From Trypanosoma brucei (Eukaryota), in contig CM000207.1 in assembly GCA_000002445.1 (NCBI GenBank), positions 2,432,001 through 2,496,000 on the forward strand: a stretch of 64,000 bases of DNA. The letters are read 5' to 3'. Below, one piece after another: positions 1 through 64,000 of the stretch. Under the pieces are notes generated by a model. That model saw nothing but the letters and a program-made list of their open reading frames with translations, ran no database searches and was not told the DNA's origin. A program made the position numbers and the translations under genes. Each line of letters begins with the position of its first letter. Within the stretch, counting starts at the first letter, position 1.

Positions 1-1700
1 ATTCCCTTTCCTCTGCGGTACCCTTCTTATCCTTTTTAAATGATGAACTTAGTGTGAATTAGAAGAGTGCACGAATTTATCCAAAATAGAGTGGGTGTAA
101 TGGGAAGACACATCACGTAGAGGACACTCCGTATGCTAGCAGCTGATGCTTACGGTTGGAAGTAGAAGAAGCATTCAGTATACGAGGCGTAGTGCCACCT
201 TGCCATAAATTGGCTGTCGGAGTTGACAAGAGATCGCTGAAGTAGCAACTCTCTAAGGGCCACATAATGAAGATGTCCGCCATAATGTCGCTAAGACACA
301 CATGAAAACATGCACAGTGGTCGTGCCAAAGTATCCTCACCACAGTAGCAACACAAAAAGTAAGGGTGAGTTCCTATGGAAGAAAAATTATGCGATATTC
401 CGGCAAGGCACTTGAAACCCTTTAGTAGCAGACGGTATCCAAGGATTGTTAACAACAAACATGGTATGAGAATCACAACACACAAGGGGAAAGAGGAACA
501 ATTACTCTTTGAACCTCAATACTTTTAGAGGGTCGAACTCTCATCTGTCATCTGTCCCACGTGGCACTCTCACACACCACATCAAGGGTGATGAGAGAAT
601 TTTTGTGTAAGCATATGATGGTCAGTGAGTTGGTGAAAAATGGAGCATATTTGCAGCACTGCCGTTTTTGTTATTTTCTACTCCAGCACTTTTGATACAG
701 TGGGCCATATCAGGGTTGTGCAATAAATGCGTAAAGTTGGTGGAGAAAAGTCTAACACCCTCTGCACCGCATCCTTACCAACAGAATGAGTAGCAGCAGC
801 TCCCTGAGATAAATCACTTCCCCCTTACAAGAATAGTTTAACAGAGGGCAGGCGAAAGGCACAGTGTTCGGCCTTTCAATGTTAAAAGCTGCAGTTAACT
901 CCATTTATTTTCTTACTAAACATCCCAAGACACAGCTTAAAGCATGGATTCTTTGTGGAAGACTTGACAGTGAGGAGAGGAAACGTGGATGGCTTTTCAG
1001 AAGGAACTGAATGTTATAGCTGTGATAGGAATCCGTATTTACTTCGGGAAAGTCGTCACGAAGAAAACAGGGTGTGAGGTGTTGGGAGGACATTTGGGGT
1101 CACGGTAATGGGGATACGCGGCGATGCCCACTCCATGCTGAATTTATATCCACACCGTTAATGTACTGGCAAATCGGATATCCGCAGCGCCTTCTTACCC
1201 ATAGAGTGCAAAGTGAGGAGTACAAACTGACATTGGCACTTTTCATTACTTCCAACATGTATTACACACGCGTTACTCGGATGTAAGATATCGTGTGATT
1301 ACAGGAGTTATTTCAAATATTAATAAAGCTATGGAGAGTAATAGTCTCCTTATCCTTTTTCACCCAATCTGTCATTTCATATAGTTTCTTCCATGAGAGT
1401 TCGATGATATGGAACAATAATGTGTGGTGGAGCATATGTGTGAAAAGAGGAACTGACGGCACTTTTACTCCTGTCACCGGGTAAAATGAATTAGGAGCTA
1501 TGGAAGACTTTCTCATTGAGGGTTATGACGCTGCCTCACTATTTCATGGGATTCGTGCGAAGGGAAAACAGAAAAATTATGTTTCAGCAGTAGTCATGAA
1601 AATCTTACTTTTTTGTACCTGAAGTAATAACCCTGAGAACACTGAAACACTTCCATGAGACGTGTAGAAGAATGTCGAAATGCCAAGAAAGATCATAATA

Positions 1701-1735
1701 CTTCACTTTTTGGTTCTTTTTTAATTTTGCTAAAG
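1701..1735 (+). promoter_or_regulatory. Polypyrimidine tract plus AG, a putative trans-splice acceptor for VSG-like gene A
   Basis: cttcactttttggttcttttttaattttgct followed by aaAG about 25 nt before the ATG at 1761. This is the kinetoplastid splice-acceptor architecture. Confidence 0.5.
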
Positions 1736-1760
1736 ACAAGGGTGAAACATCCAAGGCACT

Positions 1761-3185
1761 ATGTACTGGGTTGTAGTTTTACTGACGGTACTCCACAGTT
1801 GTCATCGGGCGCTTGGTAAGGAGGATATAGTGAATCAAAAGGAGTTTGAAGCGTTGTGTCGAATGATAAATTGGGCAGAAGAAAGACTTGAGCACATAAA
1901 AGTAACGAAACGAGTTACCCAAGAAGCTCTGAAAATAGGCGTAAGATATCTTGAAGTGGCCGGTGAGGAAGAGTGTAGACACATCGCCAAAGCGCAGGAA
2001 GATTCTTGTACCAAGAAAATGGAGGATCGGAAAAGGAATTGCGGGCTGTACAAAAATTTTTGGGAAGAGGCGCAGAAAGCAGTGAAGGAAAGGGCTTTTA
2101 GCGGAGAGAAGCTGGAGCGTAAAATAGACGCTTTGGGGGAGCATACAGTGGACGAAATAAAAAAAAAGGGAATGTACGGGGCAGATATATATCATGATGT
2201 TGAAGCGAAGAGGCCGTCAGGAAATATGAGAAAAATGGAGGAGCACCTCATTAAAGCTCTTTATGGAATGGAATATTTTAGTGAAGATATAAAAGGAGGG
2301 GATTCAGATCGAAGCAGAGTCTGCGGGCAAAATCTGCGTAACAATAAGGCAACGGGGGGTTGGTCACTAGCGGTGGATTTGTTGTGCTTGTGTGCAACCC
2401 ACAACTCCTGGAAAGGTAGGAAGAAGGTTTGCTGCGCAGACTGCAGTACAGGAGAGAATAGAGACGAATGGAATCCAGAGTCAAACGAGGCACCACGCTG
2501 GGATTTTCTGAAACAGAAGTGTGCAGGCCGTCACCGAAATCGTCACGACATGATCGAAAAACTGAGTGAAGCGGAAGAGAATCTTATGAAAACAGTAACT
2601 AAAATAGGCACAATACCATATACACATACGTACGTGCTTGGAACCGCTGTAAATAGCAGAATAAAACCATGCGGGGCTGATATAAACAAGCAGCAGGAAA
2701 TATGTGTGCACTACGGATCAGATAACGGAACGAAACTTCCCTGGTTAAAAGCGTTGCAAAAGGTAGAAAAGGAAATGAAACTTACGCTGAAAGATAAACA
2801 AGATAAGTCAGCTAAGCTCAAGCGGATGGAAGAACTAAATCAAGAGATCGAAAGCTTAATCAGAGGTGATACAGGGCGAGGAGGCCAACGGGGAAGACAG
2901 AAACGCAGTGTCAATCCCGAGAACAGTGTCCCAGAAACCCCAGCTGACCCGAGCGATCCGACACAGTCAGTCCCACATACCAATGAAAAAAAGCGAAGTG
3001 TAAGGAAACCGATATCAACAGGTAACGGTGCAACCAAAAGCTACAATAGCGAAGAGGATGATTCTTACGAATATGAGTGCGAGGGAGAAAACTCAGCATG
3101 CTCAGATTCGCCAGCAAAACCAACAGTAAAAAACAGCAAAAGTGCTATAAATTGTCCACTGGGATTAATTTTGCTTTTGGTATAA
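1761..3185 (+). CDS. VSG-like, cysteine-rich variant surface glycoprotein family member A (474 aa)
   Basis: ATG start. N-terminal hydrophobic signal peptide (MYWVVVLLTVLHS). Numerous conserved cysteines (EALCR, DLLCLCA, VCCADC, KQKC). Short hydrophobic C-terminal tail (CPLGLILLLV) that could be a GPI signal. A paralog lies in the adjacent repeat. The VSG-family assignment comes from general architecture, not motif-level proof. Confidence 0.55.
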   Translation: MYWVVVLLTVLHSCHRALGKEDIVNQKEFEALCRMINWAEERLEHIKVTKRVTQEALKIGVRYLEVAGEEECRHIAKAQEDSCTKKMEDRKRNCGLYKNFWEEAQKAVKERAFSGEKLERKIDALGEHTVDEIKKKGMYGADIYHDVEAKRPSGNMRKMEEHLIKALYGMEYFSEDIKGGDSDRSRVCGQNLRNNKATGGWSLAVDLLCLCATHNSWKGRKKVCCADCSTGENRDEWNPESNEAPRWDFLKQKCAGRHRNRHDMIEKLSEAEENLMKTVTKIGTIPYTHTYVLGTAVNSRIKPCGADINKQQEICVHYGSDNGTKLPWLKALQKVEKEMKLTLKDKQDKSAKLKRMEELNQEIESLIRGDTGRGGQRGRQKRSVNPENSVPETPADPSDPTQSVPHTNEKKRSVRKPISTGNGATKSYNSEEDDSYEYECEGENSACSDSPAKPTVKNSKSAINCPLGLILLLV

Positions 3186-6100
3186 ACGAAAAGCTCCAAC
3201 ACAAGGTAGAGAAAAAAAGAGGATATGGAATTTGTTGTGTTTGCGGCACCTCAATATTCCACACGGAGGGAGATGGTGTGACTTTCAAAACCTGTACAGG
3301 AGACATGTGATGCGTCAGAGCAATCGTCAACTCCAGTAGAGTCATCCAGGAAACCGCAACGAGAGAGGGAGATGTTGGGAGGGTTTATGCTTCGTGATAC
3401 TGGTAATGCGTATTGTTGAGAACCTTTTCATACCAAAAGGAACACTACGAAAATTGAAAGCATTTTCTAATGATGGGAAAGCACATAGAGGCTATAAACA
3501 ACTAAAATGTACCAACCGTACTGAGTGGGTGGTGTGAAAATAAAAAAGTATATGTTGTAGAGAATGTCGATACCGGAAGGCTACAAGAATGGAAGGAATA
3601 ATAAATACAGAAAAAGAGACGCCATACTTTTCACTGAGCTATCTACAGGACATGGAAGGGATATTTCCAATGAGGAAGTTGGGAAGGTTTCAAACAAAAA
3701 AGGAGAAAACATATGAGTGATAATGTTAATGTAAGTAACGGAAGGAAGTGTTGCTTTGGAAAAAGACAGACAAATAACTGAAAGAGGGTTGACTGGAGAA
3801 AATGATGCCAGGTGAAACACATAAAAAAATGAGTTCGGGAAGCATGGATATTTCGAACTTGGAACATAAAGACAAAAGAGCAGGAAAAGTTGTGGGAAAT
3901 GGCATGTTATATATTTGCATCGTAGTCGCAAAAAACTGTTTGTTGTGTTGAATGAGTGGAGAAACTGAGGCACTCACGGCCGCTGAATAAGAAAATGGAG
4001 AAGGAAAGCCATGGAAAGTAATGAGGGAATAGCTTGAAAGGCACGCACACACAGACACACACACGTGATAGCGGGGTGTGGAAAAGCAAGGAGTGGAACG
4101 AAAGCCTTCATCGCTATTATGGCTAAGAAATACGACACCACCAGAATGCACTGCAGTGTTTAAAGGCAGACGAATTATTAAAGGGATCAGTATTATTGGC
4201 TGAAATACCTGTGGTATTAACTTTTGCGGTGCTTGAAGTGATGGCATGAAAAAGATTAGAAACCTCTCTTTGTTGTTAGGTCGGATGCATGGAAAAAAGA
4301 GAGTGCGTGGCTGCTCTAAGAATGTAACGTGCAAACTACAAGGCAGTAATAAAAGACCCCAAAGCAATTCCATGGCCAAAAGGACTTGATGGCGCCGTGG
4401 TTCAGACGAGAAATATCACACTACAGAATCCGACATTGCATGGGACGCAACTGCGTATCAACGCGGCAGTGATATAAGCTATCAAAACAAAAAATTATGC
4501 AATCACGGAGGTTTTTCATGCAGCAGCGTTGTCTACTATGGAAAATGCAGTAACCACTGAAAAGGAGGAAACATGCTTCAAGGAGCAAAAAGTAGCAGTG
4601 ATTGCTGTAACAACAAGATTGTGAGTGGAAATAAAACAAACAGGAAGCTAAACTACGACCCAAGGATATTTAGAGTAGTATCGACACTGCCAAAGCATCA
4701 CTAATGAATGCATATTTACCGAATGCGAATATATATGTATATGTGAATATATACGTACATCAATATTCTACAAAAATAGTGCTTTGCAGCGTGTGAGACT
4801 TTCAAAACATTTTTTGTGGAACACTTAAGCATAATTGTGATTAATGGAAAATTGATCTATGGATACCTTCTTTTTGCTACATGTATTTTGAATATGTTTC
4901 GGAAGAAAATGGTAATATCTCTGAGGTAAAATCTGGAACAATATAAAAATGCTAAAGGAAATTTCTGGGTTTTACAGCAGCAATATCATGAACTACAACA
5001 GTGGTTATAAGATCTGTAAGACGGAAGTACATGTTTGTGCCATTGTACGATTTTCTTGATATATGCATTGAAGTGATTTGAATGAATAGGGGTGCAAGTC
5101 TCATGAAACATGCTCTTCATTCAACCAAGGCTTTTTAGGAATATGCAGCAAAAGTCGAAAAATGACTGACTTGACAACCAAAATGGCGTCCCTATTCTAT
5201 TAGTGAAAATTCGAATGAAACAGCACATAATGGAACTACATGAAAATTCAAAGGAAATGTGATATCAAATTCCTAACCCGCTGTATCAAAATTCTCACAC
5301 ACCTTTCATAAAGGTATTTTAACATACATGTTTGAATTGAAAACACTCGATAAAATAATTTATGTGATCTGCGTATGAAATGTGTGATGAATTCTGCCCA
5401 ATCGTGCTAATATCGCTATTATTGTTAAACCTCACCTTACCATTTGTTTCAGCAAAGGCAAGAAGGAAATACTAAATGATGAAATACTGTTAAACGGTGA
5501 GGGTACAGAGGAATATCTTTTCCGGAACAGAGAGTAACTATCTGAGAGGAGTTTAATGAACCGTGTACAATGATAGTGTCAGCACACCAAGTCTTGGAAC
5601 AGCATAAGCAGGCTAGGATAACAAAAGGGGAAGAAGTGACATCTGGTGCTATACAGTAACTAGCTTCAGAAGCAAAAAGAAAAGCTGCTCAACCCTATGG
5701 AAGCAATGTAACCTCACAGCCGTAGCAGTAGCGTGACTAAGAAAGGAAATGTGAACTTAGAAAAAAACATATTGAACTCAAAGTGAAAAAGCAGAAGCAG
5801 TCAACCGCACAGAGGTATCAAAGGCATAACGTAGTTTGTTGGAAGGGGCGCCGAGAAAAATCAAGTTTTAGGCAGGTGATCCGGTATGGATGTATCACAC
5901 TGCGCACGGATGCCACAAACCAAGAGACTTCGAAGATATGAAAGGGAAGATTAGAGACTTCGCGTCTATCAGGCGTGCTTGAGTTAGGGACCGTAGTGGA
6001 AAGCAAACACAAACTGCTTACCCGAAGAGGGACAGTAACATGAACAATCCGAAATGGGTTTCAAACTATCTGGCACAATTCCATTTTGACTGGGTGTGAG

Positions 6101-9100
6101 AGAGAGTTCTTGGGACAGAGACAAACACGCGCGTTACTATAACCTTACAAATGACTCGAATACAGATATCAAATGCAATATTCTAAATGAACAATAAAAA
6201 CAAGGCTCAAGAGGCAACAATGCATAAGATTCCATAGAGTTACTTGACATTAGCGTGAGGGTAGAAAAGAAAATGAAGAGATTTTGTGAATCTGGAAAAG
6301 GAAATGTGAGAACGCAACCCTACAACAGCTTTTAAAATATCCCATGGACTAAAGCGTTGAATAGAATTGACGGGAAAATGAGCAACCTGACAGTGAGCAC
6401 AAACAAGGGAAACTATGGCAAAGCTTACATAGTTAAGCTGTGGCATGTCAATTTAATTAAAACGTGCCAGAGTGAAGAGAGGATGCCATTCAGAGTTATA
6501 AGAAAGCAAAGCCATGAAAGTGTAATTGACACGATTACTTTGTTACAATCCGATACAAATACGAGTAAAACACAAATAATAATTATGGGAGCAAGCCAGG
6601 AGTTACCTGTGAAGGTGAAATTACTGCTGATTATAATAGTGCGAGTGGCTCTTGACACAAATGCGAAAACCGTAAGCACAGTTCAGCGTCCACGAGCTCA
6701 AACTGTGAAACAGGATGAAAGCTGGTCAACGGTGAGATTGTGAGGCCACATCGCGAGTCAGTCATCTAAAACAGTGTGAATTTCGTTCAAACATTACCCA
6801 GGTTATATTTGTTTCTGTTTGTAAACGTGTGATTAGGCACTAAACTTCAATTCTAGCAGTGTTTGAATTTGTAGTACATTTGATATTTACCTCTTTTGTT
6901 GGAAAGCCAGTACGATTTTACGGTTTTGCCGATTGTTCAACGTAGTCTTGAAAGGGCTCAAAAGCACAACTACGTGACTTCTTAACATTTCATCAGAGAT
7001 GCACTACACTACACTACACGGGTGAGCACATCGCCGTAACTCGGGGGCAGGTTTACTTTTTTGACTCAGCATCAAAAAGGTAGAACCTTGAATATGATGC
7101 AAGTGGACCTCAGGTGGGGACTATCTGGCGCAAGAAAACGCTAGCAGAACTCGGGTCTCTCCCTCACTTGAAGTAAAAATTGTGTTGCATTGCGGGCTCC
7201 GGTGACGATTGCTCACTCTTTATTCAGATTTTTGAGGTTACCAAGCATGTAAAGCTAAGGAAGTGCAGTTCTTTCTCTGTAGTTGTTGGGTGAGCGGTTA
7301 TGTAAATGGGTATATCTTCACATTTTTATATTTCAATGTTGGCTTTTACGAATTTTTTTGTTTGCAATGCGTTGAAATTACACGACAACGACGTGGCTCA
7401 GGGTGTTACATGTACTGATTTAATTTTTAACGCCATCTCAGTTAGTGAAAGGATACGATGGCGATCCGCAAAGGGAAGGAAAGAGACTTCCGGATTGCAG
7501 AGACGTACCAAAAATTGACAGGAATTTAGGTTGCTCAAAGGAAAATAATTATGGATACTAAGCGGTAAGAGACTTTGTGCTGGAGAGGCTTCTGGGGTTG
7601 GATTCTGTTTGAACAGAAACTGCACGCCATGACTGATAAGTGAGCTGGTTCCCCTGAGGCATAGACGGGTGAATAATGCTTTCCTCAGTTTTTTTGAGGG
7701 GGAATTCGTCGCTGTAAAAGAGTCACCTGGTGTGAAAAGGATTGATAGAGCGTATCCGAACATTTTAACTATTCCAATCTAAGGAACAAGAAGTGTGAAA
7801 CATCTGGTGAGAGTAGAACGTCTTGTTACCTTAGCTCCCTTGGGCGGAACACAGATTTAGGGTCGTGTAAAAGAGGGACGAGAGGTGTGTCTTCCTATTG
7901 AAGTTGGAGGTCTCTAGCTGAAAAAAAGCCACTGATTCTAGTGACATGAATAGTCCAGACAATATCCCTAGGCGCGCGCACCTCACAGGCCGGCAGAATA
8001 GTAAAACTCAATTTTCACTACAATCCAGTTACCAAACTGTACATTTAATCTTACTCTTCCCACTGTAAAAACATATAAGTGTTATTCAACTCGGGTGCTG
8101 AATCCATACCAAAGCACATAGAGGTAACAAATAAAAGCCTCTATTTCTGTAAACTAATTCACACTTGCTTGCGAATGCACACCTCTCCTTTAACATTCGT
8201 AAGACAGTATAGGGTTTTACTGAAGTCCTGGTTTACGCAAGATATTATATACGGTTGTTTACGCAGTCACCTCTACTGGTTTCTGGACAAGAATGTGACC
8301 AGCTGCAAAGCATGGCTCTCAATGGGAGTGATTTGCGAGTCATGTTAAAGAGCCATGCTATGGAGACTCATACATGTGTATATTATTGTTGGGGTGATTC
8401 ACCAGCCCTTTTTACAAAATGTGTAATATTCTCTTGCATTTGGCAGTGAAGCATAAAAGCGTGCTGCTGTTGTACTGAATATATTCCCTTTCCTCTGCGG
8501 TACCCTTCTTATCCTTTTTAAATGATGAACTTAGTGTGAATTAGAAGAGTGCACGAATTTATCCAAAATAGAGTGGGTGTAATGGGAAGACACATCACGT
8601 AGAGGACACTCCGTATGCTAGCAGCTGATGCTTACGGTTGGAAGTAGAAGAAGCATTCAGTATACGAGGCGTAGTGCCACCTTGCCATAAATTGGCTGTC
8701 GGGGTTGACAAGAGATCGCTGAAGTAGCAACTCTCTAAGGGCCACATAATGAAGATGTCCGCCATAATGTCGCTAAGACACACATGAAAACATGCACAGT
8801 GGTCGTGCCAAAGTATCCTCACCACAGTAGCAACACAAAAAGTAAGGGTGAGTTCCTATGGAAGAAAAATTATGCGATATTCCGGTAAGGCACTTGAAAC
8901 CCTTTAGTAGCAGGCGGTATCCAAGGATTGTTAACAACAAACATGGTATGAGAATCACAACACACAAGGGGAAAGAGGAACAATTACTCTTTGAATCTCA
9001 ATACTTTTAGAGGGTCGAACTCTCATCTGTCATCTGTCCCACGGTGGCACTCTCACACACCACATCAAGGGTGATGAGAGAATTTTTGTGTAAGCATATG

Positions 9101-10183
9101 ATGGTCAGTGAGTTGGTGAAAAATGGAGCATATTTGCAGCACTGCCGTTTTTGTTATTTTCTACTCCAGCACTTTTGATACAGTGGGCCATATCAGGGTT
9201 GTGCAATAAATGCGTAAAGTTGGTGGAGAAAAGTCTAACACCCTCTGCACCGCATCCTTACCAACAGAATGAGTAGCAGCAGCTCCCTGAGATAAATCAC
9301 TTCCCCCTTACAAGAATAGTTTAACAGAGGGCAGGCGAAAGGCACAGTGTTCGGCCTTTCAATGTTAAAAGCTGCAGTTAACTCCCTTCATTTTCTTACC
9401 AAACATCCCAAGACACAGCTTAAAGCACGGATTCTTTGTGAAATACTCGTCGGTGAGGAGAGGAAACGTGGATGGCTCTTCAGAAGGGACTGAATGTTAT
9501 AGCTGTGATAGGAATCCGTATTTACTTCGGGAAAGTCGTCACGAAGAAAACAGGGTGTGAGGTGTTGAGAGGACATTTTGAGGTCACAGTAATGGGGAAA
9601 CGCGGCGACACCCACTCCATGTTGAATTTATATCCACACCGTTAGTGTACTGGCAAATCGGATATCCGCAGCGCCTTCTTACCCATAGAGTGCAAAGTGA
9701 AGAATACAAACTGACATTGGCACTTTTCATTACTTCCAACATGTATTACACACGCGTTACTCGGATGTAAGATATCGTGTGATTACAGGAGTTATTTCAA
9801 ATATTAATAAAGCTATGGAGAGTAATAGTCTCCTTATCCTTTTTCACCCAATCTGTCATTTCATATAGTTTCTTCCATGAGAGTTCGATGATATGGAACA
9901 ATAATGTGTGGTGGAGCATATGTGTGAAAAGAGGAACTGACGGCACTTTTACTCTTGTCACCGGGTAAAATGAATTAGGAGCTATGGAAGACTTTCTCAT
10001 TGAGGGTTATGACGCTGCCTCACTATTTCATGGGATTCGTGCGAAGGGAAAACAGAAAAATTATGTTTCAGCAGTAGTCATGAAAATCTTACTTTTTTGT
10101 ACCTGAAGTAATAACCCTGAGAACACTGAAACACTTCCATGAGACGTGTAGAAGAATGTCGAAATGCCAAGAAAGATCATAAT

Positions 10184-10218
10184 ACTTCACTTTTCTGTTT
10201 TTCTTTAATTTTGCTAAA
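10184..10218 (+). promoter_or_regulatory. Polypyrimidine tract plus AG, a putative trans-splice acceptor for VSG-like gene B
   Basis: This is the duplicated counterpart of 1701-1735 (cttcacttttctgtttttctttaattttgct ... aaag). Confidence 0.45.
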
Positions 10219-10232
10219 GACAAGGGTGAAGC

Positions 10233-11654
10233 ATGCGGAGAAGTATGTACTGGGTTGTATTTTTAGTGGCGGCACTACAGGGTATTCATTTAGTGTCGGG
10301 GCAGGATATAGTGAATCAAAAGGAATTTGAAGCGTTGTGTCGAATTGTAAATTGGGCAGAAAAGGGACTGAAGCAGATAACTTTGGCACGACAGGTTACC
10401 CAAGAAGCTCAGAAAATAGGCGTGAGATATCTTGAAGTAGTCGGTGAGGAAAATGCTGCTGAGCTCGCCAAAACACAAGAAGATTCTTGTGCATATAAAA
10501 GGGAGGTTGGCGGAAGGAATTGTGTGCTGTACAAAACATTTTGGCAACATGCGCAGGAAGCATTGAAGGGGACTGCCAGATCGTCAGTCCATCACAGAGC
10601 AATGAATACATTGGAATATCATACAATTGAAAAAATAAAAGAAAAAGCAATGCACGGGGCAGATATATATCACGATGTTGGAGCGGAGAGTCTGTCAGTA
10701 AAGGTGGAAAAGATTGAGCGGAAAATCAATCAAGCCCTTTATGGAATGGAATATTTCACCGAAGAAATAAAGCCAGGAGGAGACAGGAGCAGAGTGTGCG
10801 GTCAAAGCTCGCGTAGTGAAATGATTATTGGAGGAAACTCACTGGCCGTGGACTTTTTGTGCTTGTGTGCAATGCACAGTTCTTGGAATGGAATAAAGGT
10901 ATGCTGCACAGACTGCACTACGGGAGAGAATAGCAATGAATGGGACCCAGAATCAAACGGAGTACAACGTTGGAAATTTTTGAAACAGAAATGTGCTGAT
11001 CATAATCCAAATTATTATGACACGGAGAAAAGACTGCGTAATGCAAAACAGAATTTTATGGATACAGTAACAACGATACATGGAAGAGGAGGAAGAACTT
11101 TGTACAAACTTGGGAAAAAGCAAAGCAGTGAAGTAAACAACTGCGGGGCGGGTACTGGCCGCGGGCAAGGAATATGCGTGCTATATAAGGGACATGGAGA
11201 GGAGCTGCCCTGGATGAAAGCGTTGGTAGAGGTCGAAAATGAGATGGAAGTTCTGCTTCAAGACAAACACAATAAGTCAGCAAAACTAGAGAGAATTAAA
11301 GAGCTAAGTCAAGAGATAGAAAAGTTAATCAAAGGTGATCCGGGGCGAGGAGGCCAACGGGGAAGACAGAAACGCAGTGTCAATCCCGAGAACAGTGTCC
11401 CAGAAACCCCAGCTGACCCGAGCGATCCGACACAGTCAGTCCCACATACCAATGAAAAAAAGCGAAGTGTAAGGAAACCGATATCAACAGGTAACGGTGC
11501 AACCAAAAGCTACAATAGCGAAGAGGATGATTCTTACGAATATGAGTGCGAGGGAGAAAACTCAGCATGCTCAGATTCGCCAGCAAAACCAACAGTAAAA
11601 AACAGCAAAAGTGCTATAAATTGTCCACTGGGATTAATTTTGCTTTTGGTATAA
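10233..11654 (+). CDS. VSG-like, cysteine-rich variant surface glycoprotein family member B (473 aa). The alternative ATG at 10245 aligns with the start of A.
   Basis: Same architecture as A. The N-terminal roughly 360 aa are only about 60-70 percent identical to A, whereas the last roughly 110 aa (RGRQKRSVNPENS...SAINCPLGLILLLV) and both flanks are identical. Confidence 0.55.
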   Translation: MRRSMYWVVFLVAALQGIHLVSGQDIVNQKEFEALCRIVNWAEKGLKQITLARQVTQEAQKIGVRYLEVVGEENAAELAKTQEDSCAYKREVGGRNCVLYKTFWQHAQEALKGTARSSVHHRAMNTLEYHTIEKIKEKAMHGADIYHDVGAESLSVKVEKIERKINQALYGMEYFTEEIKPGGDRSRVCGQSSRSEMIIGGNSLAVDFLCLCAMHSSWNGIKVCCTDCTTGENSNEWDPESNGVQRWKFLKQKCADHNPNYYDTEKRLRNAKQNFMDTVTTIHGRGGRTLYKLGKKQSSEVNNCGAGTGRGQGICVLYKGHGEELPWMKALVEVENEMEVLLQDKHNKSAKLERIKELSQEIEKLIKGDPGRGGQRGRQKRSVNPENSVPETPADPSDPTQSVPHTNEKKRSVRKPISTGNGATKSYNSEEDDSYEYECEGENSACSDSPAKPTVKNSKSAINCPLGLILLLV

Positions 11655-14600
11655 ACGAAAAGCTCCAACACAAGGTAGAGAAAAAAAGAGGATATGGAAT
11701 TTGTTGTGTTTGCGGCACCTCAATATTCCACACGGAGGGAGATGGTGTGACTTTCAAAACTTGTACAGGAGACATGTGATGCGTCAGAGCAATCGTCAAC
11801 TCCAGTAGAGTCATCCTGGAAACCGCAACGAGAGAGGGAGATGTTGGGAGGGTTTATGCTTCGTGATACTGGTAATGCGTATTGTTGAGAACCTTTTCAT
11901 ACCAAAAGGAACACTACGAAAATTGAAAGCATTTTCTAATGATGGGAAAGCACATAGAGGCTATAAACAACTAAAATGTACCAACCGTACTGAGTGGGTG
12001 GTGTGAAAATAAAAAAGTATATGTTGTAGAGAATGTCGATACCGGAAGGCTACAAGAATGGAAGGAATAATAAATACAGAAAAAGAGACGCCATACTTTT
12101 CACTGAGCTATCTACAGGACATGGAAGGGATATTTCCAATGAGGAAGTTGGGAAGGTTTCAAACAAAAAAGGAGAAAACATATGAGTGATAATGTTAATG
12201 TAAGTAACGGAAGGAAGTGTTGCTTTGGAAAAAGACAGACAAATAACTGAAAGAGGGTTGACTGGAGAAAATGATGCCAGGTGAAACACATAAAAAAATG
12301 AGTTCGGGAAGCATGGATATTTCGAACTTGGAACATAAAGACAAAAGAGCAGGAAAAGTTGTGGGAAATGGCATGTTATATATTTGCATCGTAGTCGCAA
12401 AAAACTGTTTGTTGTGTTGAATGAGTGGAGAAACTGAGGCACTCACGGCCGCTGAATAAGAAAATGGAGAAGGAAAGCCATGGAAAGTAATGAGGGGATA
12501 TCTTGAAAGCCGCGCACACAGACACACACACGTGATAGCGGGGTGTGGAAAAGCAAGGAGTGGAACGAAAGCCTTCATCGCTATTATGGCTAAGAAATAC
12601 GACACCACCAGAATGCACTGCAGTGTTTAAAGGCAAACGAATTATTAAAGGGATCAGTATTATTGGCTGAAATACCTGTGGTATTAACTTTTGCGGTGCT
12701 TGAAGTGATGGCATGAAAAAGATTAGAAACCTCTCTTTGTTGTTAGGTCGGATGCATGGAAAAAAGAGAGTGCGTGGCTGCTCTAAGAATGTAACGTGCA
12801 AACTACAAGGCAGTAATAAAAGACCCCAAAGCAATTCCATGGCCAAAAGGACTTGATGGCGCCGTGGTTCAGACGAGAAATATCACACTACAGAATCCGA
12901 CATTGCATGGGACGCAACTGCGTATCAACGCGGCAGTGATATAAGCTATCAAAACAAAAAATTATGCAATCACGGAGGTTTTTCATGCAGCAGCGTTGTC
13001 TACTATGGAAAATGCAGTAACCACTGAAAAGGAGGAAACATGCTTCAAGGAGCAAAAAGTAGCAGTGATTGCTGTAACAACAAGATTGTGAGTGGAAATA
13101 AAACAAACAGGAAGCTAAACTACGACCCAAGGATATTTAGAGTAGTATCGACACTGCCAAAGCATCACTAATGAATGCATATTTACCGAATGCGAATATA
13201 TATGTATATGTGAATATATACGTACATCAATATTCTACAAAAATAGTGCTTTGCAGCGTGTGAGACTTTCAAAACATTTTTTGTGGAACACTTAAGCATA
13301 ATTGTGATTAATGGAAAATTGATCTATGGATACCTTCTTTTTGCTACATGTATTTTGAATATGTTTCGGAAGAAAATGGTAATATCTCTGAGGTAAAATC
13401 TGGAACAATATAAAAGTGCTGGAGAAAATTTCTGGGTTTTACAGCAGCAATATCATGAACTACAACAGTGGTTATAAGATCTGTAAGACGGAAGTACATG
13501 TTTGTGCCATTGTACGATTTTCTTGATATATGCATTGAAGTGATTTGAATGAATAGAGGTGCAAGTCTCATGGAACATGCTCTTCATTCAACCAAGGCTT
13601 TTTAGGAATATGCAGCAAAAGTCGAAAAATGACTGACTTGACAACCAAAATGGCTTCCCTATTCTATTAGTGAAAATTCGAATGAAACAGCACATAATGG
13701 AACTACATGAAAATTCAAAGGAAATGTGATATCAAATTCCTAACCCGCTGTATCAAAATTCTCACACACCTTTCATAAAGGTATTTTAACATACATGTTT
13801 GAATTGAAAACACTCGACAAAATAATTTATGTGATATGCATATGAAATGTGTGATGAATTCTGCCCAATCGTGCTAATATCGCTATTATTGTTAAACCTC
13901 ACCTTACCATTTGTTTCAGCAAAGGCAAGAAGGAAATACTAAATGATGAAATACTGTTAAACGGTGAGGGTACAGAGGAATATCTTTTCCGGAACAGAGA
14001 GTAACTATCTGAGAGGAGTTTAATGAACCGTGTACAATGATAGTGTCAGCACACCAAGTCTTGGAACAGCATAAGCAGGCTAGGATAACAAAAGGGGAAG
14101 AAGTGACATCTGGTGCTATACAGTAACTAGCTTCAGAGGCAAAAGGAAAAGCTGCTCAATCCTATTGAAGCAATGTGACCTGCTTTCCCCTAGTCCTATT
14201 CCTGTTGCTGCGGTGCATAATATTTTGACAGCAATGTGATGCAGCACTCAGCCATTAACACTCTAGCCATAAATGTAGTATCTAATATGTGAATGGTAAC
14301 CCATGGCGATACATTCCATATGGAACAATATCACATTGTTAAATATGCGCATGGAATTAAAACTATAGCACTAAATTGAAAATGAAAAATTAGAAAAGAA
14401 AAAGATATGAATTATCAAGAGAAGCATATTCTTCACTGACATTCATTTATTTTAATATAATCATAGTTTGATGTTATATTAAATAATAAAGAGCCCAATA
14501 TACTGTATAGCAGAATGGCAACAATTTCACTATAGCACCTGTAAATAAGAATATGTAATAAAATAAATGATAAAAAAATAAATCAAAATACAGCAAGCAC

Positions 14601-15586
14601 TGCACACTATATTCTTCTTTCATAACCATGTGGCAGCATATGAATAGCTTTGCTCATTGGGAAAAAAAACTAATAAAGTGGAACTTCACTCTGTTTCTGC
14701 CAAAACTGGTTAGTCAGCTGCATGTGGGAGTCAAAAAATTGAAAGTTTATTTTAAACAAATATAAAGGAAAGAGAAACTTAGGAAGAAGCCATGAGGGTA
14801 TCTGTGAGTTATGTGCTATTATGAAATAGAGTTAACTTCACAACCTTCAAGAAAGAGAGAATTTAATAATAAAAGTAAAATTCCAACGAAAATAAACTAA
14901 ATGAATATAACATACTTGTGCTGAAGCCTAACGTTCCAAATGTGAATGTAACAAACTGTCACTTAAAATGTAATGTTATCAATGCCTTCCTCTCCAAATG
15001 AAAGCTGCCACATCTCAATGTGTTCTTTCAAATTAATGTAACGGAACCAGATATGTTTGTATAATATTCTACAATGTCATTTGGCATTGTCCGATGCTCA
15101 CTAAAAAAAAAACTTATTCGTTTTGTTGCGATGTAGCTGTTGTCAGTGTTGTGCTCTTTTTCTTTTTCTTTTATTATTTTTTAACATACCGCTCCGCACT
15201 TCCGTAATCCCTTCAATATTCCTGTAGTTCCCATCATAAAAGATACAAAAGAAATCCATCAAAATAAAGTAACTGGAGTCCAAGATGTTGTAGAGCGCAA
15301 TGTATTTATTTTGAGTAATGGAATCCTGTGACATCAGAGACAATCATCTGCAATGAGTAAACTGAAACGTTCATTGACTTATGCCACTAAAGTAATAATT
15401 AAATTGTCAAATACACATTCCCATCGTGTAGTAAGTAATTCAAACAATTCTGTGACCACATGAAATACTTGAAGAAAAAGGAAACGCATACAATGCATAA
15501 GCCATTAGTAAAGTATAAATACAGTTTTTGGTATCGAGTCCATCATATGTTACAAAGCCGCATGTCACTAACACGCAAAAGCACAA

Positions 15587-17359
15587 TTAATTCATCATCA
15601 TATTTCTAATCATCACCGATAGAGCTTGGCAACTGTACGATTCGATAACTCCAGCATTTCCATTCACTCTTATAACCTTTACCAACTTGTCCGTAACTTC
15701 ATTGTTTTGCCAGACACCAATATCTCCAATAATATCACTATAGGAATATTCACCCGACTTCTTCATAGTTTCCAACGCATCATGCACACTTTTCAGGCGC
15801 CATTCATAACAGCCTAAACCAAATATATAACGAGGCAGAGGCCCAATTGAATTAATACGTCCCTCCACTATTCTCCACTCATCTTCCATTTCCTTCCTCA
15901 ATTCGTATCTTCTTTTGTTGAATACCTTTTCCCTTGCATGTATTGACAGTTTTTTCCATGCCATAAATGCCTTGATGTCACACACATCATCGCAGTTCAT
16001 AATAATTTGGCGGCCTCCAGTATTTGTAGTCCACTCATCAAAATGGCCACTATTCGGGGAGGTGAGGAGAGTAACACCCCAAATATCAGAGGGCAGTTGA
16101 GTGTATAATAATTTTTGCATCATCCCACTTATGTCTATAATGATGTGCCCTCTTTTTTCATATTTCATATTATTTATTATCCGGACAGCAACTCCCGAGT
16201 CTTCGTACCGCACAACCCTCCCTCTTTCATCATCCTTTCTGTTGTATATCAGGAAGGAAACTTCTCCCAAGAAATATGCAACAACATCAAGCATTCCTTC
16301 ATTGAAGTGAAACAGTGAATAAAATAAAAATGATCCAAGGCCACACGATTTTCCAATACCGTGAGTACCAATAACAACATGTATCGGTGGCCTCACAACT
16401 GACCTGTCCACCCACCATGCTTTCAGCACTTGTTGGATTATATACCACACACGCATGATTTCGCGACGGATATATACATGCTGGGAAACTGCCTTGCACT
16501 TCTCACTGTAACCCAATACAAACCTGTTGTGTGGCCAACCTCTCTCCGATGTAAGAACAATAATTTCCAAACCATTGGGTCTTTCCTCCATTTCCGAATC
16601 AACATTCGCAGGTTCAGGAGTTACATCCACCTCTTCTTCGGTCCATATGCGCCGCGGTCTTCCACCGAATACCTTCATGCCAAGTGGCTCTTCATCATAA
16701 CCCGACACCACATAACTCCACGTCGCATTGCAAATGGAATCATACACTCCTTCAAGGTTTACAGCACCACCAGCTGTTTGAGCAGCTCGCTTTTCCGCTC
16801 TCTTGGCGGCCGTCACCGCAGCATCCAACCTTCCCCTCGCCATGGGACCAACAAATTCTCTTATTTCCCCTCTTCCCTTCTCCTCCCACTGCCTGAGGTA
16901 GTAAATTTCTTTTTCATCAAGATACCTTGCTTTCCCATTCATTTCAGAGAATTGGTTATATAATTCTTTATATTCCTCAAACTCATCAGTGCCTTGTATA
17001 TCCTCAAGAATCTCAGCATCAGCAATATATCTTCTGGGATTCTTAACAAAAATGGGCATCCTAACATTTTCTGCTTCAGCCACCGCAAAAGTCCCGCCAA
17101 CGAACTCCTGAATAAAGTCGTTCACCGTCATTTTACGCAGAACCGCATAATCTTCCAGCAACACATCTTCAACTTCACTGTTCATCGTCCAGTTGGGCCC
17201 CTCTTCAGTTCTCTGCCGTATTTGTGGAGGCTGAGCAGCAGGAGGAGGCGGCGGTACATTTTCATCCCGTGGTCTCCTCATGGCCACTTCAACGTTACCC
17301 GCCATTTGTTGGTTTGCATTATTTCTTTGTGGAGGTGCAGGTCTGTTTGCCCTTGGCAT
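15587..17359 (-). CDS. RHS: Retrotransposon hot spot (RHS) protein, C-terminally truncated (590 aa; probable pseudogene or partial gene)
   Basis: ATG start confirmed (cat at 17357-17359 on plus). RHS-family hallmarks are present: the N-terminal ...NWTMNSEVEDVLLE...MTVNDFIQEFVGG block, LEGVYDSICNATWSYVV, IIVLTSERGWPH, the P-loop VVIGTHGIGKS, IIMNCDDVCDIKAF, GPLPRYIF and KLVKVIRV. Full-length RHS proteins are about 700-900 aa, so about 250 aa of the C-terminus are missing. Confidence 0.7.
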   Translation of the reverse strand: MPRANRPAPPQRNNANQQMAGNVEVAMRRPRDENVPPPPPAAQPPQIRQRTEEGPNWTMNSEVEDVLLEDYAVLRKMTVNDFIQEFVGGTFAVAEAENVRMPIFVKNPRRYIADAEILEDIQGTDEFEEYKELYNQFSEMNGKARYLDEKEIYYLRQWEEKGRGEIREFVGPMARGRLDAAVTAAKRAEKRAAQTAGGAVNLEGVYDSICNATWSYVVSGYDEEPLGMKVFGGRPRRIWTEEEVDVTPEPANVDSEMEERPNGLEIIVLTSERGWPHNRFVLGYSEKCKAVSQHVYIRREIMRVWYIIQQVLKAWWVDRSVVRPPIHVVIGTHGIGKSCGLGSFLFYSLFHFNEGMLDVVAYFLGEVSFLIYNRKDDERGRVVRYEDSGVAVRIINNMKYEKRGHIIIDISGMMQKLLYTQLPSDIWGVTLLTSPNSGHFDEWTTNTGGRQIIMNCDDVCDIKAFMAWKKLSIHAREKVFNKRRYELRKEMEDEWRIVEGRINSIGPLPRYIFGLGCYEWRLKSVHDALETMKKSGEYSYSDIIGDIGVWQNNEVTDKLVKVIRVNGNAGVIESYSCQALSVMIRNMMMN

Positions 17360-20300
17360 AACTCTTTTATTAACGCAACTTAGCTTCCCTTTCTTTTCTC
17401 AGAATATATATAACTGAAGTAAAATAAACAATGGGGGAAGCGATAGTGTGTGAATAGAGTAATATAATATTTTAAAAAAAAATCAGGCAACCCAATTTTT
17501 ATTCATTCTTGGTTCTATAGTACGACATTATACCGTATCTGGTATTGAGGGGAACAATTCCCAAATACAGTTACTGTATAAATACCTCCCTTGCCTCATT
17601 ATCATGTATTAAATATAAAAATAATGAATTTCATACATCACCAGTTCCAACTGCAGCTAGAGTGCAAAAAACAAAAACATCCTCGAACATCTGCCAATCC
17701 AAAACAGATAAAAGAATAAAAGCAAAAATCAATGGGCAATGATAATAAAGAGGAAAGCTGACAAAAGCTCATCGCAACACAAACAAACATACAAAAACCG
17801 TTCCACTAATTTCCACTCTTGTTGATCCGCGACCACAGGTTCTATTGACTAAAGGTTATCCATTCAAACACAAATATAGTTCCCAAAGTGCTTCACTCCT
17901 GAGTCCCACTTGCAATTAAGAACTTCTTTCCCGAATTGAGGAATTATAAAACCATCCCCACCATCCTTGCATGGAAGCATCCGTTACCATCATGGCCACA
18001 GTTGCTGCAACTCGCTACTTGCTCACTGGTGTTTTCTTTACCAAACTGCACATCCATTTTTGTGTCAGCTGTAACGCATATGTGTCTGTGTGTGTGTGGT
18101 GGCATGGTTAAATTATTGGGTCGCATCAGGACCATATTGTGTCATTACAAATATCATGCTACCATTTGAAAAAATAAGTAGCAGTAGAATTAAGGAGAAA
18201 GCTATTGTTTTCTCCTCACTGCTGCCACGTACATCATGCGTGATACAACAACTTCCATTTATTCTATGGTAGTTTTTCATATAGCAAGGGATACTCGGAA
18301 TTGTTGTATCACTTTCGTTGTCCCAGCAATGATTGTGCCCCACATTTCTTCATGTTCGTAACTATTTTGTTTCCACGACATTTAACCACGTCATGTGCCT
18401 CACACTGATACATATGTTGCATATCCATGTTTGAGTCCTCAATATTTCAGGGGTCGCCTGCTGCATCCTCACGACATCGGCGTCTTCTGAAAAGATCCTC
18501 GTGATGGTGTGTAAAATTATGGGATTCTCTTTTATTAACTGATGGGGAGTCGATTCAAATTCAATAGTTCCCCATTTTAGTTAAGGCATCGGAACCCTGC
18601 CCGAATATTCTCAGGTAACTTCACTTGGGAGAGGAACGACTTTAGATCAAACAATTCCACCGACTGGTCATGGAGAGTATTTAAATACTGGGAAAAGTGA
18701 CACAATGGGAGATATGCCTCATAATCATCCCTGCTCTTTTTAGCCTTTGGTCATGCAATAAATCAACGCCTTCTTCCAAATCTGTTTTTCCTCCATCACA
18801 AAGAATGGCGCACAACCCATCCTGTCATATCTCTCTCTGAAACTGGGCCAATGATACGCGATTGCTTCATTATTTGGGCATCCTTTTTTCTACAATGCGC
18901 AATTTCAGATTCCCTGTTTGATACTTTCTTTCTTTCTCTCTTTCCACATCATCTGTGCTATTCATAATGCTCCAAACCTCATCAAATCGTTCACTCGCTG
19001 CTTGCATCATCCTCTGTCGTATCCACGGAAGGGAAATCATTCCCACATTCATTCCCTATTGGAGAGGCGAAGTCTTTTCTTTTCCTCCTCATCCCGTGAT
19101 GTCACCTTCGTTTTCCCTTGTGAGTGTCAAGGAATGCTGTGCCATCGATAATTTGGAAAGGTATTCCCTGTTATAAATCTCGTCTTCCCTCACATCGAAG
19201 CCGCCCATTCCTTCCAATTGTATCTTACATCAAAAACATTTAAAAAACCGACTTTCTGACGGCAGCTGTCACACATTTGAAATACCGCACTGTGCTTTGT
19301 GGAAGTTCCATTGTGTAGATGTGCTTTCCCAATTGTATTAATAATATGTTGTCAATGTCGTGTTCAATTGCAACTGCTGCCGCTGCGTGTGTCAGCAGTG
19401 CTTTCCTCTTTATGGAATGTTCTATCGTTACGTATGGTAGTTTCAGTATGGTGTCATTTTCCCCTTTGTGGTAATGGCTATGAACTTCTTCCCCTTTCCT
19501 CCCGAGGTTCCTCCCTATGACTTTTTTCACACTGGCAATGTCCTTTTCCCAGTTGATATTTACGCATCGTGTGACTCTGTGGGTATCGCTTTTGAATTTC
19601 TTTGGAAGGTTCCCTCCCTCCAATCCACTGTTGAAGCTTTCTTGCCGTGTGAATGTGGCATAACATTTTTCCTCTTTTTTTATTTGGGAGCTGTGTGATT
19701 TCTTTTTGCCACCAGATGGCTGGATGCAATTCATTCCATTGATATTGCAACTGGATACCACTCTGGACGGAACTTCCTGCAAGATATTATCGAATCCCCA
19801 TTACAACATGTGTTGTGTTTGTTTGATGGGTTCACCTGTTACCGTATTGTAAAGACGGACCCCAAAACAATTTTCGCGTATACGTGTGTGCACGTGTGTC
19901 CAATAGAAATGATGGAAGAGCTCTCCTGTACTAAAATGGCGTTGCTCTTTACGAGTTGCAAACTTACAACAACAAATAAAAGTGCAATTGCATCCTATGC
20001 TGACATTCGGTAATGATTTTCCGCCAATGCATAAAAAACACCACATGATGAATTCCCTATTGCTCACATGTTTTAGTCCTCAGTCACATTCACTTTGCTA
20101 TTCCGTTGGCTCCTGAAACTAATGTCATGATGTACGTGTGGTTTTGAGTTGGAACTCGAATAACAGTAATAATAATAATAATAATAACTCCTTTCACCAA
20201 TGAGTTTACTATCGGTTGTAAAAGTGCTCTTGGTGTCACTCCATTATTCTTTTTTGAGTCCCCAGCTGTTGAATGACTGTAGAATTCATTATTATTACTT

Positions 20301-20500
20301 TTTTTTTTTTAAAGGTTAATGCACCGTTTTATTCTCCACCCTTTTCAGGTGAACTTCCTCCTGTACGGTTTATACTTTCCCCTTGTAAAATGTTTCTCAA
20401 GGCGTTTCCTCTGCGAAGCTTTGGCTATTGCTATTTTTAAAGGCATCTAAACTCACTGCTTCCGTGGTATGTTGTCGTATTATATATTATATATTATATA

Positions 20501-20537
<37 letters not shown>

Positions 20538-21910
20538 AAATATATATTTTTTTGTTATTGTTATTGTTAGTGTTGTTCTCTTCTCTTTCTGTTGGTGCAA
20601 ATTCATTTATTCGACAAGTTGTACTGCAATGCCTTACTCACTCCACCACACGTGTAAGACATCGTGTCTGTTCACTTTTATAAAAACTCAACAACGGCAG
20701 AAAAAAAAAGAAAAGAAAAGAAAAAAAAATTCACTTGATGTGTTTTTCTTTTTTCTTTTTTTTTCTTTACTTCGTGCACCCACGCCCTTTTTACACATAA
20801 GTTTCGGAAACTCAATTATTTCTCTGCCAAATGTTCATTTTTTTTTTATTTTATTTTATTTTTTTTAAATTCCTTTAGTGATGTGGGTATACTGAAAAGT
20901 GGGAATATTTGGCACTTAAAAACTTATACACCTTCCTTATTGTATATAATAACTTCATGGTAAAAGTAAAACAATATAGTTAAATAATAACCTCATGAGA
21001 AAACATAAGCGCAAAACATTCTAGACGCAAGCTTTTAATAAAAGTAAATATATTAAAATGAAGAAAAGGAGAGAGAGAAAGCGAGATAATAAATGGAAAT
21101 AGAGCGAGATAATAAATGGAAACTAAGCGGATGCACGGAAAAAAATTTTTTTTTAAAAAAGAAGAGAAGAGGAAAGTTATCCTCTCCATGCATAAACTTA
21201 CAAATTTGCGACTGCACAATATATATATATATATATAATAAATATAAATAAATAATAATAATAAAACACACATAAGCACGCACATATAAATATAAACATA
21301 CATGCACATGCAACGTCTATACGCCTGCTTCGCTTTTCATCAAGCTCTGATGAATTAAAACGAAGAGGAAATTTTGCAACAAAACAAAAAACAAAAAAAA
21401 CAAAAAAAAACGTGTTTCGCCCAAAGTAACACCCGCTTCGGTTGGTTGAAACGATACATTTCGTGTAGGTGTCTGTCGATCATACATTTAACGTTAATCA
21501 TTTAACGTTAATTATTTTTTTTCCTCTTTTATTTATTTTCCCCTCCTTTCCTTTTATTTCTTAAATGTTGGCCTCATGATCTTGAGAAGTGTGACAGTTA
21601 ATTCTTTGTTTGTTATTTAGGTGTTGTTTTTATTTGTGTTGTTTTGTTTTGCATAACAACACCATAAAACAGCTGCAGAATTTTCCCTTTGACCACCATG
21701 TGTTAAATAAATAAATAAACAGGAAGAGAGGGGAGGAAAAAACAACAACAACAACAAAAATTAGAAAGAACACCAGAGTGTGTGTGGAAGAAAGTTTACT
21801 CAACTTTATTATGATATAATACTAATATTAATATTAATATTTTTAAATATATAAGTAAATATAAGTGTATATATATATATATATATATATTTTTTTAATT
21901 ATATATTTAT

Positions 21911-22168
21911 TTATATATTTGTTACTTGGCGTTTTAACAGTAATGTTTCCTCTTGAGTGAAGGTGTTGAGAAGTTCTACCCGCTGTTGATATTCCTCCGC
22001 TTCAATTTGGTTTCTGAATTGCATTTCTTTGCAAAATATATCACGACGTAAATACGCGTACCGTAAAGTTTCATATCCCTCCGCTAACCGATGTAAAAGT
22101 GCGCTGTCAAAACCGAAAGAATTGTTGGAGGACCTTCGCATAACTGAATTTACACAAGAGGAATTCAT
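21911..22168 (-). CDS. Small 85-aa ORF on an island of normal sequence complexity inside the AT-rich block (hypothetical)
   Basis: Non-repetitive, balanced composition in contrast to its surroundings. The C-terminal half has a coiled-coil-like character. No recognisable family. Confidence 0.2.
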   Translation of the reverse strand: MNSSCVNSVMRRSSNNSFGFDSALLHRLAEGYETLRYAYLRRDIFCKEMQFRNQIEAEEYQQRVELLNTFTQEETLLLKRQVTNI

Positions 22169-22410
22169 TTAATACATGCGATGATTTGCCTTTGTTTATC
22201 TTTTTTCCTTTTCTTTGTGTGTACTTATCCTTCTTTGTTAATATATATATATATATATATATAAATATAAAAAAAACAAATAAAGAAAGAAGAAGTGAAT
22301 GTAAATATATAAACGTCAATATACGAAACTCACAAACAATTATAAGATGCGTGAAGTTTAAATTGAAAATCGCTAATAATGACCACCATACATATAACAC
22401 ACACACACAC

Positions 22411-22443
<33 letters not shown>

Positions 22444-23472
22444 CAAATATAAATGAACATACAAAATAAAAATAAAGCAAGTACTAATAAATAAATACAT
22501 ATAAATATGTACAAATACAGGTATACGCGCATGCATATGAAATGGTTCATTTTGTTTTACTTCACATGAGTTTTATGTTGACGCTAAAATTCACACAAAC
22601 TTGTACATATATATATATGTATATATTTATTTTTATTTTGTATGTTCATATATATGTATATATTTATTCTCCCAACGCTAATAACAGGAAACCAACCACA
22701 TGTCATTGCAACCTTCACACAATCCACTTACAAAAATAAAAAAAAAGAAAAGATCCGAATAATTTGGAATCGCAGTGACTGCATTTCCCTACAAAATTCC
22801 CCGTGTACTTCAATTATATATTAATTATATATAAAAAAGGGGAGGAAATGTTCACCTGCTGCACAAATTTTACTCCCTTATTTTCATATATTTTATTTTT
22901 TTTTGCTCAATTCCACGCCGCTTCTGTGAGTGTTCAAATAATAATAATAAAAATAATAATAATAACAATAATAATAATAATAATAATGCAAAAGGCAGCA
23001 GTACTTACTCATATATATATATACATATATAGAAATATATTGGATAAAAGAAATGAGATGGTTATGAAAACACAAAAAACAAAAAAAAAAGAGCGCTTGA
23101 ATAAAATGTTGAAAGTGGCGGATAATGTGAAGAGGAAAAGTTAAGAGATTTGACATGAAAACTTTTTTTTTAAAAAAAAAGAAAAAGAAAAGAAAAAACA
23201 AAGCGGCCGTCACAGACACGCACTTTTTTTTTCTTTCTTTTCTTCCTTCCTTTCCTTATTCATCCCTTTTTGGTTGCCGCTGTTGTTGTGTTGTGTTTTT
23301 TTTTTTCAATTTAATTCAATTTAATTTAATTTAACTTAATTCGAAAGCGATAACTTAACACCCAACGTGTTAATGTCCCGTTTGTTTGGCAGCCGTCACT
23401 GCCACAAAAAAAAAACACAAAAAAGAAAAAGAAAAACATGACTCGCACACAGGCGCTATAATATAATAATTA

Positions 23473-23508
<36 letters not shown>

Positions 23509-24598
23509 TATTATTTATTAATTTATTTATGCAAATCTGGAAGCAGTTATTACGAAGTTCATGTTAAATACATAACAGCAACAACAACAATAATAATAAT
23601 AGAGTAATAGAGTAATAGAGCTAAGAAACATATAAACTTTTTTTCTTTCCTTCTTTATTTTTTTCTTTTAAATTTTTTTTTTTTAAAATGCACCTAAAAG
23701 CAACTTTCCTCCACGTTCCTTCCATTTATATATATATATATATATTTATTTATTTATTTATTTTTATTTATTTTAACAGGAATGTTTCCGAAAAGAAAAT
23801 GAGGCCACTTTCTTTCAAATTCATTCAACTCTCTATCAAATATGACAAGACAAAATAAAAGAAAGAAAGAAGAGTATATGTAAGGACGCATTTGAATGCC
23901 GGAAATCCTTTTTTTTTCTATAAAAGAAAAAAAAATTTTTAAAAAAGCAAAAAAAAAAAAAAAAGAGTCGCCGCATGAGTGGCAAAATAATTAAAAAAAA
24001 AAAAGCAAAACTCCCTTCAGTTATTTCATCATTTTCGATTCATCGTTAAACATATTGAACGCGCATCGAAATGATTAATATCACTATTATTAATATTGTT
24101 ATTATTTTCTCTCATCTATGTCTTTTTGTTGTTTTTGCTGTTGTTTTTACTGTTTTAAAAGAGAAAAAAAAAGAAAAAAAATTATTCTCCTTTTTTCACC
24201 TTTCCCTTTCCCTTTCCCTTTCCCTTATTATTATTCTTATTCTTTTCAAATTATAAACATTTCCCCTCCTCCTCCCCCCTCCCCTTTCGCTCCTGAGAAG
24301 AGCGAACATCACCCCAGAGAATATTCATATATGCATTTTTGTTCAAATTTATAACCTTAAAAATATACTTTAAGTAAAAGACAATTCCGCAACACGCCAT
24401 GGTTATAACAACGAGGCATCAAAAAGAAGAAAAAGAAGGAAAAAAAAACACATTTACAAATAAATAAATAAATGAATAAATGAATATATATATATATATT
24501 AAACTCTCTTTTCTTTGGTTTGTGTATAGGTATATATATATATATATGTGAATGAGAAAGTGACTACCTTATGCATGACATTTCCTTAGCGGGGATGT

Positions 24599-25285
24599 TC
24601 ACGATTTTGTGGAACCGAGAATTATACCACCAGGCTTCAAAATCCGCGTTGAATTATCAATAAGATTCTCAGGTGTATCATTCAATGCTTTAGACACTCT
24701 GCACAAAAGCGAAAGCGATCCATATATATCTTCTCCCTTCTGATATTTGTTATCATCAACATGAACGAAACCTTCTGCATTATCATTGTGGAACCCCACT
24801 TCAGTAAGCCACACATCGAAGCAATAAATAACAGCGGGGAAAAGTATGGAGGCATTCAGTTTTTGTCTACCATCACCACTCACACCCATTGCCAATAATA
24901 AATCTCCAATAATCGTTTGACGGATTTGACTTGCATCATCTCCATATTCAAGTCCCATGGGTTTGCAGTAATCTCTCAATGTTCCTACGAAACTTTGATA
25001 ATTCTTAAGCATTTTTGTGCGCCTTTGCTGCTCACTTGAAATGCATTGAAATGTACAAATGTCGGTGGTTTGTTCCACTTCCGTATGTGTGACAGCGCCG
25101 CCACCACCGCTTGAATCCGATGGCGTTTCATTATAAATAAATGTTGTGGGAGGAATAATTTGATCTTCTTTTGATTCCCCAACAAATATGGGACGGTCGT
25201 GAGTGCCAATAAAAAAATGATGTGAAGCTTTATATGATTCAGCCACACAACTCCGCCGGCTCGCATCCTCCGAGTTTCCGTCCAT
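24599..25285 (-). CDS. Hypothetical protein (229 aa from the ATG). The track ORF extends to 25324 through a TTG start within a poly-A/T tract.
   Basis: First ATG is at 25283-25285 (MDGNSEDASRR...). Complex, non-repetitive coding sequence on the minus strand within the minus block. The C-terminal ...ILKPGGIILG weakly recalls methyltransferase motif III, but no motif I is present. Confidence 0.45.
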   Translation of the reverse strand: MDGNSEDASRRSCVAESYKASHHFFIGTHDRPIFVGESKEDQIIPPTTFIYNETPSDSSGGGGAVTHTEVEQTTDICTFQCISSEQQRRTKMLKNYQSFVGTLRDYCKPMGLEYGDDASQIRQTIIGDLLLAMGVSGDGRQKLNASILFPAVIYCFDVWLTEVGFHNDNAEGFVHVDDNKYQKGEDIYGSLSLLCRVSKALNDTPENLIDNSTRILKPGGIILGSTKS

Positions 25286-26717
25286 TTGATTTTTGTTTTT
25301 TTTTATTTTTAAATTATTCCACAAAATTAATTAATCAAAGATATCTCGTTTTATTTTATTTTATTTTATTTTATTTTGTTTTTTTTTATCTTCTCTTTCT
25401 TTTTTGTCTGATTCGATTAACACTCAGTTGTTGCCAAACCTTTTCGTATGCACGTATAATTGCCTTCCTACGCATACGTGCGTGTGTGTGTGTGTGTGTG
25501 TGTGTTTTAAAAATAAAAAATAAAAAGGTAACCGGAGAAGAATTCTCATTTTGGATTCAGTACAAATATATAAATATATATATATATATATAGATAGATA
25601 GATAGACATAAAACTTATTTAAAAAAAAAAGCACAAAGATCAGAGAGCACAAAATTAAAATAAAATAAAATAAAAGCTGTGAAACAAGCACCATGGCTGG
25701 GCACAACTTAAGCACTAAAACACACCAACTGTTGTCGGTAGTGTTGTCTCCCACATAAACACGCACACCGCATAAGCATAAACATAAACACGCATGTGAA
25801 TATATGAGTGTATTTATACATTTATTTATGTTCATATATTTATGTATATTTATTTATTCGTACATTTGCATATTTGTTTGCCTCACTGTACTAAACGAAG
25901 GGGGGCGGGATTTACACCTCCCTTTATTTTATTTCATTAGTTTATACGTCTATTAATCTTCTCCCAAAGCATTTTATTTTCCTCTTTTTTTTTCTTTTCT
26001 CTTATTTTTATTTTTTTTTTTAAAAAAAAACAAACTCTCCTTTTCCCCACTCCTCTCACGTTTATTTGCATTCTTCTGTTTTTAACTAACTATTTCTTAC
26101 TTATTCTTCATATGGTAAATCTTGTCCTTTTTTTTTATGTTTTGTTTGTTTGTTTAATTTCCCCATTTTCCTCCTCTTTCTTTTTTTTTTTTGATATGTC
26201 CAAAAGCAACAAAAACAAACAAACAAAACATAAAAAAAAAGAGCAAACAAGAAGTACAAACAGAAGTGAGGAAAAAAAGAAGAAAAAAAAGCCTTGAGTA
26301 GCACCGTAGGAAAACAAAATAAAGATTAAAAAAAAGAAAAAGAAAAAGAAAACCGATAACAAAAATATGACATTGAGGTTGAGGGAGAATGAAAGGATAA
26401 TTTATTTTATTTATATTTTTTTTAAAAATTCAAAAAGAGAAACTCACAACGAAGTGGAAAACGAAAGGGGGGGGGAAACAGAAGCATCTAATTTTCGGTT
26501 TGTTTTTTGGTTTTTAGTTCTTGGTTTTCGGTTGGATTTAATTAAATCAGAAAGGACATCATCAACATCACAAAAAGCATGTGGGAAACAGTATTCTCCA
26601 AGAAGTGTAAAGGAGAAAGTGGAGAAAAAGGGAGCAAAGAAGGAGGAAAAAAGAAAAAAAGAAAAAAAAGAAAAAAAAAGCGCAATAAGAATACAATTCA
26701 AAAAAAAAAAAATCGAG

Positions 26718-27416
26718 CTACTCTGCATTGTAACCCGATTCCACTGCTTTTGCTTCTTCAATGGAAGGAGACGCAACTAATGGTTTCCTTCCCCTTTTCT
26801 TTTTAACACTCATCCCTCCCCCTTCTCCTTCATTAGGCGTCACCCTATTCCCAAGCTGATGTCTGGATAACTGAACAGGCTCCAATACGGGGTCGATAAA
26901 TTCTAACTTTAGGTTCACTGGAGTAACTTTGGGGTGAAGCACCGTTACTTTTAGGAAATTATCCAGCGGAACTCGTTTTGTTCCCAACATCGTTACATTC
27001 GTATCTATTATGTTAGGTGACATTGGCAGGAGTGTTGGCGCTGTGTTTAATGTTGCAGCTTTTGTGATTGCAAATTCGCTCATTTCCGCTTTACGAGAAT
27101 GTCCCCGCCTGCTGATGGGTTCGCTCTCAACAACTTTAACACTTTCTTGAAGGGCCAATTGTTCCATTCGCCATCGCTTTCGTGCGTGTTTGGCAGCCAT
27201 TTCATTCGGTGACGGTGTCGTTGGAACTGAAGTTGGGGTTGCTGGAGGTGTGCCCACTGGCGTTTGTAAAAATGCACCCGCCTCTTGTGCTGATGTAAAT
27301 TCTTCTGGTGTTGCTACCGTTGGTTCCTCTGCTCCTACTGCTATTACTTCTGCAGCCGCTGTAAACTGTGGTGGCTCGTCAATTAATATTTCATGCTCTT
27401 CGGTGAGGCTTGTCAT
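26718..27416 (-). CDS. Hypothetical Pro/Thr/Ala-rich protein (232 aa) with a basic KKKRGRKP patch near the C-terminus
   Basis: ATG start confirmed (cat at 27414-27416 on plus). Non-repetitive ORF. A T/P-rich stretch (TPVGTPPATPTSVPTTPSP) suggests O-glycosylation-prone or disordered sequence. No family recognised. Confidence 0.4.
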   Translation of the reverse strand: MTSLTEEHEILIDEPPQFTAAAEVIAVGAEEPTVATPEEFTSAQEAGAFLQTPVGTPPATPTSVPTTPSPNEMAAKHARKRWRMEQLALQESVKVVESEPISRRGHSRKAEMSEFAITKAATLNTAPTLLPMSPNIIDTNVTMLGTKRVPLDNFLKVTVLHPKVTPVNLKLEFIDPVLEPVQLSRHQLGNRVTPNEGEGGGMSVKKKRGRKPLVASPSIEEAKAVESGYNAE

Positions 27417-29692
27417 TACTGTTACTGTTACTATTTGTTGCTATTTGTTGATATTATATTGGTTGCCAGCGGGTCCCCAATTTACACCTGCAACTTCCCC
27501 TTCTTTCCCGCAAATGCCTATTAGTTTTGTGTGTTGGGATAATGGCGTCTCCACAACTGCTATAACAACACTTTGCAAAACTAGGTTCCTCTACACCAAT
27601 CTATCTATGCACCACTTAAATAATGAAAAGGGGGGAGGGAGTCACCCGTTCGTCCGCCTACCGTCACTTCCTACGATAAACACCAAACTGAAGACTGAGG
27701 GAAGGAAATAATCATAAGATAAGCAAAGCACTGCTTCAAAAAAAAAAGAAGAGAAGGAAAAACAGAAGCTGAGAGGCGTCACGCCACACATGCAATGTAA
27801 AAAGAAAGAAAGAAAGAAAGAAAGAAATCACACAAACACACACACACACACAAACGAGTTGTTACATAAACATATCACCGAGTACTCACCAAGGCACATG
27901 TGGAAGTGTGTGAAATACAACTTAACCCTCTCAGCATTCACGTCATTCTGCAAACCGTTTCGGCATTTGCAGCCGTGTGAGACAGTACCGCTAACAACAC
28001 AAAAAGTGCCGATACCGACACCCCGTAACCGGTTAAAGGAGGTGCGAAAAGCGAACATCACAGGTGCTAAAATAAAAAAAAAGAAACAAAAAGAAAAACT
28101 ATTGCCTTTCTTCCACTCTGTGTGTGCTACCTCTCCTCTATTAACCTGACTGAAGGCAGTGGATGATACAGCCCATGTGTACTTGTGTGTTTTGCCTGCG
28201 TACAAATATACATGTATGTATTTATTTATCAAAACAACATGCTGGGTAACAAGACGCGGGCTGGAGAATATGTTACAGCACTAATATTCCCTCCCTCTAC
28301 GATACGGCTCCTCCACACGATGTTTCGCGGCGTCCTCGAGCCCACAATCACCACATCAAACACACATGGTTGCCATTCGTTTGCACTCCAAATGCCTAAG
28401 CTGCTGTTATCGGGGTTTCACACAGGAAACTGCGTTTGCTGTTGCCACGTCACTTCTTCAAAGGAGGAGCTACCGGAATTATCATGACTCAATGCTTGCG
28501 TTGCATAATATCGAAAGAACGGCTGAGCTCAAAACTATTTTTGACAACTCTCGCGTCACCCACGGAAGCAGGGGTGGGGGAGGGTTTCCAGTGATTTTGA
28601 GCCTTGTTGTAAAAGTAAAAAAAAAAAACAACACAACAACCAACTTGCGCAAACACTACCTCTCCACCAAACAAAACGCATAAACTAAACGGAACCGGCC
28701 ATCGTGCACGGACCGCAGCCTCTGGAGGAGATCGTGTTGGATCATTCCTGTCCCTATGAAAAAGGGACATGTTAGCCGTTTAACAACCGTGTCGCCCAAA
28801 CTGGATTATCGCCGGATGTAAAGGTGGCATTGACACTTAGTAAGGGGTTGCCAGCAGGTAGTGAGAAGGTAGAATACAGGTGCGCATGTATATCACTCCA
28901 ACAACACTCATAGGCAAAGCGAAGTTAAGTGCTGTCAAAACCACAAACCGACTTCAACACGGAAGGAAGAGGGGCAGAAACCCGTTTTCATTTTCACGCC
29001 TAATGGCCACTTCAAGAGGCAATTTTATCATCATTTCTGTTTGGAAACCCATCCCCAGCCATCTGCACCGCCAGCAACCCCGAAAGCACCGCTGCAGCGT
29101 TGCTTGAACATTACAAGGAGTCTTTTACCAACCGTTTTGCTCCTCTACAACCTCCATTACACACGCTCTGTTTGCAATCGCATTAAAGTCCTTTTTCAGC
29201 TCCCGCAGACACCGGACGGGGGCCGCCAGTAATGCCGCTCTGCCTCGAATATGTTCAGCATTCTCCGCCGACACGATTGTTCGCATTCAGGTGCGTTGCC
29301 TTGTTGTTGGTGATGTTGGTATTTTTGCCTCTTTTCATCCTTCACGCGTCCTCCGCTTCTGTCTCATGGAAGGCCTTATATTGTGTCCTTTTTGGTTCCT
29401 TTGTTTTCGATCTCCTCTATCCAGAGTCTTCCACTTACACTCTCCACCTTAGTCCTCTTGTAAGCTTTTCTGCCTCCTATTTCATTTACCTTTCTCAGTC
29501 TCTGTGTCACTCCCGTCTTGATTCCCACTGATATCCTCCGTACCTACAAAATGTGTCATTTATTTCACCCGTTCGCAGTTTGGCCCTCGGCCCCACTTTG
29601 CCGATGGCTTATTTCAGCTCCTTCGACTATGACCGCTTACATGCCCTATTCCCCGTTAGTTGAATCATCTTGTACATTATTTCCTGCAATCC

Positions 29693-29914
29693 CTATACCA
29701 CCTTTTCGATTTTAACTAGGGACATAGAGGCATCTACCAAGTATCGGTTAGCGGTACGTAGCCCAGTCACCTCTGCGCGACATATGGGACACACAGTTGC
29801 AGTTGAAACACAACCTCGGCAAAATATATGCGTACACGGCAATAGTTCTACAGGATCTGACCACTGCTCCAAGCAGATGACGCAAGCCACAACATCAGAG
29901 GCGGGTGCTACCAT
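29693..29914 (-). pseudogene. Inverted partial duplicate of the RING-finger exon of the 40102-41121 gene (73-aa fragment; C3HC4 RING intact, no GTPase part)
   Basis: Encodes MVAPASDVVACVICLEQWSDPVELLPCTHIFCRGCVSTATVCPICRAEVTGLRTANRYLVDASMSLVK, which matches the N-terminus of the 40102 gene at about 98 percent. It diverges after SLVK and terminates. Beyond the duplicated 5' leader it has no upstream polypyrimidine tract plus AG. Confidence 0.7.
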
Positions 29915-29984
29915 TGGTAATGGTGAGAAGGGGACAAGCCCCGGCCGCCAATAAATAGGTGCTAAAAACGCCTTAGGAACCGCT
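29708..29984. repeat. Left arm of the inverted repeat (277 bp, about 98 percent identical). The partner arm is at 40031-40307.
   Basis: The reverse complement of ccggccgccaataaataggtgctaaaaacgccttaggaaccgc (29941-29982) equals 40033-40074. The match continues through the RING coding region to the ctagttaaaat / attttaactag boundary. Confidence 0.85.
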
Positions 29985-31278
29985 ATGGAAGAGAGGGATC
30001 CTCCAACACAAATCTGTGACCGAGTCTCAGCAATTCGTAGATCCAGAGAAGGTGTTTAATTTGAACATAGAAATCCTCCAGCGGTGTCATGAACTTACCC
30101 CCATTTCCACTACATCCATGCGCGGCAGAAGGCACTGATGAAAATTTTTAAAAAGGTAGTGGAGGATGCCATTACACAAGCTCCGGCAGGCGCAACCAAA
30201 TCTGTTGAGTGCAGCATTTCATTGTTTTGCACTTGCCTGTCGACAGCGAGCGTGGACTTGATAGTCATCTCCGATCGTTAGTACACCCAATGCGATCCCC
30301 TTCCTGATTTCCTCCAGTCAACAGTTAGGCCAAGGTGGTGGAAAGTCACCATTCATCGTTACATACAGAGCATGATAGAAAAAAAAAAATGTCCCCTGCA
30401 CACGAAAAAACAATGGCACGGTTGTTTGTTATGTAACCTGACCGTGTGTATATCCCTGTTTACACTCCATTGATGTATTAGCCTTTGTGTGAACCATTAA
30501 CTAGAAGGCGGTGACGGCATATTAAGCAACAAGAAGCATGATAAGATTTTTAATGAGGGAAAGAAAAGGTAAAAGGGAACAACATTATGGTATTGAGGAT
30601 ATAGCGAACATGATGCTCAGTAAATTCAAATATTAAGATAGCTCCACATCAGTTCACCGCACTGCGCAACGCGGTGGTGGGATTCCCACTTTTGTATACA
30701 TCAAGAAATGCAACATTCATAGTGTCGTTATCTGCAGTTGCTCAACAATGAGTGCGCCTTGGCGGACTCATTACCCCCATACAAAGCAAAACGGTAAATA
30801 AACGTAATGTTTTTGTGCCATTGTTCTTTTTTTCTTTTTTTCTTTTTTTCTTTTTCCCCCTCCCCTCGTTTCTCACGCAGTAGGAAGAGTAGCATACACA
30901 TACATACGTGTCAAGGGAAAGTATTTACCACACATAAATGTAGTTCGAATACCTAATATGAACCCATTAGTGATGTTAGTAGGCACGTACATTCGTTTTA
31001 TTGTTTGGCTTCATACGTCCTCATTCTGTATCACCCCACTCGGTCGTGCCTTCAGTTGTAGAGTGACAACATAACCCGGGTATGTTTTTCAAAGTTTAGA
31101 TTGAGCAAAAAAAAAAAGCAAATGGAGACGAGAGTGCAATAAGTGCGCACCCGTAGAAAATATGCAACCACAGAAAGAGCAAGAGTATGTTGAACCATTA
31201 CAAATGTACTGGACGGCAAGGCTCACATGACATGTAATCTGGGATATGGACAACAGTAGTTTCATATAATATACTACA

Positions 31279-32736
31279 TCACATCAAACGATCGACAAAT
31301 TTGTTTAACAGCGGAAAGATCGGCTTCGGGTCCAGTCCGACAGTGATGGTGGCATTCGATACGGACAACAGTAGTCCCGATATATTGAAGGGGAGCCTAA
31401 ATCCATGCGGATCTGCATTAAACAAAGGAAGACCTACCTCATCGAGAAACCGACGGATATCTGTATTTAGAGTCGTTGAGTTCAAACCATCGATAAGCGA
31501 AGTGCCCAGTTCTGTCACTACATCCATAGACGATAACTTCAGGTCTAATGTATTGTTGTCGATGGACATGTGCCTTACATTAGCGGTCAAGTTCACAACC
31601 ATATTCAACACAGTGAATGACACGTTGTCCTCCGATACCATTTCCAGTGTAAAATTACCATTACGTGAGTTGAAAATGAATGCTCCGCCACTAACGGTCT
31701 CCAGCCATGGAGGCGATGGCAACACAGCCGAGACGCCAAAGTTGCATCCACGGCACAACCTGAATAACTCTGGGTACATGGGCTCAATTAGTGAAGAGTT
31801 GTACCTTTCTGGGAGGAGTAGGGAAACATTTAGCATGCTCCAGTTATTGAGCAAGCGGAGTACGTTGTTTGCAGCTCTGTATGAAGAGGTGATACTAACG
31901 CTCCGATATGGAAGTGACTGATCCACTGCAAGAACCTCATCTTGCGACACTACTCGAGACGAGGACTCATCGGAAAAAATACCCATTAAAAGCTCTGCTC
32001 GCTGCTCAGTTATGTTTGGGTCCTTCATGTATATAATGGGGAAACCACGGAATATCTCTTCTGCCTTACTTTGTACGACAGGGTTGATAATACCCGGGAC
32101 TATTCGCTGTAGTTCGTTTTTGATGCTGCCCTTGAAGATATCTATGATTCCGTTGATAAGGTTGTTGAGAAGCTGCATACCTCGAACAGCAACTGTTACA
32201 TTTATTTCTCCAAGTTCAATCATCATATCCCTCACTGTTGCATTGAGCAGACCATCGTTTCTAGCGGATAAGTCCATAGCAAACGATGCATTCGCACCGC
32301 GGATATCGGTAGCGGACGTGCCACTAGGGCACAGAAGCGGCCACCAACAAAGTGGACTGTAATAAAACTTAGTTTTTGGCACACTGGCTGCCATGTCCCA
32401 CACCGAAACCAAAAGTTTATTCGGGCTCTTCAGTTTGAGGGACATGTTTCCAATCGTTATGTTTGATACCTGCATTTCTTCCAGCTTAATACCTTGCACA
32501 CTTTGCTCAGGAACAGTAATGTTTCCGATAAGTTGTCTCAGCACGCGGTGAACCATGGGCACAGCAGAAGTCACGACGGATTCATCAACGGCAAATTTCA
32601 CGCTACCGGGTGCGGAAGACACGGGCGCTTCTCCATACTGAATGCCGTGAACCTGACCGGATGCTGCAACAAAATACGGCGCCAGTACCACGGCGACAAA
32701 AATTACCGTGTATATTAGAGTTGCAGCTCGTTGCAT
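31279..32736 (-). CDS. Secreted, heavily N-glycosylated protein (485 aa), possibly GRESAG5/ESAG5-like with a BPI/LBP lipid-binding fold
   Basis: ATG start confirmed. N-terminal signal peptide (MQRAATLIYTVIFVAVVLAPYFVAASG). About 17 NxS/T sequons. Alternating hydrophobic beta-strand-like pattern, about 480 aa. The GRESAG5/BPI assignment rests on recall of size, glycosylation and subtelomeric context, not on a verified motif. Confidence 0.5.
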   Translation of the reverse strand: MQRAATLIYTVIFVAVVLAPYFVAASGQVHGIQYGEAPVSSAPGSVKFAVDESVVTSAVPMVHRVLRQLIGNITVPEQSVQGIKLEEMQVSNITIGNMSLKLKSPNKLLVSVWDMAASVPKTKFYYSPLCWWPLLCPSGTSATDIRGANASFAMDLSARNDGLLNATVRDMMIELGEINVTVAVRGMQLLNNLINGIIDIFKGSIKNELQRIVPGIINPVVQSKAEEIFRGFPIIYMKDPNITEQRAELLMGIFSDESSSRVVSQDEVLAVDQSLPYRSVSITSSYRAANNVLRLLNNWSMLNVSLLLPERYNSSLIEPMYPELFRLCRGCNFGVSAVLPSPPWLETVSGGAFIFNSRNGNFTLEMVSEDNVSFTVLNMVVNLTANVRHMSIDNNTLDLKLSSMDVVTELGTSLIDGLNSTTLNTDIRRFLDEVGLPLFNADPHGFRLPFNISGLLLSVSNATITVGLDPKPIFPLLNKFVDRLM

Positions 32737-35700
32737 TGATGAACTAATATATATTCGATCTACCCGACGAAAGCCACTACCTACAAAAGTAAGGTGAATT
32801 TGTGTTAACCCAAACGGATGTCATACAAGAATCAGTTGCAACAAATAACTGTTGGTACAATCGATAAAAGATAGTGTAAAAATTTCCGAAAGATCATTAA
32901 CGGTAAGTGTGTCCACTTCGGCAGGGTAAGTCGACACCGTTTAAAAAGTGAATAATATACAAAAAGAAATATATCACCTTCATCACATACTTACGACTAC
33001 TTGAAGTAACCTTCTAATGGTCATTGTTTGTCATCGATGCTTGACAGTTAAGCTCCGCAAAGTACATCTCGAACAAATATCTAACGAGACAAACAAAATT
33101 AAAAAGACTGGGTTACAACAAAGCGCCGCGTTGAAACAGTGTGGGCTGTCAATAGTTATTCTAACCGAAAAATGTCATGCTCCACCGTATCGAGTGGTGA
33201 CAGCATTGACGTACTGAACACATGTATGGAATAGTAACAACACCTTCCCATACTTCACTTTGTCCCTCACTTTAACGCACTGTATTGTTCATCACCTGAG
33301 CAAACACTCACTTCACTCAACCGACAGGTCTATGCAATATGAGTTAGAATCTAAGAAGCCAGTAGCTAAAATATATGAGAGGGCGTGAAGTCTTCAATGT
33401 CAACAGACGCGGCTCACTGTCATTACCCATTCCGAAACATGTTCATATCAATACCACCACTGTTTACATACCTTTGTCACGTCTTTCAGTGGTATCGCTT
33501 CAAATACAATATTCACTCCTGCTAACTGATGTCACGACAAAACATATTGATGGCGTTAGAGCCGTCGTCATTGCTGTCGCTGCGATTCTTCCCACAGATC
33601 ATAGCTATCCAACCACAAATTCTAGACGGTTTAAAAAAGAGGAAATGACCATGCGATCTTCTCAATAGCAACTGCTCCAGTCACATATTATCGAGAATAC
33701 AACACCCTAAAACATTCCCGTAAAGTAATGGTGTGTGCCCACCTATGACAAATATATTTGAACTCGTTAAAACCATAAGGTTTACATTTTTTAAAAAAAA
33801 AAAGTCATTCGTCCGTAAAGATAGCTTACCAAAGGTTAATGAATAATTGCCACTTTCACATCTCCTTGGCATCCATCATACCCGCTGTTCGTCACTTTCA
33901 GTCTTTTTTCCAGGTCCCCGCGTGGGCGATGGTATTCCTTATGAATCTTCCTCCACAATCCAAAAGTCCACAGGAAGCATGTTGATAATACATCAGCCGG
34001 TAATTCCCTTGATCCCCTCCTTTTTTCAGTAGTAGCCAACCCGCCTTCTGCAGGCAGAGTCGACAGTTGGTCGGTACACCTTTCCTCCTTAGTACTGACA
34101 TTAAATATCCGTAGACGCTTTTAGATGTGTCGAAATATATTGTGTATACGTATACATACGTATGCATATGCATATTACCACATAGTAGGATCGCGCAACG
34201 AGAATTCACCGCAGACATTTCTAAGCAACGCGTTTGTGGCACTTAGCTGCAAGCCTCGCCGGTTTAACCAAATCCACAATGAAATGCGCAAACGTGCCTA
34301 CAGGGAAGCACGTTACCAAAGCTCTCCACGCTCGTAGCACCTTCTGCAGCCCTTGTGTGTGTGTGGGGGGGGGGGGGGCGATCCACCCAGTTGATCCGTT
34401 AGACGTCTCCCCCATTGTTTCTTTCTTTTTTTCCAGCATTGTAATGCCACCACACCCACACACCGGCGGCCACGGCCCCAACAAACTAAAGATCCCATTA
34501 AAATACGTGAGCGCGTGAGCGGCGGCGCACGTCAGCATAACAAGGCGGCGCAAAACTACTTTTATTGCATTACATCGGTTACCAGCGCGTATTTGGCGGC
34601 GTCCATATTTCTCTTTAGTTTCCCTTTCTCAGGGCACCTCGAATGCCCCACTGCGTTTCTTGAGGCGAGCAGGTTGCCTCAGTCCTGCCAATGAAAGTAG
34701 GGCGAAGGAAGGGCACTTCTTCCACCACCTCCAACAGTCAAGCCACTCCGATGTGGCTGAACTGTCGCCGCATTCGCCCCTGATACTTCCACAAAATTTA
34801 TAACAATCACTTCGCCAAACGGCAATAAGACCTGACTGCCCACCGCAGTTGAGGGGACGGGGCCACGCTGCAGCACCGAGGCACTCAAGTCCACCTCGGC
34901 GTTGCCGCGTTCCTCTACCATCTCCGTTACTGGATAGCGGCGGTGGGTCGGCGGAACTCGTTGTTGAAAAATATAAATAGACAGTTTCATGTAGTGGACC
35001 GCCGTAATTGAATCCGGGTGAGTTGTGTTGTGGCCGCAGTTGTTAGGAAAGCGGATTCGCTGCAGCCAACCTGCGGTTTATCCGAAATATCGCACTGTTG
35101 TTGGTCCTCAAACCGGGTCGGGGCGGTGAGGCGGTGGCGCGTGTGCTCAAAGGGGGAATGCCGGTTAATTGGACGCTTACGAGTTTGTGAATATTGACGT
35201 GAAGGCAACTGGTATTGCGATTTTTTGTTGGTAATGTTCTCCCCTCCCTTTCCTTCCTTCCTTCCCATTCCCTCAAGGAGACGGCAGGGGAAATGTCGAG
35301 GGTACGAGTTAGCTGTGGTGATGAACGCTTCAAAAATGTGTCCTAAACTTTTTAGATATCTTACTGCGGAAAGTGTGGTGCAACATAAATACAGTTGCGG
35401 TTAACCCCACACGACTTTGTGTTTTGGGAGGGTGCAAAACAAAAACCAGAGAAGTTTAAGCGCGCCACTACAAATTTAGATGGGACCCACATCCCTTCAC
35501 TTAGCAAATTGCAGCTTATCCCGCAGAACTTTCTGCAGCCTGAATGAAATGACCCTTACCTCGGTTGGATGATCACCGGTTGTGGTGAGTTGCTTCCAAG
35601 CAACTGGGAACCGGCTGATGATCTCGCTTAGGGATTCTTTGTGAAAAGGCGTGGGATCTATGTGACATTTCAGTGTAAAAAGGAAAAAAGAAAGTGGACG

Positions 35701-38700
35701 CCACGAAACTTGCCAAGAAAAATATTTGAATGTTAATGGGCAACGCACATTGCCCGCCACAAGATTCCAGTGGAAAAAACAACCAAGTGGTGAATATTTC
35801 GCTATTCTTACTGACAAATATGGGCAATATATTCGAGTGAAAAGTACTTAGCTTTTAAAGGATCTTCATAGTGTATCACTGATGGGCTCCGAGCAGTGAA
35901 TGCCCCCAGCTCCGGCGATAAACGCCGTCAGTGCAAATGGCAGCGCAGTGGATTTATTTTTTTCATGTTGCTGCTAATGTGGAAAGGTATGTAACATCAC
36001 ATGCAATAATGTGTTTTAATTTCGTCATGCAAGGGAGGGGTCATCCGCTTAGCGAAAACAAGCCATCAATGTGTTATCTATAACATATAACTTGTACATA
36101 GTGCGCTCAGGGAAATGGAGGTAAAAAGAAAACATGATATCGGAAGATACGACGCTGTTGTGCCTGGGTGCACAGATGAGTAACGAAACTGCGTTGAAAA
36201 CAGTCGTAACTGTTATTGGACACATAACTTTCAGTGTTTTTTTTTCAAAAATAAAAAACGAATAGTAATGCAGAAAAGTACTGAGTATGCACCACGGGAA
36301 TGGGGCACCAGCTCTGTTGGTTCCATTTTTCGGTTCTACTCAAATGTGTGTTATGTGTTACGAGCAAAAAAAACCGGGGCGAAGTATTGGACATTGTTGA
36401 TACTGTCATCGTGAGGTTCGGAGCGTGGTAATAAACTATTTACCCTCGTCCTAGTGACTGGATCGTTACGGGTGGAAGTAAGATGGTGTCGTTATACCTG
36501 TTTATGTTGGTTCGCTCTCGTGATATCATAATAAGGGATTCCACAATTATTATTATTATTTCGCTGCAGTTTCCCCCTCAGAAGTTGAAAACTCATGTGC
36601 TAAGTTTTCCTCCTCATTAGAGGCACTGTCTAGTGAATTCAAGCGTCGTGTGTGATCCGGTGTTGTGCAAATATGTCGTTGTGAACTTTGTTACCTGCCA
36701 CGAGCTTTCCTATGATATGGAGAACTTCGTAACCGTTGTGCGAATGAGATGAAGTCAATTTACTCTTCCGCTCGGGGTTGGTATTTTTTTTTTTTTTTTG
36801 CATCCCATGGCTTTGTGTCACCATAAATGATTGTGTCGTCCCATTATTTTACCTCTATAGTCGCTTCATTTCTAATGTGATCGTTGAGTTGATGGCCCCT
36901 TATCTTCTCTGTCAATCTTACAATAATCATCCTAGAAAAACTTTTATAGGTGATGATTCATTTCTGCTGTTGTGATAGCAACGACAATGCGAACTCTGCA
37001 ATACCAAAAAACGATTCGGGTGTGTGCTTCGGTAAGGTTATGAAGGAAGGAATGTAATTAACGTTTTGGTCCGTAAATGAACGTTCTCATCTTTGGCGTG
37101 TCCCAACACTCAGAGACTTCGATTCAGTTATGTATGCCATAAGTTCATTTGCATATGAAAAGATGTCGAATTAATGTCTAGTGGTTCTTGTGCTTTGTTC
37201 AACCATTCATTCGATCTTTCGGAGCACTCTGCACAATACTTCACTTTCGGTTTATGATATGTGCCCTTCTCCATCTGTCCTTGCTACTATGTTGCTCACT
37301 TGGAAATTTGGATCATAGTTGCAGTTCAATTCTTTCTCACATTTTTTTCCATGGCACGACGGCTGCCGTCCGTTGGCGTGATTTATCCTCTTGATGTCCA
37401 AATCCTAATCGTATTTCTAACCTTATAATGGTGGTTGTGGTGCTGTGTGGACATACTGACCGGCAGTGCATAATACCAATTGTGTACGATGTTTTGCATT
37501 GTTTATTTATTTTGAGCGTTAATTGGACCGAATACCTGTACCACCAGACCCATCCAAGGCTCACATGCTGTTCGGTCATGAGAAAAGTTTATGGTGCACT
37601 ACAGCGGAGGTGTTTGTGATATTTTCGGTGCAGATGTTTTACCGGTGACTTTCGGCAATTGTTGCTGTTGTCAAAAGCTTTTTGCACGCTCCGCGAGGGG
37701 ACTGATATGTGATATCTCTCACGTCGGTAGGTGTGCTGCTACCGGTTATGTGCAAAGTGATACCTGTATCAAATTTGACTGCTTGTTTGTAGTCTGTAGT
37801 ATTTGAGTTTGCTCATGGAGAGTTGTTGCTTGTTTGGTTTTAATTCGATCGTGTTTAACTTCTCCCTCAGCTAAGAGTGATGTATGAACTGGAGTATATG
37901 GGATTACCTGCGTGTGTGCGGCTCTCCTTTTTTATCCTTTACCTTTCCATCACGGCTATAACACCACTACTCAAATGCAGTTTTCTCCAGTGCGATGGGG
38001 ATATATGATTGCTCGCGTAGCCATCATTGGCATACTTTTTTTGCTGGGTAAACGCAGCGCGTTCCATTACCATAATCAGATGATGCGTATTTGATCAGCG
38101 CTGTTTATATCTATCCCCCGGTAGCTTCCTCCCTATAAATGAATCATGATGCAGCACAGTTTTTGTTCCTTAGGTTCACCTGCCATATTTGGTAGATTTT
38201 CATCACACATGTTCTAAAAGGGGGATTGTAGTGTTACGCATGCAAGTTCTTGTGTAGACGTTGGCATATGGAATATCAAGTGGCTGTTGCTGCTATTTTC
38301 AGGGGAAAAAAAAAAAAGAAACGTCATCACATGGTAGCGTTAACGTGACAGACGCCAGAGAAGGGAGGAAAAAAAATCAGTCCAAGTAAACAATAAGGAG
38401 CAGCGAGGTGGGAAGTTGTTAAAGGAAAAGGTGAAGCAGTGTTACGCGTGGTCTACTTTTGGTACATATGAGCGGCACTGCCGACGCATTATATACGCGC
38501 ATCAGATGGTATCCCCATGAAGAAACTCTGCGTTTGGGATTCAAAAAAGAACTTTTCACAACACATCTGGTGACAAATTGGTGCGTTGCGAAGAGTTATG
38601 CGCAGTAAAAGGAACATTTTGTGTCTTTAATAGTCCCGCTGTTGGGGGGGGGGGGATTGTTAAATAAGTGTTTCTGGTGAGGTAAGATACATTACATAAT

Positions 38701-40101
38701 TGAACCACAGAAGGGAAATTGAGTAGCGTATTAAAAATTCTTCATGATATGTGTAAGTTCGGCTGGATTATCATCCTACTGAAATCATGTGACATGGATG
38801 ATGTTTGTGATTCGATGTGCTAAGTGTGAGGTGAGGTCATGCCTTGTTGTGTAATACCACATGGACATTCGGTCAATGTTTTTTTTTTTCGAACGGGTTG
38901 AAAAAAGAGCGCTCGCATGCACATCAGGTTTGTAATCACTGCAACGAATGCTTTATTGTGATTGAGAAGCGCGCATTGAGTGGGAGAGTACAACTCTCTA
39001 TCTCTCTCTGTGTGCGTGTGTTATGCGTGCTAAAGTGTATTATGTTCTATAACGGTGTCGATGGTGGCGCTCTGACAGCAGTGTCTATATATCACCGCAG
39101 TGGGTGTTGTGAACACGTGTGTATGTCCTTTGTGTTTTCAACTGAATTGTTGTGTTTGTTAGATAAAACTTTAAGAGTTCGTGTTCCATTAGTTGCACTG
39201 GAGAACTTCTCTAGCAATCGATGAAAGCGGTGATGTTGCTTGATTTCAAATGCTCATGCGACCAATGTGGAGCATTCGGTTGAGAAATGAAATACCCTTT
39301 TGTTTCTCTGTTTCTGGTGTGTAAAAACGCAGTGTGCTTACGGTGTCTCCTCGTGCCTCCTTTGTCTTTGCAAAAAAAAAAAAGACGTTGCACTTGACTT
39401 GTTTCCGGTTTTTGGCACATGTTGGGTTGAGAGTGAAAAGTAATGGGTAACTGGATATATCTTCCTTTTTTATCTAGGGGGGAAAAACAACTGTATGCGA
39501 GGGGGCTTAGTGTTATTATTTCATTGGAAAGTGGTTGACGGGTACTTGCCGGCGTGTGGTGCAAATTGTTTCCTTGCATAGTGCTGGGTGTAATCAGTGG
39601 TGGTATTTTTTTTTCCAAATGACGGGTGTGCACAAGGAACGAGTAGTAAGAGTGAAATACGGAGGCATGAGGTTCAGTGGAGCTAAAACTGTGCAGAAAT
39701 TGCTATTGGTCACTACGCCTATGAATTTTAAATGCTCAACTGGTGGGGGTACGGCGCAGGACTCGTGTATTCACTACCCCAAAAAGGTCCCACGAGGGGC
39801 CAACAACAGTGCTTGGAGGTCCGTTGGCGTCTTGTGGAACTCCGAATACACGGATTATGTGCCAAGTAATTTGTACAGTCGATATCTTTGTTTTTAGCCG
39901 CGAGTGCCGAGGCTTGGTCGTTGCGCATGTGCCAACAATCCGGTGGAGCAGCTATGAGCTGCGATACAGGCGCGTGCTTGCGTGCCACATCACTTCCCCC
40001 TTATTTGCCATTTTTTAATTACATAACTAATAGCGGTTCCTAAGGCGTTTTTAGCACCTATTTATTGGCGGCCGGGGCTTGTCCCCTTCTCACCATCACC
40101 A
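32737..40101. promoter_or_regulatory. Divergent strand-switch region, a candidate RNA pol II transcription start region. It lies between the minus-strand gene ending at 32736 and the plus-strand gene starting at 40102.
   Basis: Gene orientation flips here. There is no convincing ORF across 7.4 kb. The region contains GT-rich and G-homopolymer elements, gtgtgtgtgtgt followed by G14 at 34375-34388 and G13 at 38644-38656. In T. brucei, GT-rich elements mark transcription start regions. Confidence 0.4.
39991..40033 (+). promoter_or_regulatory. Polypyrimidine tract plus AG, a putative trans-splice acceptor for the RING-Rab gene
   Basis: cacttcccccttatttgccattttttaatt at 39991-40020 is followed by taAG at 40030-40033, about 70 nt upstream of the ATG at 40102. 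Confidence 0.5.
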
Positions 40102-40307
40102 ATGCCAGCACCCGCCTCTGATGTTGTGGCTTGCGCCATCTGCTTGGAGCAATGGTCAGATCCTGTAGAACTATTGCCGTGTACGCATATATTTTGCCGA
40201 GGTTGTGTTTCAACTACAACTGTGTGTCCCATATGTCGCGCAGAGGTGACTGGGCGACGTACCGCTAACCGATACTTGGTAGATGCCTCTATGTCCCTAG
40301 TTAAAAT
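40031..40307. repeat. Right arm of the inverted repeat (partner of 29708-29984). It covers the 5' leader and the RING-finger coding region.
   Basis: See the left arm. Confidence 0.85.
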
Positions 40308-41121
40308 GAAGGAACGGGATGAAAAGGCACGCGAGGAGGCGGAAAAATTGCTAAATGAAGTCATCGAGCAATCACAGGGGAAAATGTATAAGCCTACCGC
40401 GGCTGCCGGTGTGGGAGTTAACACACAGCCGCACAACCGGCGGATGAGGGTGGAAACGCTAAGAAGCACGCCTGATTATATTTTTAAGATTATACTCGTC
40501 GGTGATAGTTATGTTGGGAAGACCCGATTCTTGAAGAATCTCGTTGGTGCTATCGGCTTCGGGGATCAATGCGTCACCACCCTCAGCGTTGATGTCGTTA
40601 ATCATTACGTTATCGTTGATGGAAAGACAGTTCAGGTTTTAATGTATGATACTTGCGGCCAGGAACGTTTCCGAGCCATGACAGCACAGTTCTACCGTGA
40701 CGCCCACGGTGCCATAATGGTGTACGACACCACTCAAATTGGGAGTTTCGACAATATCGAAGTGTGGTTCTCGCAGCTCAACAGTTTTGGTTGTGAAAAT
40801 ACGAGCAAAATACTTGTCGGAAATAAATGTGATCTCCCCGAAAGAAGGGCCGTTGAAATTGGGCGGGCCAGAGCCCTGGCCGACAAACTGGGCGTTCCCT
40901 TTATAGAAACGAGCGCAATGACTGGTGCCGGAGTTGCCGTAGCAGTTGAGGCCTTAGTGAGAATGATTATGAGACAACAACCTGTTCCACTAGCCAGCCA
41001 ATGGGCAGGCAGTAAAAGCGGACATAGAAATGCAGTCAATTTGGAAAGACCCCGCCGGGAGAACGGCACCGGCAGACGGTCTGAGAGGAGCCAGAGAAAT
41101 GATAATTGTTGCTGCCAATAA
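40102..41121 (+). CDS. RING-finger (C3HC4) / Rab-like small GTPase fusion protein (339 aa) with a C-terminal CCCQ prenylation-type motif
   Basis: ATG start. RING spacing C-x2-C-x12-C-x-H-x2-C-x2-C-x6-C-x2-C (CAICLEQWSDPVELLPCTHIFCRGCVSTTTVCPICR). GTPase G1 GDSYVGKT, G3 DTCGQE followed by RFRAMTAQFYRDAHGAIMVYD (Rab-family RFRS/YYRGA signature region), G4 GNKCD, G5 ETSAM. Ends ...NDNCCCQ. Confidence 0.8.
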   Translation: MPAPASDVVACAICLEQWSDPVELLPCTHIFCRGCVSTTTVCPICRAEVTGRRTANRYLVDASMSLVKMKERDEKAREEAEKLLNEVIEQSQGKMYKPTAAAGVGVNTQPHNRRMRVETLRSTPDYIFKIILVGDSYVGKTRFLKNLVGAIGFGDQCVTTLSVDVVNHYVIVDGKTVQVLMYDTCGQERFRAMTAQFYRDAHGAIMVYDTTQIGSFDNIEVWFSQLNSFGCENTSKILVGNKCDLPERRAVEIGRARALADKLGVPFIETSAMTGAGVAVAVEALVRMIMRQQPVPLASQWAGSKSGHRNAVNLERPRRENGTGRRSERSQRNDNCCCQ

Positions 41122-41532
41122 GATGAGCTTACCATAGCCTTGTGTGAATGGTGCGTTAACAAAGGGTCTCGCCCCAATATCCAGTCAGTGAGTTAACTTA
41201 GGTGTAATGTGCATGTGCAAACGCAGTCTTTGATTTCTTTTATTGATGTTCCTGTGCTTCTCCTCCCCTCAAAATAAAATAAAATAAAAGGAAAGCTGAC
41301 GATGCCCTTAGGGAGTCAAGAAGATGGTTCGATGTCCCTTCTGTGCGTCCAACGAGGTGCGTGCACTTTCCACCGCTAAGCTCTGCGCCTCGCTCACAAC
41401 CGTAAAACAAGAGTCTTTTTTTTTCTTTTTGAATAATGCACATGCAGACGATCTGCCCCCCTCATTCACACACATATACACATATACAAAGACACTGTGA
41501 AGCGATAAAAAGCAGCGTCGAGACCTGGCGAA

Positions 41533-42720
41533 ATGCAGTGTCTCCGCTTCGTCGATGGTAAAAAGTGTTCAGTCAACACAGTGGGTGCATCCCTTTCTGC
41601 AGTGGCATGCGTGGTGGCGTTTATAGCCTTCATTGCTGAAATTAATTCTGAGGGTTGGCAATATAGGGGGAAGGTATGGTTAGATGCACCAACTAGTCGG
41701 CGAGTCCCATTTAGGAATCCGAGAGTCATTTTTGTTGTTGTTCAGACCCGACCCTCTCCAGGTTGGTGCAGAATGTTGATGACTGCTGTTGTCACGAATG
41801 TTTCTGTAATTTCTATTGGTATGGGTGGGAATTACAGTCACACCATCCGGGCAAACTGGTTATTGAACTTCTTGGATGATGAGGGTCTCCATGATGATGA
41901 TGTGTTAGTTATGTTTGATGGTGCGGACACATTCTTCACTGATGAGATCAATCGAAAAGAGATGCTAGACCCGTTCATAAAAATGTCTCCCCCACTGCCC
42001 AAATTCTTTAACCAAACGGCTATATACAGAGGTGACGCTTGGCCGCCCATGCTTCACATGGCAGAACCAGATTGTTATGCTCCCCAGTTGAACATCACAT
42101 ACAACCCGCAAAATGAGTCGCATTGGGATCGATGCGCAAGGTTTTACGCCATGGGCCTGTCAGAAGCGAAAACATTCGGTGCTGAGCGGCTTCTGGGGTT
42201 GCCACCTCCCGTGCGTGGACACCTCAACAGTGGAGGAATTGTGGGCCGGGTATGGGCGTATAAAGAGGCCTTTAATGTCTATTTAAAGTTCAGGGAGACA
42301 TCCTCTAAATGGTGGTGCGATCAGACCATGTGGACAATACTTTTCATTTGGAGCGCAGGAAATGCAACGGGTGTGGATCCCAAATACATAATACGGCGTG
42401 GAATAATTAGTCTTGACTATGACAAGAGATACTTTTACTACCCAACAGCGGCGTACAACACGCGTGCGATGATCGGCCACTTCACAGGAAATCCCCACCA
42501 GTGGTTACGGTATCTCCCGAAGTACTTTACTCGCCTTCCTTGGTATAGGAACCTTGCGGGAAACAGTACCTACAGGCAGAGTGTCGTGGAAGCATTACGA
42601 AATACGACCGTCATAACTTACAAATACACCCGGGAGAAGGTTTTGAAAAGTTATGAGGATGTCTGCAACGTTGAAGAAATGACCGACCCCGACTTCGTGG
42701 TCGACCCACTGGATAAGTGA
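41533..42720 (+). CDS. Type II membrane protein, putative glycosyltransferase-like (395 aa)
   Basis: ATG start, with a polypyrimidine tract plus AG upstream (ttgatttcttttattgatgttcctgtgcttctcctcccct). N-terminal signal-anchor (SLSAVACVVAFIAFIA). Luminal domain carries an acidic DxD-like motif (HDDDVLVMFDGADTFF) and several NxS/T sequons. The GT family was not identified. Confidence 0.45.
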   Translation: MQCLRFVDGKKCSVNTVGASLSAVACVVAFIAFIAEINSEGWQYRGKVWLDAPTSRRVPFRNPRVIFVVVQTRPSPGWCRMLMTAVVTNVSVISIGMGGNYSHTIRANWLLNFLDDEGLHDDDVLVMFDGADTFFTDEINRKEMLDPFIKMSPPLPKFFNQTAIYRGDAWPPMLHMAEPDCYAPQLNITYNPQNESHWDRCARFYAMGLSEAKTFGAERLLGLPPPVRGHLNSGGIVGRVWAYKEAFNVYLKFRETSSKWWCDQTMWTILFIWSAGNATGVDPKYIIRRGIISLDYDKRYFYYPTAAYNTRAMIGHFTGNPHQWLRYLPKYFTRLPWYRNLAGNSTYRQSVVEALRNTTVITYKYTREKVLKSYEDVCNVEEMTDPDFVVDPLDK

Positions 42721-45700
42721 CGAGTGGTGGATTTTTACTACACGCAGCGAGTAGTGGTTGGTTGAGGGGCAAATATCCAGCTGCCCAGCTGACACGTCCT
42801 TATTTTAGGTGGTACTATGCGGATCATCATGAATTACGCCCTTTAATGGCGCCTTGGTGTTGTTGTTGTTCCTTATCCTTTAAATAACATGAAGATTAAC
42901 GGGCTCAAGAGGGGAATAGTAGGAAAAAAGCTGCGGTGAAGGGTGAAGGCCCCATCTGCAGTGAATAAAAGCGTATACGGCCCCATGTGGCACCGTACAT
43001 TTTCCAGGTAATGGAAACGTTCTGTATATATTACTCGAGGCGCTAATTGTGCACGGTACGTTTGCCCACGCGTAAAACCTTCATTTTTGCATTTGAAGAG
43101 GGGGGAATCGCATCTTTATCCCTTTCCTCCTATCTTCCTTCCTTCCTTCCTCCTCCGCACCGTAAAACGAAATATAGTTAATCAAACAAGTCACTGTTAA
43201 CCACTTTTAACTAGTGACACGAAAGAGAGCGCCACGAGGTGAGGAATGAAATGATATAAAGGTGGTGTAAGACCTCCTTGTTGGGGCCCACATGTAGGGA
43301 AAAGATAAATGAATGGTGGTGAAAAGCATTAACGGGCGAAGGTTGTTTGCATCATCTTTATTGCTACCAAAAGGAAACCGCTCCATGGGTGCATGCGCCA
43401 ATGGTGTGTATTCCGGTGATCTGCCGCCGCATCTCGCCCCTCACTGGAGCAAACTTCACCTTCCCTTTTGCGTCCCCTTCCCTTTTTTTTATTTTTTCTC
43501 TGTTTTCCTTTATTTTTTTTAATGCCCTGAAGCATCATAACAACTGCGGTGCCTTCAACATTCGTTTGTAGACGGCCAGGTGGACAGCCCACTTCGTGTG
43601 AGAGTGAAAGGGACGGAGAAGAAAGGCTTCACAAGCAACACATCCTAATCGTATATGTTTTCCTTCGATTTTGAGTTAAAAAAGGGCTGTGTTGTTGTAG
43701 CCGCAGTAGCGAATTCGTTAATGTCAGCCACCCGTTAGTGCGCCAAGCAACTCATCACCGGAAAATTGCTGCCCTGAGCGGGATAAACGATGCATAAAAT
43801 CAAGAGGAAGGTTTAGTGCCCAACGCATGGGACATTGTATGGGTATTTGCTACACATAGCTCTTCAAGGTTCGGCCAAGCGCCGTAATTATTTCCATGCA
43901 CTTACAGACTTTTTAAAAGGGTCGCACATGTCCATCATTACATCACACACACTGTGCTCAAACATCTTAGTTGGTGGGTTGTTCGGCTGACGACGATCGC
44001 TGTTATCGTTTGGGATACGTCCACACCGCTAGCGTATTTTGCATGCGCCAGAAGTGACACGTACACGATAATGTAAAAAAACGTGGCTCTTCGGCTTGAG
44101 TTATTCGCCTTCACTTTGAGGGTCACTTTCGCTTGCTTACTGCTGACCCCGTCTTGCTTTGGCGTGCTAAACTCAGCCCCTGGGCCCACCTTATAAGCAA
44201 AACAACTTTATATTTGCGCGGTCGACCCCTTTGTCACCACCACTTCCGCCGCGACGTTTCACCCTTCCGTTTCAATTGAATGTACGCAGTCACTTTGTTT
44301 CGTAACTCCGGAGAGTCATTTCATTTCATAGGCAGCCGCCTTGACGAAGTCGATTATATGTGTGTTGGTGTGTGTGTGTGTGGAAAGGCGATCCGTTGTG
44401 TTGGATACTTACTGGTTTGCGTTCTAGTACGCCGGCGGCAGAGTCTGCGGCTCCATTTAACCGCGACTTTCTCACGTCCTGAACAATGGTCCGTTTTTCC
44501 AGGTTCCGTCCATCAAGGTTTTGGGTGCTAAAAAATTTCGCTTCCTTGAGTGTCATTTTCCTTTGGGTAGTGTGTCCTGTGGTTTGTTTGTTTGCTCGCC
44601 TCCCTTTTCTTTCGCCTCGTGCTCCTCAACGGACATTTAACTCGTTCACACTTCAGTGATATCATTTTGGGGGGCTTTTGCTTGACTCAGTAGGCGCAAC
44701 TCCCTCCCCTCCCGCAAGATCCACCGCCCAATATTCCTCTAGGTTCCTCCTTTTTTTTTTGCTTAACTCCCTGTCATCCACCGCAGTTCCCTCTCTTTGT
44801 GCATTGTATCCACCACTTCATTAAATGTTTACCACTCCTGCGGGAATGGCATCGGTGCCGCCATCCGGTTTTCCTGCCATTTTCAATGACTCAGTTTCAG
44901 ATGCTAGTGGGCATCTTCCGCGTTGATTTAAACACCTTCCATGTTGAAGAACTTGTTCAGAAAGTGTATTCCACGTCCTTTTGAAATGGCGATGTTCCCG
45001 TGACCGCAGTATTACTCACCTTGTATTCTTCATATAACGCGATTCGTTTCAATAGACGAATCGATACATTTGGGGCCAAGGTGACGGCTACCACCGCACT
45101 CTGTGGTGATGTTCGGTAAAGCATCCGATGCGGTAGTTGCGCTGAAAATTGTGGAACGCGGGCTCGCCATGGTTCCGAATACGCTTAAGAGCCTTCACCG
45201 TGGCGGCACTGTGCGAGCTCTAACAAGAAAATTCCAAAAAAAAAGGAATTTTGCTCATTGAAGGAACCGTTGCGTTGCTGATTGATGGTTGACGGAAGCG
45301 GGTTCTGTTGTGAGGGAAAGCAAGGGCATGAATGAGGAAACCGTGAGGCAGACATTTGGAAAGGAATGGGTGTGGGTCGTTGGCGGTGCCACGGAGTAAA
45401 GGGTTTGAGCCTGCGAGGAAATAAGACGAGCGGAAGAAGGAAGGCGTAACGAATGTTGTGGCTGGCGGTTTGAGGGGTGAGCAGACGCCTTCCACACGTA
45501 CATGCATGAACACCGGTGTTGGCAAAAGAGGGAGGTGTTTTCAGCGGTGCAGCTGCACGGCCCGGAACATTGTCGTCAGGGAAAGAAGCAGCCTTCTTTA
45601 TTTCGTCTTCCGTTGACAAGAGCGGCTTAATGTTTAGAAACATGCGGTTCACGACAATGTCAAGTAGTATCGAGGCGGAAGCCTGACTCGACAGGGGCAA

Positions 45701-48583
45701 AAAAAAGCAGTTAGGAAGATGAAGAAGGTGCCGTTGACGACGCGTGAAGCGAAAGATGGAATCGAGTGAAGTTTGATGGTGAACTGAAAAGAACTTGCCC
45801 CACTTTAGTAAAAGGTTGAAGGGGACACCAACCAATAAGGTGCGTGCAGGTTAGAGGCAGAACAGAAGAAGGAACGCCAATAATCGCGCCGCGTGAGGGC
45901 TGGAAAGCAGGATGATTTTACACGGATGAAGCGTGTATGTGGTGTGGGGGGGGGGGGAGAGGTTATGTTGGAGCATCTCTTCACCGGAATGGAACCACAA
46001 AAGGAGCGGCGGCCGCCAAATAAATAGCCACAACATGAACGCAAGAACAAAAACAGAAGGGAGCATATTAGCGCATTGGTGCCCATTGTCGTGTTATGTC
46101 TTGAGAAACGAGCTATCCCCTGAGGGAAAAAATGGACGGCATCGATGTGGGTGTGAACTTCACTCGCGGACCAATGCAAAACACCATGCGGAAGTTTCCA
46201 CGAGCTGACGATCTTGCTCTCGAGAAATCCCCCCTCGCGCGTAGGGAAGCGGCGCTTATCAAGGGGATGTTAAAGCACAAACATATTTGTGTATATTTTT
46301 ATTTATTTAGACTCACCTATTTATATAATACCTCTACATCGTATGAAATTGCCCCGAAATTGTGGACCGCATATTCGAATAGTTTCTCCACGGCTCAGCT
46401 TCTGTGGCCTCATTGCTTGAAAAAATGCGAGGTTTCAGCGCTTATATTTGAGAGGGTGGTTCCGCGCCCCTTCTAGCAGAAGTATGTTGGCCGGTGCAAA
46501 TGCTGATAAGTTGCCAAATCCGCCTCGTCACAAAAGAAGAATGGAAAAAGCAACGGGCAACACAACAACAGGGTTGAGAAATGCTAGGATATTAAAAAAA
46601 GGGAGTTTATACCGGACGTTTACGTGCCGATTGGAGCGCTGCAGGCGCCAATAAAGGTTAGCTTCCTGGCTGCCAACAGCTTTATTATTATTTTACCCCA
46701 TAGTTGGTTGCCTTCGAGGCTACTAAAGCGGTTCACTTCTACTGGAACAGCGAAGTAACGAAGAAGTGGACTTGAAGTAATTCTTTAACTAGGGGAGATT
46801 CTTCAGGAAATATTTAACAGGAAATTATATGCATGCGCCACACTGACCGAAGAAAACTTTAATGACGCACAAGAGAGCAAGGACTCAGGTGAAGCAAAAA
46901 AAAAAAAAAAGAGATCTTCAGGGGGCGCAGAGGCGAAAGCCGGCAAAAAGAATGGAAGAAGGAAGAACACAATGAAACCGATCGCCTTTGGAAGAAATTT
47001 CAGCAATGATTCATCAAGATCGAGACGAGTAGCGTTTCCCTCCCAGAGAGTCCCTACTCGGAATTATCCCCATGTAACTACCCTTTGGGGGTGTTAAAGA
47101 TAAAATGGGAAGAAGAGGAAGGTTTATTTGTTTGTTTGTTTTTTTCAGGCACCATGGGCTCTTTCCCTATTTCCACCATCGCGAACTTCAACGAGAGCAT
47201 TCAACACGCATGCTCGCCCACTAATCATATATTTATCTGCTTTAAACAACCTGGGGGATGGTATCCTTCCAACAGCCAATCTGAGCGCAAACAAGGACGG
47301 AGGGAGCAGATTCACTAACACTACAGAAGTGATAAGCAAGGCAAAGGAAACGCGCGCTAGAACACTGTAGCCAAAGTTGGGATTCAAACACATTTCATTT
47401 TTCCACACGAGAAAATGTAGCACATAGTGGAGATTGCGCAACACCAAATACACTCCGCAGACGAGGGTCACAAAGCCTCACCCATATCCCAACCCTAAGG
47501 TTCAGCGTGCGGTTTTGGACCTCAGGAACTCTTTGGCTCCCCTTTATGAGAACAAATTATAAAAATTTGAGGGACCTGTGTGCAGTCAGCTGGCAGCATC
47601 CTCTGCAGATGTTGTGCTCCTCTGTTCCGTATTATGTGCACACTTGTTCGATACCAGCAAACTGCAAAAAGTTCTTTCTTTAGAGAGAAAGTGACGCCCC
47701 GTGGTGGAAAAATTCTGTTCAATGGGTTTCCACTGCAGGAAGGGAACTCGCAGTAGGCCGAACTCCAACTACGATACTGTGGTTGAAAGAGGGCGAAAGA
47801 GTGCCGCACACGTTCACATCATTTCAACTGGCACTGGCCGTGCGTGTGGTTACCTCAGCCTTCCTTTGTGCGGATAAACAGGCGGGGAAAAGAGAGAGAC
47901 GCATGCCTACATTTGTCAGACCGCAAGGAAGTTGTCATGCAATTTGTGCAGTTTTGGAACCCGGGTGAAACAGAAGAAGAGAATTCAGCATACAAACATG
48001 TTACCATGATGCTCCTTTTCATACAACTCAAACAAAGCAGGCAACAGAAAATTAATCAGCATGTTTAGGTGATCGCGGTGCCGGACCAATGTCCCTCCGC
48101 GCAATTCATCGCGGCTTGTGAACGATGGGAACCATTGCGCCCTGCTTGTCCGCGTGAATGCAAAAAAAAAAGTTCACATGCCATTACAGAAAGCAGGCAG
48201 TTTTCGGGTTATGTACATATTTTTCTTAGGATAGAATGTTCAAAAATGTAATGAGCAATATTGTCAATGCCCCTTTATTTTTTCACGCGTTCACACGAAA
48301 TTCCCACACCTGTTTAGTAAGGCTATTGATGCGCGTGGATAAAATGAAAGAAGGTGGAAACAGAAAAATATTGAGCATAATGTTCTTACTGCAAAAAAAA
48401 AATGTAGCTTGGCGGGCTGAAATCATCCTTACTGCACTTTACCCTTTCTTAACGTCTCCAATGAAATTATTACCTAATGTCTCTTACCTTCAAGTTTCCT
48501 ATTGCTTAAGCTGATGTTAGTTATATTGTGCCTTTAGAATTTGTCCTAAAGTGTTAGGCGGCGGTGTCAAAATCCAAGTAACA
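42721..48583. other. Convergent strand-switch region, a candidate transcription termination zone with no confident genes
   Basis: The plus-strand gene ends at 42720 and the minus-strand gene ends at 48584. Only short, compositionally biased ORFs lie between them. G12 at 45946-45957 and A15 at 46901-46915. Confidence 0.4.
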
Positions 48584-50032
48584 TTACTGTGACTCATCTT
48601 TCGGGAGAGCCGAATTGACACCCAGGGCACACATACATCCAGCAAAGATACCAAACAGCAGTGAACTAACGGCCCAGTTGGCTGCTAGAGAACGTTCGCC
48701 AGCGGTCGTCAGCGAACCAGTACGCGGCGCGTAGACTCCCGCTAGACCCCCCACGTAGCCATACGTGAGCGACCAGAGGAAGCAAAGAATATAAGGGAAT
48801 GTCGTGCCCTTAATCACACTGTATGCGCAAAGCACAATTGGAATGACGAGCAACAAACGCGCAAACGTCCCAATCACCACAAAGAGCGGTGATGCGTGCA
48901 GAGTCTTGAACTGAACGAAAAGGCGCGCCACAAAATCTCCCAAGTTAAACATCATCGGAATGATCACCATATACCAGCCGTTGTCATCCGGCCCCAGTTT
49001 GACAGCAAAGAATACACCAGGGTAGATGAGGAAGGCGGTAAAGAACGCAATAAAGCACACGGCTAACATGGGCCAAACACGCCTGAACACAGACAACGCA
49101 CTCGCCTTCAACATCTGTTGCGAGTTCGTGATATTCTCAACCTGGTCCGTGTCCCTCATCGTGTCAGGGTCTACAGTGGAAGTCATCACGTTGCTCTTGC
49201 CCGCGTTGCAATCCGCTTTCAAATCGTCATCCTGGTCGGCCGGACCCTTTCCTAAGCTACTCGGTTCATTATCATCTCCAGCGTCATCACCTTCAACAGC
49301 ATTCCCTTTCCTCGCCGCGTAACGAAAGTCTGCTGTATACTTCATGGCGTAAGGGTTCTTCCTCAGCAGCAGCAGAAGACCACAAGAAATCGACTGCATA
49401 ATCATGACCAACCCAAAGTATATGCGTGACTGAGTGAGCCTACTCGCGACGCGGTCTTCTGTACGCTTGAAGTTACTCTCCGTGGAAGCTTTAATAACAA
49501 TCGCAAACGTCGACGTGATAACACCACACACTGAAACACCCCACACGTACGCACTCAAAAACTTCGTTGGAAAGGGACCGGCAAGTGCAACGGCACCGGA
49601 GCTGCAAAGTGCAGTGGAAGCTCCGTTTATCAAACCAATCAGTATAATGGTTACCCTGGCACCGGTTTCCGTTGTTTTTCCGATGGTAACCATCATCACA
49701 GAAAATACTAAGATAATCGGAAAGACAAGACCAATATAGAGGCGAAGGGTTATGGGAATCCGCTTTCCAAAGTTTGTGAGCATCAGTGACACTACCAAAC
49801 ACTCCACAATAAACGTCGTCGCAAGATAGTACGTGAAGACATTTTTCCAGAAAAATTTCTGCTCTTCCGTCTCCAGCTTGATGTTCTCGCCATCCTTGGC
49901 CGCGAAAAGGTAGAACTGGAGGAAGAACTCCAGGAACGACAAGACCGTGTTCGACACCACCATCACCGACATCCCAAAACACATGAAGGTGATATAGGCA
50001 AGGAGTTCATGCACAGAACCGAAGCCAAGCAT
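48584..50032 (-). CDS. Equilibrative nucleoside transporter (ENT) family protein, trypanosome NT/AT1-like (482 aa from the ATG)
   Basis: Multi-pass membrane protein with about 11 predicted TM segments. A large central hydrophilic loop (KGNAVEGDDAGDDNEPSSLGKGPADQDDD...) lies between TM6 and TM7, as in ENTs. The N-terminus MLGFGSVHELLAYITFMCFGMSVMVVSN and the C-terminal PRTGSLTTAGERSLAANW resemble trypanosome NT-family transporters. The track ORF start at 50068 is a TTG. The first ATG is at 50030-50032. Confidence 0.7.
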   Translation of the reverse strand: MLGFGSVHELLAYITFMCFGMSVMVVSNTVLSFLEFFLQFYLFAAKDGENIKLETEEQKFFWKNVFTYYLATTFIVECLVVSLMLTNFGKRIPITLRLYIGLVFPIILVFSVMMVTIGKTTETGARVTIILIGLINGASTALCSSGAVALAGPFPTKFLSAYVWGVSVCGVITSTFAIVIKASTESNFKRTEDRVASRLTQSRIYFGLVMIMQSISCGLLLLLRKNPYAMKYTADFRYAARKGNAVEGDDAGDDNEPSSLGKGPADQDDDLKADCNAGKSNVMTSTVDPDTMRDTDQVENITNSQQMLKASALSVFRRVWPMLAVCFIAFFTAFLIYPGVFFAVKLGPDDNGWYMVIIPMMFNLGDFVARLFVQFKTLHASPLFVVIGTFARLLLVIPIVLCAYSVIKGTTFPYILCFLWSLTYGYVGGLAGVYAPRTGSLTTAGERSLAANWAVSSLLFGIFAGCMCALGVNSALPKDESQ

Positions 50033-52734
50033 CCTTCCAATTTCAGCCAGCACACCTTTGAGTAACAACTAACCTTCTACGAAGCAAGGTGAAAGGGCAA
50101 GAAAAATGGTCATACATGTCGATATTACCATTTATCACATTAGCATGCCTCTCCTAAAGAAAAAAAACGTTTCAAGCATTAGACACAAAGCGTTCCCCCC
50201 GTGTATACGCTTAACGACCGTTAACTTTGAAGTTTTACCCACGATCGCACGTGTAATCCTCGGGAATTTTAGTCAACCTTTCTAACAAATATCGGTACTC
50301 ACAATTCATATTGCTTAAGTCCTCTAAACGCTCTCTTCGACTACAACTCATTTTACATTTGGTAAAACTGTAGGGAAAATTACACATGATACTAAAATAT
50401 TTGTTAAATCATCGGTATTAATGAAAAAAAAAATTAAGACAAGTATATTGAAAGACACATATATGTATAGAGTAGGGGTAGGCGTATACTGTGAATATAC
50501 CCTGGACAACAAGTCTTTACTTTCTTAAAGTTTTGTGTCCCTTTCCCCCACCCCAGCACACACCACCCTTGTGCGCAGCCATTTCAGCCATTTGACGTTT
50601 CTCTTGTGTTCTGTCCCTTCAGTAGGTCCCCCTTCCACATCCACATACACCTGCAGTCCCCTCTGCTAATGTTTGCCCACACGCAACCGTTGTAAAAGTG
50701 GGAGGTTTAATTGCACCAACACTCTCGCTTGAAAGATTCACTAGCAGGAAGAAATATCGAGCCCCAGACCGTTACCATTTCCACTCATGTCCTGTAACTC
50801 TTTCTCAGAAATACAAGTGCCTCGAACGTACGTGCCTTCAGTGCTTCTAACTCCACATACCGCCATCACAACCACCACCCCCAACTCCTCTGTAACCTTT
50901 TCGCAGATACTCAGAAATAAATCTTCAGGTGCTGACGCTCTATCCACATGTGTTATCTTCACCAGCTTGGGGCATTCTCTGCGACACAGCACTTCCAGCT
51001 TCTTGTGATTTCCCCCAAAATATTTGATACTCAGCAGTTATTTCCGTTAGGTTCAGCCAGAGTTTCCTTAAATTTGGCAGATTGCACATCATTTTCAACC
51101 CCTTGGTAACCTTGGTGGAGCCCCTCAACGACAATTTTTTTGAGGGTGGCCATTTTTTTTTTTTTGAGATAGTTACTTGTGCTTCTTATACGCACTTATA
51201 AAACACACCGGTGTTAGGTCTCGATCTTCTCGCGTTTTCGTTGACTGACCGAGTGACTGTATTCCTTTCCATGCATTGCTCTGTGAGGTGAAGTCCCCTT
51301 GTTGTTGTAGCGCGAGGGTAACGCATGAAGCGGTGAGTTTTTTTTAATCGTTTTTATACCAACGAGGAATGCAACTTTACGTTTGTATTCATCAGCACAT
51401 GGGCGGATTATACCAACTTCATTCGAGTTACCCCATCTTTATATATATATATATATTTCGCTACGTGTGAGCAACCTCCGAAATTTGAGGGTTCTTTGGA
51501 TATGTGATAGCTTCAAATGCGCTATTACTAACGTGGACTAATTTTACCTAGGATCGTAGTTTTTTTTTTGATTTCCCCCCCCCCCTGCGTTTCTAGCCCC
51601 ACTTACCCTCACAACTCCTTCAGTCCATCACACTCAAGTAAATGAGCAGATGACTCGTCCCGGCGCCCAGTTGTCAATTTGCTTCAAACGTTCTTCCAAC
51701 CCCGGCAGTGCACCATCCTTATTTTGCATACACAAGTTATCAGGCATTTCCTCACCCACCCCCTTATCAAATGTGCGGTTACACCTGAAACGGCTTCTTT
51801 CTGTCTTGTTATTGTTGTTTTAAGCAAAATGTACGCCTATGTTTTCTGTTGTATTGCTTTCCCAGTGCTTGATGGAATCCAATGCTCCAAAACAACGTAC
51901 GGAAACACCCTACACCGCTTTACAGTGTTTTGGGACGGTGGACAGATTCTTTCTTGCAAAAATATTCGTATAAAGAGTATTATTACTATTTCCCCCCGAG
52001 TGCCCCTGTGGAACTGTGTGTGATTACTGCATGGTAGTCGCCTGCTAATTAATGACAGGATTACCAATTTCCCAGAGGGGGCGCGGAGTCGTAACTACAT
52101 TGTGGAAAAAGTACTAACCCGTAAAAATACGGTAGGAGAGATGATCAGCACCGCAGTGTTTTGTACGGGTATCCAAACTTCCGAAGACCTTTGCATTCCC
52201 TGGGAATTTTGTTAACTACCCAAAACCACAGGTGGGTGAAGGGAAAAAAAAAACAGACTCACATACCCAAGCCGTTTTATACCTTTGTTATATTACTTTG
52301 TGCCACAGGCAAAACGTTAGTTACAAGCCATTGTTACCTTTTCCATCAATTACATCATTGTGGTATCAGCAGTCTGCAATTAATTTTCCTGAAGCGCACT
52401 GTCTGAATTTTCGTTTGCCAGCGCCTATTAAAGCGGTGCTATAACACCGGCACCGCGTACGGCTATACGTAGCGGCATTCGAGAGCCTTGTTTTTTGTTC
52501 ACGGGTTTGACAGGGCTGGACACTCACATAAATTCTTTAATTAAAGCATAAGGTGCTTTGCGTCCTCGTTGATTTCGTTAGACAGTGGACGCGACATATT
52601 CCCCATGTACTTCACAGCAAAAAACATCATTTCGCCAGGCGCCTCCGTGAATATCAGCGATGGCACCACAAACACACACGCACACACAGAGACAGAACAC
52701 TCCACAGTCGCTTGTATAACTTGGGGTCAAGTGG

Positions 52735-52983
52735 TCAAGTGGGTGGAATGCACTCGCTGTCTTCCTCCACATATTGTTCCTTAAATCGCTGACAGAAATT
52801 ATTAAGCGCAATTTTGTCCACCTCGTGATGCAGGAAGTGCTGCTGGAGCTCGCAAGCAATCTGTATGGTGGCAAACTGGCTCTTATCCGTTGTCATGAGC
52901 GAATTCTCAACAGCTTTAACTTCGGTGCATTCGGACTTGACGATCAGTGAGCGGATCACTTCGGTGATGTGTCGCAACGGCAT
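52735..52983 (-). CDS. Small 82-aa ORF with coding-like codon usage (hypothetical)
   Basis: ATG start (cat at 52981-52983). GC-rich third positions unlike the surrounding DNA. Lies in the minus block downstream of the transporter's transcription direction. No family recognised. Confidence 0.3.
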   Translation of the reverse strand: MPLRHITEVIRSLIVKSECTEVKAVENSLMTTDKSQFATIQIACELQQHFLHHEVDKIALNNFCQRFKEQYVEEDSECIPPT

Positions 52984-55900
52984 CGGGCATCAGCTCAGGG
53001 TGTCCAGCTCCCAATGTCAGTGAGCATAATTGTCACGGGTTTTATTGGCCCCTTCGACTCACAGTCGTTACCACGACTGTAGCGCAACAACCGAATCTGC
53101 ACCACCAACAGCACTTCCACAAGCATCAGCGTAATGACAGACACAATAATAAAACCTGTGAGCTGCGCAACAGTGAGTTTGTCTCCGTCAGAATCGAAAT
53201 CCTTTATAGTCGGTGTAACTGGGGACGTAAGCGGCGGCAGTGAAGGGTTCAAAACGCGTGCTACGAACCAAAGGGAAATGCGCATCGCGCCACAATTTAA
53301 CAAAAAAAACTCTCTCTTCAGTACCTTCACGACTGCACTTGAACAAGACACAGATGCGTCACGTGCGAAAAACAAGGAGAGATGCCGCATCCTCAAGCGT
53401 ATACCGTACGCTGCAGAGCAGAAGACGTTTATACGTTCCATACTTCTGTTCGCTGTGGGGTGAACACAGTCCATATTGTACATGAAAAACGTCCGTGTCA
53501 ACTGAATCTCTGTGATAATGCGATTATTTAACGCGTAAACCGCGCTGAAACATAGAGAGGATTTTCATAGTGACGACGCCTCTTCCCTGGAAAAGTCTTA
53601 GGTCAGCAACACTCAAAGGGATATCCGACATGACATTCGCCTGCACGCCACTGCTAAATTGAGATAAACCTAAAACCGAAGGGGCCGTGATTTTGAGCGC
53701 ATCCAATGGCACCAGTCTTGTGTTGCTTAGTCATTTCCACAAATGGAAGCGTTACGCATGGCATCACACGACGCTCGAGTTACAAAAGTTGTGCAATGTC
53801 AACCCATTGCTCACAGCGCAATAATTCAATAAAACCACTTCAACTATTAATTATCGCTTTTCCAAGCCATAGCACAAACGAGCAAGTCACATAATTTTTT
53901 TTGAGCACCTCACCCAACACAGCCATCGGTGGACTTCTTGATATCTGTTTGTGCACTGTGCTCACTCTCACACGAGTGGTGTGTCCAGAGCGACTGATGC
54001 ACCTCCCCCCCCCCCTCCTCCGTCATGACAGGGGTGGAAAATATCAACCTCTTGGAGCCCCCTCTCTGTATTTCAAATTAACGCTAGATAGCATCCTTGT
54101 CCACCTTCCCAATAACAAAGAAAAACAATAACGACCCGACCAAGCACTCTTGACGCGTGCACCATACCACAATAAAATGGTTTCCTGAGGAAGCCTGTTT
54201 GGTCACACGGTCGTGTGGTTCTTAGGCAAAATATTCACCTCTGAAGAAAGACTGTGGAAGCCTTCTTTCCATTGGACAGGAAACACAAGTGAGTAATAAT
54301 TATTGCACTATTGCTCGCCAGCAGCAGTGCGTACGTTTCGTTATATTTCCGAATGAATCAAAATACTTCTCAAAGTCATTCGTACACAGAGAACAAGCAG
54401 ACCATCGAGCTCATGGCAACAAGTATTTCCATGAGAGCAGAAAAATCCTGACAAAGAACAAGCACCAGTCCCCAACCCAAAACTGAGCGACAAAATAGTG
54501 TACAACAGTCAGCCAGAAAGGGGGGGGGCAGTTGCAGCCGGATTACCAGCGCGGCGTTGACTATTAGATACTCCTTGTGCAGAGAAAAGGCAAAAAAGCT
54601 GTGATTGGCACTCCGCAGGTGACATTAAGCGAATACCGTATTTGAGTTCCATCACATAAGCTACATCAGACCACGAAAATATGAAATACGCAGCTCCCAG
54701 TTGCATCAAGGAACCGCTAACATCACTCCAATCACGCCCCATCCTCAAATGTGTTTGTGTGAATGGCGTCAAATCGATGGCATCCATGGTATATGTGCAA
54801 TCCCATCCGAAGTAAAAATAATAATTCGGAACATCTACATTTATTTGTTTAAAATTTAGAAGGACATTCCGTTCTACTGCTACGACAGTAGCTATCGATA
54901 CTACACGCTGCGCTAAACTATTAAACAGTGTAACACACGTCAAAGTAATAGAAAGTGTTCTCTCACGCACCTACCTTTCACCAGAGAAATGTGACGTCCC
55001 GCAGCTGCTCGTGTGAAGACAACATATCGCATTCAGCTTCTAAAGCTGAAGGGATGGAGCGAAAACGACCTGACCGCTTGCCTTCTCACCTACTCCACCG
55101 TGATATTTTAGAAAATAAAAATGTTCATAAGTATTGTTAGCGCACACAAAAACTGCGTGCGACAACGAGCATCGGGAGAATAATATTAAAAATACTGCAT
55201 CGAATCCATGAGACTTTGAACAGAAACATCACACTACTTTGTTGTCGTTCAACCGGACTCGAAGTCAGTTTCGTTTCACAACGCATCCATGACCCAATAG
55301 ATGAGTATCATACCTGGCATTCACGATGATGTTTCCACACTCCTAATACTGCCGCAGTATTTTGGTCTTTGTATCCACCTGCGAATCAATTGAAAATAGC
55401 ATACATCCAGAATTATGAAGATGATAAGGTACAGTTGATATACACTATTCCTTCTTAACGTGAGGGTGACTGTGTTCACACTAGGCGTCACATGACTACC
55501 CTGCAACTCTCAGGTGCGAAGTGGCGCTGTTACCAACACGCAAAAAAAAAAACTCTCAACAGACGGTCTCATTCCTTCCTTTCAGAGAGAAGATGTGTCG
55601 GCTGTTGTTGAACTGTTTCAAGTATATGACACCTAAGAGCACATTGAATTGGCACCTAATTTTTTCCTCGTAATATCCGATGGAGGCAGTCACCGTAGAC
55701 ATGATATGAAAAACGCAGACACGTAACACCAAGAATGCCGTTGCACCGGTGAGCGAACTTTTACGATCACCAAACTGCACCTGTGGCTTAGACCATAAAA
55801 TTCAAAGGTGCTACATATTTTTAGAAGCTTTAAATACGATGCAAAGTGGAAGAATCGTTGCTTCCTACCGCTGGTTGGTAAAGCCGCATTACTGAATTTA

Positions 55901-58900
55901 TCACGAGTAACGCACAGTAACTGCTACCTCATACACTTAAGGGGAGCAGTACATATGATCCTCCCTCCTGAGTATTCGCTATGAATAACCACAGTAACGC
56001 CTGCTTCATTAGGTGATTGTCTCTGGTACCAACGGCCAGTGCACTATGATAAGCCAAATGATTCGTCAAATGGTTGGTAACATTTCATCTGCGTTCCTTT
56101 ACATCGTCAGCACAATGCATACATGCTGTTGCAAAACACTGTATGCGTAAGAGCAGTCACCGAATACATCACAACTTGAAGGTATAATAATAAGCATATG
56201 CATTTACCGAGGTACTACATCTGTCATCCCTTTGTTTGACATAGCACAGTAAATACTGCTGAACAATCCAGGAGCACAAAGAAAAATTTTTTAAAAATAG
56301 TATTTTTTTTTCCAGGCTCAGCAGACATTAATATCATTTGCATGCCACACACATTTGTAAGAATGTCACACCCACATGTATATGTTTATCAAAAACACAA
56401 AGATGAAAGAGGATAGCAGAGCCACATCCATCAGTCGCTATTCCAGTGGTCATAAAATAACTACATACGATAAGAGTCTATCTCCAATGCATCTTATCGA
56501 AAGTTCAACTGTACCCACTAGGCAACTGCAAGCACAGAAAAGAGGGAAGTGGCACAAAGCCGAAGATGCGCCCGTGCAGCAGCCTCAGACAACCGTTACT
56601 TATGCAATGCAACACAAAAAAGCTTCTCCTAGCTTGATGGAGCAGAGAACACTTTTAGTCCAAACTAATATAGGCAGAAAAAAAAAAAAGCAATGTACGA
56701 ACTCAATAATACACACCAAACAGCGACCCAACACAAAATGCAAGACATACATAAAGCCACCGAAGCTGATGGCAGGTTGAAACGTCATATGCTTCGTTTT
56801 GTTTTTCTTTTATCACCTCTTAGAGGCCCGTAAAATATCCATCCACTTGAATAGAACCACATGATAACATGAACTCACGCAGGAGAAGTTTCAGACACTT
56901 TTGCATATTTGAATATCCACATGAGATTATTCGCACCAACAGGAGTCAACAAGTTTCCCACTAAACGCCATGCCGCAAGTGCGAGCAGACGCTACGAGTG
57001 CCCCGTAGAGAAGTGCCTTTGCACGTTGCAACGTGCAACACTTTGTATTCCTACAAATGGGAATAGAGAAGGTTATAGTATTTAAAAAGTAGGTCTCGGA
57101 TAATGCTACTTCCACCTCGGGTTGTATTCAGTGAATTGCTCCTAAGATATTTGCAACGACATGAACAAACAAGTGGTTCGGACCCTACCCACACCGTTCT
57201 ACAATATGCCTAAATTAGTTTGTCCATCAATTTCCTCTCGCGGACTGCATATTCACCCTCATCTTGCATGTTTCAACACTCGTACCTTCACTTTCAGTAC
57301 GCTACTGTGTCTCTTGTATCTTTTATGCATTTTTTATCATTTATGGGTAGACTTCGTGTGAGTTTAAGGTTTAAAAAATTGCTTCTTTTTCCATTTTTTC
57401 CTTATGCTAAATTCAGCGCATCGCCCATATCATGAAGAACTCGCAGGAATGTCACGCATCTAAAATGTGTACCACACGCAAAACATGGAGCAATACATGC
57501 CTGCCGAACCACAATCGTAACGTTGTTGTAATCCGTTTGTAAAGGACAATGTTGTTGTGAGTGTAGAGGTGTGGCATGACGTTGATAAGGAGACTTTAGA
57601 ATCTAATGACCCCTTATTTATTTGTCCGTTTTTTAGATGATCCTCCAGTTTCCGCACTATTGATCCAGGTGATTTAGTGGTAACATATTAGCCGCGCTAG
57701 CCTTCACACGCACAGGCTTCCCCTGCATCTGTCAGTCTCTTCTATTGCTACTGTGTATGTGCGTCGTGGGGTCCCTCATTGTGATATTCAAGCCAAAAAA
57801 AAAAAAAAAAGCGCCGAACACCTGAATACTAACTGTCAGCATTAATGCAATCACCATCCATCACTTTGTCTACATTAACAAAGTTGCTCCGATTATGAAC
57901 CAGCACCGAAAGCACGAGCAGTGTCAGCCACTGTCACAACAGTTAGATCACATGAGCATAACCCGTTGAACTCAGCAAAAGCCAAAAAAAAAGGGTCAGA
58001 CCGCCGCCTGGACAAAGGAGACGACGCCAGAAACTGAGAGACGGTGATGGAGCGCCTGCGTTTTTTTTTTTTAAATCCTCGGCAGAGGCGCCCATTAACC
58101 GTGTCTTCATGTTCTTCGAGGCCCTTCTCACAGATCATGAAGCTCAAAATATGGCAAAATCCCTTCACGACCTCCTCCTAAGGAATCCCAACTCGGCGCA
58201 ACAAGCAACCGGCTACTCGCGCGCTCACCATGCAGAGCGAAGGCCCTTTTAGCGCTTCCTGCGAGTCGTGGCAATGGCAATTCCAATTTGTTACAGCGAA
58301 CGTCGTAACCTTTGTGAAAGCAACACTCCATTCGGCCGCTTGAACGTTAAACTACGTGAGTTGCAGCGCTTCGTGATATCGCAGTGACGGGAACTGAAGG
58401 CGGTGTGAGGGAAGCTACCGAAGAAAAAGCTCTCAAATGACGTCACGGGCCGCCGGGAACGGTGGACGTTTGAGACCGAAGTGAGCCTTGTGCCATCGTT
58501 GGTTGACGTGGGGCCGTTTGCGGTTCGTCCTTATGGCAAACCGGTCATGAGCCTTCTGTTCAAATAGTTTTCAACGCAGCCCGGTGGTTGTGGGGTCACG
58601 CTGTGCGGAGGTGTAACTTGTCTTCACCCTCGGCTGGCTGGGGAAAAGCGGGGGCGGAAAGCCGTGTGTTGAGAGTGTTCTCGTCTTTGTGGTTCTTTTG
58701 CCCTCTCCGCGATGGTGCTGCAGTCCGTCGTTTTCCGGAGACTGTTTGCTTGGGGACGTGCGCTTGTCGATGCCTTTTTACTGTTTGTAGGATCCGGAGT
58801 GCTAAAAGTACTGTTTGTGCCTGCGTGTTAGGGGTGGAGAGTCGCCTGAGCTTTGCGCAGTGCGCGGCGCGGCAGCATGCGGAGAGTATGTAGGCAGCGG

Positions 58901-59503
58901 GGTAACGAGCAGTGTTGAGTGTGTTGGTGGCAAAATGCCGGCAGGTAAAAAGTGTCAAAAACGTGTGTTGGTGTGCCGGGTGTGTTCAAATATATTTGGT
59001 GTTGACGTTAATCTTTTTCCTTACTAACCACCATTTTCATATTGTTGTTTTTTTACTTGCTCCCCTCAGTCGGCATGGATCCACGTTCGGGAGTGTACGG
59101 CTTAATTTCGAGCGGTTTCGACATCTGCATTTGTAAGCTCATTTGGCGATGGTAAACAGGGCGCGCAGCAGTAGCAAAAGGGCCAAGTGATGAGTAATGA
59201 GTCTGAAGAATAATGAGCGGATGACTGCGCAAAGAAGTGAGGAAGCGAATATCCTCTTTTGCGATGCGGAGGTGAAAGTGGAAGGAAGCGATGATAAGAT
59301 AGTGACGAATAGCATAGAGGTGGCGGGGAACTAGAGAATCAGATCATCAGGCGGTCTTGCGAAAGAAAAAGGACAAAAGTAGGACGCCAGAAGGTCTACA
59401 CAATTATAGTGGTAAACACTCGGGAGGAGGTGCAGGAAAGAAGAGGGGTTTGCGGGAGGGAGCGGAGGTTAGGAACCCGCGTTGCAGCTGCTGATGAGAT
59501 TCG

Positions 59504-61017
59504 TTGCCGGGTGCTACTTCATTTTTGTGCGACTATTACCGACGGTTTTACGCTGCTGTGAACAACACTGAGAAAATTGGTGGCGTGTGGTCCCGTGGAA
59601 AAGAAACTCGTGGAATATATTATTTACCTCCACTCTTCCACCAACCACGGCCTCAGGTACTGAATTTGGAGGGCGGAGATGTCTCTGACTCAGTACTTGA
59701 GAGGATCTCCAAAACAAAGTCGCTGCAGTCACTTAACTTGTCAAAATGTTGTCGTATAACCGACATATCAGCATTATCATCCCTCCCGACACTGGAAGAA
59801 CTGAATATTAGCCGTTCTATAATAATTAAAAGTGGTTGGGAGGCACTCGGCAAGTTGACTCGGCTACGCGTGGCAATTATTTCCTTAAGTGATGTTGCTA
59901 ACGAAGGAATATGTCTCCTCAGCGGGTGCAAATATCTCAGAAATTTGCAACCGATCCGGTGTTACGTTTTGTCCAACATTGAGGCGGTAAACAACATCAA
60001 TTCACTGGAGGAGCTCACCGTTGAGAATTGTGTGGACATTAAGGAAGGTCTGCTCAAGGTTGGAATGCTACCAAGGCTACGGGTACTGGCGTTGAGGCAC
60101 GTAAAACTCAGTTTTTTTCTCTCAGTTAACTAGGAGAGAGAAAATCACTGGTGAAACTCACTATCAAAGGATCTAAGGAACTCTGCGACATCAAACTTAT
60201 TTCCAACATTGCAACACTTAGGGAATTGAAAGTCGCCTATTGTGACAGATTATTAAACGACGTAGGGGATCTTAGGAAACTGCTATGGCTTAATGTACTG
60301 AGACTCCGCTATTTCAAGGTGGGAAATAGCTGTTTTGAGAGTGTCTGCACCATGCGCTCGTTGAAATCACTTGACGTCGCCTACTCAAAGAAATTAACAG
60401 ATATATCTCATATATCAAACCTTACGGCACTGGAGGAATTGAATCTGAGCGGATGTTACCTCATAATTTCAGGCTGGGAAGCACTAAGCGAATCACCACG
60501 ACTTCGTGTGCTCAACTTGGAATCCGCCAGAGTTACGACGCGTTACGATGGACATTATATCAGCAGATGCAAATCCCTCGTCACACTCAACCTTGAATCG
60601 TGTTATATGACCGATGCTTCATGTCTTGCTATTATCAAGACACTGGAGGAGTTGCATATAGGGAAATCCAAAGAGCTAACGCAGGGGTTTAGTGCACTTT
60701 TCACTCTTCTGAGGTTGCGCATTCTTAACCTGATTTGTTCTCTCATTACAGATGAAGATCTCAGGGAAATTCAACCACCCCATACCATTGAGGAACTCAA
60801 TCTTTCTTATTGTGAAGAGCTCAATGATATTACACCACTTGGGAGAATAAAATCAATTAAAAAATTGCATCTCCGTCAGAGACATGATGTCAGAAGGCCC
60901 ACAGAAGGATTCAGAAGTCTTTTGGAATTGCCATGTCTTTCTTGGGTTGACCTAGACAACGTGTGTGGTTGGTCTGATGTTTCTTGTGAACTGAGAAAAA
61001 GGAGGGTACATACCTAA
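59504..61017 (+). pseudogene. ESAG8-like leucine-rich repeat protein (LRRP) gene, disrupted. Two LRR ORF pieces (59504-60133 and 60151-61017) lie in different frames with stops at 60127-60133.
   Basis: Tandem 22-24-residue LRRs of the trypanosome LRRP/ESAG8 type, for example LQSLNLSKCCRITDISALSSLPTLEELNISRS and LEELNLSGCYLIISGWEALSESPRLRVLNLE. Piece 1 has no in-frame ATG (TTG 'start'). Piece 2 begins with GTG. All three forward frames have stops within 60127-60160. No RING module lies upstream. Confidence 0.65.
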
Positions 61018-64000
61018 TAATATTTGATCCATTGTTTCACTTTGTATAATTGGAACCACTTATTTCTGAGAATACGCTACTAAATTTAACAGCCAGTTCG
61101 AGTAGCTATTTACTGTAGGCACTATTACTCAAACAGATACCAGTAACAATTCATACGGATGATATTGTATGTTACACTATCTTAAATACGAGAAATACGA
61201 GGATCTCATTACAGTTATTTAAGCGCTTCGTATTTTACTAGGTCATACCAATCATATATTGTGAAGAATAAAGAACAGTTAGGAAAGTGTGTGTAAGTAT
61301 GCACAAGGCTTTTTTCTCAATGGAAATTTGTATTTTAGTTGTAAGCGTAGTAATTATTGTATTACGCTCATTTATACTACAACCATGTCAAATGAATATC
61401 TCATTTCTTGTATGTTTTTCTGTTTTTACAGCCACATACTCTCACCCAAATGTCGAATGAAATATTACCGTTATTATTATTATTATTTCTATCGTTCTTA
61501 TTGTTATTACATGAAACACAACATTCACATTTAATTTTTAATCATAGCCACACCTGAAAAGTAAAAGCACTCAACATTCTACAGTACTGTATACCTGTCA
61601 ATGATATGAGGAGGTGAAGTTTATATACCATTAAAGTATAGTGAATATATTTCATTATTCTTATTATTATTATTTGTTTTACTGAAAGAAATGACGGAAT
61701 GACTTTACAATAAATTATATCAGAGCAGCATGTTGTGCACCAAGTTGTTACATGGGAGAGTGTTTTGAAACACATTACGTGTCTTGCAATCCTTTTTCAC
61801 ATTTGCTGCTGGCAGATATATATTCTCAAACAGTGCGATTGAATATTCTCGTTTCATTAAAATATTTTAACTTGTTGTATTTGTTTGGTTTTGTAATAAC
61901 ATAATTTGTTTTATTACATTTCCTTTCAGAATTATTTGTGCCAAACTTTCGTGAAGATGTCATACATTCTGAATACCCTTGCGCAGCAAAGGGTAGCGTA
62001 CCACATTAATTCATTAACATTTGTGCTACATGTGCATGGGAAAGTGTATTAAGCATTTCACTGGTTTTGGGAAATATTATTTTCTTTCTTACAACATGAT
62101 GCCTCAGAAGAACTGAAGGCGAGAGCAAATCCTTTCATTGATTTTATTTTCCTTTTCTTACCGTATCCGTATATGTTTATGACTTTCCAAAAAACACTGC
62201 TGAGGTAAATTATGTATTTCTTCATATTTAATTTTTATTTGACAATAACGAGCAAAGGGATTTCCTCCTCACACACTTAAATTAATTAGACACTGCTGTT
62301 AGCTGATAAGTTACAGACAGCCGCACATTTAAGTTACACAAATCCACACCGATTCGAAATAGTAAAATATCAAATGTTATGTATTTATTTATTTGAGAAA
62401 AAAAAAAAGAGACGAAAAGCAGCGCTGCATCTGAAAGGAGATGCATGTGAAATCGAAGAACAACTGTCATTTGAATATCATATCCGCAAATTGTTTCGCT
62501 TACATTATTAGCAGTAAATGCTTACGGAACTTGGGAGGTGAATGACTACTGAAATTAAAAGGTTGAGGACGCACTGCGATGACACATGAGAAAAACATTG
62601 GTGGGATTTTTATATATTGGAAAGTGGAGTGGCTTTAAGGTGTTTTGCATGATGCTTAGTTGGAGATTGAAATACTTCATGAGATAGTGAAAGACTGTTA
62701 TGATACAGGAATCTTTTCGTTTACTAATTTCAAGAGCACTCCCGCGACGCACTTTTTTTCGGTTTACATTGCAAGAGGTGGCATGATATTTGCAACCGCT
62801 TATTTCTTATTTATTTTTTCGAGTTTATATAAGTGTGGTTTGGTGACGTGGACAATTTCAGTCTGCAACTGATGTGGCAATTCAATAATTATCAATGAAG
62901 TTTGGGGAGTGTGTTCCAAATAATGATATTATGTGTATGAGCGAAGCGTTTATCTCCTATTACTAAAACACGCAGTGCTAAGCATAATTTGATTAGGTTG
63001 TCATACAACTTTGAAGAATTGCACAGAGTTTACAGGAGGGTGCGGAAACGTTTAAGGTATTACGTCTCATATCAGATATGAATTGGCCTTTCGCCAAAAA
63101 TAAAAAGAAAGATGCCGTAGGGAAATATTCATTCAGGCGATTTGCACGTGTGGAACCTTGTAAAGAGTGAAGGAAAATTACAGCCTGTCATATGTGAAGG
63201 TATTTATCACACGCGTTTATCTAACTGCAATCGGTAACCCTGGAACTTGCAACTCTCGGAATTTGGGTTCTTTTTATCCTCTACAAGTTACTGCATTGTG
63301 ATGCAGAATAGTTGCTTGTTTTTTGCGCATCTATATGGTATTCCCATTTATATTATTATTATTTTTTTTTTTGATAAATCAATTGACGCACGCGTAGGCA
63401 CAATTAAACAGTAGAGATAGAGGGAATAGTTTCAAAGGCTATGAAGGGAATTGCCATCTCACATGCGAGGTTATATTATTTTTTAATCTCATTATAAAGG
63501 CCTGGAACCCATCAGTGACTTCAGCTGGAAACTGGCAAAACATTCTCACCATCACTTCTGAGGAGCAAATCTCCTTTGCATAAGTATGGCAAATGACTCA
63601 TCGTGGCGCTGGTTTCCAATATTTCGTGTTTTCTGCTGGGAAATAAACACCTTGGAGAAACTAAAATTACAAGAGCCTTCCTGTTATCGACCTGTATTTT
63701 CAAGGAAAAACCGCTACATGACGGAGGGTCGCCCCCCTGAATCATACGGCAGTAATGGGCGGAAACTCCTGCAGTCAAGTCACCACTACGAGCATTACTG
63801 TCCAGTGGCTGATGTTGTTGACACGGTTGTGCTCAGGAAAAAAAGGTGTAACTTCACATTAAGACAACAATTTCAAAGGTACCGTATGGAAATCTCTTGC
63901 TCTCTTCCCGAATATTAGGTGGCTTAGCCTGGGTTTAAAATGTGTCGTGATGTATCGTTGTGCAATGTTACAGAAATTAAGTAAGTAATAGAGGGAAAGC

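What the first reader, a model, noticed from the sequence alone, without database searches (positions are those of the whole stretch)
1..14173. Tandemly duplicated VSG-like genes are mosaics: about 1.1 kb of diverged N-terminal coding core embedded in near-identical flanks and an identical C-terminal module
Copies A (1-5712) and B (8483-14173) are above 95-99 percent identical over 1.7 kb of 5' flank and 2.5 kb of 3' flank. Inside the ORFs, divergence begins right around the start codon. Copy B adds MRRS before the shared MYWVV. The first roughly 360 codons are only about 60-70 percent identical (for example HSCHRALGKEDIV vs QGIHLVSGQDIV, and KEFEALCRMINWAEERLEHIKVTKRV vs KEFEALCRIVNWAEKGLKQITLARQV). 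Identity snaps back to 100 percent at the aggtgat[a/c]c[a/g]gggcgaggaggccaacgg junction, about 2861 in A and about 11331 in B. That pattern is what segmental gene conversion, or donor-cassette replacement of the exposed N-terminal domain, would produce. Simple duplication followed by drift would not. If so, antigen-gene diversification has been captured in place. The 2.8 kb unique spacer (5713-8482) and the net 21-bp length difference between copies show the array is not a clean recent tandem duplication.
Basis: seen in the sequence. Interest (0 to 1): 0.75.

Follow-up and report, generated by a model that had tools for sequence, protein, structure and literature searches.

The report
Mosaic VSG-related tandem gene pair
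Two neighbouring VSG-like surface-protein genes of Trypanosoma brucei share almost identical flanks and tail domain but have old, very different N-terminal domains, a real recombination pattern that is a local example of a process already documented in trypanosome gene arrays.

Summary
Copies A (1-5714) and B (8483-14181) are 98.4-100% identical in both flanks and in the 312-bp C-terminal coding module, but 69% identical across a sharply bounded 1.16-kb core (A 1711/1747-2873). Synonymous divergence is 0.68 in the core and 0 in the C-terminal module, so drift or selection after a duplication cannot explain it; recombination is required.

The window is T. brucei brucei TREU927. A and B are the last two genes of a five-gene tandem array of 'atypical VSG' genes next to an RHS gene. 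They are not canonical VSG cassettes: no 70-bp repeats, no 3'UTR 16-mer, no canonical C-terminal domain. Their nearest relatives outside the family are annotated VSG-related (VR) genes.

No donor for either core exists in public protein data (best N-terminal-domain identity 62-68%). Three separate gene pairs in the family share a near-identical C-terminal domain with a divergent N-terminal domain.

I therefore favour old N-terminal lineages, themselves short-patch mosaics (PHI p<0.0005), with recent homogenisation of flanks and C-terminal domain between neighbours. The 'unique spacer' claim is a window-edge artefact. A duplication of an atypical VSG on chromosome 9, most likely this locus, and mosaic/concerted evolution of T. 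brucei arrays are both published. Interest is modest.

The parts
1..1710 (+). 5' flank of copy A; the repeat is cut by the window edge
   Evidence: 98.4% identical to 8483-10194. Of the 28 differences, 22 fall in 903-1220.
903..1220 (+). Divergent patch inside the otherwise near-identical 5' flank (copy B equivalent 9386-9704)
   Evidence: Flank differences are clustered (variance/mean 4.4, p<1e-4). Many are polymorphisms also found in the T. b. gambiense / T. equiperdum copies, which indicates a small third-party conversion tract.
1711..2873 (+). Divergent core of copy A: polypyrimidine/5'UTR stretch, signal peptide and b-type VSG N-terminal domain
   Evidence: 69.4% nucleotide and 54% amino-acid identity to B. 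dS 0.68, dN/dS 0.47. Maximum chi-square breakpoints at 1747 and 2874.
1761..3185 (+). ORF A, 474 aa, atypical VSG (XP_827712 / EAN77382)
   Evidence: Pfam VSG_B E=1.4e-85. 100% match to the TREU927 protein.
2874..3185 (+). C-terminal module of A: hinge with invariant RQKRSV, a Pro/Ser/Glu-rich tail predicted disordered, and a hydrophobic C-terminus
   Evidence: 312/312 nucleotides identical to 11343-11654. No canonical VSG C-terminal-domain Pfam hit. pLDDT below 50 for residues 370-474.
3186..5714 (+). 3' flank of copy A
   Evidence: 98.9% identical to 11655-14181. Differences are clustered (variance/mean 2.6, p=1e-4).
5715..8482 (.). Intergenic segment between the two copies; unique within the window and probably part of the array unit
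   Evidence: No ORF longer than 128 aa. No match to the rest of the window or to the T. b. gambiense / T. equiperdum loci. Two annotated genes lie between p9 and A, and two between A and B.
8483..10194 (+). 5' flank of copy B
10195..11342 (+). Divergent core of copy B
   Evidence: Closest relative is the T. b. gambiense gene (68% N-terminal-domain identity), with patches of 89-95% nucleotide identity.
10233..11654 (+). ORF B, 473 aa, atypical VSG (XP_827715 / EAN77385)
   Evidence: Pfam VSG_B E=7e-87; accessions.
11343..14181 (+). C-terminal module plus 3' flank of copy B. Homology to A ends at 14181; collinearity with the T. b. gambiense locus continues beyond it.
15587..17359 (-). RHS (retrotransposon hot spot) gene, convergent with the array and marking its distal end. 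The same arrangement is found in T. b. gambiense.
   Evidence: Pfam DUF7578 + RHS_N + RHSP. Locus L002 has a 593-aa RHS gene in the same position.

Best explanation
A and B are the two distal members of a five-gene, chromosome-internal tandem array of atypical (VR-type) b-type VSG-like genes in T. brucei brucei TREU927.

The N-terminal-domain sequences are old paralogous lineages, about 51-63% amino-acid identical among the TREU927 genes. They are themselves patchworks built by short-tract gene conversion within the family.

The sequence between the N-terminal domains (C-terminal module, 3' flank, intergenic DNA and 5' flank) has recently been homogenised between neighbouring units by long-tract gene conversion or unequal exchange. 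These tracts run through the well-conserved DNA and stop where homology collapses, at the 5'UTR/signal-peptide edge and at the hinge between the N- and C-terminal domains. The result is two sharp boundaries.

Shown: the identity profile, the dS contrast, the tree discordance, the mosaicism and the absence of a donor among annotated proteins. Inferred: the direction of transfer (flanks homogenised rather than core replaced) and homology-limited tract termination.
For: 1. dS is 0.68 in the core and 0.00 across about 70 synonymous sites in the C-terminal module. Flanks outside the small divergent patches differ by about 0.4-0.7%. The core and the flanks therefore have different coalescence times.
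2. There is no donor. The searches with A and with B's core return only nine clusters, and the best N-terminal-domain identity is 62-68%. Exhaustive HMMER puts the whole family in one 50%-identity cluster; the next relatives are 33-35% identical.
3. Among the TREU927 genes the N-terminal-domain identity matrix is star-like (51-63%; B reaches 68% to the T. b. gambiense gene). The C-terminal domains form pairs: A-B 100%, p6-p9 100%, p4 94% to p6/p9, p2-p5 98%. Accession order p4, p6, p9, A, B shows that C-terminal identity follows adjacency for the arrayed genes. The same pattern thus recurs three times, with boundaries always at the hinge.
4. B keeps patches at 89-95% identity to the syntenic T. 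b. gambiense gene, the same level as the flanks (about 90%). A does not. A contains no B-like patch longer than 27 bp. A is therefore not a lightly edited copy of B.
5. Mosaicism is real. Four-taxon informative sites show runs of 9 and 7 sites supporting alternative topologies (0 of 20,000 permutations reach this). The protein PHI test gives p<0.0005 in all subsets. At 96 of 166 sites where A and B differ, both residues occur in other paralogues.
6. Flank differences are clustered and are shared with other strains' copies, as expected from conversion out of a common pool.
7. T. brucei homologous recombination depends strictly on substrate length and is impeded by mismatches (PMC1904282). Mosaics and concerted evolution are the norm in T. 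brucei tandem arrays (PMC1855330, PMC2854126).
Against: - The DNA of the other array members (p4, p6, p9) and of p2/p5 could not be retrieved. Adjacency-linked homogenisation of their flanks is therefore inferred from protein C-terminal domains and accession order only, and the positions of p2 and p5 are unknown.
- Flank homogenisation needs two tracts, or one discontinuous tract, ending at the two edges of the N-terminal domain. Duplication plus a single cassette conversion is about equally parsimonious in number of events.
- T. b. gambiense carries a single b-type gene at this locus. Lister 427 and EATRO1125 each contribute one deposited family protein. Jackson et al. 2010 describe a chromosome-9 atypical-VSG duplication, most likely this locus, as specific to T. 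b. brucei (PMC2854126). That fits recent array growth.
- A donor could sit in unassembled subtelomeres, on the other haplotype or in pseudogenes that protein databases do not hold.
Confidence: 0.58

Rival explanations
1. A recent tandem segmental duplication of about 8.5 kb made two identical units. Gene conversion from another family member, with end points in the conserved 5'UTR and hinge, then replaced the N-terminal cassette of one copy (probably A).
For: - The flanks are 0.4-1% diverged, as expected of a recent duplicate.
- T. b. gambiense has one gene where TREU927 has an array. Jackson 2010 calls a chromosome-9 atypical-VSG island, most likely this one, a T. b. brucei segmental duplication.
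- B retains gambiense-like patches while A does not, as if A's core had been overwritten.
- Conversion bounded by conserved flanks is how VSG cassettes move, and a domain-sized conversion between tandem paralogues is documented on T. brucei chromosome 9 (PDEB1/B2, PMC2689650).
Against: - Conversion leaves the donor intact, yet nothing in public protein data exceeds 62-68% N-terminal-domain identity to A or B.
- A's core resembles at least four different paralogues in short patches and none overall. A single donor would have to be unsampled.
- The same pattern in the p6-p9 and p2-p5 pairs would need the scenario to repeat, each time with a lost donor.
Confidence: 0.27
2. A recent duplication followed by very fast divergence of the N-terminal domain alone, through diversifying selection or targeted hypermutation, with no exchange of sequence.
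For: The exposed N-terminal domain of VSG-like proteins is a plausible target of selection. dN/dS of 0.47 is high for a trypanosome gene.
Against: - Synonymous sites diverged as well (dS 0.68 against 0), and dN/dS is below 1.
- At 96 of 166 differing sites both residues already exist in other paralogues.
- The PHI and run tests show shared blocks rather than private mutations.
Confidence: 0.02
3. Assembly artefact: reads from a repetitive array were collapsed, so the flank identity is a consensus and not real.
For: Perfect identity over stretches of several hundred bases in a repeat-rich region next to RHS genes.
Against: - The copies carry about 50 discrete differences in the flanks, clustered and matching alleles seen in independent assemblies of T. 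b. gambiense and T. equiperdum.
- Both ORFs are intact.
- A chromosome-9 atypical-VSG duplication, most likely this one, was noted independently in the comparative analysis.
Confidence: 0.03

Closest known systems
Mosaic and concerted evolution of T. brucei tandem gene arrays (Jackson 2007, PMC1855330; Jackson et al. 2010, PMC2854126, for example the ISG65 array)
   Same: Tandem surface-protein genes whose copies are recombinant mosaics. Recombination was detected with the same kinds of test (PHI, breakpoints). Copy number differs between subspecies. The 2010 paper mentions a T. b. brucei segmental duplication of an atypical VSG in a chromosome-9 VSG island (its Fig. S1), most likely this locus.
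   Different: Here the homogenised and non-homogenised parts coincide with protein domains and are extremely contrasted (dS 0 against 0.68). The 2010 paper states that conserved internal VSG islands are not exposed to frequent conversion. This locus is about 10% diverged from its T. b. gambiense counterpart and is visibly mosaic.
Segmental gene conversion forming mosaic VSGs during antigenic variation (Marcello & Barry 2007, cited through PMC2771046 and PMC2854126)
   Same: A b-type VSG N-terminal domain. N- and C-terminal domains behave as separate recombination modules. Conserved 3' sequence serves as a homology anchor. N-terminal domains are patchworks.
   Different: No 70-bp repeats, no 3'UTR 16-mer and no canonical C-terminal domain. 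The location is chromosome-internal, beside transporter and GTPase genes. The events are germline and evolutionary, not somatic copying into an expression site. No donor was identified.
VSG-related (VR) genes of T. brucei
   Same: Chromosome-internal and without 70-bp repeats (description in PMC2771046). The nearest relatives outside the family are annotated VR genes on chromosomes 3, 11, 7, 1 and 2. Several chromosome-9 VR genes (Tb09.244.2200-2330) are reported as up-regulated in bloodstream forms; I could not verify that they map to this array.
   Different: The record annotates these genes as 'VSG, atypical', not VR. The neighbouring VR clusters I checked (P0012-P0018) mostly contain near-identical members from several T. 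brucei-group strains, whereas none of the seven TREU927 family proteins falls in the same 90% cluster as the T. b. gambiense / 427 / 1125 gene.
Domain-sized gene conversion between the tandem paralogues TbrPDEB1 and TbrPDEB2 on T. brucei chromosome 9 (PMC2689650)
   Same: Adjacent paralogues a few kb apart, with a conversion tract that coincides with a protein domain.
   Different: In the phosphodiesterase case the donor and recipient are both known and the converted domain becomes identical. Here the N-terminal domain is the part that stays different.

Membership tests
b-type VSG N-terminal domain superfamily (Pfam PF13206 VSG_B) | Significant full-length match to the VSG_B profile | tested here: met
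   E=1.4e-85 (A) and 7.3e-87 (B), covering profile positions 2-351 of 352. A family profile hits the class-B metacyclic VSG1954 structure 8b3w at E=3.3e-7.
b-type VSG N-terminal domain superfamily (Pfam PF13206 VSG_B) | Three-helix-bundle VSG fold | tested here: inconclusive
   The AlphaFold2 model is poor (mean pLDDT 50). It has long helices at 26-67, 69-113 and 343-368. The top Foldseek hits are mVSG1954 and VSG11, but at E of 0.036 or worse.
Canonical VSG archive cassette | 70-bp repeats upstream of the gene | tested here: not met
   No tandem array of about 70-bp period in 1-24000. A 70-bp-repeat core motif, recalled from memory, has no match near either gene.
Canonical VSG archive cassette | Conserved 16-mer TGATATATTTTAACAC in the 3'UTR | tested here: not met
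   No match in the window with up to 2 mismatches. The motif was taken from memory.
Canonical VSG archive cassette | Canonical cysteine-rich VSG C-terminal domain | tested here: not met
   Only VSG_B is hit at E up to 0.01; there is no VSG C-terminal-domain family hit. The tail is Pro/Ser/Glu-rich and predicted disordered.
Canonical VSG archive cassette | Location in a subtelomeric array or at a telomere | tested here: not met
   Neighbours in the window are an RHS gene, a Ras/RING GTPase, a nucleoside transporter and LRR proteins. The T. b. gambiense counterpart lies on the assembled core of chromosome 9 beside GRESAG4.
VSG-related (VR) / atypical internal VSG genes | Chromosome-internal, no 70-bp repeats, VSG-like N-terminal domain with a non-canonical C-terminus | tested here: met
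   The definition is as quoted in PMC2771046. The nearest non-family relatives are annotated VR genes.
Products of interlocus gene conversion / mosaic genes | Different genealogies for adjacent segments | tested here: met
   dS 0.68 against 0. The flank tree groups A with B, while in the core B groups with the T. b. gambiense / T. equiperdum copies. Alternative topologies are clustered (0 of 20,000 permutations). PHI p<0.0005.
Products of interlocus gene conversion / mosaic genes | An identifiable donor for the transferred segment | tested here: not met
   Best N-terminal-domain identity to any public protein is 62% for A and 68% for B. DNA of unannotated or unassembled regions could not be searched.
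Concerted evolution within a tandem array | Homogenised segments more alike between neighbours than between distant units | tested here: inconclusive
   Protein C-terminal domains: A-B 100%, p6-p9 100%, p4 94% to p6/p9, against 80-83% between the two groups. Array order is taken from accession numbers. Flank DNA of p4, p6 and p9 could not be retrieved.

The most novel reading that the evidence does not exclude
This internal array could be a standing diversity generator that does not depend on an expression site. Uniform regulatory and anchoring modules (UTRs, C-terminal domain, GPI signal) would be actively kept identical, while N-terminal cassettes are shuffled by short-patch conversion. That would give each strain a private repertoire of VR-type surface receptors: seven distinct family genes known from TREU927 (five of them in this array), against one almost invariant gene shared by T. 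b. gambiense, Lister 427 and EATRO1125. Such repertoires might bear on host range or immune evasion.
Probability: 0.12. Interest if true: 0.6.

Novelty: new member of a known kind. Interest (0 to 1): 0.3.

Why it matters
The locus is a clean, well-bounded example of two recombination regimes acting on one gene unit. Long tracts erase divergence in the flanks and tail domain. Short patches shuffle, but do not erase, an old and diverse N-terminal domain.

It also qualifies a published generalisation that internal VSG islands escape frequent conversion. It shows that one VR-type family differs sharply between TREU927 and other strains.

It does not change how antigenic variation is understood. 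The genes lack the hallmarks of switchable VSG cassettes, a chromosome-9 atypical-VSG duplication (most likely this one) has been noted before, and mosaic and concerted evolution of T. brucei arrays is established.

Tried and rejected
- **Paralogue DNA.** Fetching DNA for P0004, P0006, P0009, P0002 and the Lister 427 protein P0010 failed; none is on record. Family-wide analysis therefore had to use proteins, plus DNA from T. b. gambiense (L002) and T. equiperdum (L001).
- **The spacer 5715-8482.** I tested whether it hides a degenerate copy of the a-type VSG-like gene that lies upstream of the b-type gene in the other two genomes. tblastn, tblastx and low-stringency blastn found nothing.
- **Structure.** The AlphaFold2 model from the nine-sequence alignment was too poor to use (pLDDT 50). 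Foldseek gave only non-significant VSG hits. A single-sequence phmmer search against PDB sequences found nothing; the family profile found mVSG1954.
- **Rfam.** No hits in the window.
- **GENECONV-style test.** The global p-value of my protein test was dominated by the close T. b. gambiense - T. equiperdum pair. I used only the pairwise values and relied on the PHI test instead.
- **Marcello & Barry 2007.** The paper is not held, so its content is cited only through papers that quote it.
- **Selection-only and assembly-artefact explanations.** Both considered and rejected; see the rival explanations.
Full report
**What is there**

The window is Trypanosoma brucei brucei TREU927. The ORF at 1761-3185 is 100% identical to XP_827712 and the ORF at 10233-11654 to XP_827715. 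Both are annotated 'variant surface glycoprotein (VSG, atypical), putative' on a 3,057,547-bp record. I infer this is chromosome 9 from three things: the T. b. gambiense counterpart lies on FN554972, the locus tags are of the Tb09 type, and Jackson et al. 2010 describe such a locus.

Self-BLAST and a global alignment confirm two direct copies, A (1-5714) and B (8483-14181). Identity by segment is:
- 5' flank: 98.4%
- 312-bp C-terminal coding module: 100%
- 3' flank: 98.9%
- core, A 1711-2873: 69.4%

 A two-breakpoint maximum chi-square puts the edges at A 1747 and A 2874, and Fisher's test gives p about 2e-204. Inside the core the longest identical run is 27 bp. The profile is a box, not a gradient.

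**Corrections to the finding**

Copy A starts at window base 1 and its first 200 bases differ from B at no position, so the repeat is truncated by the window. The 'unique 2.8-kb spacer' is unique only within the window. GenBank accession order (EAN77376, 77377, 77379, 77382 = A, 77385 = B) shows that A and B are the last two of five family genes in tandem. Two annotated genes lie between p9 and A, and two between A and B. A convergent RHS gene (15587-17359, minus strand) closes the array. Copy B's homology ends at 14181, and the length difference is 15 bp in my alignment. Divergence begins 14-50 bp upstream of A's ATG.

**What the genes are**

Both proteins match Pfam VSG_B over its full length (E about 1e-85). 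They have no canonical VSG C-terminal domain. After an invariant RQKRSV hinge the tail is Pro/Ser/Glu-rich, predicted disordered, and ends in a hydrophobic stretch.

There is no 70-bp repeat array and no 3'UTR 16-mer (both motifs recalled from memory). The neighbours are an RHS gene, a Ras/RING GTPase, a nucleoside transporter and LRR proteins.

An exhaustive HMMER search puts the whole family in a single 50%-identity cluster. The next relatives, at 33-35% identity, are annotated 'VSG-related' genes on other chromosomes. The genes are therefore VR-type or atypical internal VSG-like genes, not switchable archive cassettes. VR genes are described in the literature as chromosome-internal and lacking 70-bp repeats (PMC2771046).

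**Recombination is required**

Between A and B, dS is 0.68 and dN/dS is 0.47 in the core. In the C-terminal module there is no substitution across about 70 synonymous sites. Selection or drift after a recent duplication cannot produce that contrast.

At 96 of the 166 amino-acid sites where A and B differ, both residues also occur in other paralogues. The variation is therefore drawn from a family pool and is not newly mutated.

**The family is mosaic**

I obtained DNA for the T. b. gambiense locus L002 (GRESAG4, an a-type VSG-like gene, one b-type gene and an RHS gene) and for a T. equiperdum contig, L001. In a four-way alignment:
- The flanks group A with B. They are only about 90% identical to the other two genomes.
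- In the core B is nearer to T. b. gambiense, with 89-95% identity in some 100-bp windows and 57-80% in others.
- The T. b. gambiense and T. equiperdum copies are 99-100% identical over 600 bp of the N-terminal domain but 59-93% elsewhere. The neighbouring a-type gene region gives a baseline of 95-97%.

Parsimony-informative sites supporting the two minority topologies occur in runs of 9 and 7; none of 20,000 permutations reaches this. On the nine family proteins the PHI test gives p<0.0005 for the N-terminal domain in every subset. A shares blocks with p4, p6, p2 and the T. b. gambiense gene. B shares blocks with the T. b. gambiense gene, p2, p9 and p4.

Even the few differences between the A and B flanks are clustered (variance/mean 4.4 and 2.6, p of 1e-4 or less). 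Many of them are alleles also seen in the other genomes.

**Which way did the sequence move?**

Conversion leaves its donor intact. Yet searching 5.8 billion protein clusters with A, and separately with B's core, returns the same nine clusters, and no N-terminal domain is closer than 62% to A or 68% to B.

Among the TREU927 genes the N-terminal-domain identity matrix is star-like (51-63%). The C-terminal domains fall into pairs or groups: A-B 100%, p6-p9 100% with p4 at 94%, and p2-p5 98%. For the arrayed genes these follow array order. The same pattern of identical tail with divergent head thus occurs three times, always switching at the hinge.

I therefore favour this model. The N-terminal lineages are old. 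The DNA between them has recently been homogenised between neighbours by long conversion tracts or unequal exchange. These tracts end where homology collapses. This fits the strict dependence of T. brucei recombination on substrate length and homology (PMC1904282).

I give this model about 0.58 and the duplication-plus-replacement model about 0.27. Several facts favour the latter. T. b. gambiense has a single gene at the locus. Jackson et al. 2010 describe a T. b. brucei segmental duplication. An unsampled donor on the other haplotype, in a subtelomere or in a pseudogene cannot be excluded. I also could not obtain the DNA of the other array units.

**Comparison with what is known**

Mosaic and concerted evolution of T. 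brucei tandem arrays is well documented (PMC1855330; PMC2854126, Table 2 and Fig. 3). Jackson et al. 2010 explicitly mention 'a segmental duplication in T. b. brucei of an atypical VSG' in a chromosome-9 VSG island, most likely this locus.

Modular behaviour of VSG N- and C-terminal domains and mosaic VSG formation are textbook. A domain-sized conversion between tandem paralogues on chromosome 9 is known for PDEB1/PDEB2 (PMC2689650).

Two points here are slightly new. First, the domain-exact, extreme contrast in a VR-type array. Second, the evidence that this internal island is not conversion-free, contrary to the generalisation in PMC2854126. The TREU927 haplotype also has no close counterpart of the gene that is identical, or differs at one residue, in T. 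b. gambiense, Lister 427 (VSG-632) and EATRO1125.

**Verdict**

This is a new member of a known kind and of modest interest.

Noticed in passing
window 2895-2912 and 11364-11381 (A residues 379-384): An RQKRSV motif, resembling a dibasic R-x-K-R proprotein-convertase site, is invariant in all nine family proteins. It lies at the hinge between the N- and C-terminal domains, about 20 nt downstream of the point where A/B identity returns to 100%. It might mark proteolytic release of the N-terminal domain from the GPI-anchored tail.
   Followed up: no
window 29705-29986 and 40030-40310: A 282-bp inverted repeat, 97% identical, brackets about 10 kb that contains a 485-aa ORF (31279-32736, minus strand). 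The right arm ends just inside the start of the Ras/RING GTPase ORF, which begins at 40102. There is no Rfam match. It could be a retroelement remnant or the ends of an inverted segment.
   Followed up: partly
window about 20100-24000: A very AT-rich stretch packed with short microsatellites ((TA)n, (AAT)n, A/T runs) follows the RHS gene. It looks like a strand-switch or transcription-boundary region.
   Followed up: no
L002 5758-7062; L001 4031-5266: In T. b. gambiense and T. equiperdum an a-type VSG-like gene (434 and 411 aa, weak Trypan_glycop match) sits 1.3-3 kb upstream of the b-type gene, forming an a-type/b-type pair. No trace of it exists anywhere in the window.
   Followed up: partly
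proteins P0007, P0010, P0011 (T. b. gambiense DAL972, Lister 427 VSG-632, EATRO1125 VSG 1125.1139): The EATRO1125 protein is identical to the DAL972 protein apart from lacking its first four residues, and the Lister 427 protein differs at one residue. None of the seven TREU927 family proteins clusters with them at 90% identity; among those I compared, the closest N-terminal domain is B's at 68%. The flanks are also only about 90% identical, far below the 99.2% coding-region average reported for the two subspecies (PMC2854126). This suggests a deeply divergent haplotype at this locus.
   Followed up: partly
window 3726-4379 (minus strand) and 12376-12846 (minus strand): Minus-strand ORFs of 217 and 156 aa lie in the duplicated 3' flank. 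Their N-terminal parts are identical. They differ in length probably because of the 2-bp indel in the 4028-4047 patch. They probably correspond to annotated hypothetical genes between the VSG-like genes and are likely spurious.
   Followed up: no
window 15587-17359 (minus strand): The RHS ORF is only 590 aa (DUF7578 + RHS_N + RHSP). Its T. b. gambiense counterpart is 593 aa, so the short form is conserved and not a local truncation.
   Followed up: no

What the first reader, a model, noticed from the sequence alone, without database searches (positions are those of the whole stretch)
2858..3185. The shared C-terminal module of the VSG-like genes is atypical for a canonical VSG C-terminal domain
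The identical last roughly 110 aa are hydrophilic and low-complexity (PENSVPETPADPSDPTQSVPHTNEKK...). They contain dibasic motifs (RQKR, KKR) that look like kexin/furin-type processing sites. They carry only four cysteines (YECEGENSACSDS...INCP). They end in a very short hydrophobic tail (LGLILLLV, 8-9 residues, or about 13 residues after a candidate omega Ser). Canonical T. brucei VSG C-terminal domains are 4- or 8-Cys structured domains with 17- or 23-residue GPI signals. This suggests either a distinct VSG-related or ESAG2-like family or a non-brucei species. It may also be a surface protein that is proteolytically processed.
Basis: partly seen in the sequence, partly recalled or inferred. 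Interest (0 to 1): 0.5.

Follow-up and report, generated by a model that had tools for sequence, protein, structure and literature searches.

The report
Known VSG-related genes, degenerate C-terminal tail
The shared tail belongs to two tandem copies of an already catalogued Trypanosoma brucei "VSG-related" surface-protein gene. It is a worn-down version of the usual VSG membrane-anchoring end, kept identical between copies by gene conversion, so the finding is real but largely ordinary.

Summary
The window is T. b. brucei TREU927 chromosome 9. Genes 1761..3185 and 10233..11654 are annotated "VSG, atypical" and belong to the chromosome-internal VSG-related (VR) group.

**What holds.** The C-terminus is not a canonical VSG C-terminal domain: Pfam PF10659 gives no hit and only 2 mature cysteines remain. 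The last 103 aa are identical between the copies (0/312 nt differences).

**What needs correcting.**
- There are three cysteines, not four, and one lies in the presumed cleaved signal.
- The "very short" hydrophobic tail (8 residues after a Pro) is the same length as in canonical 17-residue VSG GPI signals.
- The species is T. brucei.

**What the module is.** It consists of a furin-like RQKR motif, a hydrophilic linker, a C-x6-C hairpin and a GPI-type tail. The last 39 aa are homologous to other VR C-termini (hhalign 92%, E 5e-7).

**Why the copies are identical.** This is concerted evolution. The flanks are 98–100% identical, but a sharply bounded 1.16-kb cassette encoding the N-terminal domain is only 70% identical and is mosaic.

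**Unproven.** GPI anchoring is likely but untested. Cleavage at RQKR is an untested minority reading.

The parts
1761..3185 (+). VR gene copy 1 (474 aa), annotated 'VSG, atypical, putative' in T. b. brucei TREU927
   Evidence: ORF. 100% identical to P0001. Pfam VSG_B aa 7-357, E 1.4e-85.
10233..11654 (+). VR gene copy 2 (473 aa). It is the positional counterpart of the single T. b. gambiense gene next to the RHS gene.
   Evidence: ORF. P0003. Pfam VSG_B E 7e-87. L001 8567-17778 aligns to window 8807-18009.
1711..2873 (+). Variable cassette: about 50 nt of 5' leader, the signal peptide and the N-terminal VSG_B domain up to codon 371. It is the only strongly diverged part of the repeat unit.
   Evidence: 70.0% nt identity between units, against 98-100% in the flanks, with sharp boundaries at 1711 and 2873. 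dS 0.71, dN/dS 0.45. Mosaic ancestry, runs test P<5e-5.
2874..3182 (+). Shared C-terminal module, copy 1 (aa 372-474, 103 aa)
   Evidence: 0/312 nt differences from copy 2. No PF10659 hit at E<=10. The family-specific HMM scores 200-212 bits on the 9 members and <=6.8 bits on 184 other VSG/VR proteins.
11343..11651 (+). Shared C-terminal module, copy 2
   Evidence: Identical string to 2874..3182.
2895..2906 (+). Furin/kexin-like motif R-Q-K-R (aa 379-382) at the junction between the last N-terminal-domain helix and the linker
   Evidence: RQKRSV is invariant in all 9 family members. Shuffle probability 0.039. R-x-[KR]-R occurs in the last 125 aa of only 2 of 93 other VSG/VR representatives. 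The GPI-less VR relatives P0010, P0011 and P0013 end at about this position.
2988..2996 (+). Second basic motif K-K-R (aa 410-412) inside the hydrophilic linker
   Evidence: Read from the sequence. Only partly conserved: it is KKQ in P0004.
3078..3101 (+). C-x6-C mini-hairpin CEGENSAC (aa 440-447), the remnant of the second half of a 4-Cys VR/VSG C-terminal subdomain
   Evidence: It aligns with the third and fourth Cys of other VR C-termini (CEWNGDAC, CDWEEGTC, CEWNGSEC). hhalign 92.4%, E 5.3e-7 over 39 columns.
3135..3182 (+). Candidate GPI-addition signal. One omega candidate is S459; another is the SACSDS cluster at 3093..3110. The hydrophobic tail PLGLILLLV is at 3156..3182.
   Evidence: The tail length and hydropathy equal those of canonical 17-residue VSG signals, and Pro is at -8 from the C-terminus in both. 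C465 is Gly in Tbg and Teq. No GPI predictor was available.
1..1710 (+). Homogenised 5' flank of repeat unit 1 (matches 8483..10192 of unit 2)
   Evidence: 98.4% identity. Tandem duplication detected by self-BLAST.
3186..5714 (+). Homogenised 3' flank/UTR of unit 1 (matches 11655..14181). It lacks the VSG 3'UTR 16-mer.
   Evidence: 99.05% identity. No TGATATATTTTAACAC within 3 mismatches near either gene.
8483..14181 (+). Repeat unit 2 of the tandem VR array
   Evidence: Self-BLAST: 1-2524 = 8483-10996 and 2736-5714 = 11205-14181.

Best explanation
The region is the C-terminal end of two tandem members of a chromosome-internal VSG-related (VR) gene array on T. b. brucei chromosome 9. Each protein has these parts, in order:
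- a signal peptide;
- a b-type VSG N-terminal domain;
- an invariant polybasic junction (RGRQKR);
- a Ser/Pro/Glu/Asn/Lys-rich hydrophilic linker of about 55-60 aa, probably a flexible stalk;
- an acidic patch followed by a C-x6-C hairpin, which is what is left of the 4-Cys subdomain seen in other VR and VSG C-termini;
- a C-terminal GPI-addition signal whose Pro + 8-residue hydrophobic tail is built like the canonical 17-residue VSG signal.

**Most likely fate (inferred).** The protein enters the ER, the tail is exchanged for a GPI anchor, and the N-terminal domain is displayed at low abundance on the bloodstream-form surface, flagellar pocket or endosomes.

**Why the two copies are identical here (shown).** This is concerted evolution. 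Gene conversion homogenises the whole 8.5-kb repeat unit except a sharply bounded 1.16-kb cassette encoding the N-terminal domain. That cassette is old (dS about 0.7) and mosaic.
For: **Identity and family**
- 100% match to a TREU927 'VSG, atypical' protein. There are nine family members, all in the T. brucei group.
- The closest relatives by exhaustive HMMER are VR proteins from chromosomes 1, 2, 3, 7, 9 and 11.
- PMC2771046 lists five VR genes (Tb09.244.2200-2330) beside the RHS gene Tb09.244.2180. They are 3-7.6-fold higher in bloodstream than in procyclic forms.
- PMC2854126 describes a chromosome 9 internal island with segmental duplication of an atypical VSG.

**Not a canonical VSG cassette**
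- No PF10659 hit, no 70-bp repeats and no 3'UTR 16-mer.

**C-terminus is a derived VR type**
- MAFFT and hhalign against other VR C-termini give 92.4%, E 5.3e-7 over 39 columns covering C-x6-C, spacer and tail.

**GPI plausibility**
- The tail equals the canonical 17-type tail in length and hydropathy.
- Nine hydrophobic residues at the extreme C-terminus cannot span a membrane.
- C465 is not conserved.
- The GPI signal of another VR, ESP5/Tb927.5.291b, works on sfGFP, and VR proteins are surface-enriched (PMC11298655 and PMC4587319).

**Concerted evolution**
- Identity is 98.4% / 70.0% / 100% / 99.05% across upstream flank / cassette / C-terminal coding / 3' flank.
- dS is 0 in the C-terminus against 0.71 in the N-terminal domain.
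- Informative sites are clustered, runs test P<5e-5, and the best-matching paralogue switches along the protein.
Against: - No GPI predictor could be run. No omega candidate obeys the VSG rule set (omega S/D/N, omega+2 S, omega+7 K, 17 or 23 residues). [SDN]-x-S occurs at S448 (26-residue signal) and S459 (15-residue signal), and neither has K at +7.
- No member of this particular array was found in the held text of the surface-proteome supplements. Protein expression and surface location of this subfamily are therefore undocumented here.
- The mapping of window genes to the Tb09.244.22xx-23xx identifiers is inferred from neighbours and gene count, not read from an annotation.
- The AlphaFold model was poor overall (pLDDT 44.8), so low confidence in the C-terminus does not prove disorder.
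- hhalign similarity to the canonical 17-type signal itself is not significant (9 columns, E 0.03).
Confidence: 0.7

Rival explanations
1. Processed surface or secreted protein. A Golgi/endosomal subtilisin-like convertase cleaves after RGRQKR (and perhaps KKR). This releases the VSG-like N-terminal domain as a soluble product and leaves an acidic GPI-anchored stub of about 70-80 aa.
For: - RQKRSV is invariant in 9/9 members while neighbouring residues vary.
- The motif has shuffle P 0.039, and two [KR]R[SA] motifs have P 0.009.
- R-x-[KR]-R occurs in only 2/93 other VSG/VR C-termini, and one of those is another VR linker.
- The motif sits exactly at the domain junction.
- The closest N-terminal-domain relatives (P0010, P0011, P0013 = Tb927.7.180) are natural GPI-less proteins that end about there.
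- The C-terminal stub has only two mature Cys, spaced to pair with each other, so nothing obvious would tether a cleaved N-terminal domain.
Against: - There is no experimental cleavage evidence.
- The literature search found no kexin/furin-type processing pathway described for T. brucei.
- The tests on the motif are post hoc.
- The region is Lys/Arg-rich anyway: 4 dibasic pairs, shuffle P 0.10.
- Invariance is confounded by gene conversion of the whole module.
- The second motif is not conserved (KKQ in P0004).
Confidence: 0.12
2. Decaying or non-functional 'atypical VSG' relics. The C-terminus has lost two cysteines and standard GPI spacing, so the products are not correctly anchored (degraded, ER-retained or secreted by default). 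The array persists only through duplication and conversion.
For: - Annotators labelled them 'atypical' precisely because maturation is doubtful.
- dN/dS is 0.55 in the C-terminus against the Tbg homologue, so constraint is not strong.
- The subfamily was absent from the held surface-proteome tables.
- Copy number varies between subspecies: 1 in Tbg, 5 on the TREU927 chromosome.
Against: - All nine ORFs are intact across three subspecies, with invariant signal-peptide core, Cys framework, RQKR and tail.
- dN/dS is 0.4-0.45 over an N-terminal domain with dS 0.5-0.8. This means purifying selection acted over a long time.
- The mRNAs are bloodstream-enriched, if the identifier mapping holds.
- Other VRs with the same architecture are surface-associated.
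Confidence: 0.13
3. A gene from a non-brucei trypanosome, or an ESAG2-family member.
For: The architecture (b-type N-terminal domain, unstructured hydrophilic C-terminus, short tail) resembles T. congolense VSGs, which are also hit (P0056, P0080). [quoted passage not shown]
Against: - 100% identity to a TREU927 chromosome 9 protein.
- All family members are from the T. brucei group.
- T. congolense VSGs score only E 1e-16 to 1e-14, against 2e-52 to 5.7e-32 for the first eight other hits, seven of them T. brucei VRs.
- None of the 20 relatives whose names were looked up is ESAG2.
Confidence: 0.02

Closest known systems
T. brucei VSG-related (VR) proteins on other chromosomes, e.g. P0014 (chr 9), P0015 (chr 3), P0019/Tb927.3.2500, P0017 (chr 11), P0012 (chr 2), P0016 (chr 1)
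   Same: - b-type N-terminal domain; these are the best non-self HMMER hits, E 2e-52 to 1e-28.
- Chromosome-internal location and no 70-bp repeats.
- Hydrophilic linker, then a Cys hairpin, then about 26-27 residues ending in P-L-x-L-F-L-L-L.
- The last 39 aa are homologous (hhalign 92%, E 5e-7).
   Different: - This subfamily keeps only the last two of the four C-terminal-domain cysteines.
- Its roughly 65-aa linker has no detectable similarity elsewhere.
- It carries an invariant RQKR at the junction.
- The C-terminal HMM scores <=6.8 bits on all other VRs.
Canonical b-type T. brucei VSGs with a 17-residue GPI signal (e.g. P0077, P0109, P0125: ...TTGSNSFVI(N/K)KAPLLLAVLLF)
   Same: VSG_B N-terminal domain. 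The hydrophobic tail is Pro + 8 residues with the same mean hydropathy, and Pro is at -8 from the C-terminus.
   Different: - No 4- or 8-Cys C-terminal domain: PF10659 gives no hit, against E 1e-22 for P0041.
- No omega S/D/N with S at +2 and K at +7 at 17- or 23-residue spacing.
- No 70-bp repeats and no 3'UTR 16-mer.
- Core-chromosome location.
GPI-less VR proteins (P0010 chr 3 VR; P0011 chr 11 VR; P0013 = Tb927.7.180)
   Same: These are the closest N-terminal-domain relatives (E 2e-52, 9.5e-47, 5.6e-39). They end just after the terminal coiled-coil helix, at about the position of RQKR here.
   Different: They have no linker, no Cys hairpin and no hydrophobic tail.
T. congolense VSGs (P0056 Q26979, P0080 Q26860)
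   Same: b-type N-terminal domain followed by a short Cys-poor hydrophilic C-terminus and a very short hydrophobic tail. The literature notes that VRs resemble them structurally (PMC3605285).
   Different: They are distant in sequence (E about 1e-16 to 1e-14), have a different tail motif (...LPWTLLI), come from a different species and are true variant antigens.
Fam1 (Tb927.6.1310 array), T. brucei-specific b-VSG-derived flagellar-pocket protein
   Same: A polymorphic tandem array at a strand-switch region, with a single copy in T. b. gambiense. It is b-VSG-derived, lacks the canonical C-terminal domain, has a predicted GPI anchor and is bloodstream-enriched (PMC3605285).
   Different: Fam1 proteins are 347 aa and their copies differ by only 0.1-3.2% in nucleotide sequence. 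Here the N-terminal-domain cassettes differ by 30% in nucleotides while the flanks are identical. No direct sequence comparison was made.

Membership tests
Canonical (expression-competent) T. brucei VSG | A- or B-type N-terminal domain | tested here: met
   Pfam VSG_B PF13206, aa 7-357, E 1.4e-85 and 7.3e-87. PDB VSG1954 (8b3w) E 3.3e-7, N-terminal domain only.
Canonical (expression-competent) T. brucei VSG | C-terminal domain with 4 or 8 cysteines (types 1-6; Pfam PF10659) | tested here: not met
   Three Cys after aa 372, two of them in the mature part. No PF10659 hit at E<=10, while the control P0041 scores 1.4e-22. hhalign against 23-type C-terminal ends shows no similarity. Definition from PMC1868767.
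Canonical (expression-competent) T. brucei VSG | GPI signal of 17 or 23 residues with omega S/D/N, omega+2 Ser and omega+7 Lys (PMC11298655) | tested here: not met
   Read from the sequence. [SDN]-x-S occurs only at S448 (26 residues) and S459 (15 residues), and neither has K at +7. Only the Pro + 8 hydrophobic tail matches the 17-type. No predictor was run.
Canonical (expression-competent) T. brucei VSG | Upstream 70-bp repeats and the conserved 16-mer in the 3'UTR | tested here: not met
   No tandem array upstream of either gene. No 16-mer within 3 mismatches near either gene. The 16-mer criterion rests on my own knowledge of VSG 3'UTRs.
Canonical (expression-competent) T. brucei VSG | Subtelomeric array, minichromosome or expression-site location | tested here: not met
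   The window carries housekeeping-type genes (RING-Rab GTPase, nucleoside transporter) on alternating strands. The Tbg locus is syntenic.
VSG-related (VR) genes (Marcello & Barry 2007, as described in PMC2771046) | Chromosome-internal, typically at strand-switch regions, and lacking 70-bp repeats | tested here: met
   Description in PMC2771046.
VSG-related (VR) genes | Sequence groups with annotated VR proteins rather than with the bulk of VSGs | tested here: met
   Of the ten relatives named (eight of them among the top ten non-self hits of 1.84e9 representatives), eight carry VR annotations and Tb927.7.180 is called VR in PMC4619645; P0014 is labelled 'VSG, putative'. The C-terminus is homologous to VR C-termini. 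No formal phylogeny was built.
VSG-related (VR) genes | Listed as VR in the original catalogue | tested here: inconclusive
   PMC2771046 lists Tb09.244.2200/2240/2280/2310/2330 as VR beside RHS Tb09.244.2180. Five family members lie on the 3,057,547-bp TREU927 chromosome, with an RHS gene adjacent in the window. The identifier mapping is inferred. The primary paper is not held.
VSG-related (VR) genes | Expressed outside the expression site; protein at the bloodstream-form surface | not testable with these tools
   Literature only. mRNAs are 3-7.6-fold higher in bloodstream than in procyclic forms. VR proteins as a class are surface-enriched. This array was not found in the held supplement text.
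ESAG2 | Sequence membership of the ESAG2 clade of b-type VSG-like genes | not tested
   No ESAG2 sequence was compared directly. None of the 20 relatives whose names were looked up is called ESAG2.
Proprotein-convertase (kexin/furin) substrates | R-x-K/R-R motif in an exposed region of a secretory protein | tested here: met
   RQKR at aa 379-382, directly after the last N-terminal-domain helix and invariant in 9/9 members.
Proprotein-convertase (kexin/furin) substrates | Demonstrated cleavage, and a convertase present in the secretory pathway of the organism | not testable with these tools
   The literature search returned nothing for T. brucei.

The most novel reading that the evidence does not exclude
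The invariant RGRQKR|SV at the junction between the N-terminal domain and the linker is a genuine convertase site. On this reading, the chromosome 9 VR array encodes pro-proteins whose diversified, mosaic VSG-like N-terminal domains are shed as soluble factors. Those products would be equivalent to the naturally GPI-less VRs such as Tb927.7.180. The conserved C-terminal module would then have two jobs. It would serve as a disposable GPI-anchored delivery stalk. With the homogenised flanks, it would also serve as the 3' recombination anchor for cassette exchange within a chromosome-internal array.
Probability: 0.1. Interest if true: 0.55.

Novelty: already known. Interest (0 to 1): 0.22.

Why it matters
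The functions of VR proteins remain unknown, although they are T. brucei-specific, bloodstream-enriched and surface-associated.

This analysis adds three modest points for this array:
- The 'atypical' C-terminus is a degenerate VR-type C-terminal domain with a GPI-type tail built like the canonical 17-residue signal. It is probably anchor-competent rather than defective.
- A furin-like site is invariant at the domain junction.
- The array behaves like a miniature VSG system: a variable, mosaic N-terminal-domain cassette sits between homogenised flanks. This qualifies the published view that internal VSG islands escape frequent gene conversion.

None of this changes what the genes are. They are already annotated and catalogued.

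Tried and rejected
- **DNA of the other TREU927 array members.** The look-up of encoding contigs had no record for P0001, P0004, P0006 or P0009. Nucleotide analyses were therefore limited to the two window copies and the Tbg locus L001.
- **Profile search with the full-length family alignment in the 5.8e9 database.** It returned only the same nine proteins.
- **C-terminus-only profile search in the same database.** It returned nothing at E<=10, not even the family itself, so it failed its own positive control and is uninformative. A local hmmsearch with the same profile gave 200-212 bits on the family and <=6.8 bits on others.
- **AlphaFold2 on the 9-sequence alignment.** Mean pLDDT was 44.8. 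The folded middle of the N-terminal domain is as poorly predicted as the C-terminus, so the model gives no evidence on disorder, and I ran no fold search.
- **Primary papers not held.** Marcello & Barry 2007 and Jackson et al. 2012.
- **Literature search for kexin/furin processing in T. brucei.** No relevant paper.
- **Searches for papers or proteome entries naming this array.** I tried Tb09.244.22xx-23xx and Tb927.9.157xx-158xx. Only the 2009 microarray paper names them.
- **Considered and rejected.**
  - A transmembrane anchor: 9 hydrophobic residues are too few.
  - A canonical VSG donor cassette: no 70-bp repeats and no 16-mer.
  - A non-brucei origin.
Full report
**What is at the coordinates.** The window holds two + strand ORFs, 1761..3185 (474 aa) and 10233..11654 (473 aa). 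Both carry a full-length Pfam VSG_B N-terminal domain (aa 7-357; E 1.4e-85 and 7.3e-87) and no other Pfam domain. They are 65% identical overall, but identical from G372 to the C-terminus. The first ORF is 100% identical to a T. b. brucei TREU927 protein annotated 'variant surface glycoprotein (VSG, atypical), putative' on a 3,057,547-bp chromosome. Only nine proteins at 57-100% identity exist in the 5.8-billion-sequence database. All come from T. b. brucei, T. b. gambiense and T. equiperdum.

**Checking the observation.**
- The identical stretch is 103 aa (window 2874..3182 = 11343..11651), with 0 differences in 312 nt.
- The region is hydrophilic (mean hydropathy -1.48, against -0.89 for the N-terminal domain) and only slightly reduced in complexity.
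- RQKR (aa 379-382) and KKR (aa 410-412) are present.
- There are three cysteines, not four: C440, C447 and C465. C465 lies next to the hydrophobic tail and is Gly in the gambiense and equiperdum homologues. The mature module therefore has two Cys, spaced C-x6-C.
- The hydrophobic tail is indeed 8 residues after a proline. Canonical b-type VSGs with the 17-residue signal (...SNSFVI[NK]KAPLLLAVLLF) also have Pro + 8 hydrophobic residues and the same mean hydropathy (2.76-2.91 against 2.86). That feature is not atypical.

**Is it a canonical VSG C-terminal domain?** No.
- Pfam's VSG C-terminal model (PF10659) gives no hit to the module even at E<=10. It scores 1.4e-22 on a canonical control (P0041) and 0.0012 on a single-subdomain VSG.
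- VSGdb's authors defined 'atypical' as intact genes whose C-terminal domain lacks the full 4 or 8 cysteines or whose GPI signal is doubtful (PMC1868767). This explains the existing annotation.
- The published rule for VSG signals is 17 or 23 residues, omega Ser/Asp/Asn, omega+2 Ser and omega+7 Lys (PMC11298655). No candidate here meets it. [SDN]-x-S occurs at S448 (26-residue signal) and S459 (15-residue signal), and neither has Lys at +7.
- There are no 70-bp repeats upstream and no VSG 3'UTR 16-mer near either gene.
- The neighbours are core-chromosome genes: an RHS protein, a RING-Rab GTPase and a nucleoside transporter.

**What family it is.** An exhaustive HMMER search of 1.84 billion representatives with the family profile gave 167 hits.
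- Only the family's own cluster covers the C-terminus.
- The next best hits match only the N-terminal domain (profile positions about 1-370).
- Where names are available, all but one are T. brucei 'VSG-related' proteins from chromosomes 1, 2, 3, 7, 9 and 11 (P0014 is labelled 'VSG, putative'). They include Tb927.7.180 and Tb09.v1.0300.
- T. congolense VSGs appear much further down the list.
- PMC2771046 lists five VR genes, Tb09.244.2200-2330, next to the RHS gene Tb09.244.2180. They are 3-7.6-fold higher in cultured bloodstream forms than in procyclic forms.
- That layout fits what is seen here. Five family members lie on the TREU927 chromosome. An RHS gene is adjacent at 15587..17359. ESAG4- and ESAG6-like genes lie upstream in the syntenic gambiense locus. 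This identifier mapping is my inference.
- PMC2854126 had already noted a chromosome 9 internal VSG island with segmental duplication of an atypical VSG in T. b. brucei.

**Anatomy of the module.** Aligning the last ~65 aa with the C-termini of other VRs places C440 and C447 on the third and fourth cysteines of their 4-Cys subdomain (CEWNGDAC, CDWEEGTC, CEWNGSEC). The following ~27 residues align with their spacer and P-L-x-L-F-L-L-L tail. The positions of the first two cysteines are occupied by non-Cys residues here. Supporting comparisons:
- Profile-profile comparison with other VR C-termini gives 92.4% probability, E 5.3e-7 over 39 columns.
- Against canonical 17-type ends, only the 9-residue tail aligns (E 0.03, not significant).
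- Against 23-type ends, nothing aligns.
- The upstream ~65 aa (GRGGQRGRQKRSV...SEEDDS) have no detectable relative. A module-only HMM scores 200-212 bits on the nine members and <=6.8 bits on 184 other VSG/VR sequences.

The module therefore reads: polybasic junction, a family-specific hydrophilic linker, an acidic patch, a half-domain C-x6-C hairpin, and a GPI-type signal.

**Why the two copies are identical.** Self-comparison shows an 8.47-kb tandem duplication: 1..5714 against 8483..14181. Identity between the two units is:

| Segment | Window coordinates | Identity |
|---|---|---|
| Upstream flank | 1-1710 | 98.4% |
| Variable cassette | 1711-2873 | 70.0% |
| C-terminal coding | 2874-3185 | 100% |
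| 3' flank | 3186-5714 | 99.05% |

- The boundaries lie about 50 nt before the ATG and at codon 371.
- In the cassette, dS is 0.71 and dN/dS is 0.45. In the C-terminus, dS is 0.
- Because synonymous sites differ too, selection on the protein cannot explain the contrast. Either the flanks have been homogenised or cassettes have been exchanged by gene conversion.
- T. b. gambiense has a single copy beside the RHS gene. Its N-terminal domain is a patchwork relative to the two window copies. Sites shared with copy 1 or copy 2 are strongly clustered: 90 runs among 287 informative sites, with 0 of 20,000 permutations as low.
- Across all nine proteins, the best-matching paralogue changes from segment to segment.
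- The gambiense C-terminus differs from the window copies (dS 0.20, dN/dS 0.55) and resembles a second module variant present in other TREU927 members.

**How it most likely works.**
- *Shown:* a secretory signal peptide-like N-terminus, a b-type VSG N-terminal domain, and a C-terminal hydrophobic segment too short to span a membrane.
- *Inferred:* the tail directs GPI addition. The omega site is either in the SACSDS cluster (aa 445-450) or at S459. The first would give a signal length inside the 21-32-residue range predicted for non-VSG GPI proteins of the surface proteome (PMC11298655). The protein would then be displayed at low abundance on the bloodstream-form surface, flagellar pocket or endosomes, like other VRs. 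ESP5/Tb927.5.291b is endosomal and its GPI signal works on sfGFP. VR proteins as a class are enriched in surface-labelled preparations.
- *Caveats:* I found no member of this array in the held supplement text of that proteome, and no GPI predictor could be run.

**The processing idea.**
- RQKRSV is invariant in all nine members while adjacent residues vary.
- A furin-type R-x-[KR]-R arises in 3.9% of shuffles of the module.
- It occurs in the last 125 aa of only 2 of 93 other VSG/VR representatives, and one of those is another VR linker.
- It lies exactly where the closest N-terminal-domain relatives, the GPI-less VRs P0010, P0011 and Tb927.7.180, end naturally.
- Against it: the tests are post hoc, conservation is confounded by gene conversion, the second motif is not conserved, and I found no literature on convertase-type processing in T. 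brucei.

I rate this reading at about 0.1.

**Verdict.** The genes and their 'atypical' C-termini are already annotated and catalogued as VSG-related. The new details are a degenerate VR-type half-domain, a GPI tail built like the canonical 17-residue class, an invariant junction motif, and cassette-like mosaic evolution between homogenised flanks. These are refinements, not a new kind of system.

Noticed in passing
window 1711..2873 vs 10181..11342; L001 10001..11431: The N-terminal-domain coding region behaves as a sharply bounded variable cassette (70% nt identity) between flanks that are 98-100% identical. It is mosaic: informative sites against the T. b. gambiense gene are clustered (P<5e-5), and the best-matching paralogue switches along the protein. 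[quoted passage not shown]
   Followed up: partly
L001 (T. b. gambiense FN554972.1:2102341-2123771) vs window 1..18009: T. b. gambiense has one VR gene next to the RHS gene, where TREU927 has at least two units in the window and five family members on the chromosome. ESAG4-like and a-type VSG/ESAG6-like genes lie upstream in Tbg.
   Followed up: partly
proteins P0010, P0011, P0013 (Tb927.7.180): The closest N-terminal-domain relatives of this family are VR proteins with no C-terminal extension or hydrophobic tail. They stop just after the terminal helix, about where this family has RQKR.
   Followed up: partly
protein P0017 (chr 11 VR), linker 'NNREKRESKG': A second VR subfamily also has an R-x-K-R motif in its hydrophilic linker. 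Only 2 of 93 other VSG/VR representatives have one in the last 125 aa.
   Followed up: no
window 29693..29914 (-) and 29705..29986 vs 40030..40310: An inverted 282-bp duplicate (97% identical) of the 5' end of the RING-Rab GTPase gene (40102..41121). It forms a 73-aa ORF that encodes only the RING finger.
   Followed up: partly
window 59504..60133 and 60151..61017 (+): Two adjacent ORFs (209 and 288 aa) encode leucine-rich repeats, separated by 17 nt and in different reading frames. They may be one ESAG8/LRRP-like gene interrupted by a frameshift, or two genes.
   Followed up: no
window 31279..32736 (-): A 485-aa secretory-looking protein with many N-x-S/T sequons. It has only a sub-threshold match to the LBP/BPI/CETP N-terminal domain (E 0.0025, 18 bits against a cut-off of 28.8). 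It may be ESAG5-like.
   Followed up: no
window 5715..8482: About 2.8 kb between the two repeat units has no counterpart after unit 2 and no ORF of 150 aa or more. Its origin (part of a longer unit or an insertion) was not examined.
   Followed up: no
window 41533..42720 (+): A 395-aa ORF with an N-terminal hydrophobic segment and no Pfam match.
   Followed up: no

What the first reader, a model, noticed from the sequence alone, without database searches (positions are those of the whole stretch)
29693..40330. A 277-bp inverted duplicate of the RING exon brackets a roughly 10 kb segment containing a divergent strand-switch region and a lone secreted-glycoprotein gene
29708-29984 on the minus strand is about 98 percent identical to 40031-40307 on the plus strand. 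It includes about 70 nt of 5' leader and the first 69 codons (RING intact; V/A, A/T and L/R substitutions). The two arms are head-to-head around a centre near 35.0 kb. The minus-strand GRESAG5-like gene (31279-32736) and the whole 7.4 kb gene-free divergent region lie between them. Long inverted repeats flanking a transcription start region are substrates for homologous inversion (flip-flop). An inversion would swap which polycistron the enclosed gene belongs to. The left arm has lost the splice-acceptor tract and diverges after SLVK, so it is a decaying fragment. Even so, it records an inverted duplication event spanning a strand-switch region.
Basis: seen in the sequence. Interest (0 to 1): 0.7.

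Follow-up and report, generated by a model that had tools for sequence, protein, structure and literature searches.

The report
Inverted gene-fragment duplicate flanking strand switch
A 278-base copy of the start of a trypanosome RING/Rab gene sits upside-down 10 kb away, across a region where transcription diverges; it is real, shared by three Trypanosoma brucei-group genomes and kept similar to its parent by gene conversion, but I found no sign that the enclosed segment flips.

Summary
Observation confirmed. Window 29709-29986 (-) and 40030-40307 (+) are 271/278 identical (97.5%). It is the only inverted repeat of 80 nt or more in the 64 kb window. The window is T. b. brucei TREU927 chromosome 9.

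The right arm is the predicted 5'UTR plus codons 1-69 (a complete C3HC4 RING) of a 339-aa RING + Rab-like GTPase gene. The left arm lies 1.3 kb downstream of GRESAG5, in the opposite transcription unit.

The same two arms, with identical edges and the same orientation, occur in gap-free sequence of T. b. gambiense DAL972 and T. equiperdum IVM-t1. This is therefore an old, fixed feature and not a mis-join.

Homology stops abruptly at both edges. Across strains the arms group by strain rather than by side: IVM-t1 arms differ at 1 site, while orthologous right arms differ at 6-8. That indicates repeated arm-to-arm gene conversion, not decay. The left copy keeps an open 73-codon RING-only ORF and its own short pyrimidine tract plus AG.

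All three gap-free assemblies show one orientation, and divergence inside the segment is no higher than outside. A flip-flop is possible in principle but unsupported.

Verdict: an ordinary conserved inverted partial gene duplicate evolving in concert. Curiosity: the arms sit symmetrically around the compositional strand-switch point.

The parts
29709..29986 (-). Left arm: inverted partial copy (ATAG + 68-nt predicted 5'UTR + codons 1-69) of the RING/Rab gene, lying 1.3 kb downstream of the GRESAG5 stop codon
   Evidence: 271/278 identical to the right arm; present with identical edges in DAL972 (L004 12741-13022) and IVM-t1 (L005 7859-8140)
29693..29914 (-). 73-codon RING-only ORF carried by the left arm (69 copied codons + IEKVV-type tail of 4 codons + stop)
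   Evidence: ORF; Pfam zf-C3HC4_3 E=6.9e-10; open in 927, DAL972 and IVM-t1; expression not tested
29983..29997 (-). Left copy's own 11-nt pyrimidine tract (ccctctcttcc, 29987-29997) followed by ATAG (29983-29986): a possible trans-splice acceptor
   Evidence: read from the sequence; function inferred only
31279..32736 (-). GRESAG5 (ESAG5-related, signal peptide, 17 N-glycosylation sequons): the only gene between the arms
   Evidence: 485/485 identical to TREU927 EAN77394.1; weak LBP_BPI_CETP hit
32737..40101 (.). 7.4 kb stretch without credible genes: a divergent strand-switch region. The G-C skew minimum is at 34,925 and the keto skew minimum at 34,895. There are G-runs at 34365-34378 and 38644-38655
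   Evidence: no Pfam domains in ORFs; no tandem arrays; no Rfam hits
39993..40033 (+). Right copy's long pyrimidine tract (39993-40016) and first downstream AG (40032-40033): the predicted spliced-leader acceptor. The repeat starts at 40030 (ATAG)
   Evidence: read from the sequence; the acceptor use is inferred from the general polyY + first-AG rule in T. brucei (own knowledge; Siegel et al. 2010, PMC2926603)
40030..40307 (+). Right arm: 5' end of the functional-looking gene
40102..41121 (+). RING + Rab-like GTPase gene, 339 aa, ending in CCCQ. TREU927 annotates only residues 64-339
   Evidence: (zf-RING 11-46, Ras 129-290)

Best explanation
The left arm is a dispersed, inverted, sharply bounded partial duplicate of the first 278 nt of the transcribed part of a T. 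brucei-group RING + Rab-like GTPase gene (predicted 5'UTR plus a complete RING domain). It arose once, before the split of T. b. brucei, T. b. gambiense and T. equiperdum. It landed in the intergenic region downstream of GRESAG5, on the other side of a divergent strand-switch region.

Since then the two copies have repeatedly exchanged sequence by non-crossover homologous recombination (gene conversion). At least one exchange went from the truncated copy into the functional gene. This keeps the copies 97.5-99.6% identical within a genome and, as a by-product, keeps the 73-codon RING-only ORF open.

The orientation of the enclosed 10 kb segment is fixed in every gap-free assembly available. Most likely the fragment has no function of its own. 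It is a gene relic that acts as a small conversion donor and acceptor, and it is a latent but unrealised inversion substrate.

Shown: existence, edges, conservation, orientation, concerted evolution. Inferred: a single origin by copy-and-insert (templated repair or ectopic duplication), and lack of function.
For: - Arms 271/278 identical with abrupt edges. No flanking similarity even at word size 7 or by tblastx.
- Identical edges, position and orientation in DAL972 and IVM-t1, both without N-runs. Each genome has arm-specific variants, so the two copies are physically distinct.
- Distance matrix: IVM_R-IVM_L 1 difference, IVM_R-DAL_L 1, right-right orthologues 6-8, left-left 2-6.
- Of 5 informative sites, only 1 separates left from right. 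Three (core sites 168, 194, 228) are shared by both arms of the same strain(s). That needs 9 steps on a by-arm tree against 6 on a by-strain tree (my count).
- The IVM-t1 right arm carries the left-type codon 2 (P2A), as in its deposited protein P0121.
- 278 bp exceeds the roughly 200 bp at which T. brucei homologous recombination plateaus.
- Divergence between strains is 1-3% both inside and outside the bracketed segment.
- The left ORF is open in three strains.
Against: - Only three independent genomes. The OVI scaffold has 10-N gaps and is not independent.
- DAL972 contigs were ordered against TREU927 (PMC2854126), although this stretch has no gaps.
- Near-identity of the IVM-t1 arms could be inflated by read mis-mapping during polishing. 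However, site 228 is supported by the 927 and DAL972 assemblies alone.
- No outgroup, so the mode of origin and which copy is the parent are inferred.
- Both edges coincide with transcript or ORF landmarks (the splice AG, and the ATG of M70). The arms are also symmetric about the skew switch. A random copy-and-insert event does not explain either.
- No expression data, so lack of function is an assumption.
Confidence: 0.75

Rival explanations
1. Footprint of an ancient inversion. The 10 kb segment was inverted once by staggered breaks at the 5' end of the RING/Rab gene. Fill-in of the staggered region left the 278-nt stretch duplicated in inverted orientation at the two ends. In the ancestor GRESAG5 would have sat directly upstream of RING/Rab on the same strand.
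For: - A single pair of sharply bounded inverted duplicates of non-repetitive, genic sequence lies exactly at the two ends of a segment. This is the signature reported for 17 of 29 Drosophila inversions (PMC1885836).
- Abrupt edges with no flanking homology.
- The left copy has its own pyrimidine tract + AG, which could be the ancestral acceptor.
Against: - No outgroup arrangement is available.
- The staggered-break model as published relies on end joining. T. brucei is thought to lack classical NHEJ and to use microhomology-mediated joining instead (own knowledge).
- The long, typical pyrimidine tract is at the right copy, next to the intact gene. That fits the right locus being undisturbed.
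Confidence: 0.2
2. Active flip-flop. Crossover between the arms reversibly inverts the segment, moving GRESAG5 and the start region between the two transcription units. Populations would then be mixtures of both isomers.
For: - The arms demonstrably recombine.
- Their length is sufficient for efficient homologous recombination.
- An inversion would leave all ORFs intact (geometry).
- 55 and 110 kb inversions between 927 and DAL972 exist elsewhere in the genome (PMC2854126).
Against: - The orientation is the same in all 3 gap-free assemblies from three taxa.
- There is no elevated divergence inside the segment.
- Polycistronic, constitutive transcription makes a switch function implausible (inference).
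Confidence: 0.05
3. The left copy is a functional mini-gene encoding a 73-aa RING-only protein (for example a regulator of, or competitor with, the RING/Rab protein), kept by selection rather than by conversion alone.
For: - The ORF is open and all eight zinc ligands are intact in three strains.
- It retains the 5'UTR and the AG, with an upstream pyrimidine tract, and lies in the sense orientation of its transcription unit.
Against: - The three substitutions private to left arms are all non-synonymous (V2, V12, E68).
- Conversion from the parent copy explains ORF maintenance equally well.
- No gene was called there in DAL972 or IVM-t1, and the exact protein is not on record.
Confidence: 0.12
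4. Reverse polarity. The RING module was captured at the right locus, creating a lineage-specific RING-Rab fusion in front of an older Rab-like ORF that started at M70. The left arm would be the donor, or a sibling copy of it.
For: - The 3' edge of the repeat falls 2 nt into the ATG of M70.
- Among the best 150 of 1.84 billion representatives, the only clear full-length match is the T. brucei-group cluster. The 10 multi-stretch hits I checked are Rab-Rab tandems; the rest of the list was not checked for RING.
- TREU927 annotators started the gene at M64.
Against: - Nothing resembling the rest of a RING gene lies downstream of the left arm; it runs only 4 codons to a stop.
- Removing the arm from the right locus leaves no AG between the pyrimidine tract and M70.
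- No third RING copy in the window.
Confidence: 0.08
5. Assembly artefact (a mis-join or a duplicated read pile).
For: none found
Against: - The arms differ at 7 sites in 927.
- Both arms are present, with their own private variants, in DAL972 and IVM-t1.
Confidence: 0.01

Closest known systems
Paralogous inverted repeats evolving in concert by arm-to-arm gene conversion (e.g. human Y-chromosome palindromes, plastid inverted repeats; own knowledge)
   Same: Two inverted copies on one chromosome. Copies within a genome share lineage-specific variants and are as similar as, or more similar than, orthologous copies.
   Different: Tiny arms (278 nt) with a 10 kb unique spacer. One arm is part of an intact gene and the other is a truncated fragment. 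The arms are 97.5% identical in 927, so conversion is episodic, not continuous.
Long inverted repeats of T. brucei TREU927 that yield siRNAs (Tschudi et al. 2012, PMC3447711)
   Same: Same genome; high-identity inverted repeats separated by kilobases.
   Different: The seven published repeats have 422-10,011 bp arms at 99-100% identity, and none is on chromosome 9. This one is shorter, more diverged and not listed. Its arms lie in opposite, diverging transcription units, each in sense orientation, so no hairpin RNA is expected (inference). Small RNAs were not testable here.
Inverted duplications at inversion breakpoints, staggered-break model (Ranz et al. 2007, PMC1885836)
   Same: Inverted duplicates of unique genic sequence delimit a segment, with sharp edges and one truncated copy.
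   Different: No ancestral, un-inverted arrangement is known here. Only one duplicated block is present.
Inverted-repeat-flanked invertible or amplifiable segments (plastid and 2-micron flip-flop; ODIRA in yeast, PMC4689423; inverted-repeat-mediated amplicons in Leishmania, own knowledge)
   Same: Inverted repeats bracket a segment. In T. brucei, a segment of this kind is of the type that binds ORC1/CDC6 (transcription-unit boundaries, PMC3607257).
   Different: No second isomer, no copy-number change and no mapped origin are shown for this locus.

Membership tests
Inverted partial gene duplicate under concerted evolution | Two copies with delimited homology on one chromosome, in opposite orientation | tested here: met
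   278 nt, 271/278 identical, abrupt edges
Inverted partial gene duplicate under concerted evolution | Both copies orthologously present, with the same edges, in related genomes (a single old event) | tested here: met
   DAL972 and IVM-t1 have both arms with identical boundaries
Inverted partial gene duplicate under concerted evolution | Lineage-specific variants shared by paralogous copies; copies cluster by genome rather than by locus | tested here: met
   sites 168, 194 and 228; IVM_R-IVM_L differ at 1 site against 6-8 between right-arm orthologues
Flip-flop invertible segment | Inverted repeats long enough for recombination flank the segment | tested here: met
   the homologous-recombination plateau is about 200 bp
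Flip-flop invertible segment | Both orientations are found among molecules, isolates or assemblies | tested here: not met
   the same orientation in 927, DAL972 and IVM-t1. The sample is small and no read-level data were available
Flip-flop invertible segment | Orientation changes expression of the enclosed or adjacent genes | not testable with these tools
   Needs RNA data from both isomers
Inversion-breakpoint duplication (staggered breaks) | Inverted duplicates of non-repetitive sequence at both ends of the segment | tested here: met
Inversion-breakpoint duplication (staggered breaks) | An outgroup shows a single copy and the opposite orientation | not testable with these tools
   No non-brucei trypanosome locus could be retrieved. 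Protein searches found no orthologue
T. brucei siRNA-producing long inverted repeats (Tschudi 2012) | Arms of at least 422 bp at about 99-100% identity, included in the published list | tested here: not met
   seven repeats, none on chromosome 9. Here the arms are 278 bp at 97.5%
T. brucei siRNA-producing long inverted repeats (Tschudi 2012) | Small RNAs map to the arms | not testable with these tools
   No small-RNA data available
Processed retrocopy of an mRNA | Spliced-leader sequence at the 5' edge and/or a poly(A) tail at the 3' edge | tested here: not met
   the sequence upstream is ...ggatccctctcttcc, not the spliced-leader 3' end. The copy includes ATAG from upstream of the splice site and has no A-tail
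ODIRA-type substrate | Inverted repeats flank an active replication origin | tested here: inconclusive
   Inverted repeats: yes. The origin is inferred only from the general rule that ORC1/CDC6 sites lie at transcription-unit boundaries (PMC3607257). No data exist for this locus

The most novel reading that the evidence does not exclude
The two arms lie mirror-symmetrically about the point where base-composition skews flip. The midpoint is 35,008, and the skew minima are at 34,895 and 34,925. In T. brucei that is the kind of site where both divergent transcription and replication start.

The duplicate might therefore have been made by a template switch between the two sister forks (or the two diverging transcription bubbles) leaving one initiation site. 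That would copy the mirror-position sequence in inverted orientation. The resulting origin-flanking inverted repeat could still mediate rare inversion or ODIRA-like amplification in cell populations.
Probability: 0.06. Interest if true: 0.7.

Novelty: new member of a known kind. Interest (0 to 1): 0.3.

Why it matters
It gives a small, clean, natural example of ectopic gene conversion acting across a transcription start region in the T. brucei chromosome core-like sequence next to a VSG array. A truncated copy has rewritten codons of an intact gene: P2A in IVM-t1.

It also flags that the TREU927 annotation of the RING/Rab gene omits its RING domain.

As a genome-stability feature it is a defined substrate on which inversion or crossover frequency could be measured with long reads. 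It does not by itself change how strand-switch regions or GRESAG5 expression are understood.

Tried and rejected
- **Exact-protein look-ups.** Window proteins (GRESAG5, RING/Rab, the 73-aa ORF, the 232-aa neighbour) and TREU927 entries were not on record. No further strains could be added.
- **N-terminal query.** A search with residues 1-128 returned nothing, not even the known orthologue, so it is uninformative.
- **Search for RING+Rab orthologues.** Among the best 150 of 1.84 billion representatives, the only clear full-length match is the T. brucei-group cluster. The 10 multi-stretch hits I checked with Pfam are tandem Rab-Rab models.
- **Six-frame Pfam scan of the spacer.** The ten longest spacer ORFs have no credible domain. 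There are no tRNA or Rfam hits and no tandem arrays in the spacer. The bacterial promoter/terminator scan is at background and irrelevant for a trypanosome.
- **Retrocopy idea.** Rejected: no spliced-leader sequence.
- **Larger decayed duplication.** Rejected: no flanking similarity.
- **Third RING copy or ESAG8-type RING near the LRR gene in the window.** None found.
- **Coding constraint (pN/pS).** Too few substitutions to decide, for either the RING or the left ORF.
- **Divergence plateau inside the segment, as a sign of an inversion polymorphism.** Absent.
Full report
**1. Observation**

The repeat finder returns one inverted pair in 28-42 kb, and in the whole 64 kb window at 80 nt or more. 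The arms are 29709-29986 and 40030-40307, 278 nt, 97% complementary, 10,043 nt apart. A sensitive blastn (word 7) gives 97.48% over exactly 278 nt (271/278). Neither blastn nor tblastx finds any further similarity between 27.0-31.3 kb and 38.0-43.0 kb. The pairwise alignment shows homology beginning at ATAGCGG and ending at CTAGTTAAAAT, with unrelated sequence on both sides.

**2. Organism and genes**

Pfam finds two VSG_B genes (1761-3185 and 10233-11654) and a retrotransposon hot spot protein (15587-17359, minus strand). It also finds a nucleoside transporter and an LRR protein.

The ORF at 31279-32736 (-) is 485/485 identical to TREU927 EAN77394.1, annotated as an ESAG5-related protein. Residues 64-339 of the ORF at 40102-41121 (+) are 276/276 identical to TREU927 EAN77398.1. 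The window is therefore T. b. brucei TREU927 chromosome 9, at a junction between a VSG/RHS array and core-like genes.

The right-hand gene encodes 339 aa. It has a C3HC4 RING (residues 11-46), a linker, a Ras/Rab domain (129-290) and a C-terminal CCCQ. DAL972 and T. equiperdum annotate all 339 aa. TREU927 annotates only 276 aa from M64, which drops the RING.

Among the best 150 of 1.84 billion cluster representatives, the only clear full-length match is the T. brucei-group cluster. The ten multi-stretch hits I checked with Pfam are tandem Rab-Rab models. The remaining hits were not checked for a RING.

**3. Anatomy of the arms**

- *Right arm.* A long pyrimidine tract (39993-16) is followed by the first AG at 40032-33. 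The repeat starts at 40030 (ATAG). The ATG is at 40102. The repeat ends at 40307, 2 nt into the ATG of M70.
- *Left arm (minus strand).* It has its own 11-nt pyrimidine tract (29997-29987), the same ATAG, the same 68-nt leader and 69 codons. Four new codons and a stop follow, giving a 73-codon RING-only ORF at 29693-29914.
- *Differences.* Seven nucleotide differences give P2V, A12V, T39A and R52L.
- *Not a retrocopy.* No spliced-leader sequence precedes the left arm.
- *Orientation.* Each arm is in the sense orientation of its own transcription unit. The two primary transcripts are therefore not complementary and no hairpin RNA is expected (inference).

**4. The strand switch**

Genes to the left (GRESAG5, and the 232-aa and 241-aa ORFs) are on the minus strand. 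RING/Rab and the 395-aa gene are on the plus strand.

The 7,365-nt stretch between GRESAG5 and RING/Rab has no ORF with a credible Pfam domain, no Rfam or tRNA hit and no tandem arrays.

G-C skew is negative from 33 to 34.9 kb and positive from 34.9 to 40 kb. The cumulative minima are at 34,925 (G-C) and 34,895 (keto). A (GT)n-G14 run lies at 34365-78 and a G12 run at 38644-55. This fits a divergent start region. No chromatin or RNA data could be consulted.

**5. Comparative evidence**

I retrieved orthologous loci from three genomes:
- T. b. gambiense DAL972 (FN554972.1; L003 and L004)
- T. equiperdum IVM-t1 (QSBY01000016 and QSBY01000017; L002 and L005)
- T. equiperdum OVI (L001)

The window is colinear with DAL972 over 21.3-51.1 kb at 93.6-97.4% identity by block. 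It is colinear with the two IVM-t1 contigs over 21.4-37.9 kb and 36.0-51.1 kb. These loci contain no N-runs. The OVI locus is a scaffold with 10-N gaps, so I did not count it as independent.

Both arms are present in DAL972 and IVM-t1, with exactly the same edges and the same orientation relative to GRESAG5 and RING/Rab. The duplication is therefore a single old event, and mis-assembly is excluded. No assembly shows the inverted isomer.

Sliding-window divergence between strains is 1-3% both inside and outside the bracketed segment. The one exception is a patch in GRESAG5 at 32001-32500 (13.6% against DAL972, 8.4% against IVM-t1).

**6. Concerted evolution**

The seven available arms have 14 variable sites in the 278-nt core.
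- Only one site (76) separates left arms from right arms, and IVM_R carries the left-type base there.
- Site 228 is A in both 927 arms and in OVI_R, but G in both arms of DAL972 and IVM-t1.
- Site 194 is C only in both IVM-t1 arms.
- Site 168 is T in DAL_L, IVM_L and IVM_R.
- Pairwise differences: IVM_R-IVM_L 1, IVM_R-DAL_L 1, 927_R-927_L 7, DAL_R-DAL_L 5. Orthologous right arms differ at 6-8 sites and orthologous left arms at 2-6.
- The five informative sites need 9 changes on a by-arm tree and 6 on a by-strain tree (my count).

This is the signature of gene conversion between the arms, with at least two events. One of these went from the truncated copy into the intact gene in the IVM-t1 lineage. 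That matches the deposited IVM-t1 protein, which begins MAAP... and has ...TACPICR.

Caveat: short-read polishing could homogenise repeats in IVM-t1. Site 228, however, rests on the 927 and DAL972 assemblies.

The 278-bp arm length is above the roughly 200 bp at which T. brucei recombination efficiency plateaus (PMC1904282).

**7. What it most likely is**

It is a conserved inverted partial gene duplicate that evolves in concert with its parent. The 'decaying fragment' description is not supported, because the edges are abrupt, the copies are homogenised and the 73-codon ORF is open in all three strains.

Function of the left copy is unproven. Its three private substitutions are all non-synonymous. 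Substitution counts are too small for any pN/pS inference.

Flip-flop inversion is mechanically possible and would preserve all ORFs. It has no support in the data I could reach, and it would probably have little regulatory consequence in constitutive polycistrons (inference).

Origin is open between two routes. One is copy-and-insert, which I favour because the typical long acceptor tract sits at the intact gene. The other is an inversion by staggered breaks, a pattern documented in Drosophila (PMC1885836). It needs an outgroup to resolve.

**8. Relation to what is known**

Tschudi et al. surveyed TREU927 for large inverted repeats and listed seven. Their arms are 422-10,011 bp at 99-100% identity, none is on chromosome 9, and all yield small RNAs (PMC3447711). 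This repeat is shorter, more diverged and not on the list.

Inversions of 55 and 110 kb between 927 and DAL972 are known on chromosome 10 (PMC2854126). ORC1/CDC6 sites and origins map to transcription-unit boundaries in T. brucei (PMC3607257). That makes an inverted repeat around a strand-switch region formally resemble an ODIRA substrate (PMC4689423), but nothing here shows such activity.

**9. Unexplained coincidences**

- The midpoint of the arms (35,008) lies about 85-115 bp from the skew-switch minima (34,925 and 34,895). If the switch could fall anywhere in the 7.4 kb stretch, this closeness has roughly a 3% chance. The test is post hoc.
- The 5' edge of the repeat coincides with the predicted splice AG.
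- The 3' edge coincides with the ATG of M70.

These could be chance. They motivate the low-probability sister-fork template-switch reading given as the novel case.

**10. Verdict**

This is a new, unlisted member of a known kind of feature. Interest is modest.

Noticed in passing
window 1-4400 and 8483-12900: An 8.48 kb tandem duplication in the VSG array. The flanks are 97-100% identical, but the two VSG_B coding regions (1761-3185 and 10233-11654) are only 78-87% identical in parts. This looks like segmental replacement of a VSG inside otherwise identical cassettes.
   Followed up: no
window 32001-32500 (GRESAG5 residues ~80-240): A localised hypervariable patch: 13.6% nucleotide divergence from DAL972 and 8.4% from IVM-t1, against 1-3% elsewhere. 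TREU927 database entries include two further GRESAG5 sequences (CAJ16335, CAJ16186) with other versions of the patch. This suggests mosaic conversion from ESAG5/GRESAG5 paralogues, or a second copy of the locus.
   Followed up: partly
window 40102-41121: The TREU927 annotation (EAN77398.1 and CAJ16188.1, 276 aa) starts at M64 and omits the intact upstream RING domain, which DAL972 and T. equiperdum annotate (339 aa). The protein is an unusual RING + Rab-like GTPase ending in CCCQ. Among the best 150 of 1.84 billion representatives, the only clear full-length match is the T. brucei-group cluster; only 10 of the other hits were checked with Pfam.
   Followed up: partly
window 34895-35008: The compositional strand-switch point (G-C and keto skew minima at 34,925 and 34,895) lies within about 100 bp of the midpoint between the two repeat arms (35,008).
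   Followed up: partly
window 40030-40033 and 40305-40310: The repeat edges coincide with transcript and ORF landmarks. The 5' edge is the ATAG holding the predicted spliced-leader acceptor AG. The 3' edge ends 2 nt into the ATG of M70.
   Followed up: partly
window 20000-24500: A very AT-rich (GC 0.25-0.31) block full of low-complexity repeats separates the RHS/VSG array from the core-like genes. It is conserved, with many indels, in DAL972 and IVM-t1.
   Followed up: no
L005/L002 (IVM-t1), window 36039-37894: The IVM-t1 assembly breaks inside the strand-switch region. Contigs 16 and 17 overlap by about 1.8 kb, and in the overlap their divergence and gap counts against the window differ. They may represent two haplotypes or contig-end errors.
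   Followed up: no
L001 start (OVI contig CZPT02001742.1): The T. equiperdum OVI scaffold ends about 0.5 kb beyond the start of L001. By my arithmetic that falls inside the left arm, as expected if a short-read assembly breaks at the repeat. The scaffold also has many 10-N gaps.
   Followed up: no
window 40102-42720, 42.7-48.5 kb and 55-59.5 kb: The plus-strand unit to the right of the switch seems to hold only two genes. It is followed by a convergent switch in front of the nucleoside transporter (48584-50068, minus strand). A second divergent switch, with a GC peak and skew flip near 58 kb, precedes an LRR gene that is split into two ORFs (59504-60133 and 60151-61017), probably a pseudogene. 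No inverted repeat flanks that second switch.
   Followed up: no

What the first reader, a model, noticed from the sequence alone, without database searches (positions are those of the whole stretch)
40102..41121. Unusual domain architecture: an N-terminal C3HC4 RING finger fused to a Rab-like GTPase that ends in CCCQ
Residues 10-46 form a canonical RING (C-x2-C-x12-C-x-H-x2-C-x2-C-x6-C-x2-C). An acidic coiled-coil-like linker follows (KMKERDEKAREEAEKLLNEVIEQ). Then comes a complete small-GTPase domain with all five G boxes (GDSYVGKT, T in switch I, DTCGQE, GNKCD, ETSAM). It has the Rab-family signature RFRAMT...FYRDAHGAIMVYD and a C-terminal double/triple-Cys prenylation-type motif (NCCCQ). 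A single polypeptide would therefore be both a putative E3 ubiquitin-ligase module and a membrane-anchored, nucleotide-switchable Rab. I have not seen this pairing described for kinetoplastid Rabs. The Ala-to-Cys change in switch II (DTCGQE) and Tyr in the P-loop (GDSYVGKT) are also non-standard. In a subtelomeric context next to ESAG8-like (RING+LRR) remnants, the RING may have been acquired by exon or domain shuffling.
Basis: seen in the sequence. Interest (0 to 1): 0.8.

Follow-up and report, generated by a model that had tools for sequence, protein, structure and literature searches.

The report
RING finger fused to trypanosome "Rab1B"
The trypanosome gene known as Rab1B, always treated as an ordinary transport GTPase, has an open reading frame that starts 63 codons earlier than annotated and adds a ubiquitin-ligase-type RING finger, a fusion found only in the Trypanosoma brucei group and not yet shown to be made as a protein.

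Summary
Window 40102-41121(+) is one uninterrupted 339-codon ORF. It encodes a C3HC4 RING (res 11-45, Pfam E ~1e-8), a predicted long helix (53-92), a complete Rab-type GTPase (129-290, Pfam Ras E 6.5e-42, best PDB match Rab1A) and a C-terminal CCCQ.

The gene is not new. It is Tb927.9.15930 / Tb09.244.2070 on T. b. brucei TREU927 chromosome 9, called "Rab1B" in the literature, and a published array probe matches it exactly. The TREU927 model starts at Met64 (276 aa), so the RING went unremarked there. The gambiense and equiperdum models carry all 339 aa.

The fusion is collinear in four independent assemblies, so it is not an assembly artefact. No other protein recovered from 1.84 billion cluster representatives pairs this Rab with a RING, so it looks Trypanozoon-specific and is not a true Rab1 orthologue.

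The ESAG8-shuffling idea is not supported: the nearby LRR remnants are LRRP and have no RING. A 278-bp copy of the RING segment lies 10 kb away and ends five codons after Met64.

Translation of the RING is likely but unproven. E3 activity and GTP gating, by analogy with TRIM23 and Rab40, are inferred only.

The parts
39993..40033 (+). Candidate trans-splicing signal: a polypyrimidine-rich tract (CTTCCCCCTTATTTGCCATTTTTT) followed by the first AG at 40032-40033, 69 nt upstream of Met1. Inferred, not mapped.
   Evidence: Read from the sequence. A second pyrimidine tract at 40078-40100 is followed by an AG at 40107-40108, just inside the ORF, so sequence alone cannot settle which site is used.
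40102..41121 (+). Full 339-codon ORF (RING - helix - Rab GTPase - CCCQ, plus stop). This is Tb927.9.15930 / Tb09.244.2070, 'TbRab1B'.
   Evidence: Identity to EAN77398.1 from Met64. The array probe for Tb09.244.2070 matches 40577-40643 with 0 mismatches.
40132..40236 (+). C3HC4 RING finger, residues 11-45, with IAP/zf-C3HC4_3-like short second loop (C-x2-C-x6-C-P-x-C-R). Ile13 and Pro43 sit at the usual E2-contact positions, and Arg46 follows the last Cys at the 'linchpin' position.
   Evidence: The roles of Ile13, Pro43 and Arg46 are inferred from established RING-E2 structures (RNF4, BIRC7, TRIM21), not tested.
40258..40377 (+). Predicted long alpha-helix, residues 53-92, acidic/basic with hydrophobic residues at 3-4 spacing (L59, A62, L66, M69, A76, A80, L83, V87). 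Possibly a dimerising coiled coil.
   Evidence: AF2 secondary structure H53-92, pLDDT 55-70. The heptad reading is my inspection.
40291..40293 (+). Met64, the start codon used by the TREU927 annotation (276-aa product without the RING).
   Evidence: Between Met1 and Met64 there are four out-of-frame ATGs, at 40121, 40152, 40233 and 40283.
40486..40971 (+). Rab-type small GTPase domain, residues 129-290. G1 GDSYVGKT (40501-40524), switch I Thr160, G3 DTCGQE (40648-40665), G4 GNKCD, G5 ETSAM.
   Evidence: AF2 pLDDT is 80-97 over most of the core, with a low-confidence stretch at residues 152-161.
40972..41118 (+). Hypervariable tail, residues 291-339, ending in CCCQ (41107-41118). This is a prenylation-type Cys motif.
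   Evidence: homologues end in CC, CCS, CCSS or CXC. Lipidation was not tested.
40030..40307 (+). The segment of the gene that is duplicated elsewhere in the window: 72 nt of 5' flank plus codons 1-68.
29709..29986 (-). Copy B: a 278-bp duplicate of 40030-40307 (97.5% identical, sharp borders). It lies within a stand-alone 73-aa ORF, 29693-29914(-), that encodes the RING + 'MSLVK' + IEKVV-stop. Not annotated under that sequence.

Best explanation
This is the real, expressed T. brucei gene known as Rab1B (Tb927.9.15930). It is mis-modelled in the TREU927 reference. Its most likely product is the full 339-aa protein: an N-terminal RING-HC finger, a helical and possibly dimerising linker, a divergent Rab1-like GTPase and a C-terminal CCCQ lipid-anchor motif. 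It is a lineage-specific chimera of the T. brucei group (Trypanozoon) rather than an orthologue of eukaryotic Rab1. It sits in a cluster of ESAG-related genes (ESAG5-type upstream, ESAG3 immediately downstream) and its mRNA is higher in bloodstream forms.

Proposed mechanism (inferred). The Cys tail is prenylated and anchors the protein on an endomembrane. The Rab domain's nucleotide state controls where and when it is on that membrane or which partners it binds. The RING recruits an E2~ubiquitin to modify nearby proteins or itself. That would make it a self-contained GTPase-coupled E3, working like TRIM23 (RING + ARF) or like Rab40 (Rab + SOCS box recruiting Cul5). Tyr137 at the Ras Gly13 position and Cys185 at the Ras Ala59 position, together with replacement of the Rab hydrophobic triad (F to V165, W to Y182, Y to F197), suggest an altered GTPase cycle and non-canonical partners.

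Shown: the ORF, both domains, the gene identity, the lineage restriction and presence in four assemblies. Inferred: initiation at Met1, prenylation, E3 activity and GTP gating.
For: ORF and domains. Gene identity: the residues from Met64 to the stop are the exact sequence of EAN77398.1 on the 3,057,547-bp TREU927 record, and the neighbours are exact matches to EAN77394 (ESAG) and EAN77399 (ESAG3). The published Tb09.244.2070 'Rab1b' probe is at 40577-40643, and Rab1B = Tb927.9.15930 in 10.1101/2024.11.27.625582.

Expression: Rab1b probes were 3.5-7x higher in bloodstream forms, and Rab1B is among the more abundant small-GTPase mRNAs (PMC2443814).

Not an artefact: the same 1020-nt ORF with no indel is found in TREU927, T. 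b. gambiense DAL972, T. equiperdum OVI and T. b. equiperdum, whereas the 700 nt of flanks carry several indels. All eight zinc ligands and all G-box residues are intact in every copy.

Met1 start. There are five ATGs before or at Met64, four of them out of frame. A scanning ribosome on an mRNA that includes this region would therefore meet Met1 first. For the chromosome-5 paralogue Tb927.5.4590, the ribosome-profiling study places the region equivalent to Met1 inside the mapped 5'UTR. The ATG spacing of 181 nt and the 18-nt ORF match the window exactly. That UTR reaches at least 114 nt upstream of the Met1 equivalent and has both mRNA reads and ribosome footprints (PMC4210626 suppl. 5).

Lineage restriction. 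phmmer against 1.84e9 representatives gave only the brucei-group cluster at full length (756 bits). The next hits were multi-Rab or Rab1-like proteins, and none of the 272 fetched proteins outside the brucei group has a RING.

Precedent: TRIM23 is a RING E3 fused to an ARF GTPase, and ARF-family members have been recruited repeatedly into ubiquitin circuits (PMC8358228).
Against: There is no direct evidence here for the splice-acceptor site or for peptides from residues 1-63 of the chromosome-9 gene. The TREU927 annotators chose Met64. A pyrimidine tract right before Met1 is followed by an AG just inside the ORF (40107-8), which, if used, would remove Met1.

Selective constraint is weak or unmeasurable. 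Pairwise dN/dS is about 0.5-1 for the whole gene, based on only 6-17 differences per pair, and intact zinc ligands across so few substitutions are not significant.

Two other TREU927 loci (Tb927.5.4590, Tb05.5K5.230) are pseudogenes, and the gene is confined to one species complex. Both facts are compatible with a young gene that may be dispensable.

AF2 did not fold the RING (pLDDT ~30), although with only four near-identical sequences and no zinc this says little. The changed hydrophobic triad may impair REP/GDI recognition and hence Rab-type geranylgeranylation. A PCF RNAi screen of all Rabs that included Rab1B did not report it among the autophagy or lethal hits. No E3 activity, localisation or bloodstream-form phenotype is known.
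Confidence: 0.55

Rival explanations
1. Only the 276-aa Rab from Met64 is made, as in the TREU927 annotation. The RING-coding stretch is then an untranslated or only incidentally translated 5' leader: a relic of a recombination that placed a RING gene fragment in front of a Rab-like gene.
For: The TREU927 models EAN77398.1 and CAJ16188.1 start at Met64. The ribosome-profiling study treated the equivalent region of the paralogue as 5'UTR with 'uORFs'. The 278-bp RING segment behaves as a separable recombination unit whose right border (40307/8) is five codons past Met64. An AG at 40107-8 after a pyrimidine tract could exclude Met1.
Against: Reaching Met64 would require leaky scanning past Met1 and/or four out-of-frame ATGs. 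The RING is in frame, intact and canonical in four genomes. The gambiense and equiperdum annotations use Met1. Footprints are present upstream of the annotated start in the paralogue. A 60-residue non-Rab leader would still need explaining.
Confidence: 0.25
2. The fusion ORF is an evolutionarily young, effectively neutral chimera produced by recombination in a repeat- and ESAG-rich chromosome region. It may be transcribed and even translated, but it has no selected function as an E3-Rab and is on the way to pseudogenisation like its paralogues.
For: It is restricted to the T. brucei group. dN/dS is near 0.5-1, and substitutions are as frequent in the CDS (2.5%) as in the 5' flank (3%). Tb927.5.4590 and Tb05.5K5.230 are pseudogenes. 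A truncated RING fragment lies nearby. 29 positions that are at least 85% conserved in Rab1-like proteins are changed, including W182, which is invariant in 42 of 42.
Against: There are no indels or stops in 1020 nt in four genomes, while the flanks and paralogues have them. Every catalytic or ligand residue of both domains is retained. The mRNA is abundant and stage-regulated. The Rab core alone shows lower pN/pS in several pairs (0.1-0.2).
Confidence: 0.17
3. The RING-Rab junction is a chimeric assembly artefact.
Against: The identical junction and collinear flanks (97.6-99% over 2.7-13 kb) are present in four independently produced assemblies.
Confidence: 0.01

Closest known systems
TRIM23 / ARD1 (metazoan RING-B-box-coiled-coil E3 fused to an ARF GTPase)
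   Same: One polypeptide carries an N-terminal RING E3 module, a helical/coiled-coil spacer and a C-terminal small GTPase of a membrane-traffic family. It is a lineage-specific offshoot of a core GTPase paralogue (PMC8358228).
   Different: The GTPase here is Rab-type (Pfam Ras E 6.5e-42 versus Arf 1e-6), not ARF. There are no B-boxes. Membrane anchoring would be by a C-terminal Cys motif rather than an N-terminal helix or myristate. It occurs in trypanosomes, not metazoa, so the origin is clearly independent.
Rab40 (Rab with a C-terminal SOCS box that recruits Cullin-5/Rbx2) and RhoBTB (Rho with BTB domains recruiting Cullin-3)
   Same: A Ras-superfamily, prenylated traffic or cytoskeleton GTPase is physically coupled to ubiquitin ligation. 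This comes from my own knowledge of these families; Rab40 appears only in search listings.
   Different: Those proteins are substrate adaptors for a separate cullin-RING enzyme. Here the RING itself is part of the GTPase polypeptide and sits at the N-terminus.
Eukaryotic Rab1/Ypt1 (and T. brucei Rab1A, Tb927.8.890)
   Same: They are the best sequence matches (human Rab1A, Ypt1, plant RABD, Leishmania Rab1). G1-G5 are complete, Gln187 is retained, RabF3-F5-like motifs are present (RFRAMT, FYRDA, MVYDTT), and the C-terminus carries a Cys motif.
   Different: Identity to Rab1s from any lineage, including Leishmania, is only about 34-48%. 29 near-invariant Rab1 positions are changed, including the switch I IGVDF motif (LSVDV here), W182Y, A185C and G137Y. 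There are 128 extra N-terminal residues with a RING. No orthologue was found outside the T. brucei group. The name 'Rab1B' therefore overstates the relationship.
IAP/MDM2-type RINGs (Pfam zf-C3HC4_3: BIRC7, cIAP, XIAP) and TRIM21/RNF4 RINGs
   Same: The same C3HC4 ligand pattern, a short C-x2-C-x6-C-P-x-C-R second half, and Ile after the first Cys pair. E values to solved RINGs are 1e-8 to 1e-5.
   Different: No BIR, B-box, SPRY or SIM modules are present. The similarity is generic to RING-HC domains and does not identify a donor gene.

Membership tests
RING-HC (C3HC4) zinc finger / RING-type E3 ligases | Eight zinc ligands in the cross-brace spacing C-x2-C-x(9-39)-C-x(1-3)-H-x(2-3)-C-x2-C-x(4-48)-C-x2-C | tested here: met
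   C11, C14, C27, H29, C32, C35, C42 and C45 are present and invariant in all four genomes and in copy B.
RING-HC (C3HC4) zinc finger / RING-type E3 ligases | Significant match to curated RING profiles | tested here: met
   Five Pfam RING families score above their gathering cut-offs. Matches to PDB RINGs reach E 1e-8.
RING-HC (C3HC4) zinc finger / RING-type E3 ligases | E2-binding and activating residues: hydrophobic residue after Cys1-x, Pro before Cys8-x, and a linchpin Arg/Lys after Cys8 | tested here: met
   Ile13, Pro43 and Arg46 are present. The assignment is by analogy with RNF4, BIRC7 and TRIM21 alignments, so their function is inferred.
RING-HC (C3HC4) zinc finger / RING-type E3 ligases | Zinc binding, RING fold and E2-dependent ubiquitin transfer | not testable with these tools
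   AF2 gave pLDDT ~30 for residues 1-59 with a 4-sequence alignment and no metal, which is uninformative. Biochemistry is needed.
Rab family of small GTPases | Complete G domain with G1-G5 motifs, including the catalytic Gln | tested here: met
   GDSYVGKT, T160, DTCGQE (Q187), GNKCD and ETSAM are present. Pfam Ras matches 1-161/162 at E 6.5e-42. AF2 pLDDT is 80-97 over most of the core.
Rab family of small GTPases | Closest to Rabs rather than Ras, Rho, Arf or Ran | tested here: met
   All 60 best PDB matches are Rabs or Ypt. Arf scores only 1e-6.
Rab family of small GTPases | RabF motifs and hydrophobic triad (IGVDF, KLQIWDTAGQE, RFRSIT, YYRGA, LVYDIT; F/W/Y triad) | tested here: inconclusive
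   F3-F5 are recognisable (RFRAMT, FYRDA, MVYDTT). F1 is LSVDV, and F2 has Y for the invariant W and C for A. All three triad residues are replaced.
Rab family of small GTPases | C-terminal double-Cys geranylgeranylation motif after a hypervariable tail | tested here: met
   The protein ends in ...NDNCCCQ after a ~45-residue tail, and homologues end in CC, CCS, CCSS or CXC. Whether it is modified by RabGGTase/REP, or by farnesyltransferase as a CaaX-like box ending in Gln, was not tested.
Rab1 subfamily (orthology to Rab1/Ypt1, as the name 'Rab1B' implies) | High identity to Rab1 across eukaryotes and presence of orthologues in related lineages | tested here: not met
   Identity to Rab1s, including Leishmania Rab1, is 34-48%. 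No orthologue outside the T. brucei group appeared in searches of 5.8e9 and 1.84e9 sequences. 29 near-invariant Rab1 positions are changed.
TRIM family / TRIM23 | RING followed by B-box(es) and coiled coil; ARF-type GTPase in TRIM23 | tested here: not met
   There is no B-box Pfam hit and the GTPase is Rab-type. Only a helix at 53-92 follows the RING. The resemblance is in how it may work, not in membership.
ESAG8 (RING + LRR) as donor of the RING | Specific sequence similarity of this RING to the ESAG8 RING, or an ESAG8 remnant with a RING nearby | tested here: inconclusive
   The nearby LRR ORFs are LRRP (87% and 83% identical to the named LRRP and 'paraflagellar rod component' entries). Only LRR Pfam domains are present, and no RING occurs in any frame of 57600-61100. 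ESAG8 sequences were not retrieved, so no direct alignment was made.

The most novel reading that the evidence does not exclude
TbRab1B is a Trypanozoon-specific, bloodstream-stage-enriched, membrane-anchored E3 ubiquitin ligase whose RING activity is gated in cis by its own Rab nucleotide cycle. It would be the first self-contained RING-Rab enzyme. It arose by fusion in an ESAG-associated gene cluster and acts on surface or secretory-pathway cargo of the mammalian-stage parasite. The ligases that mark trypanosome surface proteins for turnover are, to my knowledge, still unidentified.
Probability: 0.2. Interest if true: 0.8.

Novelty: new variant of a known kind. Interest (0 to 1): 0.5.

Why it matters
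T. brucei is usually credited with 16 Rabs, and Rab1B is assumed to be a second ER-to-Golgi Rab1. If the 339-aa product is real, three things follow.

1. One of those 16 is not a Rab1 paralogue in the usual sense. It is a species-complex-specific RING-Rab chimera. The reference annotation (Met64 start) and any reagent built on it, such as N-terminal tags or recombinant protein, would miss a whole domain.

2. It would be an independent, protist example of a small GTPase wired directly to ubiquitin ligation, so far best known from TRIM23, Rab40 and RhoBTB. It would be simple enough to test how nucleotide state controls a RING in cis.

3. Its position between ESAG5- and ESAG3-type genes and its higher expression in bloodstream forms make it a candidate for a parasite-specific function in the mammalian stage.

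If instead the RING is not translated or the gene is neutral, the finding reduces to an annotation note and an example of domain shuffling in recombinogenic regions.

Tried and rejected
1. A homology search with the N-terminal 141 aa alone returned nothing, not even the 98%-identical brucei-group cluster. It is uninformative about the RING's relatives, and I count it as a wasted search.

2. I tried to fetch ESAG8 through the window's LRR ORF. It returned only LRRP-type proteins, so no ESAG8 RING alignment was possible.

3. dN/dS across four genomes is underpowered, with only 6-17 differences per pair. It neither demonstrates nor excludes constraint on the RING.

4. AF2 on a 46-sequence alignment gave a confident Rab core but an unfolded RING, because the alignment is only 4 deep there. 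I did not run fold searches because they would only re-find Rabs.

5. Splice-site data were not obtainable. The Nilsson 2010 supplements hold only partial tables, the Kolev 2010 supplements lack the gene, and no Siegel 2010 supplements are held. The Jensen 2014 table is cut before the chromosome-9 rows. Parsons 2015 and Ackers 2005 are not held.

6. Retroposition as the origin of copy B is rejected. Copy B starts at ATAG, the candidate acceptor site, but no spliced-leader sequence precedes it.

7. Wider homology around copy B was not found. Only the 278 bp match.

8. Whether copy B exists in other genomes could not be settled. The T. equiperdum locus ends at window-equivalent 30393, and the gambiense flank limit also falls short.

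9. I considered KSRabX4, the 'T. brucei-specific duplication' in PMC5399786, as the identity of this gene. It is described as two neighbouring copies with orthologues in other species, which does not fit this gene.
Full report

Yes. Window 40102-41121 on the + strand is one ATG-initiated ORF of 339 codons.

- **RING.** The first 70 residues match solved RING domains of RING1B/BMI1, RNF4, TRIM21, TRIM25 and BIRC7 at E 1e-8 to 1e-5.
- **GTPase.** Residues 129-290 match the whole Pfam Ras model at E 6.5e-42. All 60 best PDB matches are Rab or Ypt proteins, led by human Rab1A.
- **Quoted motifs.** GDSYVGKT, Thr160, DTCGQE, GNKCD, ETSAM and the terminal NCCCQ are all there.
- **Unusual residues.** I aligned the protein with 42 Rab1-like homologues. 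Tyr137 is unique, since the others have G, S, A or N. Cys185 replaces an Ala found in 41 of 42.
- **Structure prediction.** AlphaFold2 gives a confident Rab core (pLDDT 80-97 over most of it) and a helix over residues 53-92 at moderate confidence. The RING was not folded, but only four near-identical sequences cover it and no zinc is modelled, so this says nothing either way.

**2. What gene is it?**

Exact-sequence look-ups place the window on T. b. brucei TREU927 chromosome 9. The neighbouring ORFs are EAN77382 (atypical VSG), EAN77387 (RHS), EAN77394 (an ESAG protein that fits ESAG5 Tb927.9.15890) and EAN77399 (ESAG3). The peptide from Met64 to the stop is EAN77398.1, "small GTPase, putative".

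- The 67-mer array probe published for Tb09.244.2070 "Rab1b" matches window 40577-40643 without a mismatch.
- A 2024 preprint gives Rab1B as Tb927.9.15930.
- Other papers place ESAG5 Tb927.9.15890, ESAG3 Tb927.9.15940, nucleoside transporter Tb927.9.15980 and an ESAG4 pseudogene Tb927.9.16010 around it. This matches the order of ORFs in the window.

So the ORF is the gene counted as one of the 16 T. brucei Rabs. It is assumed to act with Rab1A and Rab2 in ER-to-Golgi transport. Koumandou et al. found its probes 3.5-7-fold higher in bloodstream forms. They listed Rab1B among the more abundant small-GTPase mRNAs and stated that there was no experimental information on it.

**3. Why was the RING not noticed?**

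Both TREU927 protein entries (EAN77398.1, CAJ16188.1) are 276 aa and begin at Met64. The T. b. gambiense (CBH14914.1), T. equiperdum (SCU71839.1) and T. b. equiperdum (RHW66998.1) entries are 339 aa and include the RING. None of ten full-text searches found a paper that mentions a RING on this protein or a RING-Rab fusion in any organism. The library does not hold most subscription-journal papers, including Ackers et al. 2005.

**4. Is the fusion an artefact?**

No. The 1020-nt ORF is collinear and free of indels in four independently produced assemblies. The 700 nt of flanks compared alongside carry several indels. Collinearity with gambiense extends over 12.9 kb at 97.6%, and with T. equiperdum OVI from window 30.4 to 49 kb.

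**5. How widely is it distributed?**

- In a word-indexed search of 5.8 billion proteins, the only full-length hit was the brucei-group cluster. The next hits were plant, Leishmania and other Rab1s, covering only the Rab half at 37-48% identity.
- An exhaustive phmmer scan of 1.84 billion cluster representatives gave the same picture. The brucei-group representative scored 756 bits, followed by multi-Rab-domain proteins at 325 bits or less, then Rab1-like proteins.
- None of the 272 proteins fetched has a RING pattern apart from the brucei-group sequences.
- An orthologue at 50% identity or more would have outranked the plant Rabs. One below 50% would have been its own representative.

I conclude that the RING-Rab gene is confined to the T. 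brucei species complex in current databases and is not an orthologue of Rab1. It differs from Rab1-like proteins at 29 positions that are at least 85% conserved in them. These include switch I (IGVDF becomes LSVDV), the invariant Trp (Y182), and all three residues of the Rab hydrophobic triad.

**6. A second RING copy**

A regular-expression scan of all six frames found a second, nearly identical RING on the minus strand.

- It belongs to a 278-bp duplicate (29709-29986) of window 40030-40307. The copies are 97.5% identical and have sharp borders.
- The duplicated unit comprises 72 nt of 5' flank and codons 1-68. Its right border is five codons past Met64.
- Copy B lies within a stand-alone 73-aa ORF that is not in the protein collection.
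- At residues 39 and 52 it carries Ala and Leu, as gambiense and equiperdum do, rather than the TREU927 chromosome-9 states.
- No spliced-leader sequence precedes it, so it is not a retrocopy.

The RING-plus-leader segment has therefore moved as a unit by recombination. The data cannot say whether copy B is a broken-off 5' end of a Rab1B copy or a relic of the donor.

**7. Other copies in TREU927**

The array paper's oligo table calls Tb927.5.4590 and Tb05.5K5.230 "Rab pseudogene" and lists Tb09.v4.0017 as cross-hybridising. CAJ16188.1 may be Tb09.v4.0017, but that is my inference.

**8. Is the RING translated?**

This is the key open point.

*Sequence signals are ambiguous.* A pyrimidine-rich tract at 39993-40018 is followed by AGs at 40032, 40044 and 40054, which would give a 5'UTR of about 50-70 nt before Met1. 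A second tract directly before Met1 is followed by an AG at 40107-8, which would remove Met1.

*Two arguments favour Met1.*
- Between Met1 and Met64 there are four out-of-frame ATGs, at 40121, 40152, 40233 and 40283. Initiation at Met64 would be inefficient on any mRNA that includes this region.
- The Jensen et al. ribosome-profiling supplement lists six "uORFs" in the mapped 5'UTR of the paralogue Tb927.5.4590. The spacing between its uORF3 and uORF5 start codons (181 nt) and the length of uORF5 (18 nt) match window ATGs 40102 and 40283 exactly. So uORF3 is the Met1 equivalent.
- In that paralogue the Met1-equivalent ORF is open for only 60 nt, consistent with the pseudogene flag. The 5'UTR reaches at least 114 nt further upstream.
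- Both mRNA reads and ribosome footprints are recorded there. They are highest in the second triplet of libraries, which is slender bloodstream forms by the order given in the file's metadata.
- Reads may cross-map between paralogues, and the rows for the chromosome-9 gene were lost when the file was truncated in storage.

I put the probability that the 339-aa protein is made at about 0.65.

**9. Selection**

Pairwise Nei-Gojobori estimates rest on only 6-17 differences per pair. They give pN/pS of roughly 0.5-1 for the whole gene, lower in some pairs for the Rab core (0.1-0.2) and highest in the tail. Variable sites are about as frequent in the CDS (2.5%) as in the 5' flank (3%). Constraint is therefore weak or simply not measurable at this divergence. 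On the other side, an intact ORF, intact zinc ligands and intact G boxes persist in four genomes, while two paralogous loci have decayed.

**10. Mechanism (inferred)**

*RING.* It has the features of an active E3: Ile13 and Pro43 at the canonical E2-contact positions, and Arg46 immediately after the last Cys, the linchpin position in RNF4, BIRC7 and TRIM21. This rests on established structural knowledge and the alignments. The helix that follows could provide the dimerisation that many RINGs need.

*Rab domain.* It keeps everything needed to bind and hydrolyse GTP, including Gln187. Tyr137 lies at the position of Ras Gly13 and Cys185 at Ras Ala59. Both positions influence exchange, GAP sensitivity or the switch II transition in other GTPases, so an unusual cycle is plausible.

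*CCCQ tail.* It fits Rab CCX/CCXX motifs. It could alternatively be read as a CaaX-like box ending in Gln.

*Model.* Together these predict a membrane-anchored E3 whose location or activity depends on its own nucleotide state. It would work like TRIM23 (RING + ARF; PMC8358228) or like Rab40 and RhoBTB, which recruit cullin ligases (my own knowledge). It is not a member of any of those families: there is no B-box, no ARF-type domain and no SOCS or BTB domain.

**11. The ESAG8 idea**

The LRR ORFs at 59504-61017 are 83-87% identical to entries named LRRP and "paraflagellar rod component". Those entries have only LRR Pfam domains. No RING or RING remnant occurs in any + strand frame of 57600-61100, nor anywhere else in the window except copy B. 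The RING's similarity to solved RINGs is generic. The proposal is therefore unsupported here. It is not strictly refuted, because no ESAG8 sequence could be obtained.

**12. Verdict**

- The gene is already known as TbRab1B, and the full-length model already sits in two sister-taxon annotations.
- New here: (a) the reference model omits a bona fide RING; (b) the protein is a Trypanozoon-specific chimera rather than a Rab1 paralogue shared with other trypanosomatids; (c) the RING segment exists as a separately duplicated unit.
- Function as a GTPase-coupled E3 is a reasonable but untested hypothesis, and a neutral or partly untranslated chimera remains a serious alternative.

I rate it a new variant of a known kind (GTPase-E3 fusions), with interest 0.5.

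Noticed in passing
window 29693-29986 (-): A 278-bp duplicate of the 5' end of the Rab1B gene (leader + codons 1-68, 97.5% identical). It lies within an unannotated stand-alone 73-aa RING-only ORF and sits about 1.3 kb downstream of the ESAG5-type gene on the same strand.
   Followed up: partly
window 41533-42720 (+) and 31279-32736 (-): Intact ESAG3 (EAN77399, 395 aa) lies 412 bp downstream of Rab1B, and an ESAG5-type gene (EAN77394, 485 aa) lies upstream. Neither has a Pfam hit. On chromosome 5 the paralogue ID Tb927.5.4590 is directly followed by ESAG3 Tb927.5.4600, so the Rab1B-ESAG3 pairing appears to be part of a duplicated block.
   Followed up: partly
L004 11748-13559 (T. equiperdum OVI contig CZPT02001742.1): Relative to TREU927, the T. 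equiperdum contig carries an extra, divergent ESAG3-like segment (76% identical to window 41677-43488) between Rab1B and the collinear ESAG3 region. This indicates a local tandem duplication or rearrangement right after the gene.
   Followed up: no
window 59504-60133 and 60151-61017 (+): Two adjacent LRR ORFs (209 and 288 aa), separated by a frame break, match LRRP-family proteins. One relative is annotated 'paraflagellar rod component' in T. b. equiperdum. This is probably a disrupted LRRP pseudogene rather than ESAG8.
   Followed up: partly
window 20000-26000: A markedly AT-rich stretch (GC 0.26-0.33 versus about 0.42-0.49 elsewhere) with only trivial tandem repeats (an AAT run at 22937-22987). 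Its nature was not determined.
   Followed up: no
window 1761-3185 and 10233-11654 (+); 15587-17359 (-); 48584-50068 (-): Two VSG_B-type 'atypical VSG' genes, an RHS protein gene (DUF7578 + RHS_N + RHSP) and a nucleoside transporter (probably Tb927.9.15980). Coding strands alternate several times across the window, so Rab1B and ESAG3 form a short same-strand pair between oppositely oriented neighbours.
   Followed up: no
Tb927.5.4590 (not in window; PMC4210626 supplementary file 5): In the chromosome-5 pseudogene copy, the Met1-equivalent ATG opens only a 60-nt ORF, and an ATG near the Met64 equivalent opens only a 78-nt ORF. Footprints and mRNA reads are still recorded there. Some published 'Rab1B' expression signal may therefore come from pseudogene transcripts, or chromosome-9 reads may be cross-mapped to it.
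   Followed up: partly
tool behaviour: The word-indexed homology search with the N-terminal 141 aa returned no hit at all, not even the 98%-identical cluster found with the full-length query. Negative results from that tool for short queries should not be trusted.
   Followed up: no

What the first reader, a model, noticed from the sequence alone, without database searches (positions are those of the whole stretch)
58580..61017. The ESAG8-like LRR gene is decapitated and frameshifted. The RING module normally found on ESAG8-type proteins is instead found fused to a Rab 19 kb away.
The LRR reading frame has no ATG. It starts after a stop at 59495-59497. All three forward frames carry stops at 60127-60160. 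The LRR series nonetheless continues on the other side in a different frame, so this is a pseudogene. ESAG8 proteins carry an N-terminal RING followed by LRRs. Here only Cys-rich debris lies upstream (for example KKCQKRVLVCRVCSNIFG in the 58815-59027 ORF). A complete RING is attached to the Rab-like gene at 40102, and a second copy is at 29.7 kb. This is compatible with the RING having been mobilised from an ESAG8-like gene.
Basis: inference. Interest (0 to 1): 0.5.

Follow-up and report, generated by a model that had tools for sequence, protein, structure and literature searches.

The report
Ordinary broken LRRP gene, no RING loss
This is a disabled copy of a leucine-rich-repeat (LRRP family) gene on Trypanosoma brucei TREU927 chromosome 9. 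It is a real pseudogene, but nothing shows that it ever had a RING finger or that its RING moved to the nearby Rab gene.

Summary
The window is T. b. brucei TREU927 DNA: two window proteins exactly match TREU927 proteins on a 3.06-Mb contig.

The description holds. An LRR reading frame opens after TGA TGA at 59492-59497. It breaks near 60119-60133 and continues in another frame to 61017.

The syntenic T. b. equiperdum allele is an intact 465-aa ORF. Against it, the window copy has three lesions:
- the start codon is lost (ATG to GTG, 59585)
- one base is missing at 60118/60119
- TCA has become TAA at 60127-60129

So it is a pseudogene allele of a weakly constrained gene (dN/dS 0.60).

The "decapitated ESAG8, RING moved to the Rab" story is not supported:
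- The intact ortholog starts at the same point and has no RING.
- Both alleles share the upstream stops.
- No RING or other Pfam domain appears in six frames of 58300-59600, even at E<=10.
- The upstream Cys-richness is compositional.
- The nearest relatives are RING-less LRRPs (201-211 bits). RING-bearing LRRPs score 107-138 bits and ESAG8 89-97 bits.
- The Rab's RING is closest to another T. brucei RING/coiled-coil protein and to bodonid RING proteins. ESAG8 ranks about 60th to 100th.

The second RING copy at 29.7 kb is real. It is a 278-bp inverted duplicate.

Overall this is ordinary and of low interest.

The parts
58580..59491 (+). Upstream non-coding stretch. Its 5' part is G+T-rich, and there is no RING or other domain relic.
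   Evidence: Six-frame Pfam scan gives 0 families at E<=10. No RING regex match; 58580-59030 is 65% G+T and Cys is enriched in all three frames. BLAST with RING, LRRP and ESAG8 queries gives nothing better than E=0.14. About 96% identical to the T. b. equiperdum allele.
59492..59497 (+). Two in-frame stop codons (TGA TGA) that close the LRR frame upstream. Both strains have them.
   Evidence: L001 has the same CTGCTGATGAGATTC.
59585..59587 (+). Lost start codon: GTG here, where the intact ortholog has ATG (M1 of the 465-aa protein).
   Evidence: Window GCGTGTGG against L001 GCATGTGG. P0001 starts MWSRGKETRG and the window reads VWSRGKETRG.
59585..60118 (+). First half of the LRR pseudogene (frame mod3=2). 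It ends at the frameshift point.
   Evidence: Pfam LRR_4 at E=2.4e-8. tblastn of the repaired protein, residues 1-178, maps here at 100%. Aligns to P0001.
60013..60051 (+). 39 nt (13 codons, ...TVENCVDIKEGL...) present here and missing from the T. b. equiperdum allele. They complete an LRR unit, so the 'intact' allele has damage of its own.
   Evidence: 39-nt gap in L001.
60112..60119 (+). T7C run with one base missing relative to the ortholog (TTTTTTCTCC in L001). This shifts the reading from frame 2 to frame 1.
   Evidence: 1-nt gap in the window at alignment position 533.
60127..60129 (+). Nonsense codon TAA in the downstream frame, where the ortholog has TCA (Ser).
   Evidence: 'stop codon pair TAA TCA'.
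60119..61017 (+). Second half of the LRR pseudogene (frame mod3=1). It ends at TAA 61015-61017.
   Evidence: Pfam LRR_4 at E=3.3e-13 and LRR_8 at 3e-10. tblastn of residues 174-477 maps to 60103-61014. Aligns to P0001.
40102..41121 (+). RING-Rab gene (339 aa), with the RING at about 40132-40239. It is not derived from the LRR locus as far as can be tested.
   Evidence: Pfam. 98% identical to the T. equiperdum and T. b. gambiense 339-aa proteins. Residues 1-87 align from Met1 with residues 1-93 of T. brucei RING protein P0366 at 40% identity.
29709..29986 (-). Inverted 278-bp duplicate of the Rab gene's 5' flank (72 nt) plus its first 206 coding nt. It gives a 73-aa RING-only ORF at 29693-29914.
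   Evidence: Self-BLAST at 97.5%. The boundaries are sharp. Pfam zf-C3HC4_3 at 39 bits.

Best explanation
Positions 59585-61017 hold a disabled allele of a short, RING-less member of the trypanosome LRRP (leucine-rich repeat protein) family, on T. b. brucei TREU927 chromosome 9. The gene consists of about 24 residues followed directly by LRRs. In T. b. equiperdum it is still a 465-aa ORF. In this genome three independent lesions prevent synthesis of the protein: the initiator ATG is now GTG, one base is missing in a T/C run at 60118/60119, and a Ser codon has become TAA at 60127. Both alleles carry private damage and the pair evolves under weak constraint, so the locus is a decaying LRRP gene. 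This much is shown. That it has no remaining function is inferred. The RING on the Rab gene 19 kb away is an unrelated matter. Its closest relative is a different T. brucei RING/coiled-coil protein, and its local second copy arose by a small inverted segmental duplication.
For: Source genome: the window's nucleoside transporter and ESAG3-like proteins exactly match TREU927 proteins XP_827733 and XP_827729 on a 3,057,547-bp contig.

Synteny: T. b. equiperdum contig QSBY01000016 matches window 49500-63137 at 95-98% identity.

Lesions, base by base: ATG to GTG, a 1-nt gap, TCA to TAA, and a 39-nt deletion on the other allele.

Constraint: dS=0.11, dN=0.067, dN/dS=0.60, with 57 of 461 residues different.

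Family: Pfam LRR matches in both frames. The best homologs after the ortholog are RING-less LRRPs of T. vivax (211 bits), T. brucei/T. equiperdum (836 aa, 201 bits) and T. congolense. The RING-LRRPs score 138 and 107 bits and ESAG8 scores 89-97 bits.

No RING upstream.

Rab RING affinities.
Against: There is no outgroup allele, so the direction of each change rests on parsimony (open frame and intact LRR pattern on one side).

dN/dS of 0.6 is somewhat below 1. My rough chi-square on the counts gives p of about 0.02. Part of the shared history was therefore under some constraint, and the equiperdum allele may still function.

The best local alignment puts the gene on the C-terminal half of the 836-aa LRRP (residues 376-785). 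An old 5' truncation of a longer RING-less ancestor therefore cannot be excluded.

No expression data were available.
Confidence: 0.85

Rival explanations
1. An ESAG8-type gene (N-terminal RING plus LRRs) lost its head here, and that RING module was moved to the Rab gene at 40102, with a second copy at 29.7 kb.
For: ESAG8 and two chromosome-internal LRRPs do have an N-terminal RING before the LRRs (PMC3605285).

The Rab RING and the ESAG8/LRRP RINGs have the same Cys/His spacing and are 40-44% identical over about 50 residues.

The RING module is physically duplicated within the window.
Against: The intact ortholog has no RING and starts at the same codon.

There is no RING relic upstream.

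The LRRs are closer to RING-less LRRPs.

Dozens of other RINGs score higher against the Rab RING than ESAG8 does. ESAG8 reaches 43.5-48.3 bits at rank 63-96, and the RING-LRRPs reach 37 bits at rank about 123-125, against 64.9 bits for P0216. ESAG8 or a RING-LRRP is the nearest neighbour in 21 of 2000 resamplings.

The Rab N-terminus aligns from Met1 through the coiled coil with T. brucei RING protein P0366.
Confidence: 0.03
2. Decapitation without a RING. The locus is an old 5'-truncated copy of a longer RING-less LRRP (600-850 aa). The head was lost before the T. brucei strains diverged, and the TREU927 copy later picked up the three disabling lesions.
For: Other LRRPs are 600-850 aa with 100-370 residues that this gene lacks.

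The best alignment is to residues 376-785 of the 836-aa LRRP and is anchored at the C-terminus.

Both strains share the double stop 29 codons upstream of the start.
Against: The LRR register is ambiguous, and alternative alignments start at residues 186 and 225 of the same protein.

No LRR or N-terminal relic lies upstream.

The ortholog has a proper ATG directly before the first repeat.
Confidence: 0.3
3. The gene is functional and the breaks are assembly or sequencing errors, or a shorter LRR protein is made from an internal ATG (for example MRSLKSL... at about 60349).
For: The 1-nt gap lies in a T-rich run, which is a typical site of sequencing error. The downstream frame is open for 288 codons.
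Against: Two of the three lesions are substitutions (ATG to GTG, TCA to TAA), not run-length errors. The locus shows elevated, patchy non-synonymous divergence.
Confidence: 0.05

Closest known systems
Trypanosome LRRP (leucine-rich repeat protein) family, RING-less members (e.g. T. brucei XP_951500 / T. equiperdum 836-aa LRRP, T. vivax LRRPs)
   Same: The same kind of repeat units, in which ...L.L..C..ITD.S.L... units alternate with ...LE.L.L..C..I..G...L..L..LR.L.L... units. They are the best database hits after the ortholog, at 29-31% identity and E=1e-52 to 1e-54 against 5.8 billion proteins. They have no RING.
   Different: This gene is shorter (465-478 codons against 600-850) and has almost no N-terminal region. 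It is broken in TREU927 by start-codon loss, a frameshift and a nonsense codon.
ESAG8 (P26337 / CAQ57457) and the RING-bearing LRRPs Tb927.3.580-type (XP_843654) and Tb927.1.3670-type (XP_001219064)
   Same: LRR proteins of the same broad family.
   Different: They carry an N-terminal C3HC4 RING (Pfam 28.4 bits for ESAG8) and, per PMC3605285, an NLS. The window gene and its intact ortholog have neither a RING nor a relic of one. Their similarity to the window gene is lower, at 89-138 bits against 201-211 bits. ESAG8 sits in telomeric VSG expression sites, whereas this locus lies among ordinary chromosome-9 genes.
T. brucei RING/coiled-coil protein XP_846369 (P0366/P0216) and bodonid RING proteins (e.g. 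Neobodo designis P0372 cluster)
   Same: These are the closest relatives of the Rab gene's RING module. P0216 scores 64.9 bits at 47% identity. The alignment with P0366 starts at Met1 and runs through the RING into the EEAEK(L/I)L coiled coil.
   Different: They have no Rab domain. They are relevant to the RING-Rab gene, not to the LRR pseudogene.

Membership tests
Trypanosome LRRP family | Tandem leucine-rich repeats recognised by LRR profiles | tested here: met
   Pfam LRR_4 at E=2.4e-8 (first half) and 3.3e-13 (second half), and LRR_8 at 3e-10.
Trypanosome LRRP family | Closest homologs are annotated trypanosome LRRPs | tested here: met
   After the ortholog, the next 13 hits are all Trypanosoma proteins (T. 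vivax, T. brucei/T. equiperdum, T. congolense), several of them annotated as LRRPs, at E=2.6e-54 to 1.1e-23. phmmer ranking.
Trypanosome LRRP family | Intact coding sequence (functional member rather than pseudogene) | tested here: not met
   ATG to GTG at 59585, a 1-nt deletion at 60118/60119 and TAA at 60127-60129, all relative to the intact syntenic allele.
ESAG8 / RING-LRRP subgroup | N-terminal C3HC4 RING finger upstream of the LRRs | tested here: not met
   No Pfam hit in six frames of 58300-59600 at E<=10. No RING regex match. BLAST gives nothing better than E=0.14. Ortholog P0001 has no RING.
ESAG8 / RING-LRRP subgroup | Nuclear localisation signal (called diagnostic in PMC3605285) | not tested
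   No NLS predictor was available. The 24-residue N-terminus of the ortholog has no obvious basic cluster (read directly).
ESAG8 / RING-LRRP subgroup | LRR domain most similar to ESAG8 or the RING-LRRPs | tested here: not met
   ESAG8 scores 89-97 bits and the RING-LRRPs 107-138 bits, against 201-211 bits for RING-less LRRPs.
ESAG8 / RING-LRRP subgroup | Location in a telomeric VSG expression site (ESAG8 proper) | tested here: not met
   The neighbours are a nucleoside transporter, an ESAG3-like gene, the RING-Rab and a BPI-like gene on the 3.06-Mb TREU927 contig. Tandem Repeats Finder reports only two small arrays in the window, at 21.1 and 22.9 kb.
RING-HC (C3HC4) domain, for the Rab N-terminus and the 29.7-kb copy | C-x2-C...C-x-H-x2-C-x2-C...C-x2-C pattern with a profile score above the curated cut-off | tested here: met
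   zf-C3HC4_3 scores 33.5 bits (Rab) and 39.1 bits (copy) against a cut-off of 27. The regex control is positive.
Rab GTPase, for ORF 40102-41121 | Ras-family GTPase domain and C-terminal Cys prenylation motif | tested here: met
   Pfam Ras at 143 bits. The best non-self hits are Rab1/RabD proteins at 37-48% identity. The protein ends in ...NDNCCCQ.

The most novel reading that the evidence does not exclude
The RING module at the head of the Rab gene may be a mobile N-terminal cassette. A 278-bp piece holding exactly its 5' flank, start codon and RING has been copied in inverted orientation 10 kb away. The same kind of small segmental duplication could have put related RINGs in front of a Rab1-like GTPase (found here only in the T. 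brucei group) and, independently, in front of the LRRs of ESAG8 and the two RING-LRRPs. The LRR pseudogene at 59.6-61.0 kb would play no part in this.
Probability: 0.12. Interest if true: 0.4.

Novelty: already known. Interest (0 to 1): 0.1.

Why it matters
It matters little. From general knowledge, degenerate LRRP genes and other decaying multigene-family copies are a routine feature of T. brucei chromosomes, and this one adds no new mechanism.

The useful outcome is negative. The attractive idea that an ESAG8-like gene donated its RING to a Rab does not stand.

Three side observations may help annotators:
- The locus differs in coding status between T. brucei strains.
- The TREU927 protein model for the Rab gene (276 aa) leaves out a RING that the gambiense and equiperdum models (339 aa) include.
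- A RING-only duplicate lies 10 kb upstream of the Rab gene.

Tried and rejected
(1) I looked for a RING relic upstream of the LRRs in four ways:
- BLASTP of the Rab, XP_843654-type and XP_001219064-type N-termini against six-frame peptides of 57000-59700 (best E=0.14).
- tblastn of 18 LRRP/ESAG8 proteins against 54000-59600 (best E=0.16).
- Pfam on all six frames of 58300-59600 at E<=10 (nothing).
- A RING consensus regex (nothing).

(2) I looked for other LRR relics or an intact paralog in the window. There are none outside 59585-61017.

I replaced it with score ranking and column resampling.

(4) I tried to see the locus in T. b. gambiense DAL972. That record ends at the equivalent of window 58698, short of the LRR gene.

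(5) I tried to see whether the 29.7-kb RING copy exists in T. equiperdum. Both available contigs end before it.

(6) An exact look-up of the 339-aa Rab protein failed. The likely reason is that the TREU927 model on record is the 276-aa version.

(7) Rfam and the tandem-repeat scan of the whole window found nothing relevant.

(8) A literature search for a described RING-Rab in T. brucei found nothing specific.

(9) The ortholog's label 'paraflagellar rod component' was considered and set aside. Four PFC proteins contain LRRs (PMC2645819). The name is probably an automatic transfer based on LRR similarity, although I did not compare the gene with the PFC proteins.
Full report
**Where the window comes from.** Pfam identifies two VSG_B-domain ORFs, an RHS protein, a nucleoside transporter and a RING-plus-Ras ORF. 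The transporter (48584-50032, minus strand) exactly matches T. b. brucei TREU927 protein XP_827733. The 395-aa ORF at 41533-42717 exactly matches XP_827729, which its sources call ESAG or ESAG3-like. Both lie on a 3,057,547-bp contig. From the contig size and my own knowledge, that is chromosome 9.

**Checking the observation.** Three-frame translation of 58400-61100 and the ORF list confirm the description.
- One frame is closed by TGA TGA at 59492-59497, then open to TAG at 60131-60133. Its only ATG is at 60065.
- A second frame is closed by TAA at 60127-60129, then open to TAA at 61015-61017.
- The third frame has stops at 60093, 60102 and 60174.
- Both open stretches match LRR profiles (LRR_4 at E=2.4e-8 and 3.3e-13).
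- The RING-Rab ORF at 40102-41121 is real.
- The second RING is real. It is a 278-bp inverted duplicate, 29709-29986 matching 40307-40030 at 97.5%, with sharp boundaries. It covers 72 nt of 5' flank and the first 206 coding nt, giving a 73-aa RING-only ORF.

**What the LRR locus is.** I searched 5.8 billion proteins with the conceptually joined protein. The top hit is a 465-aa T. b. equiperdum protein (P0001, E=8.6e-247). All the next hits down to E=1e-23 are Trypanosoma proteins, several of them annotated as LRRPs.

The contig carrying P0001 is collinear with window 49500-63137 at 95-98% identity, so P0001 is the ortholog and not a paralog. The base-by-base alignment and the codon analysis show the following.
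- P0001's ATG corresponds to GTG at window 59585.
- The window lacks one base in the T/C run at 60112-60119.
- The window has TAA at 60127-60129 where the ortholog has TCA.
- The ortholog lacks 39 nt (window 60013-60051) that complete an LRR unit.
- Both alleles share the TGA TGA 29 codons upstream of the start.
- The pair differs at 57 of 461 residues, with dS=0.11, dN=0.067 and dN/dS=0.60.

Two of the three lesions are substitutions, so the pseudogene call does not depend on a possible run-length sequencing error. The locus is therefore a weakly constrained, decaying LRRP gene. It is dead in TREU927 and still an open frame, though damaged, in T. b. equiperdum.

**Was it decapitated, and did it have a RING?** The intact allele starts at the same place and has about 24 residues before the first repeat. 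Four searches for a RING or any N-terminal relic upstream were negative.

That marks a composition effect, not a coding relic.

Within the family, the window protein scores as follows:
- 211 bits against a RING-less T. vivax LRRP
- 201 bits against the RING-less 836-aa T. brucei/T. equiperdum LRRP
- 138 and 107 bits against the two RING-bearing LRRPs
- 89-97 bits against ESAG8

Jackson et al. (PMC3605285) call the RING and NLS motifs diagnostic of ESAG8. They find them also in the two chromosome-internal LRRP genes closest to it, Tb927.1.3670 and Tb927.3.580. None of the closer LRRP relatives examined here has an N-terminal RING. A RING is therefore not expected on this gene.

One caveat remains. 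The best local alignment puts the gene on residues 376-785 of the 836-aa LRRP. An old 5' truncation of a longer RING-less ancestor, predating the split of the strains, cannot be excluded. I keep it as a rival at 0.3.

**Where the Rab's RING comes from.** I searched residues 1-75 of the Rab ORF with phmmer against 1.84 billion representative proteins.
- The best non-self hit is P0216 (64.9 bits, 47% identity). Its cluster holds T. brucei TREU927 XP_846369 and its T. b. gambiense and T. equiperdum counterparts, annotated as RING-type or conserved hypothetical proteins.
- Next come many unnamed proteins from environmental and transcriptome assemblies. They have an N-terminal RING of the same spacing, and one cluster includes Neobodo designis.
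- ESAG8 (P0313 = P26337) scores 44.9 bits and ranks near 100th.
- In a local re-scoring, the ESAG8 variants rank 63-96 and the two RING-LRRPs rank 123-125 of 177.
- On a 60-column alignment of 115 RINGs, ESAG8 or a RING-LRRP was the nearest neighbour of the Rab RING in 21 of 2000 column resamplings. A median of 44 other RINGs scored above the best of them.
- The Rab N-terminus (residues 1-87) aligns with P0366 from Met1 through the RING and into a shared EEAEK(L/I)L coiled coil (residues 1-93 of P0366, 40% identity).

The limits are that the domain is short and that I could not complete a bootstrapped tree.

**Comparison with what is known, and novelty.** The feature is a pseudogene member of the trypanosome LRRP family. 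It fails the tests for the ESAG8/RING-LRRP subgroup on RING, relative similarity and genomic setting. From general knowledge, LRRP pseudogenes are a familiar category in T. brucei genome annotation. I could not read the TREU927 annotation of this particular locus. The ortholog's label 'paraflagellar rod component' is probably an automatic transfer, since four PFC proteins contain LRRs (PMC2645819), although I did not compare the gene with those proteins.

**Verdict.** The pseudogene interpretation is supported. The decapitation and RING-mobilisation story is not supported. Interest is low (0.1). The most novel reading still open concerns the RING cassette of the Rab gene and its inverted duplicate, not the LRR locus.

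Noticed in passing
window 29709-29986 (-) and 40030-40307 (+): A 278-bp inverted duplicate (97.5% identity) holds exactly the Rab gene's 72-nt 5' flank, its ATG and its RING. It gives a free-standing 73-aa RING-only ORF at 29693-29914. This copy is slightly closer to the T. equiperdum Rab RING (98.6%) than to the window's own (97.5%). It flanks a 10-kb segment that contains the BPI-like gene.
   Followed up: partly
window 40102-41121: The TREU927 protein model on record for this gene is 276 aa (XP_827728), a length that fits a start at Met64, downstream of the RING. The T. b. gambiense and T. equiperdum models are 339 aa and include the RING. The ORF is continuous from ATG 40102 in the window.
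   Followed up: partly
window 40102-41121: The RING plus Rab1-like architecture appeared only in the T. brucei-group cluster. Among the 120 listed of 435 hits, the next best are ordinary Rab1/RabD proteins at 37-48% identity with no RING. It may be a lineage-specific fusion.
   Followed up: partly
window 59585-61017 vs L001 10001-11398: The LRR gene is more diverged between the strains (dS 0.11, about 7% of sites) than the upstream flank (about 4%). The differences come in tight clusters, for example at 59945-59975, 60376-60392 and 60897-60902. That may reflect gene conversion from other repeats or paralogs.
   Followed up: no
window 63137/63138; L001 13521 onward: T. b. equiperdum has an ingi-type retroelement here (5' end GGCCCTGGCGATGCCGGCCACC..., with a 1481-aa endonuclease/RT/RNase H ORF). 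It starts exactly where collinearity with the window ends. The window has no RT-coding sequence, and the DNA beyond the element in L001 does not match window 63138-64000.
   Followed up: partly
window 1-5714 and 8483-14181: A 5.7-kb direct duplication at 93% identity. Each copy carries a VSG_B-domain ORF (1761-3185 and 10233-11654, 474 and 473 aa) with identical C-terminal thirds.
   Followed up: no
window 15587-17359 (-): A 590-aa retrotransposon hot spot (RHS) protein ORF (Pfam RHSP, RHS_N, DUF7578) lies next to the duplicated VSG_B genes.
   Followed up: no
window 20000-26000: A markedly AT-rich tract (GC 26-33%, against 41-50% elsewhere) with an (AAT)17 microsatellite at 22937-22987. Its nature was not examined.
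   Followed up: no
window 41533-42720 (+): A 395-aa ORF with no Pfam match. It exactly matches TREU927 XP_827729, which its sources call 'ESAG protein, putative' or ESAG3-like. It lies directly downstream of the RING-Rab gene.
   Followed up: no
L001 10001-11398 (T. b. equiperdum RHW66990): The intact ortholog is named 'paraflagellar rod component'. Some PFC proteins contain LRRs (PMC2645819), so the name looks like a similarity-based transfer and not evidence of flagellar location.
   Followed up: partly
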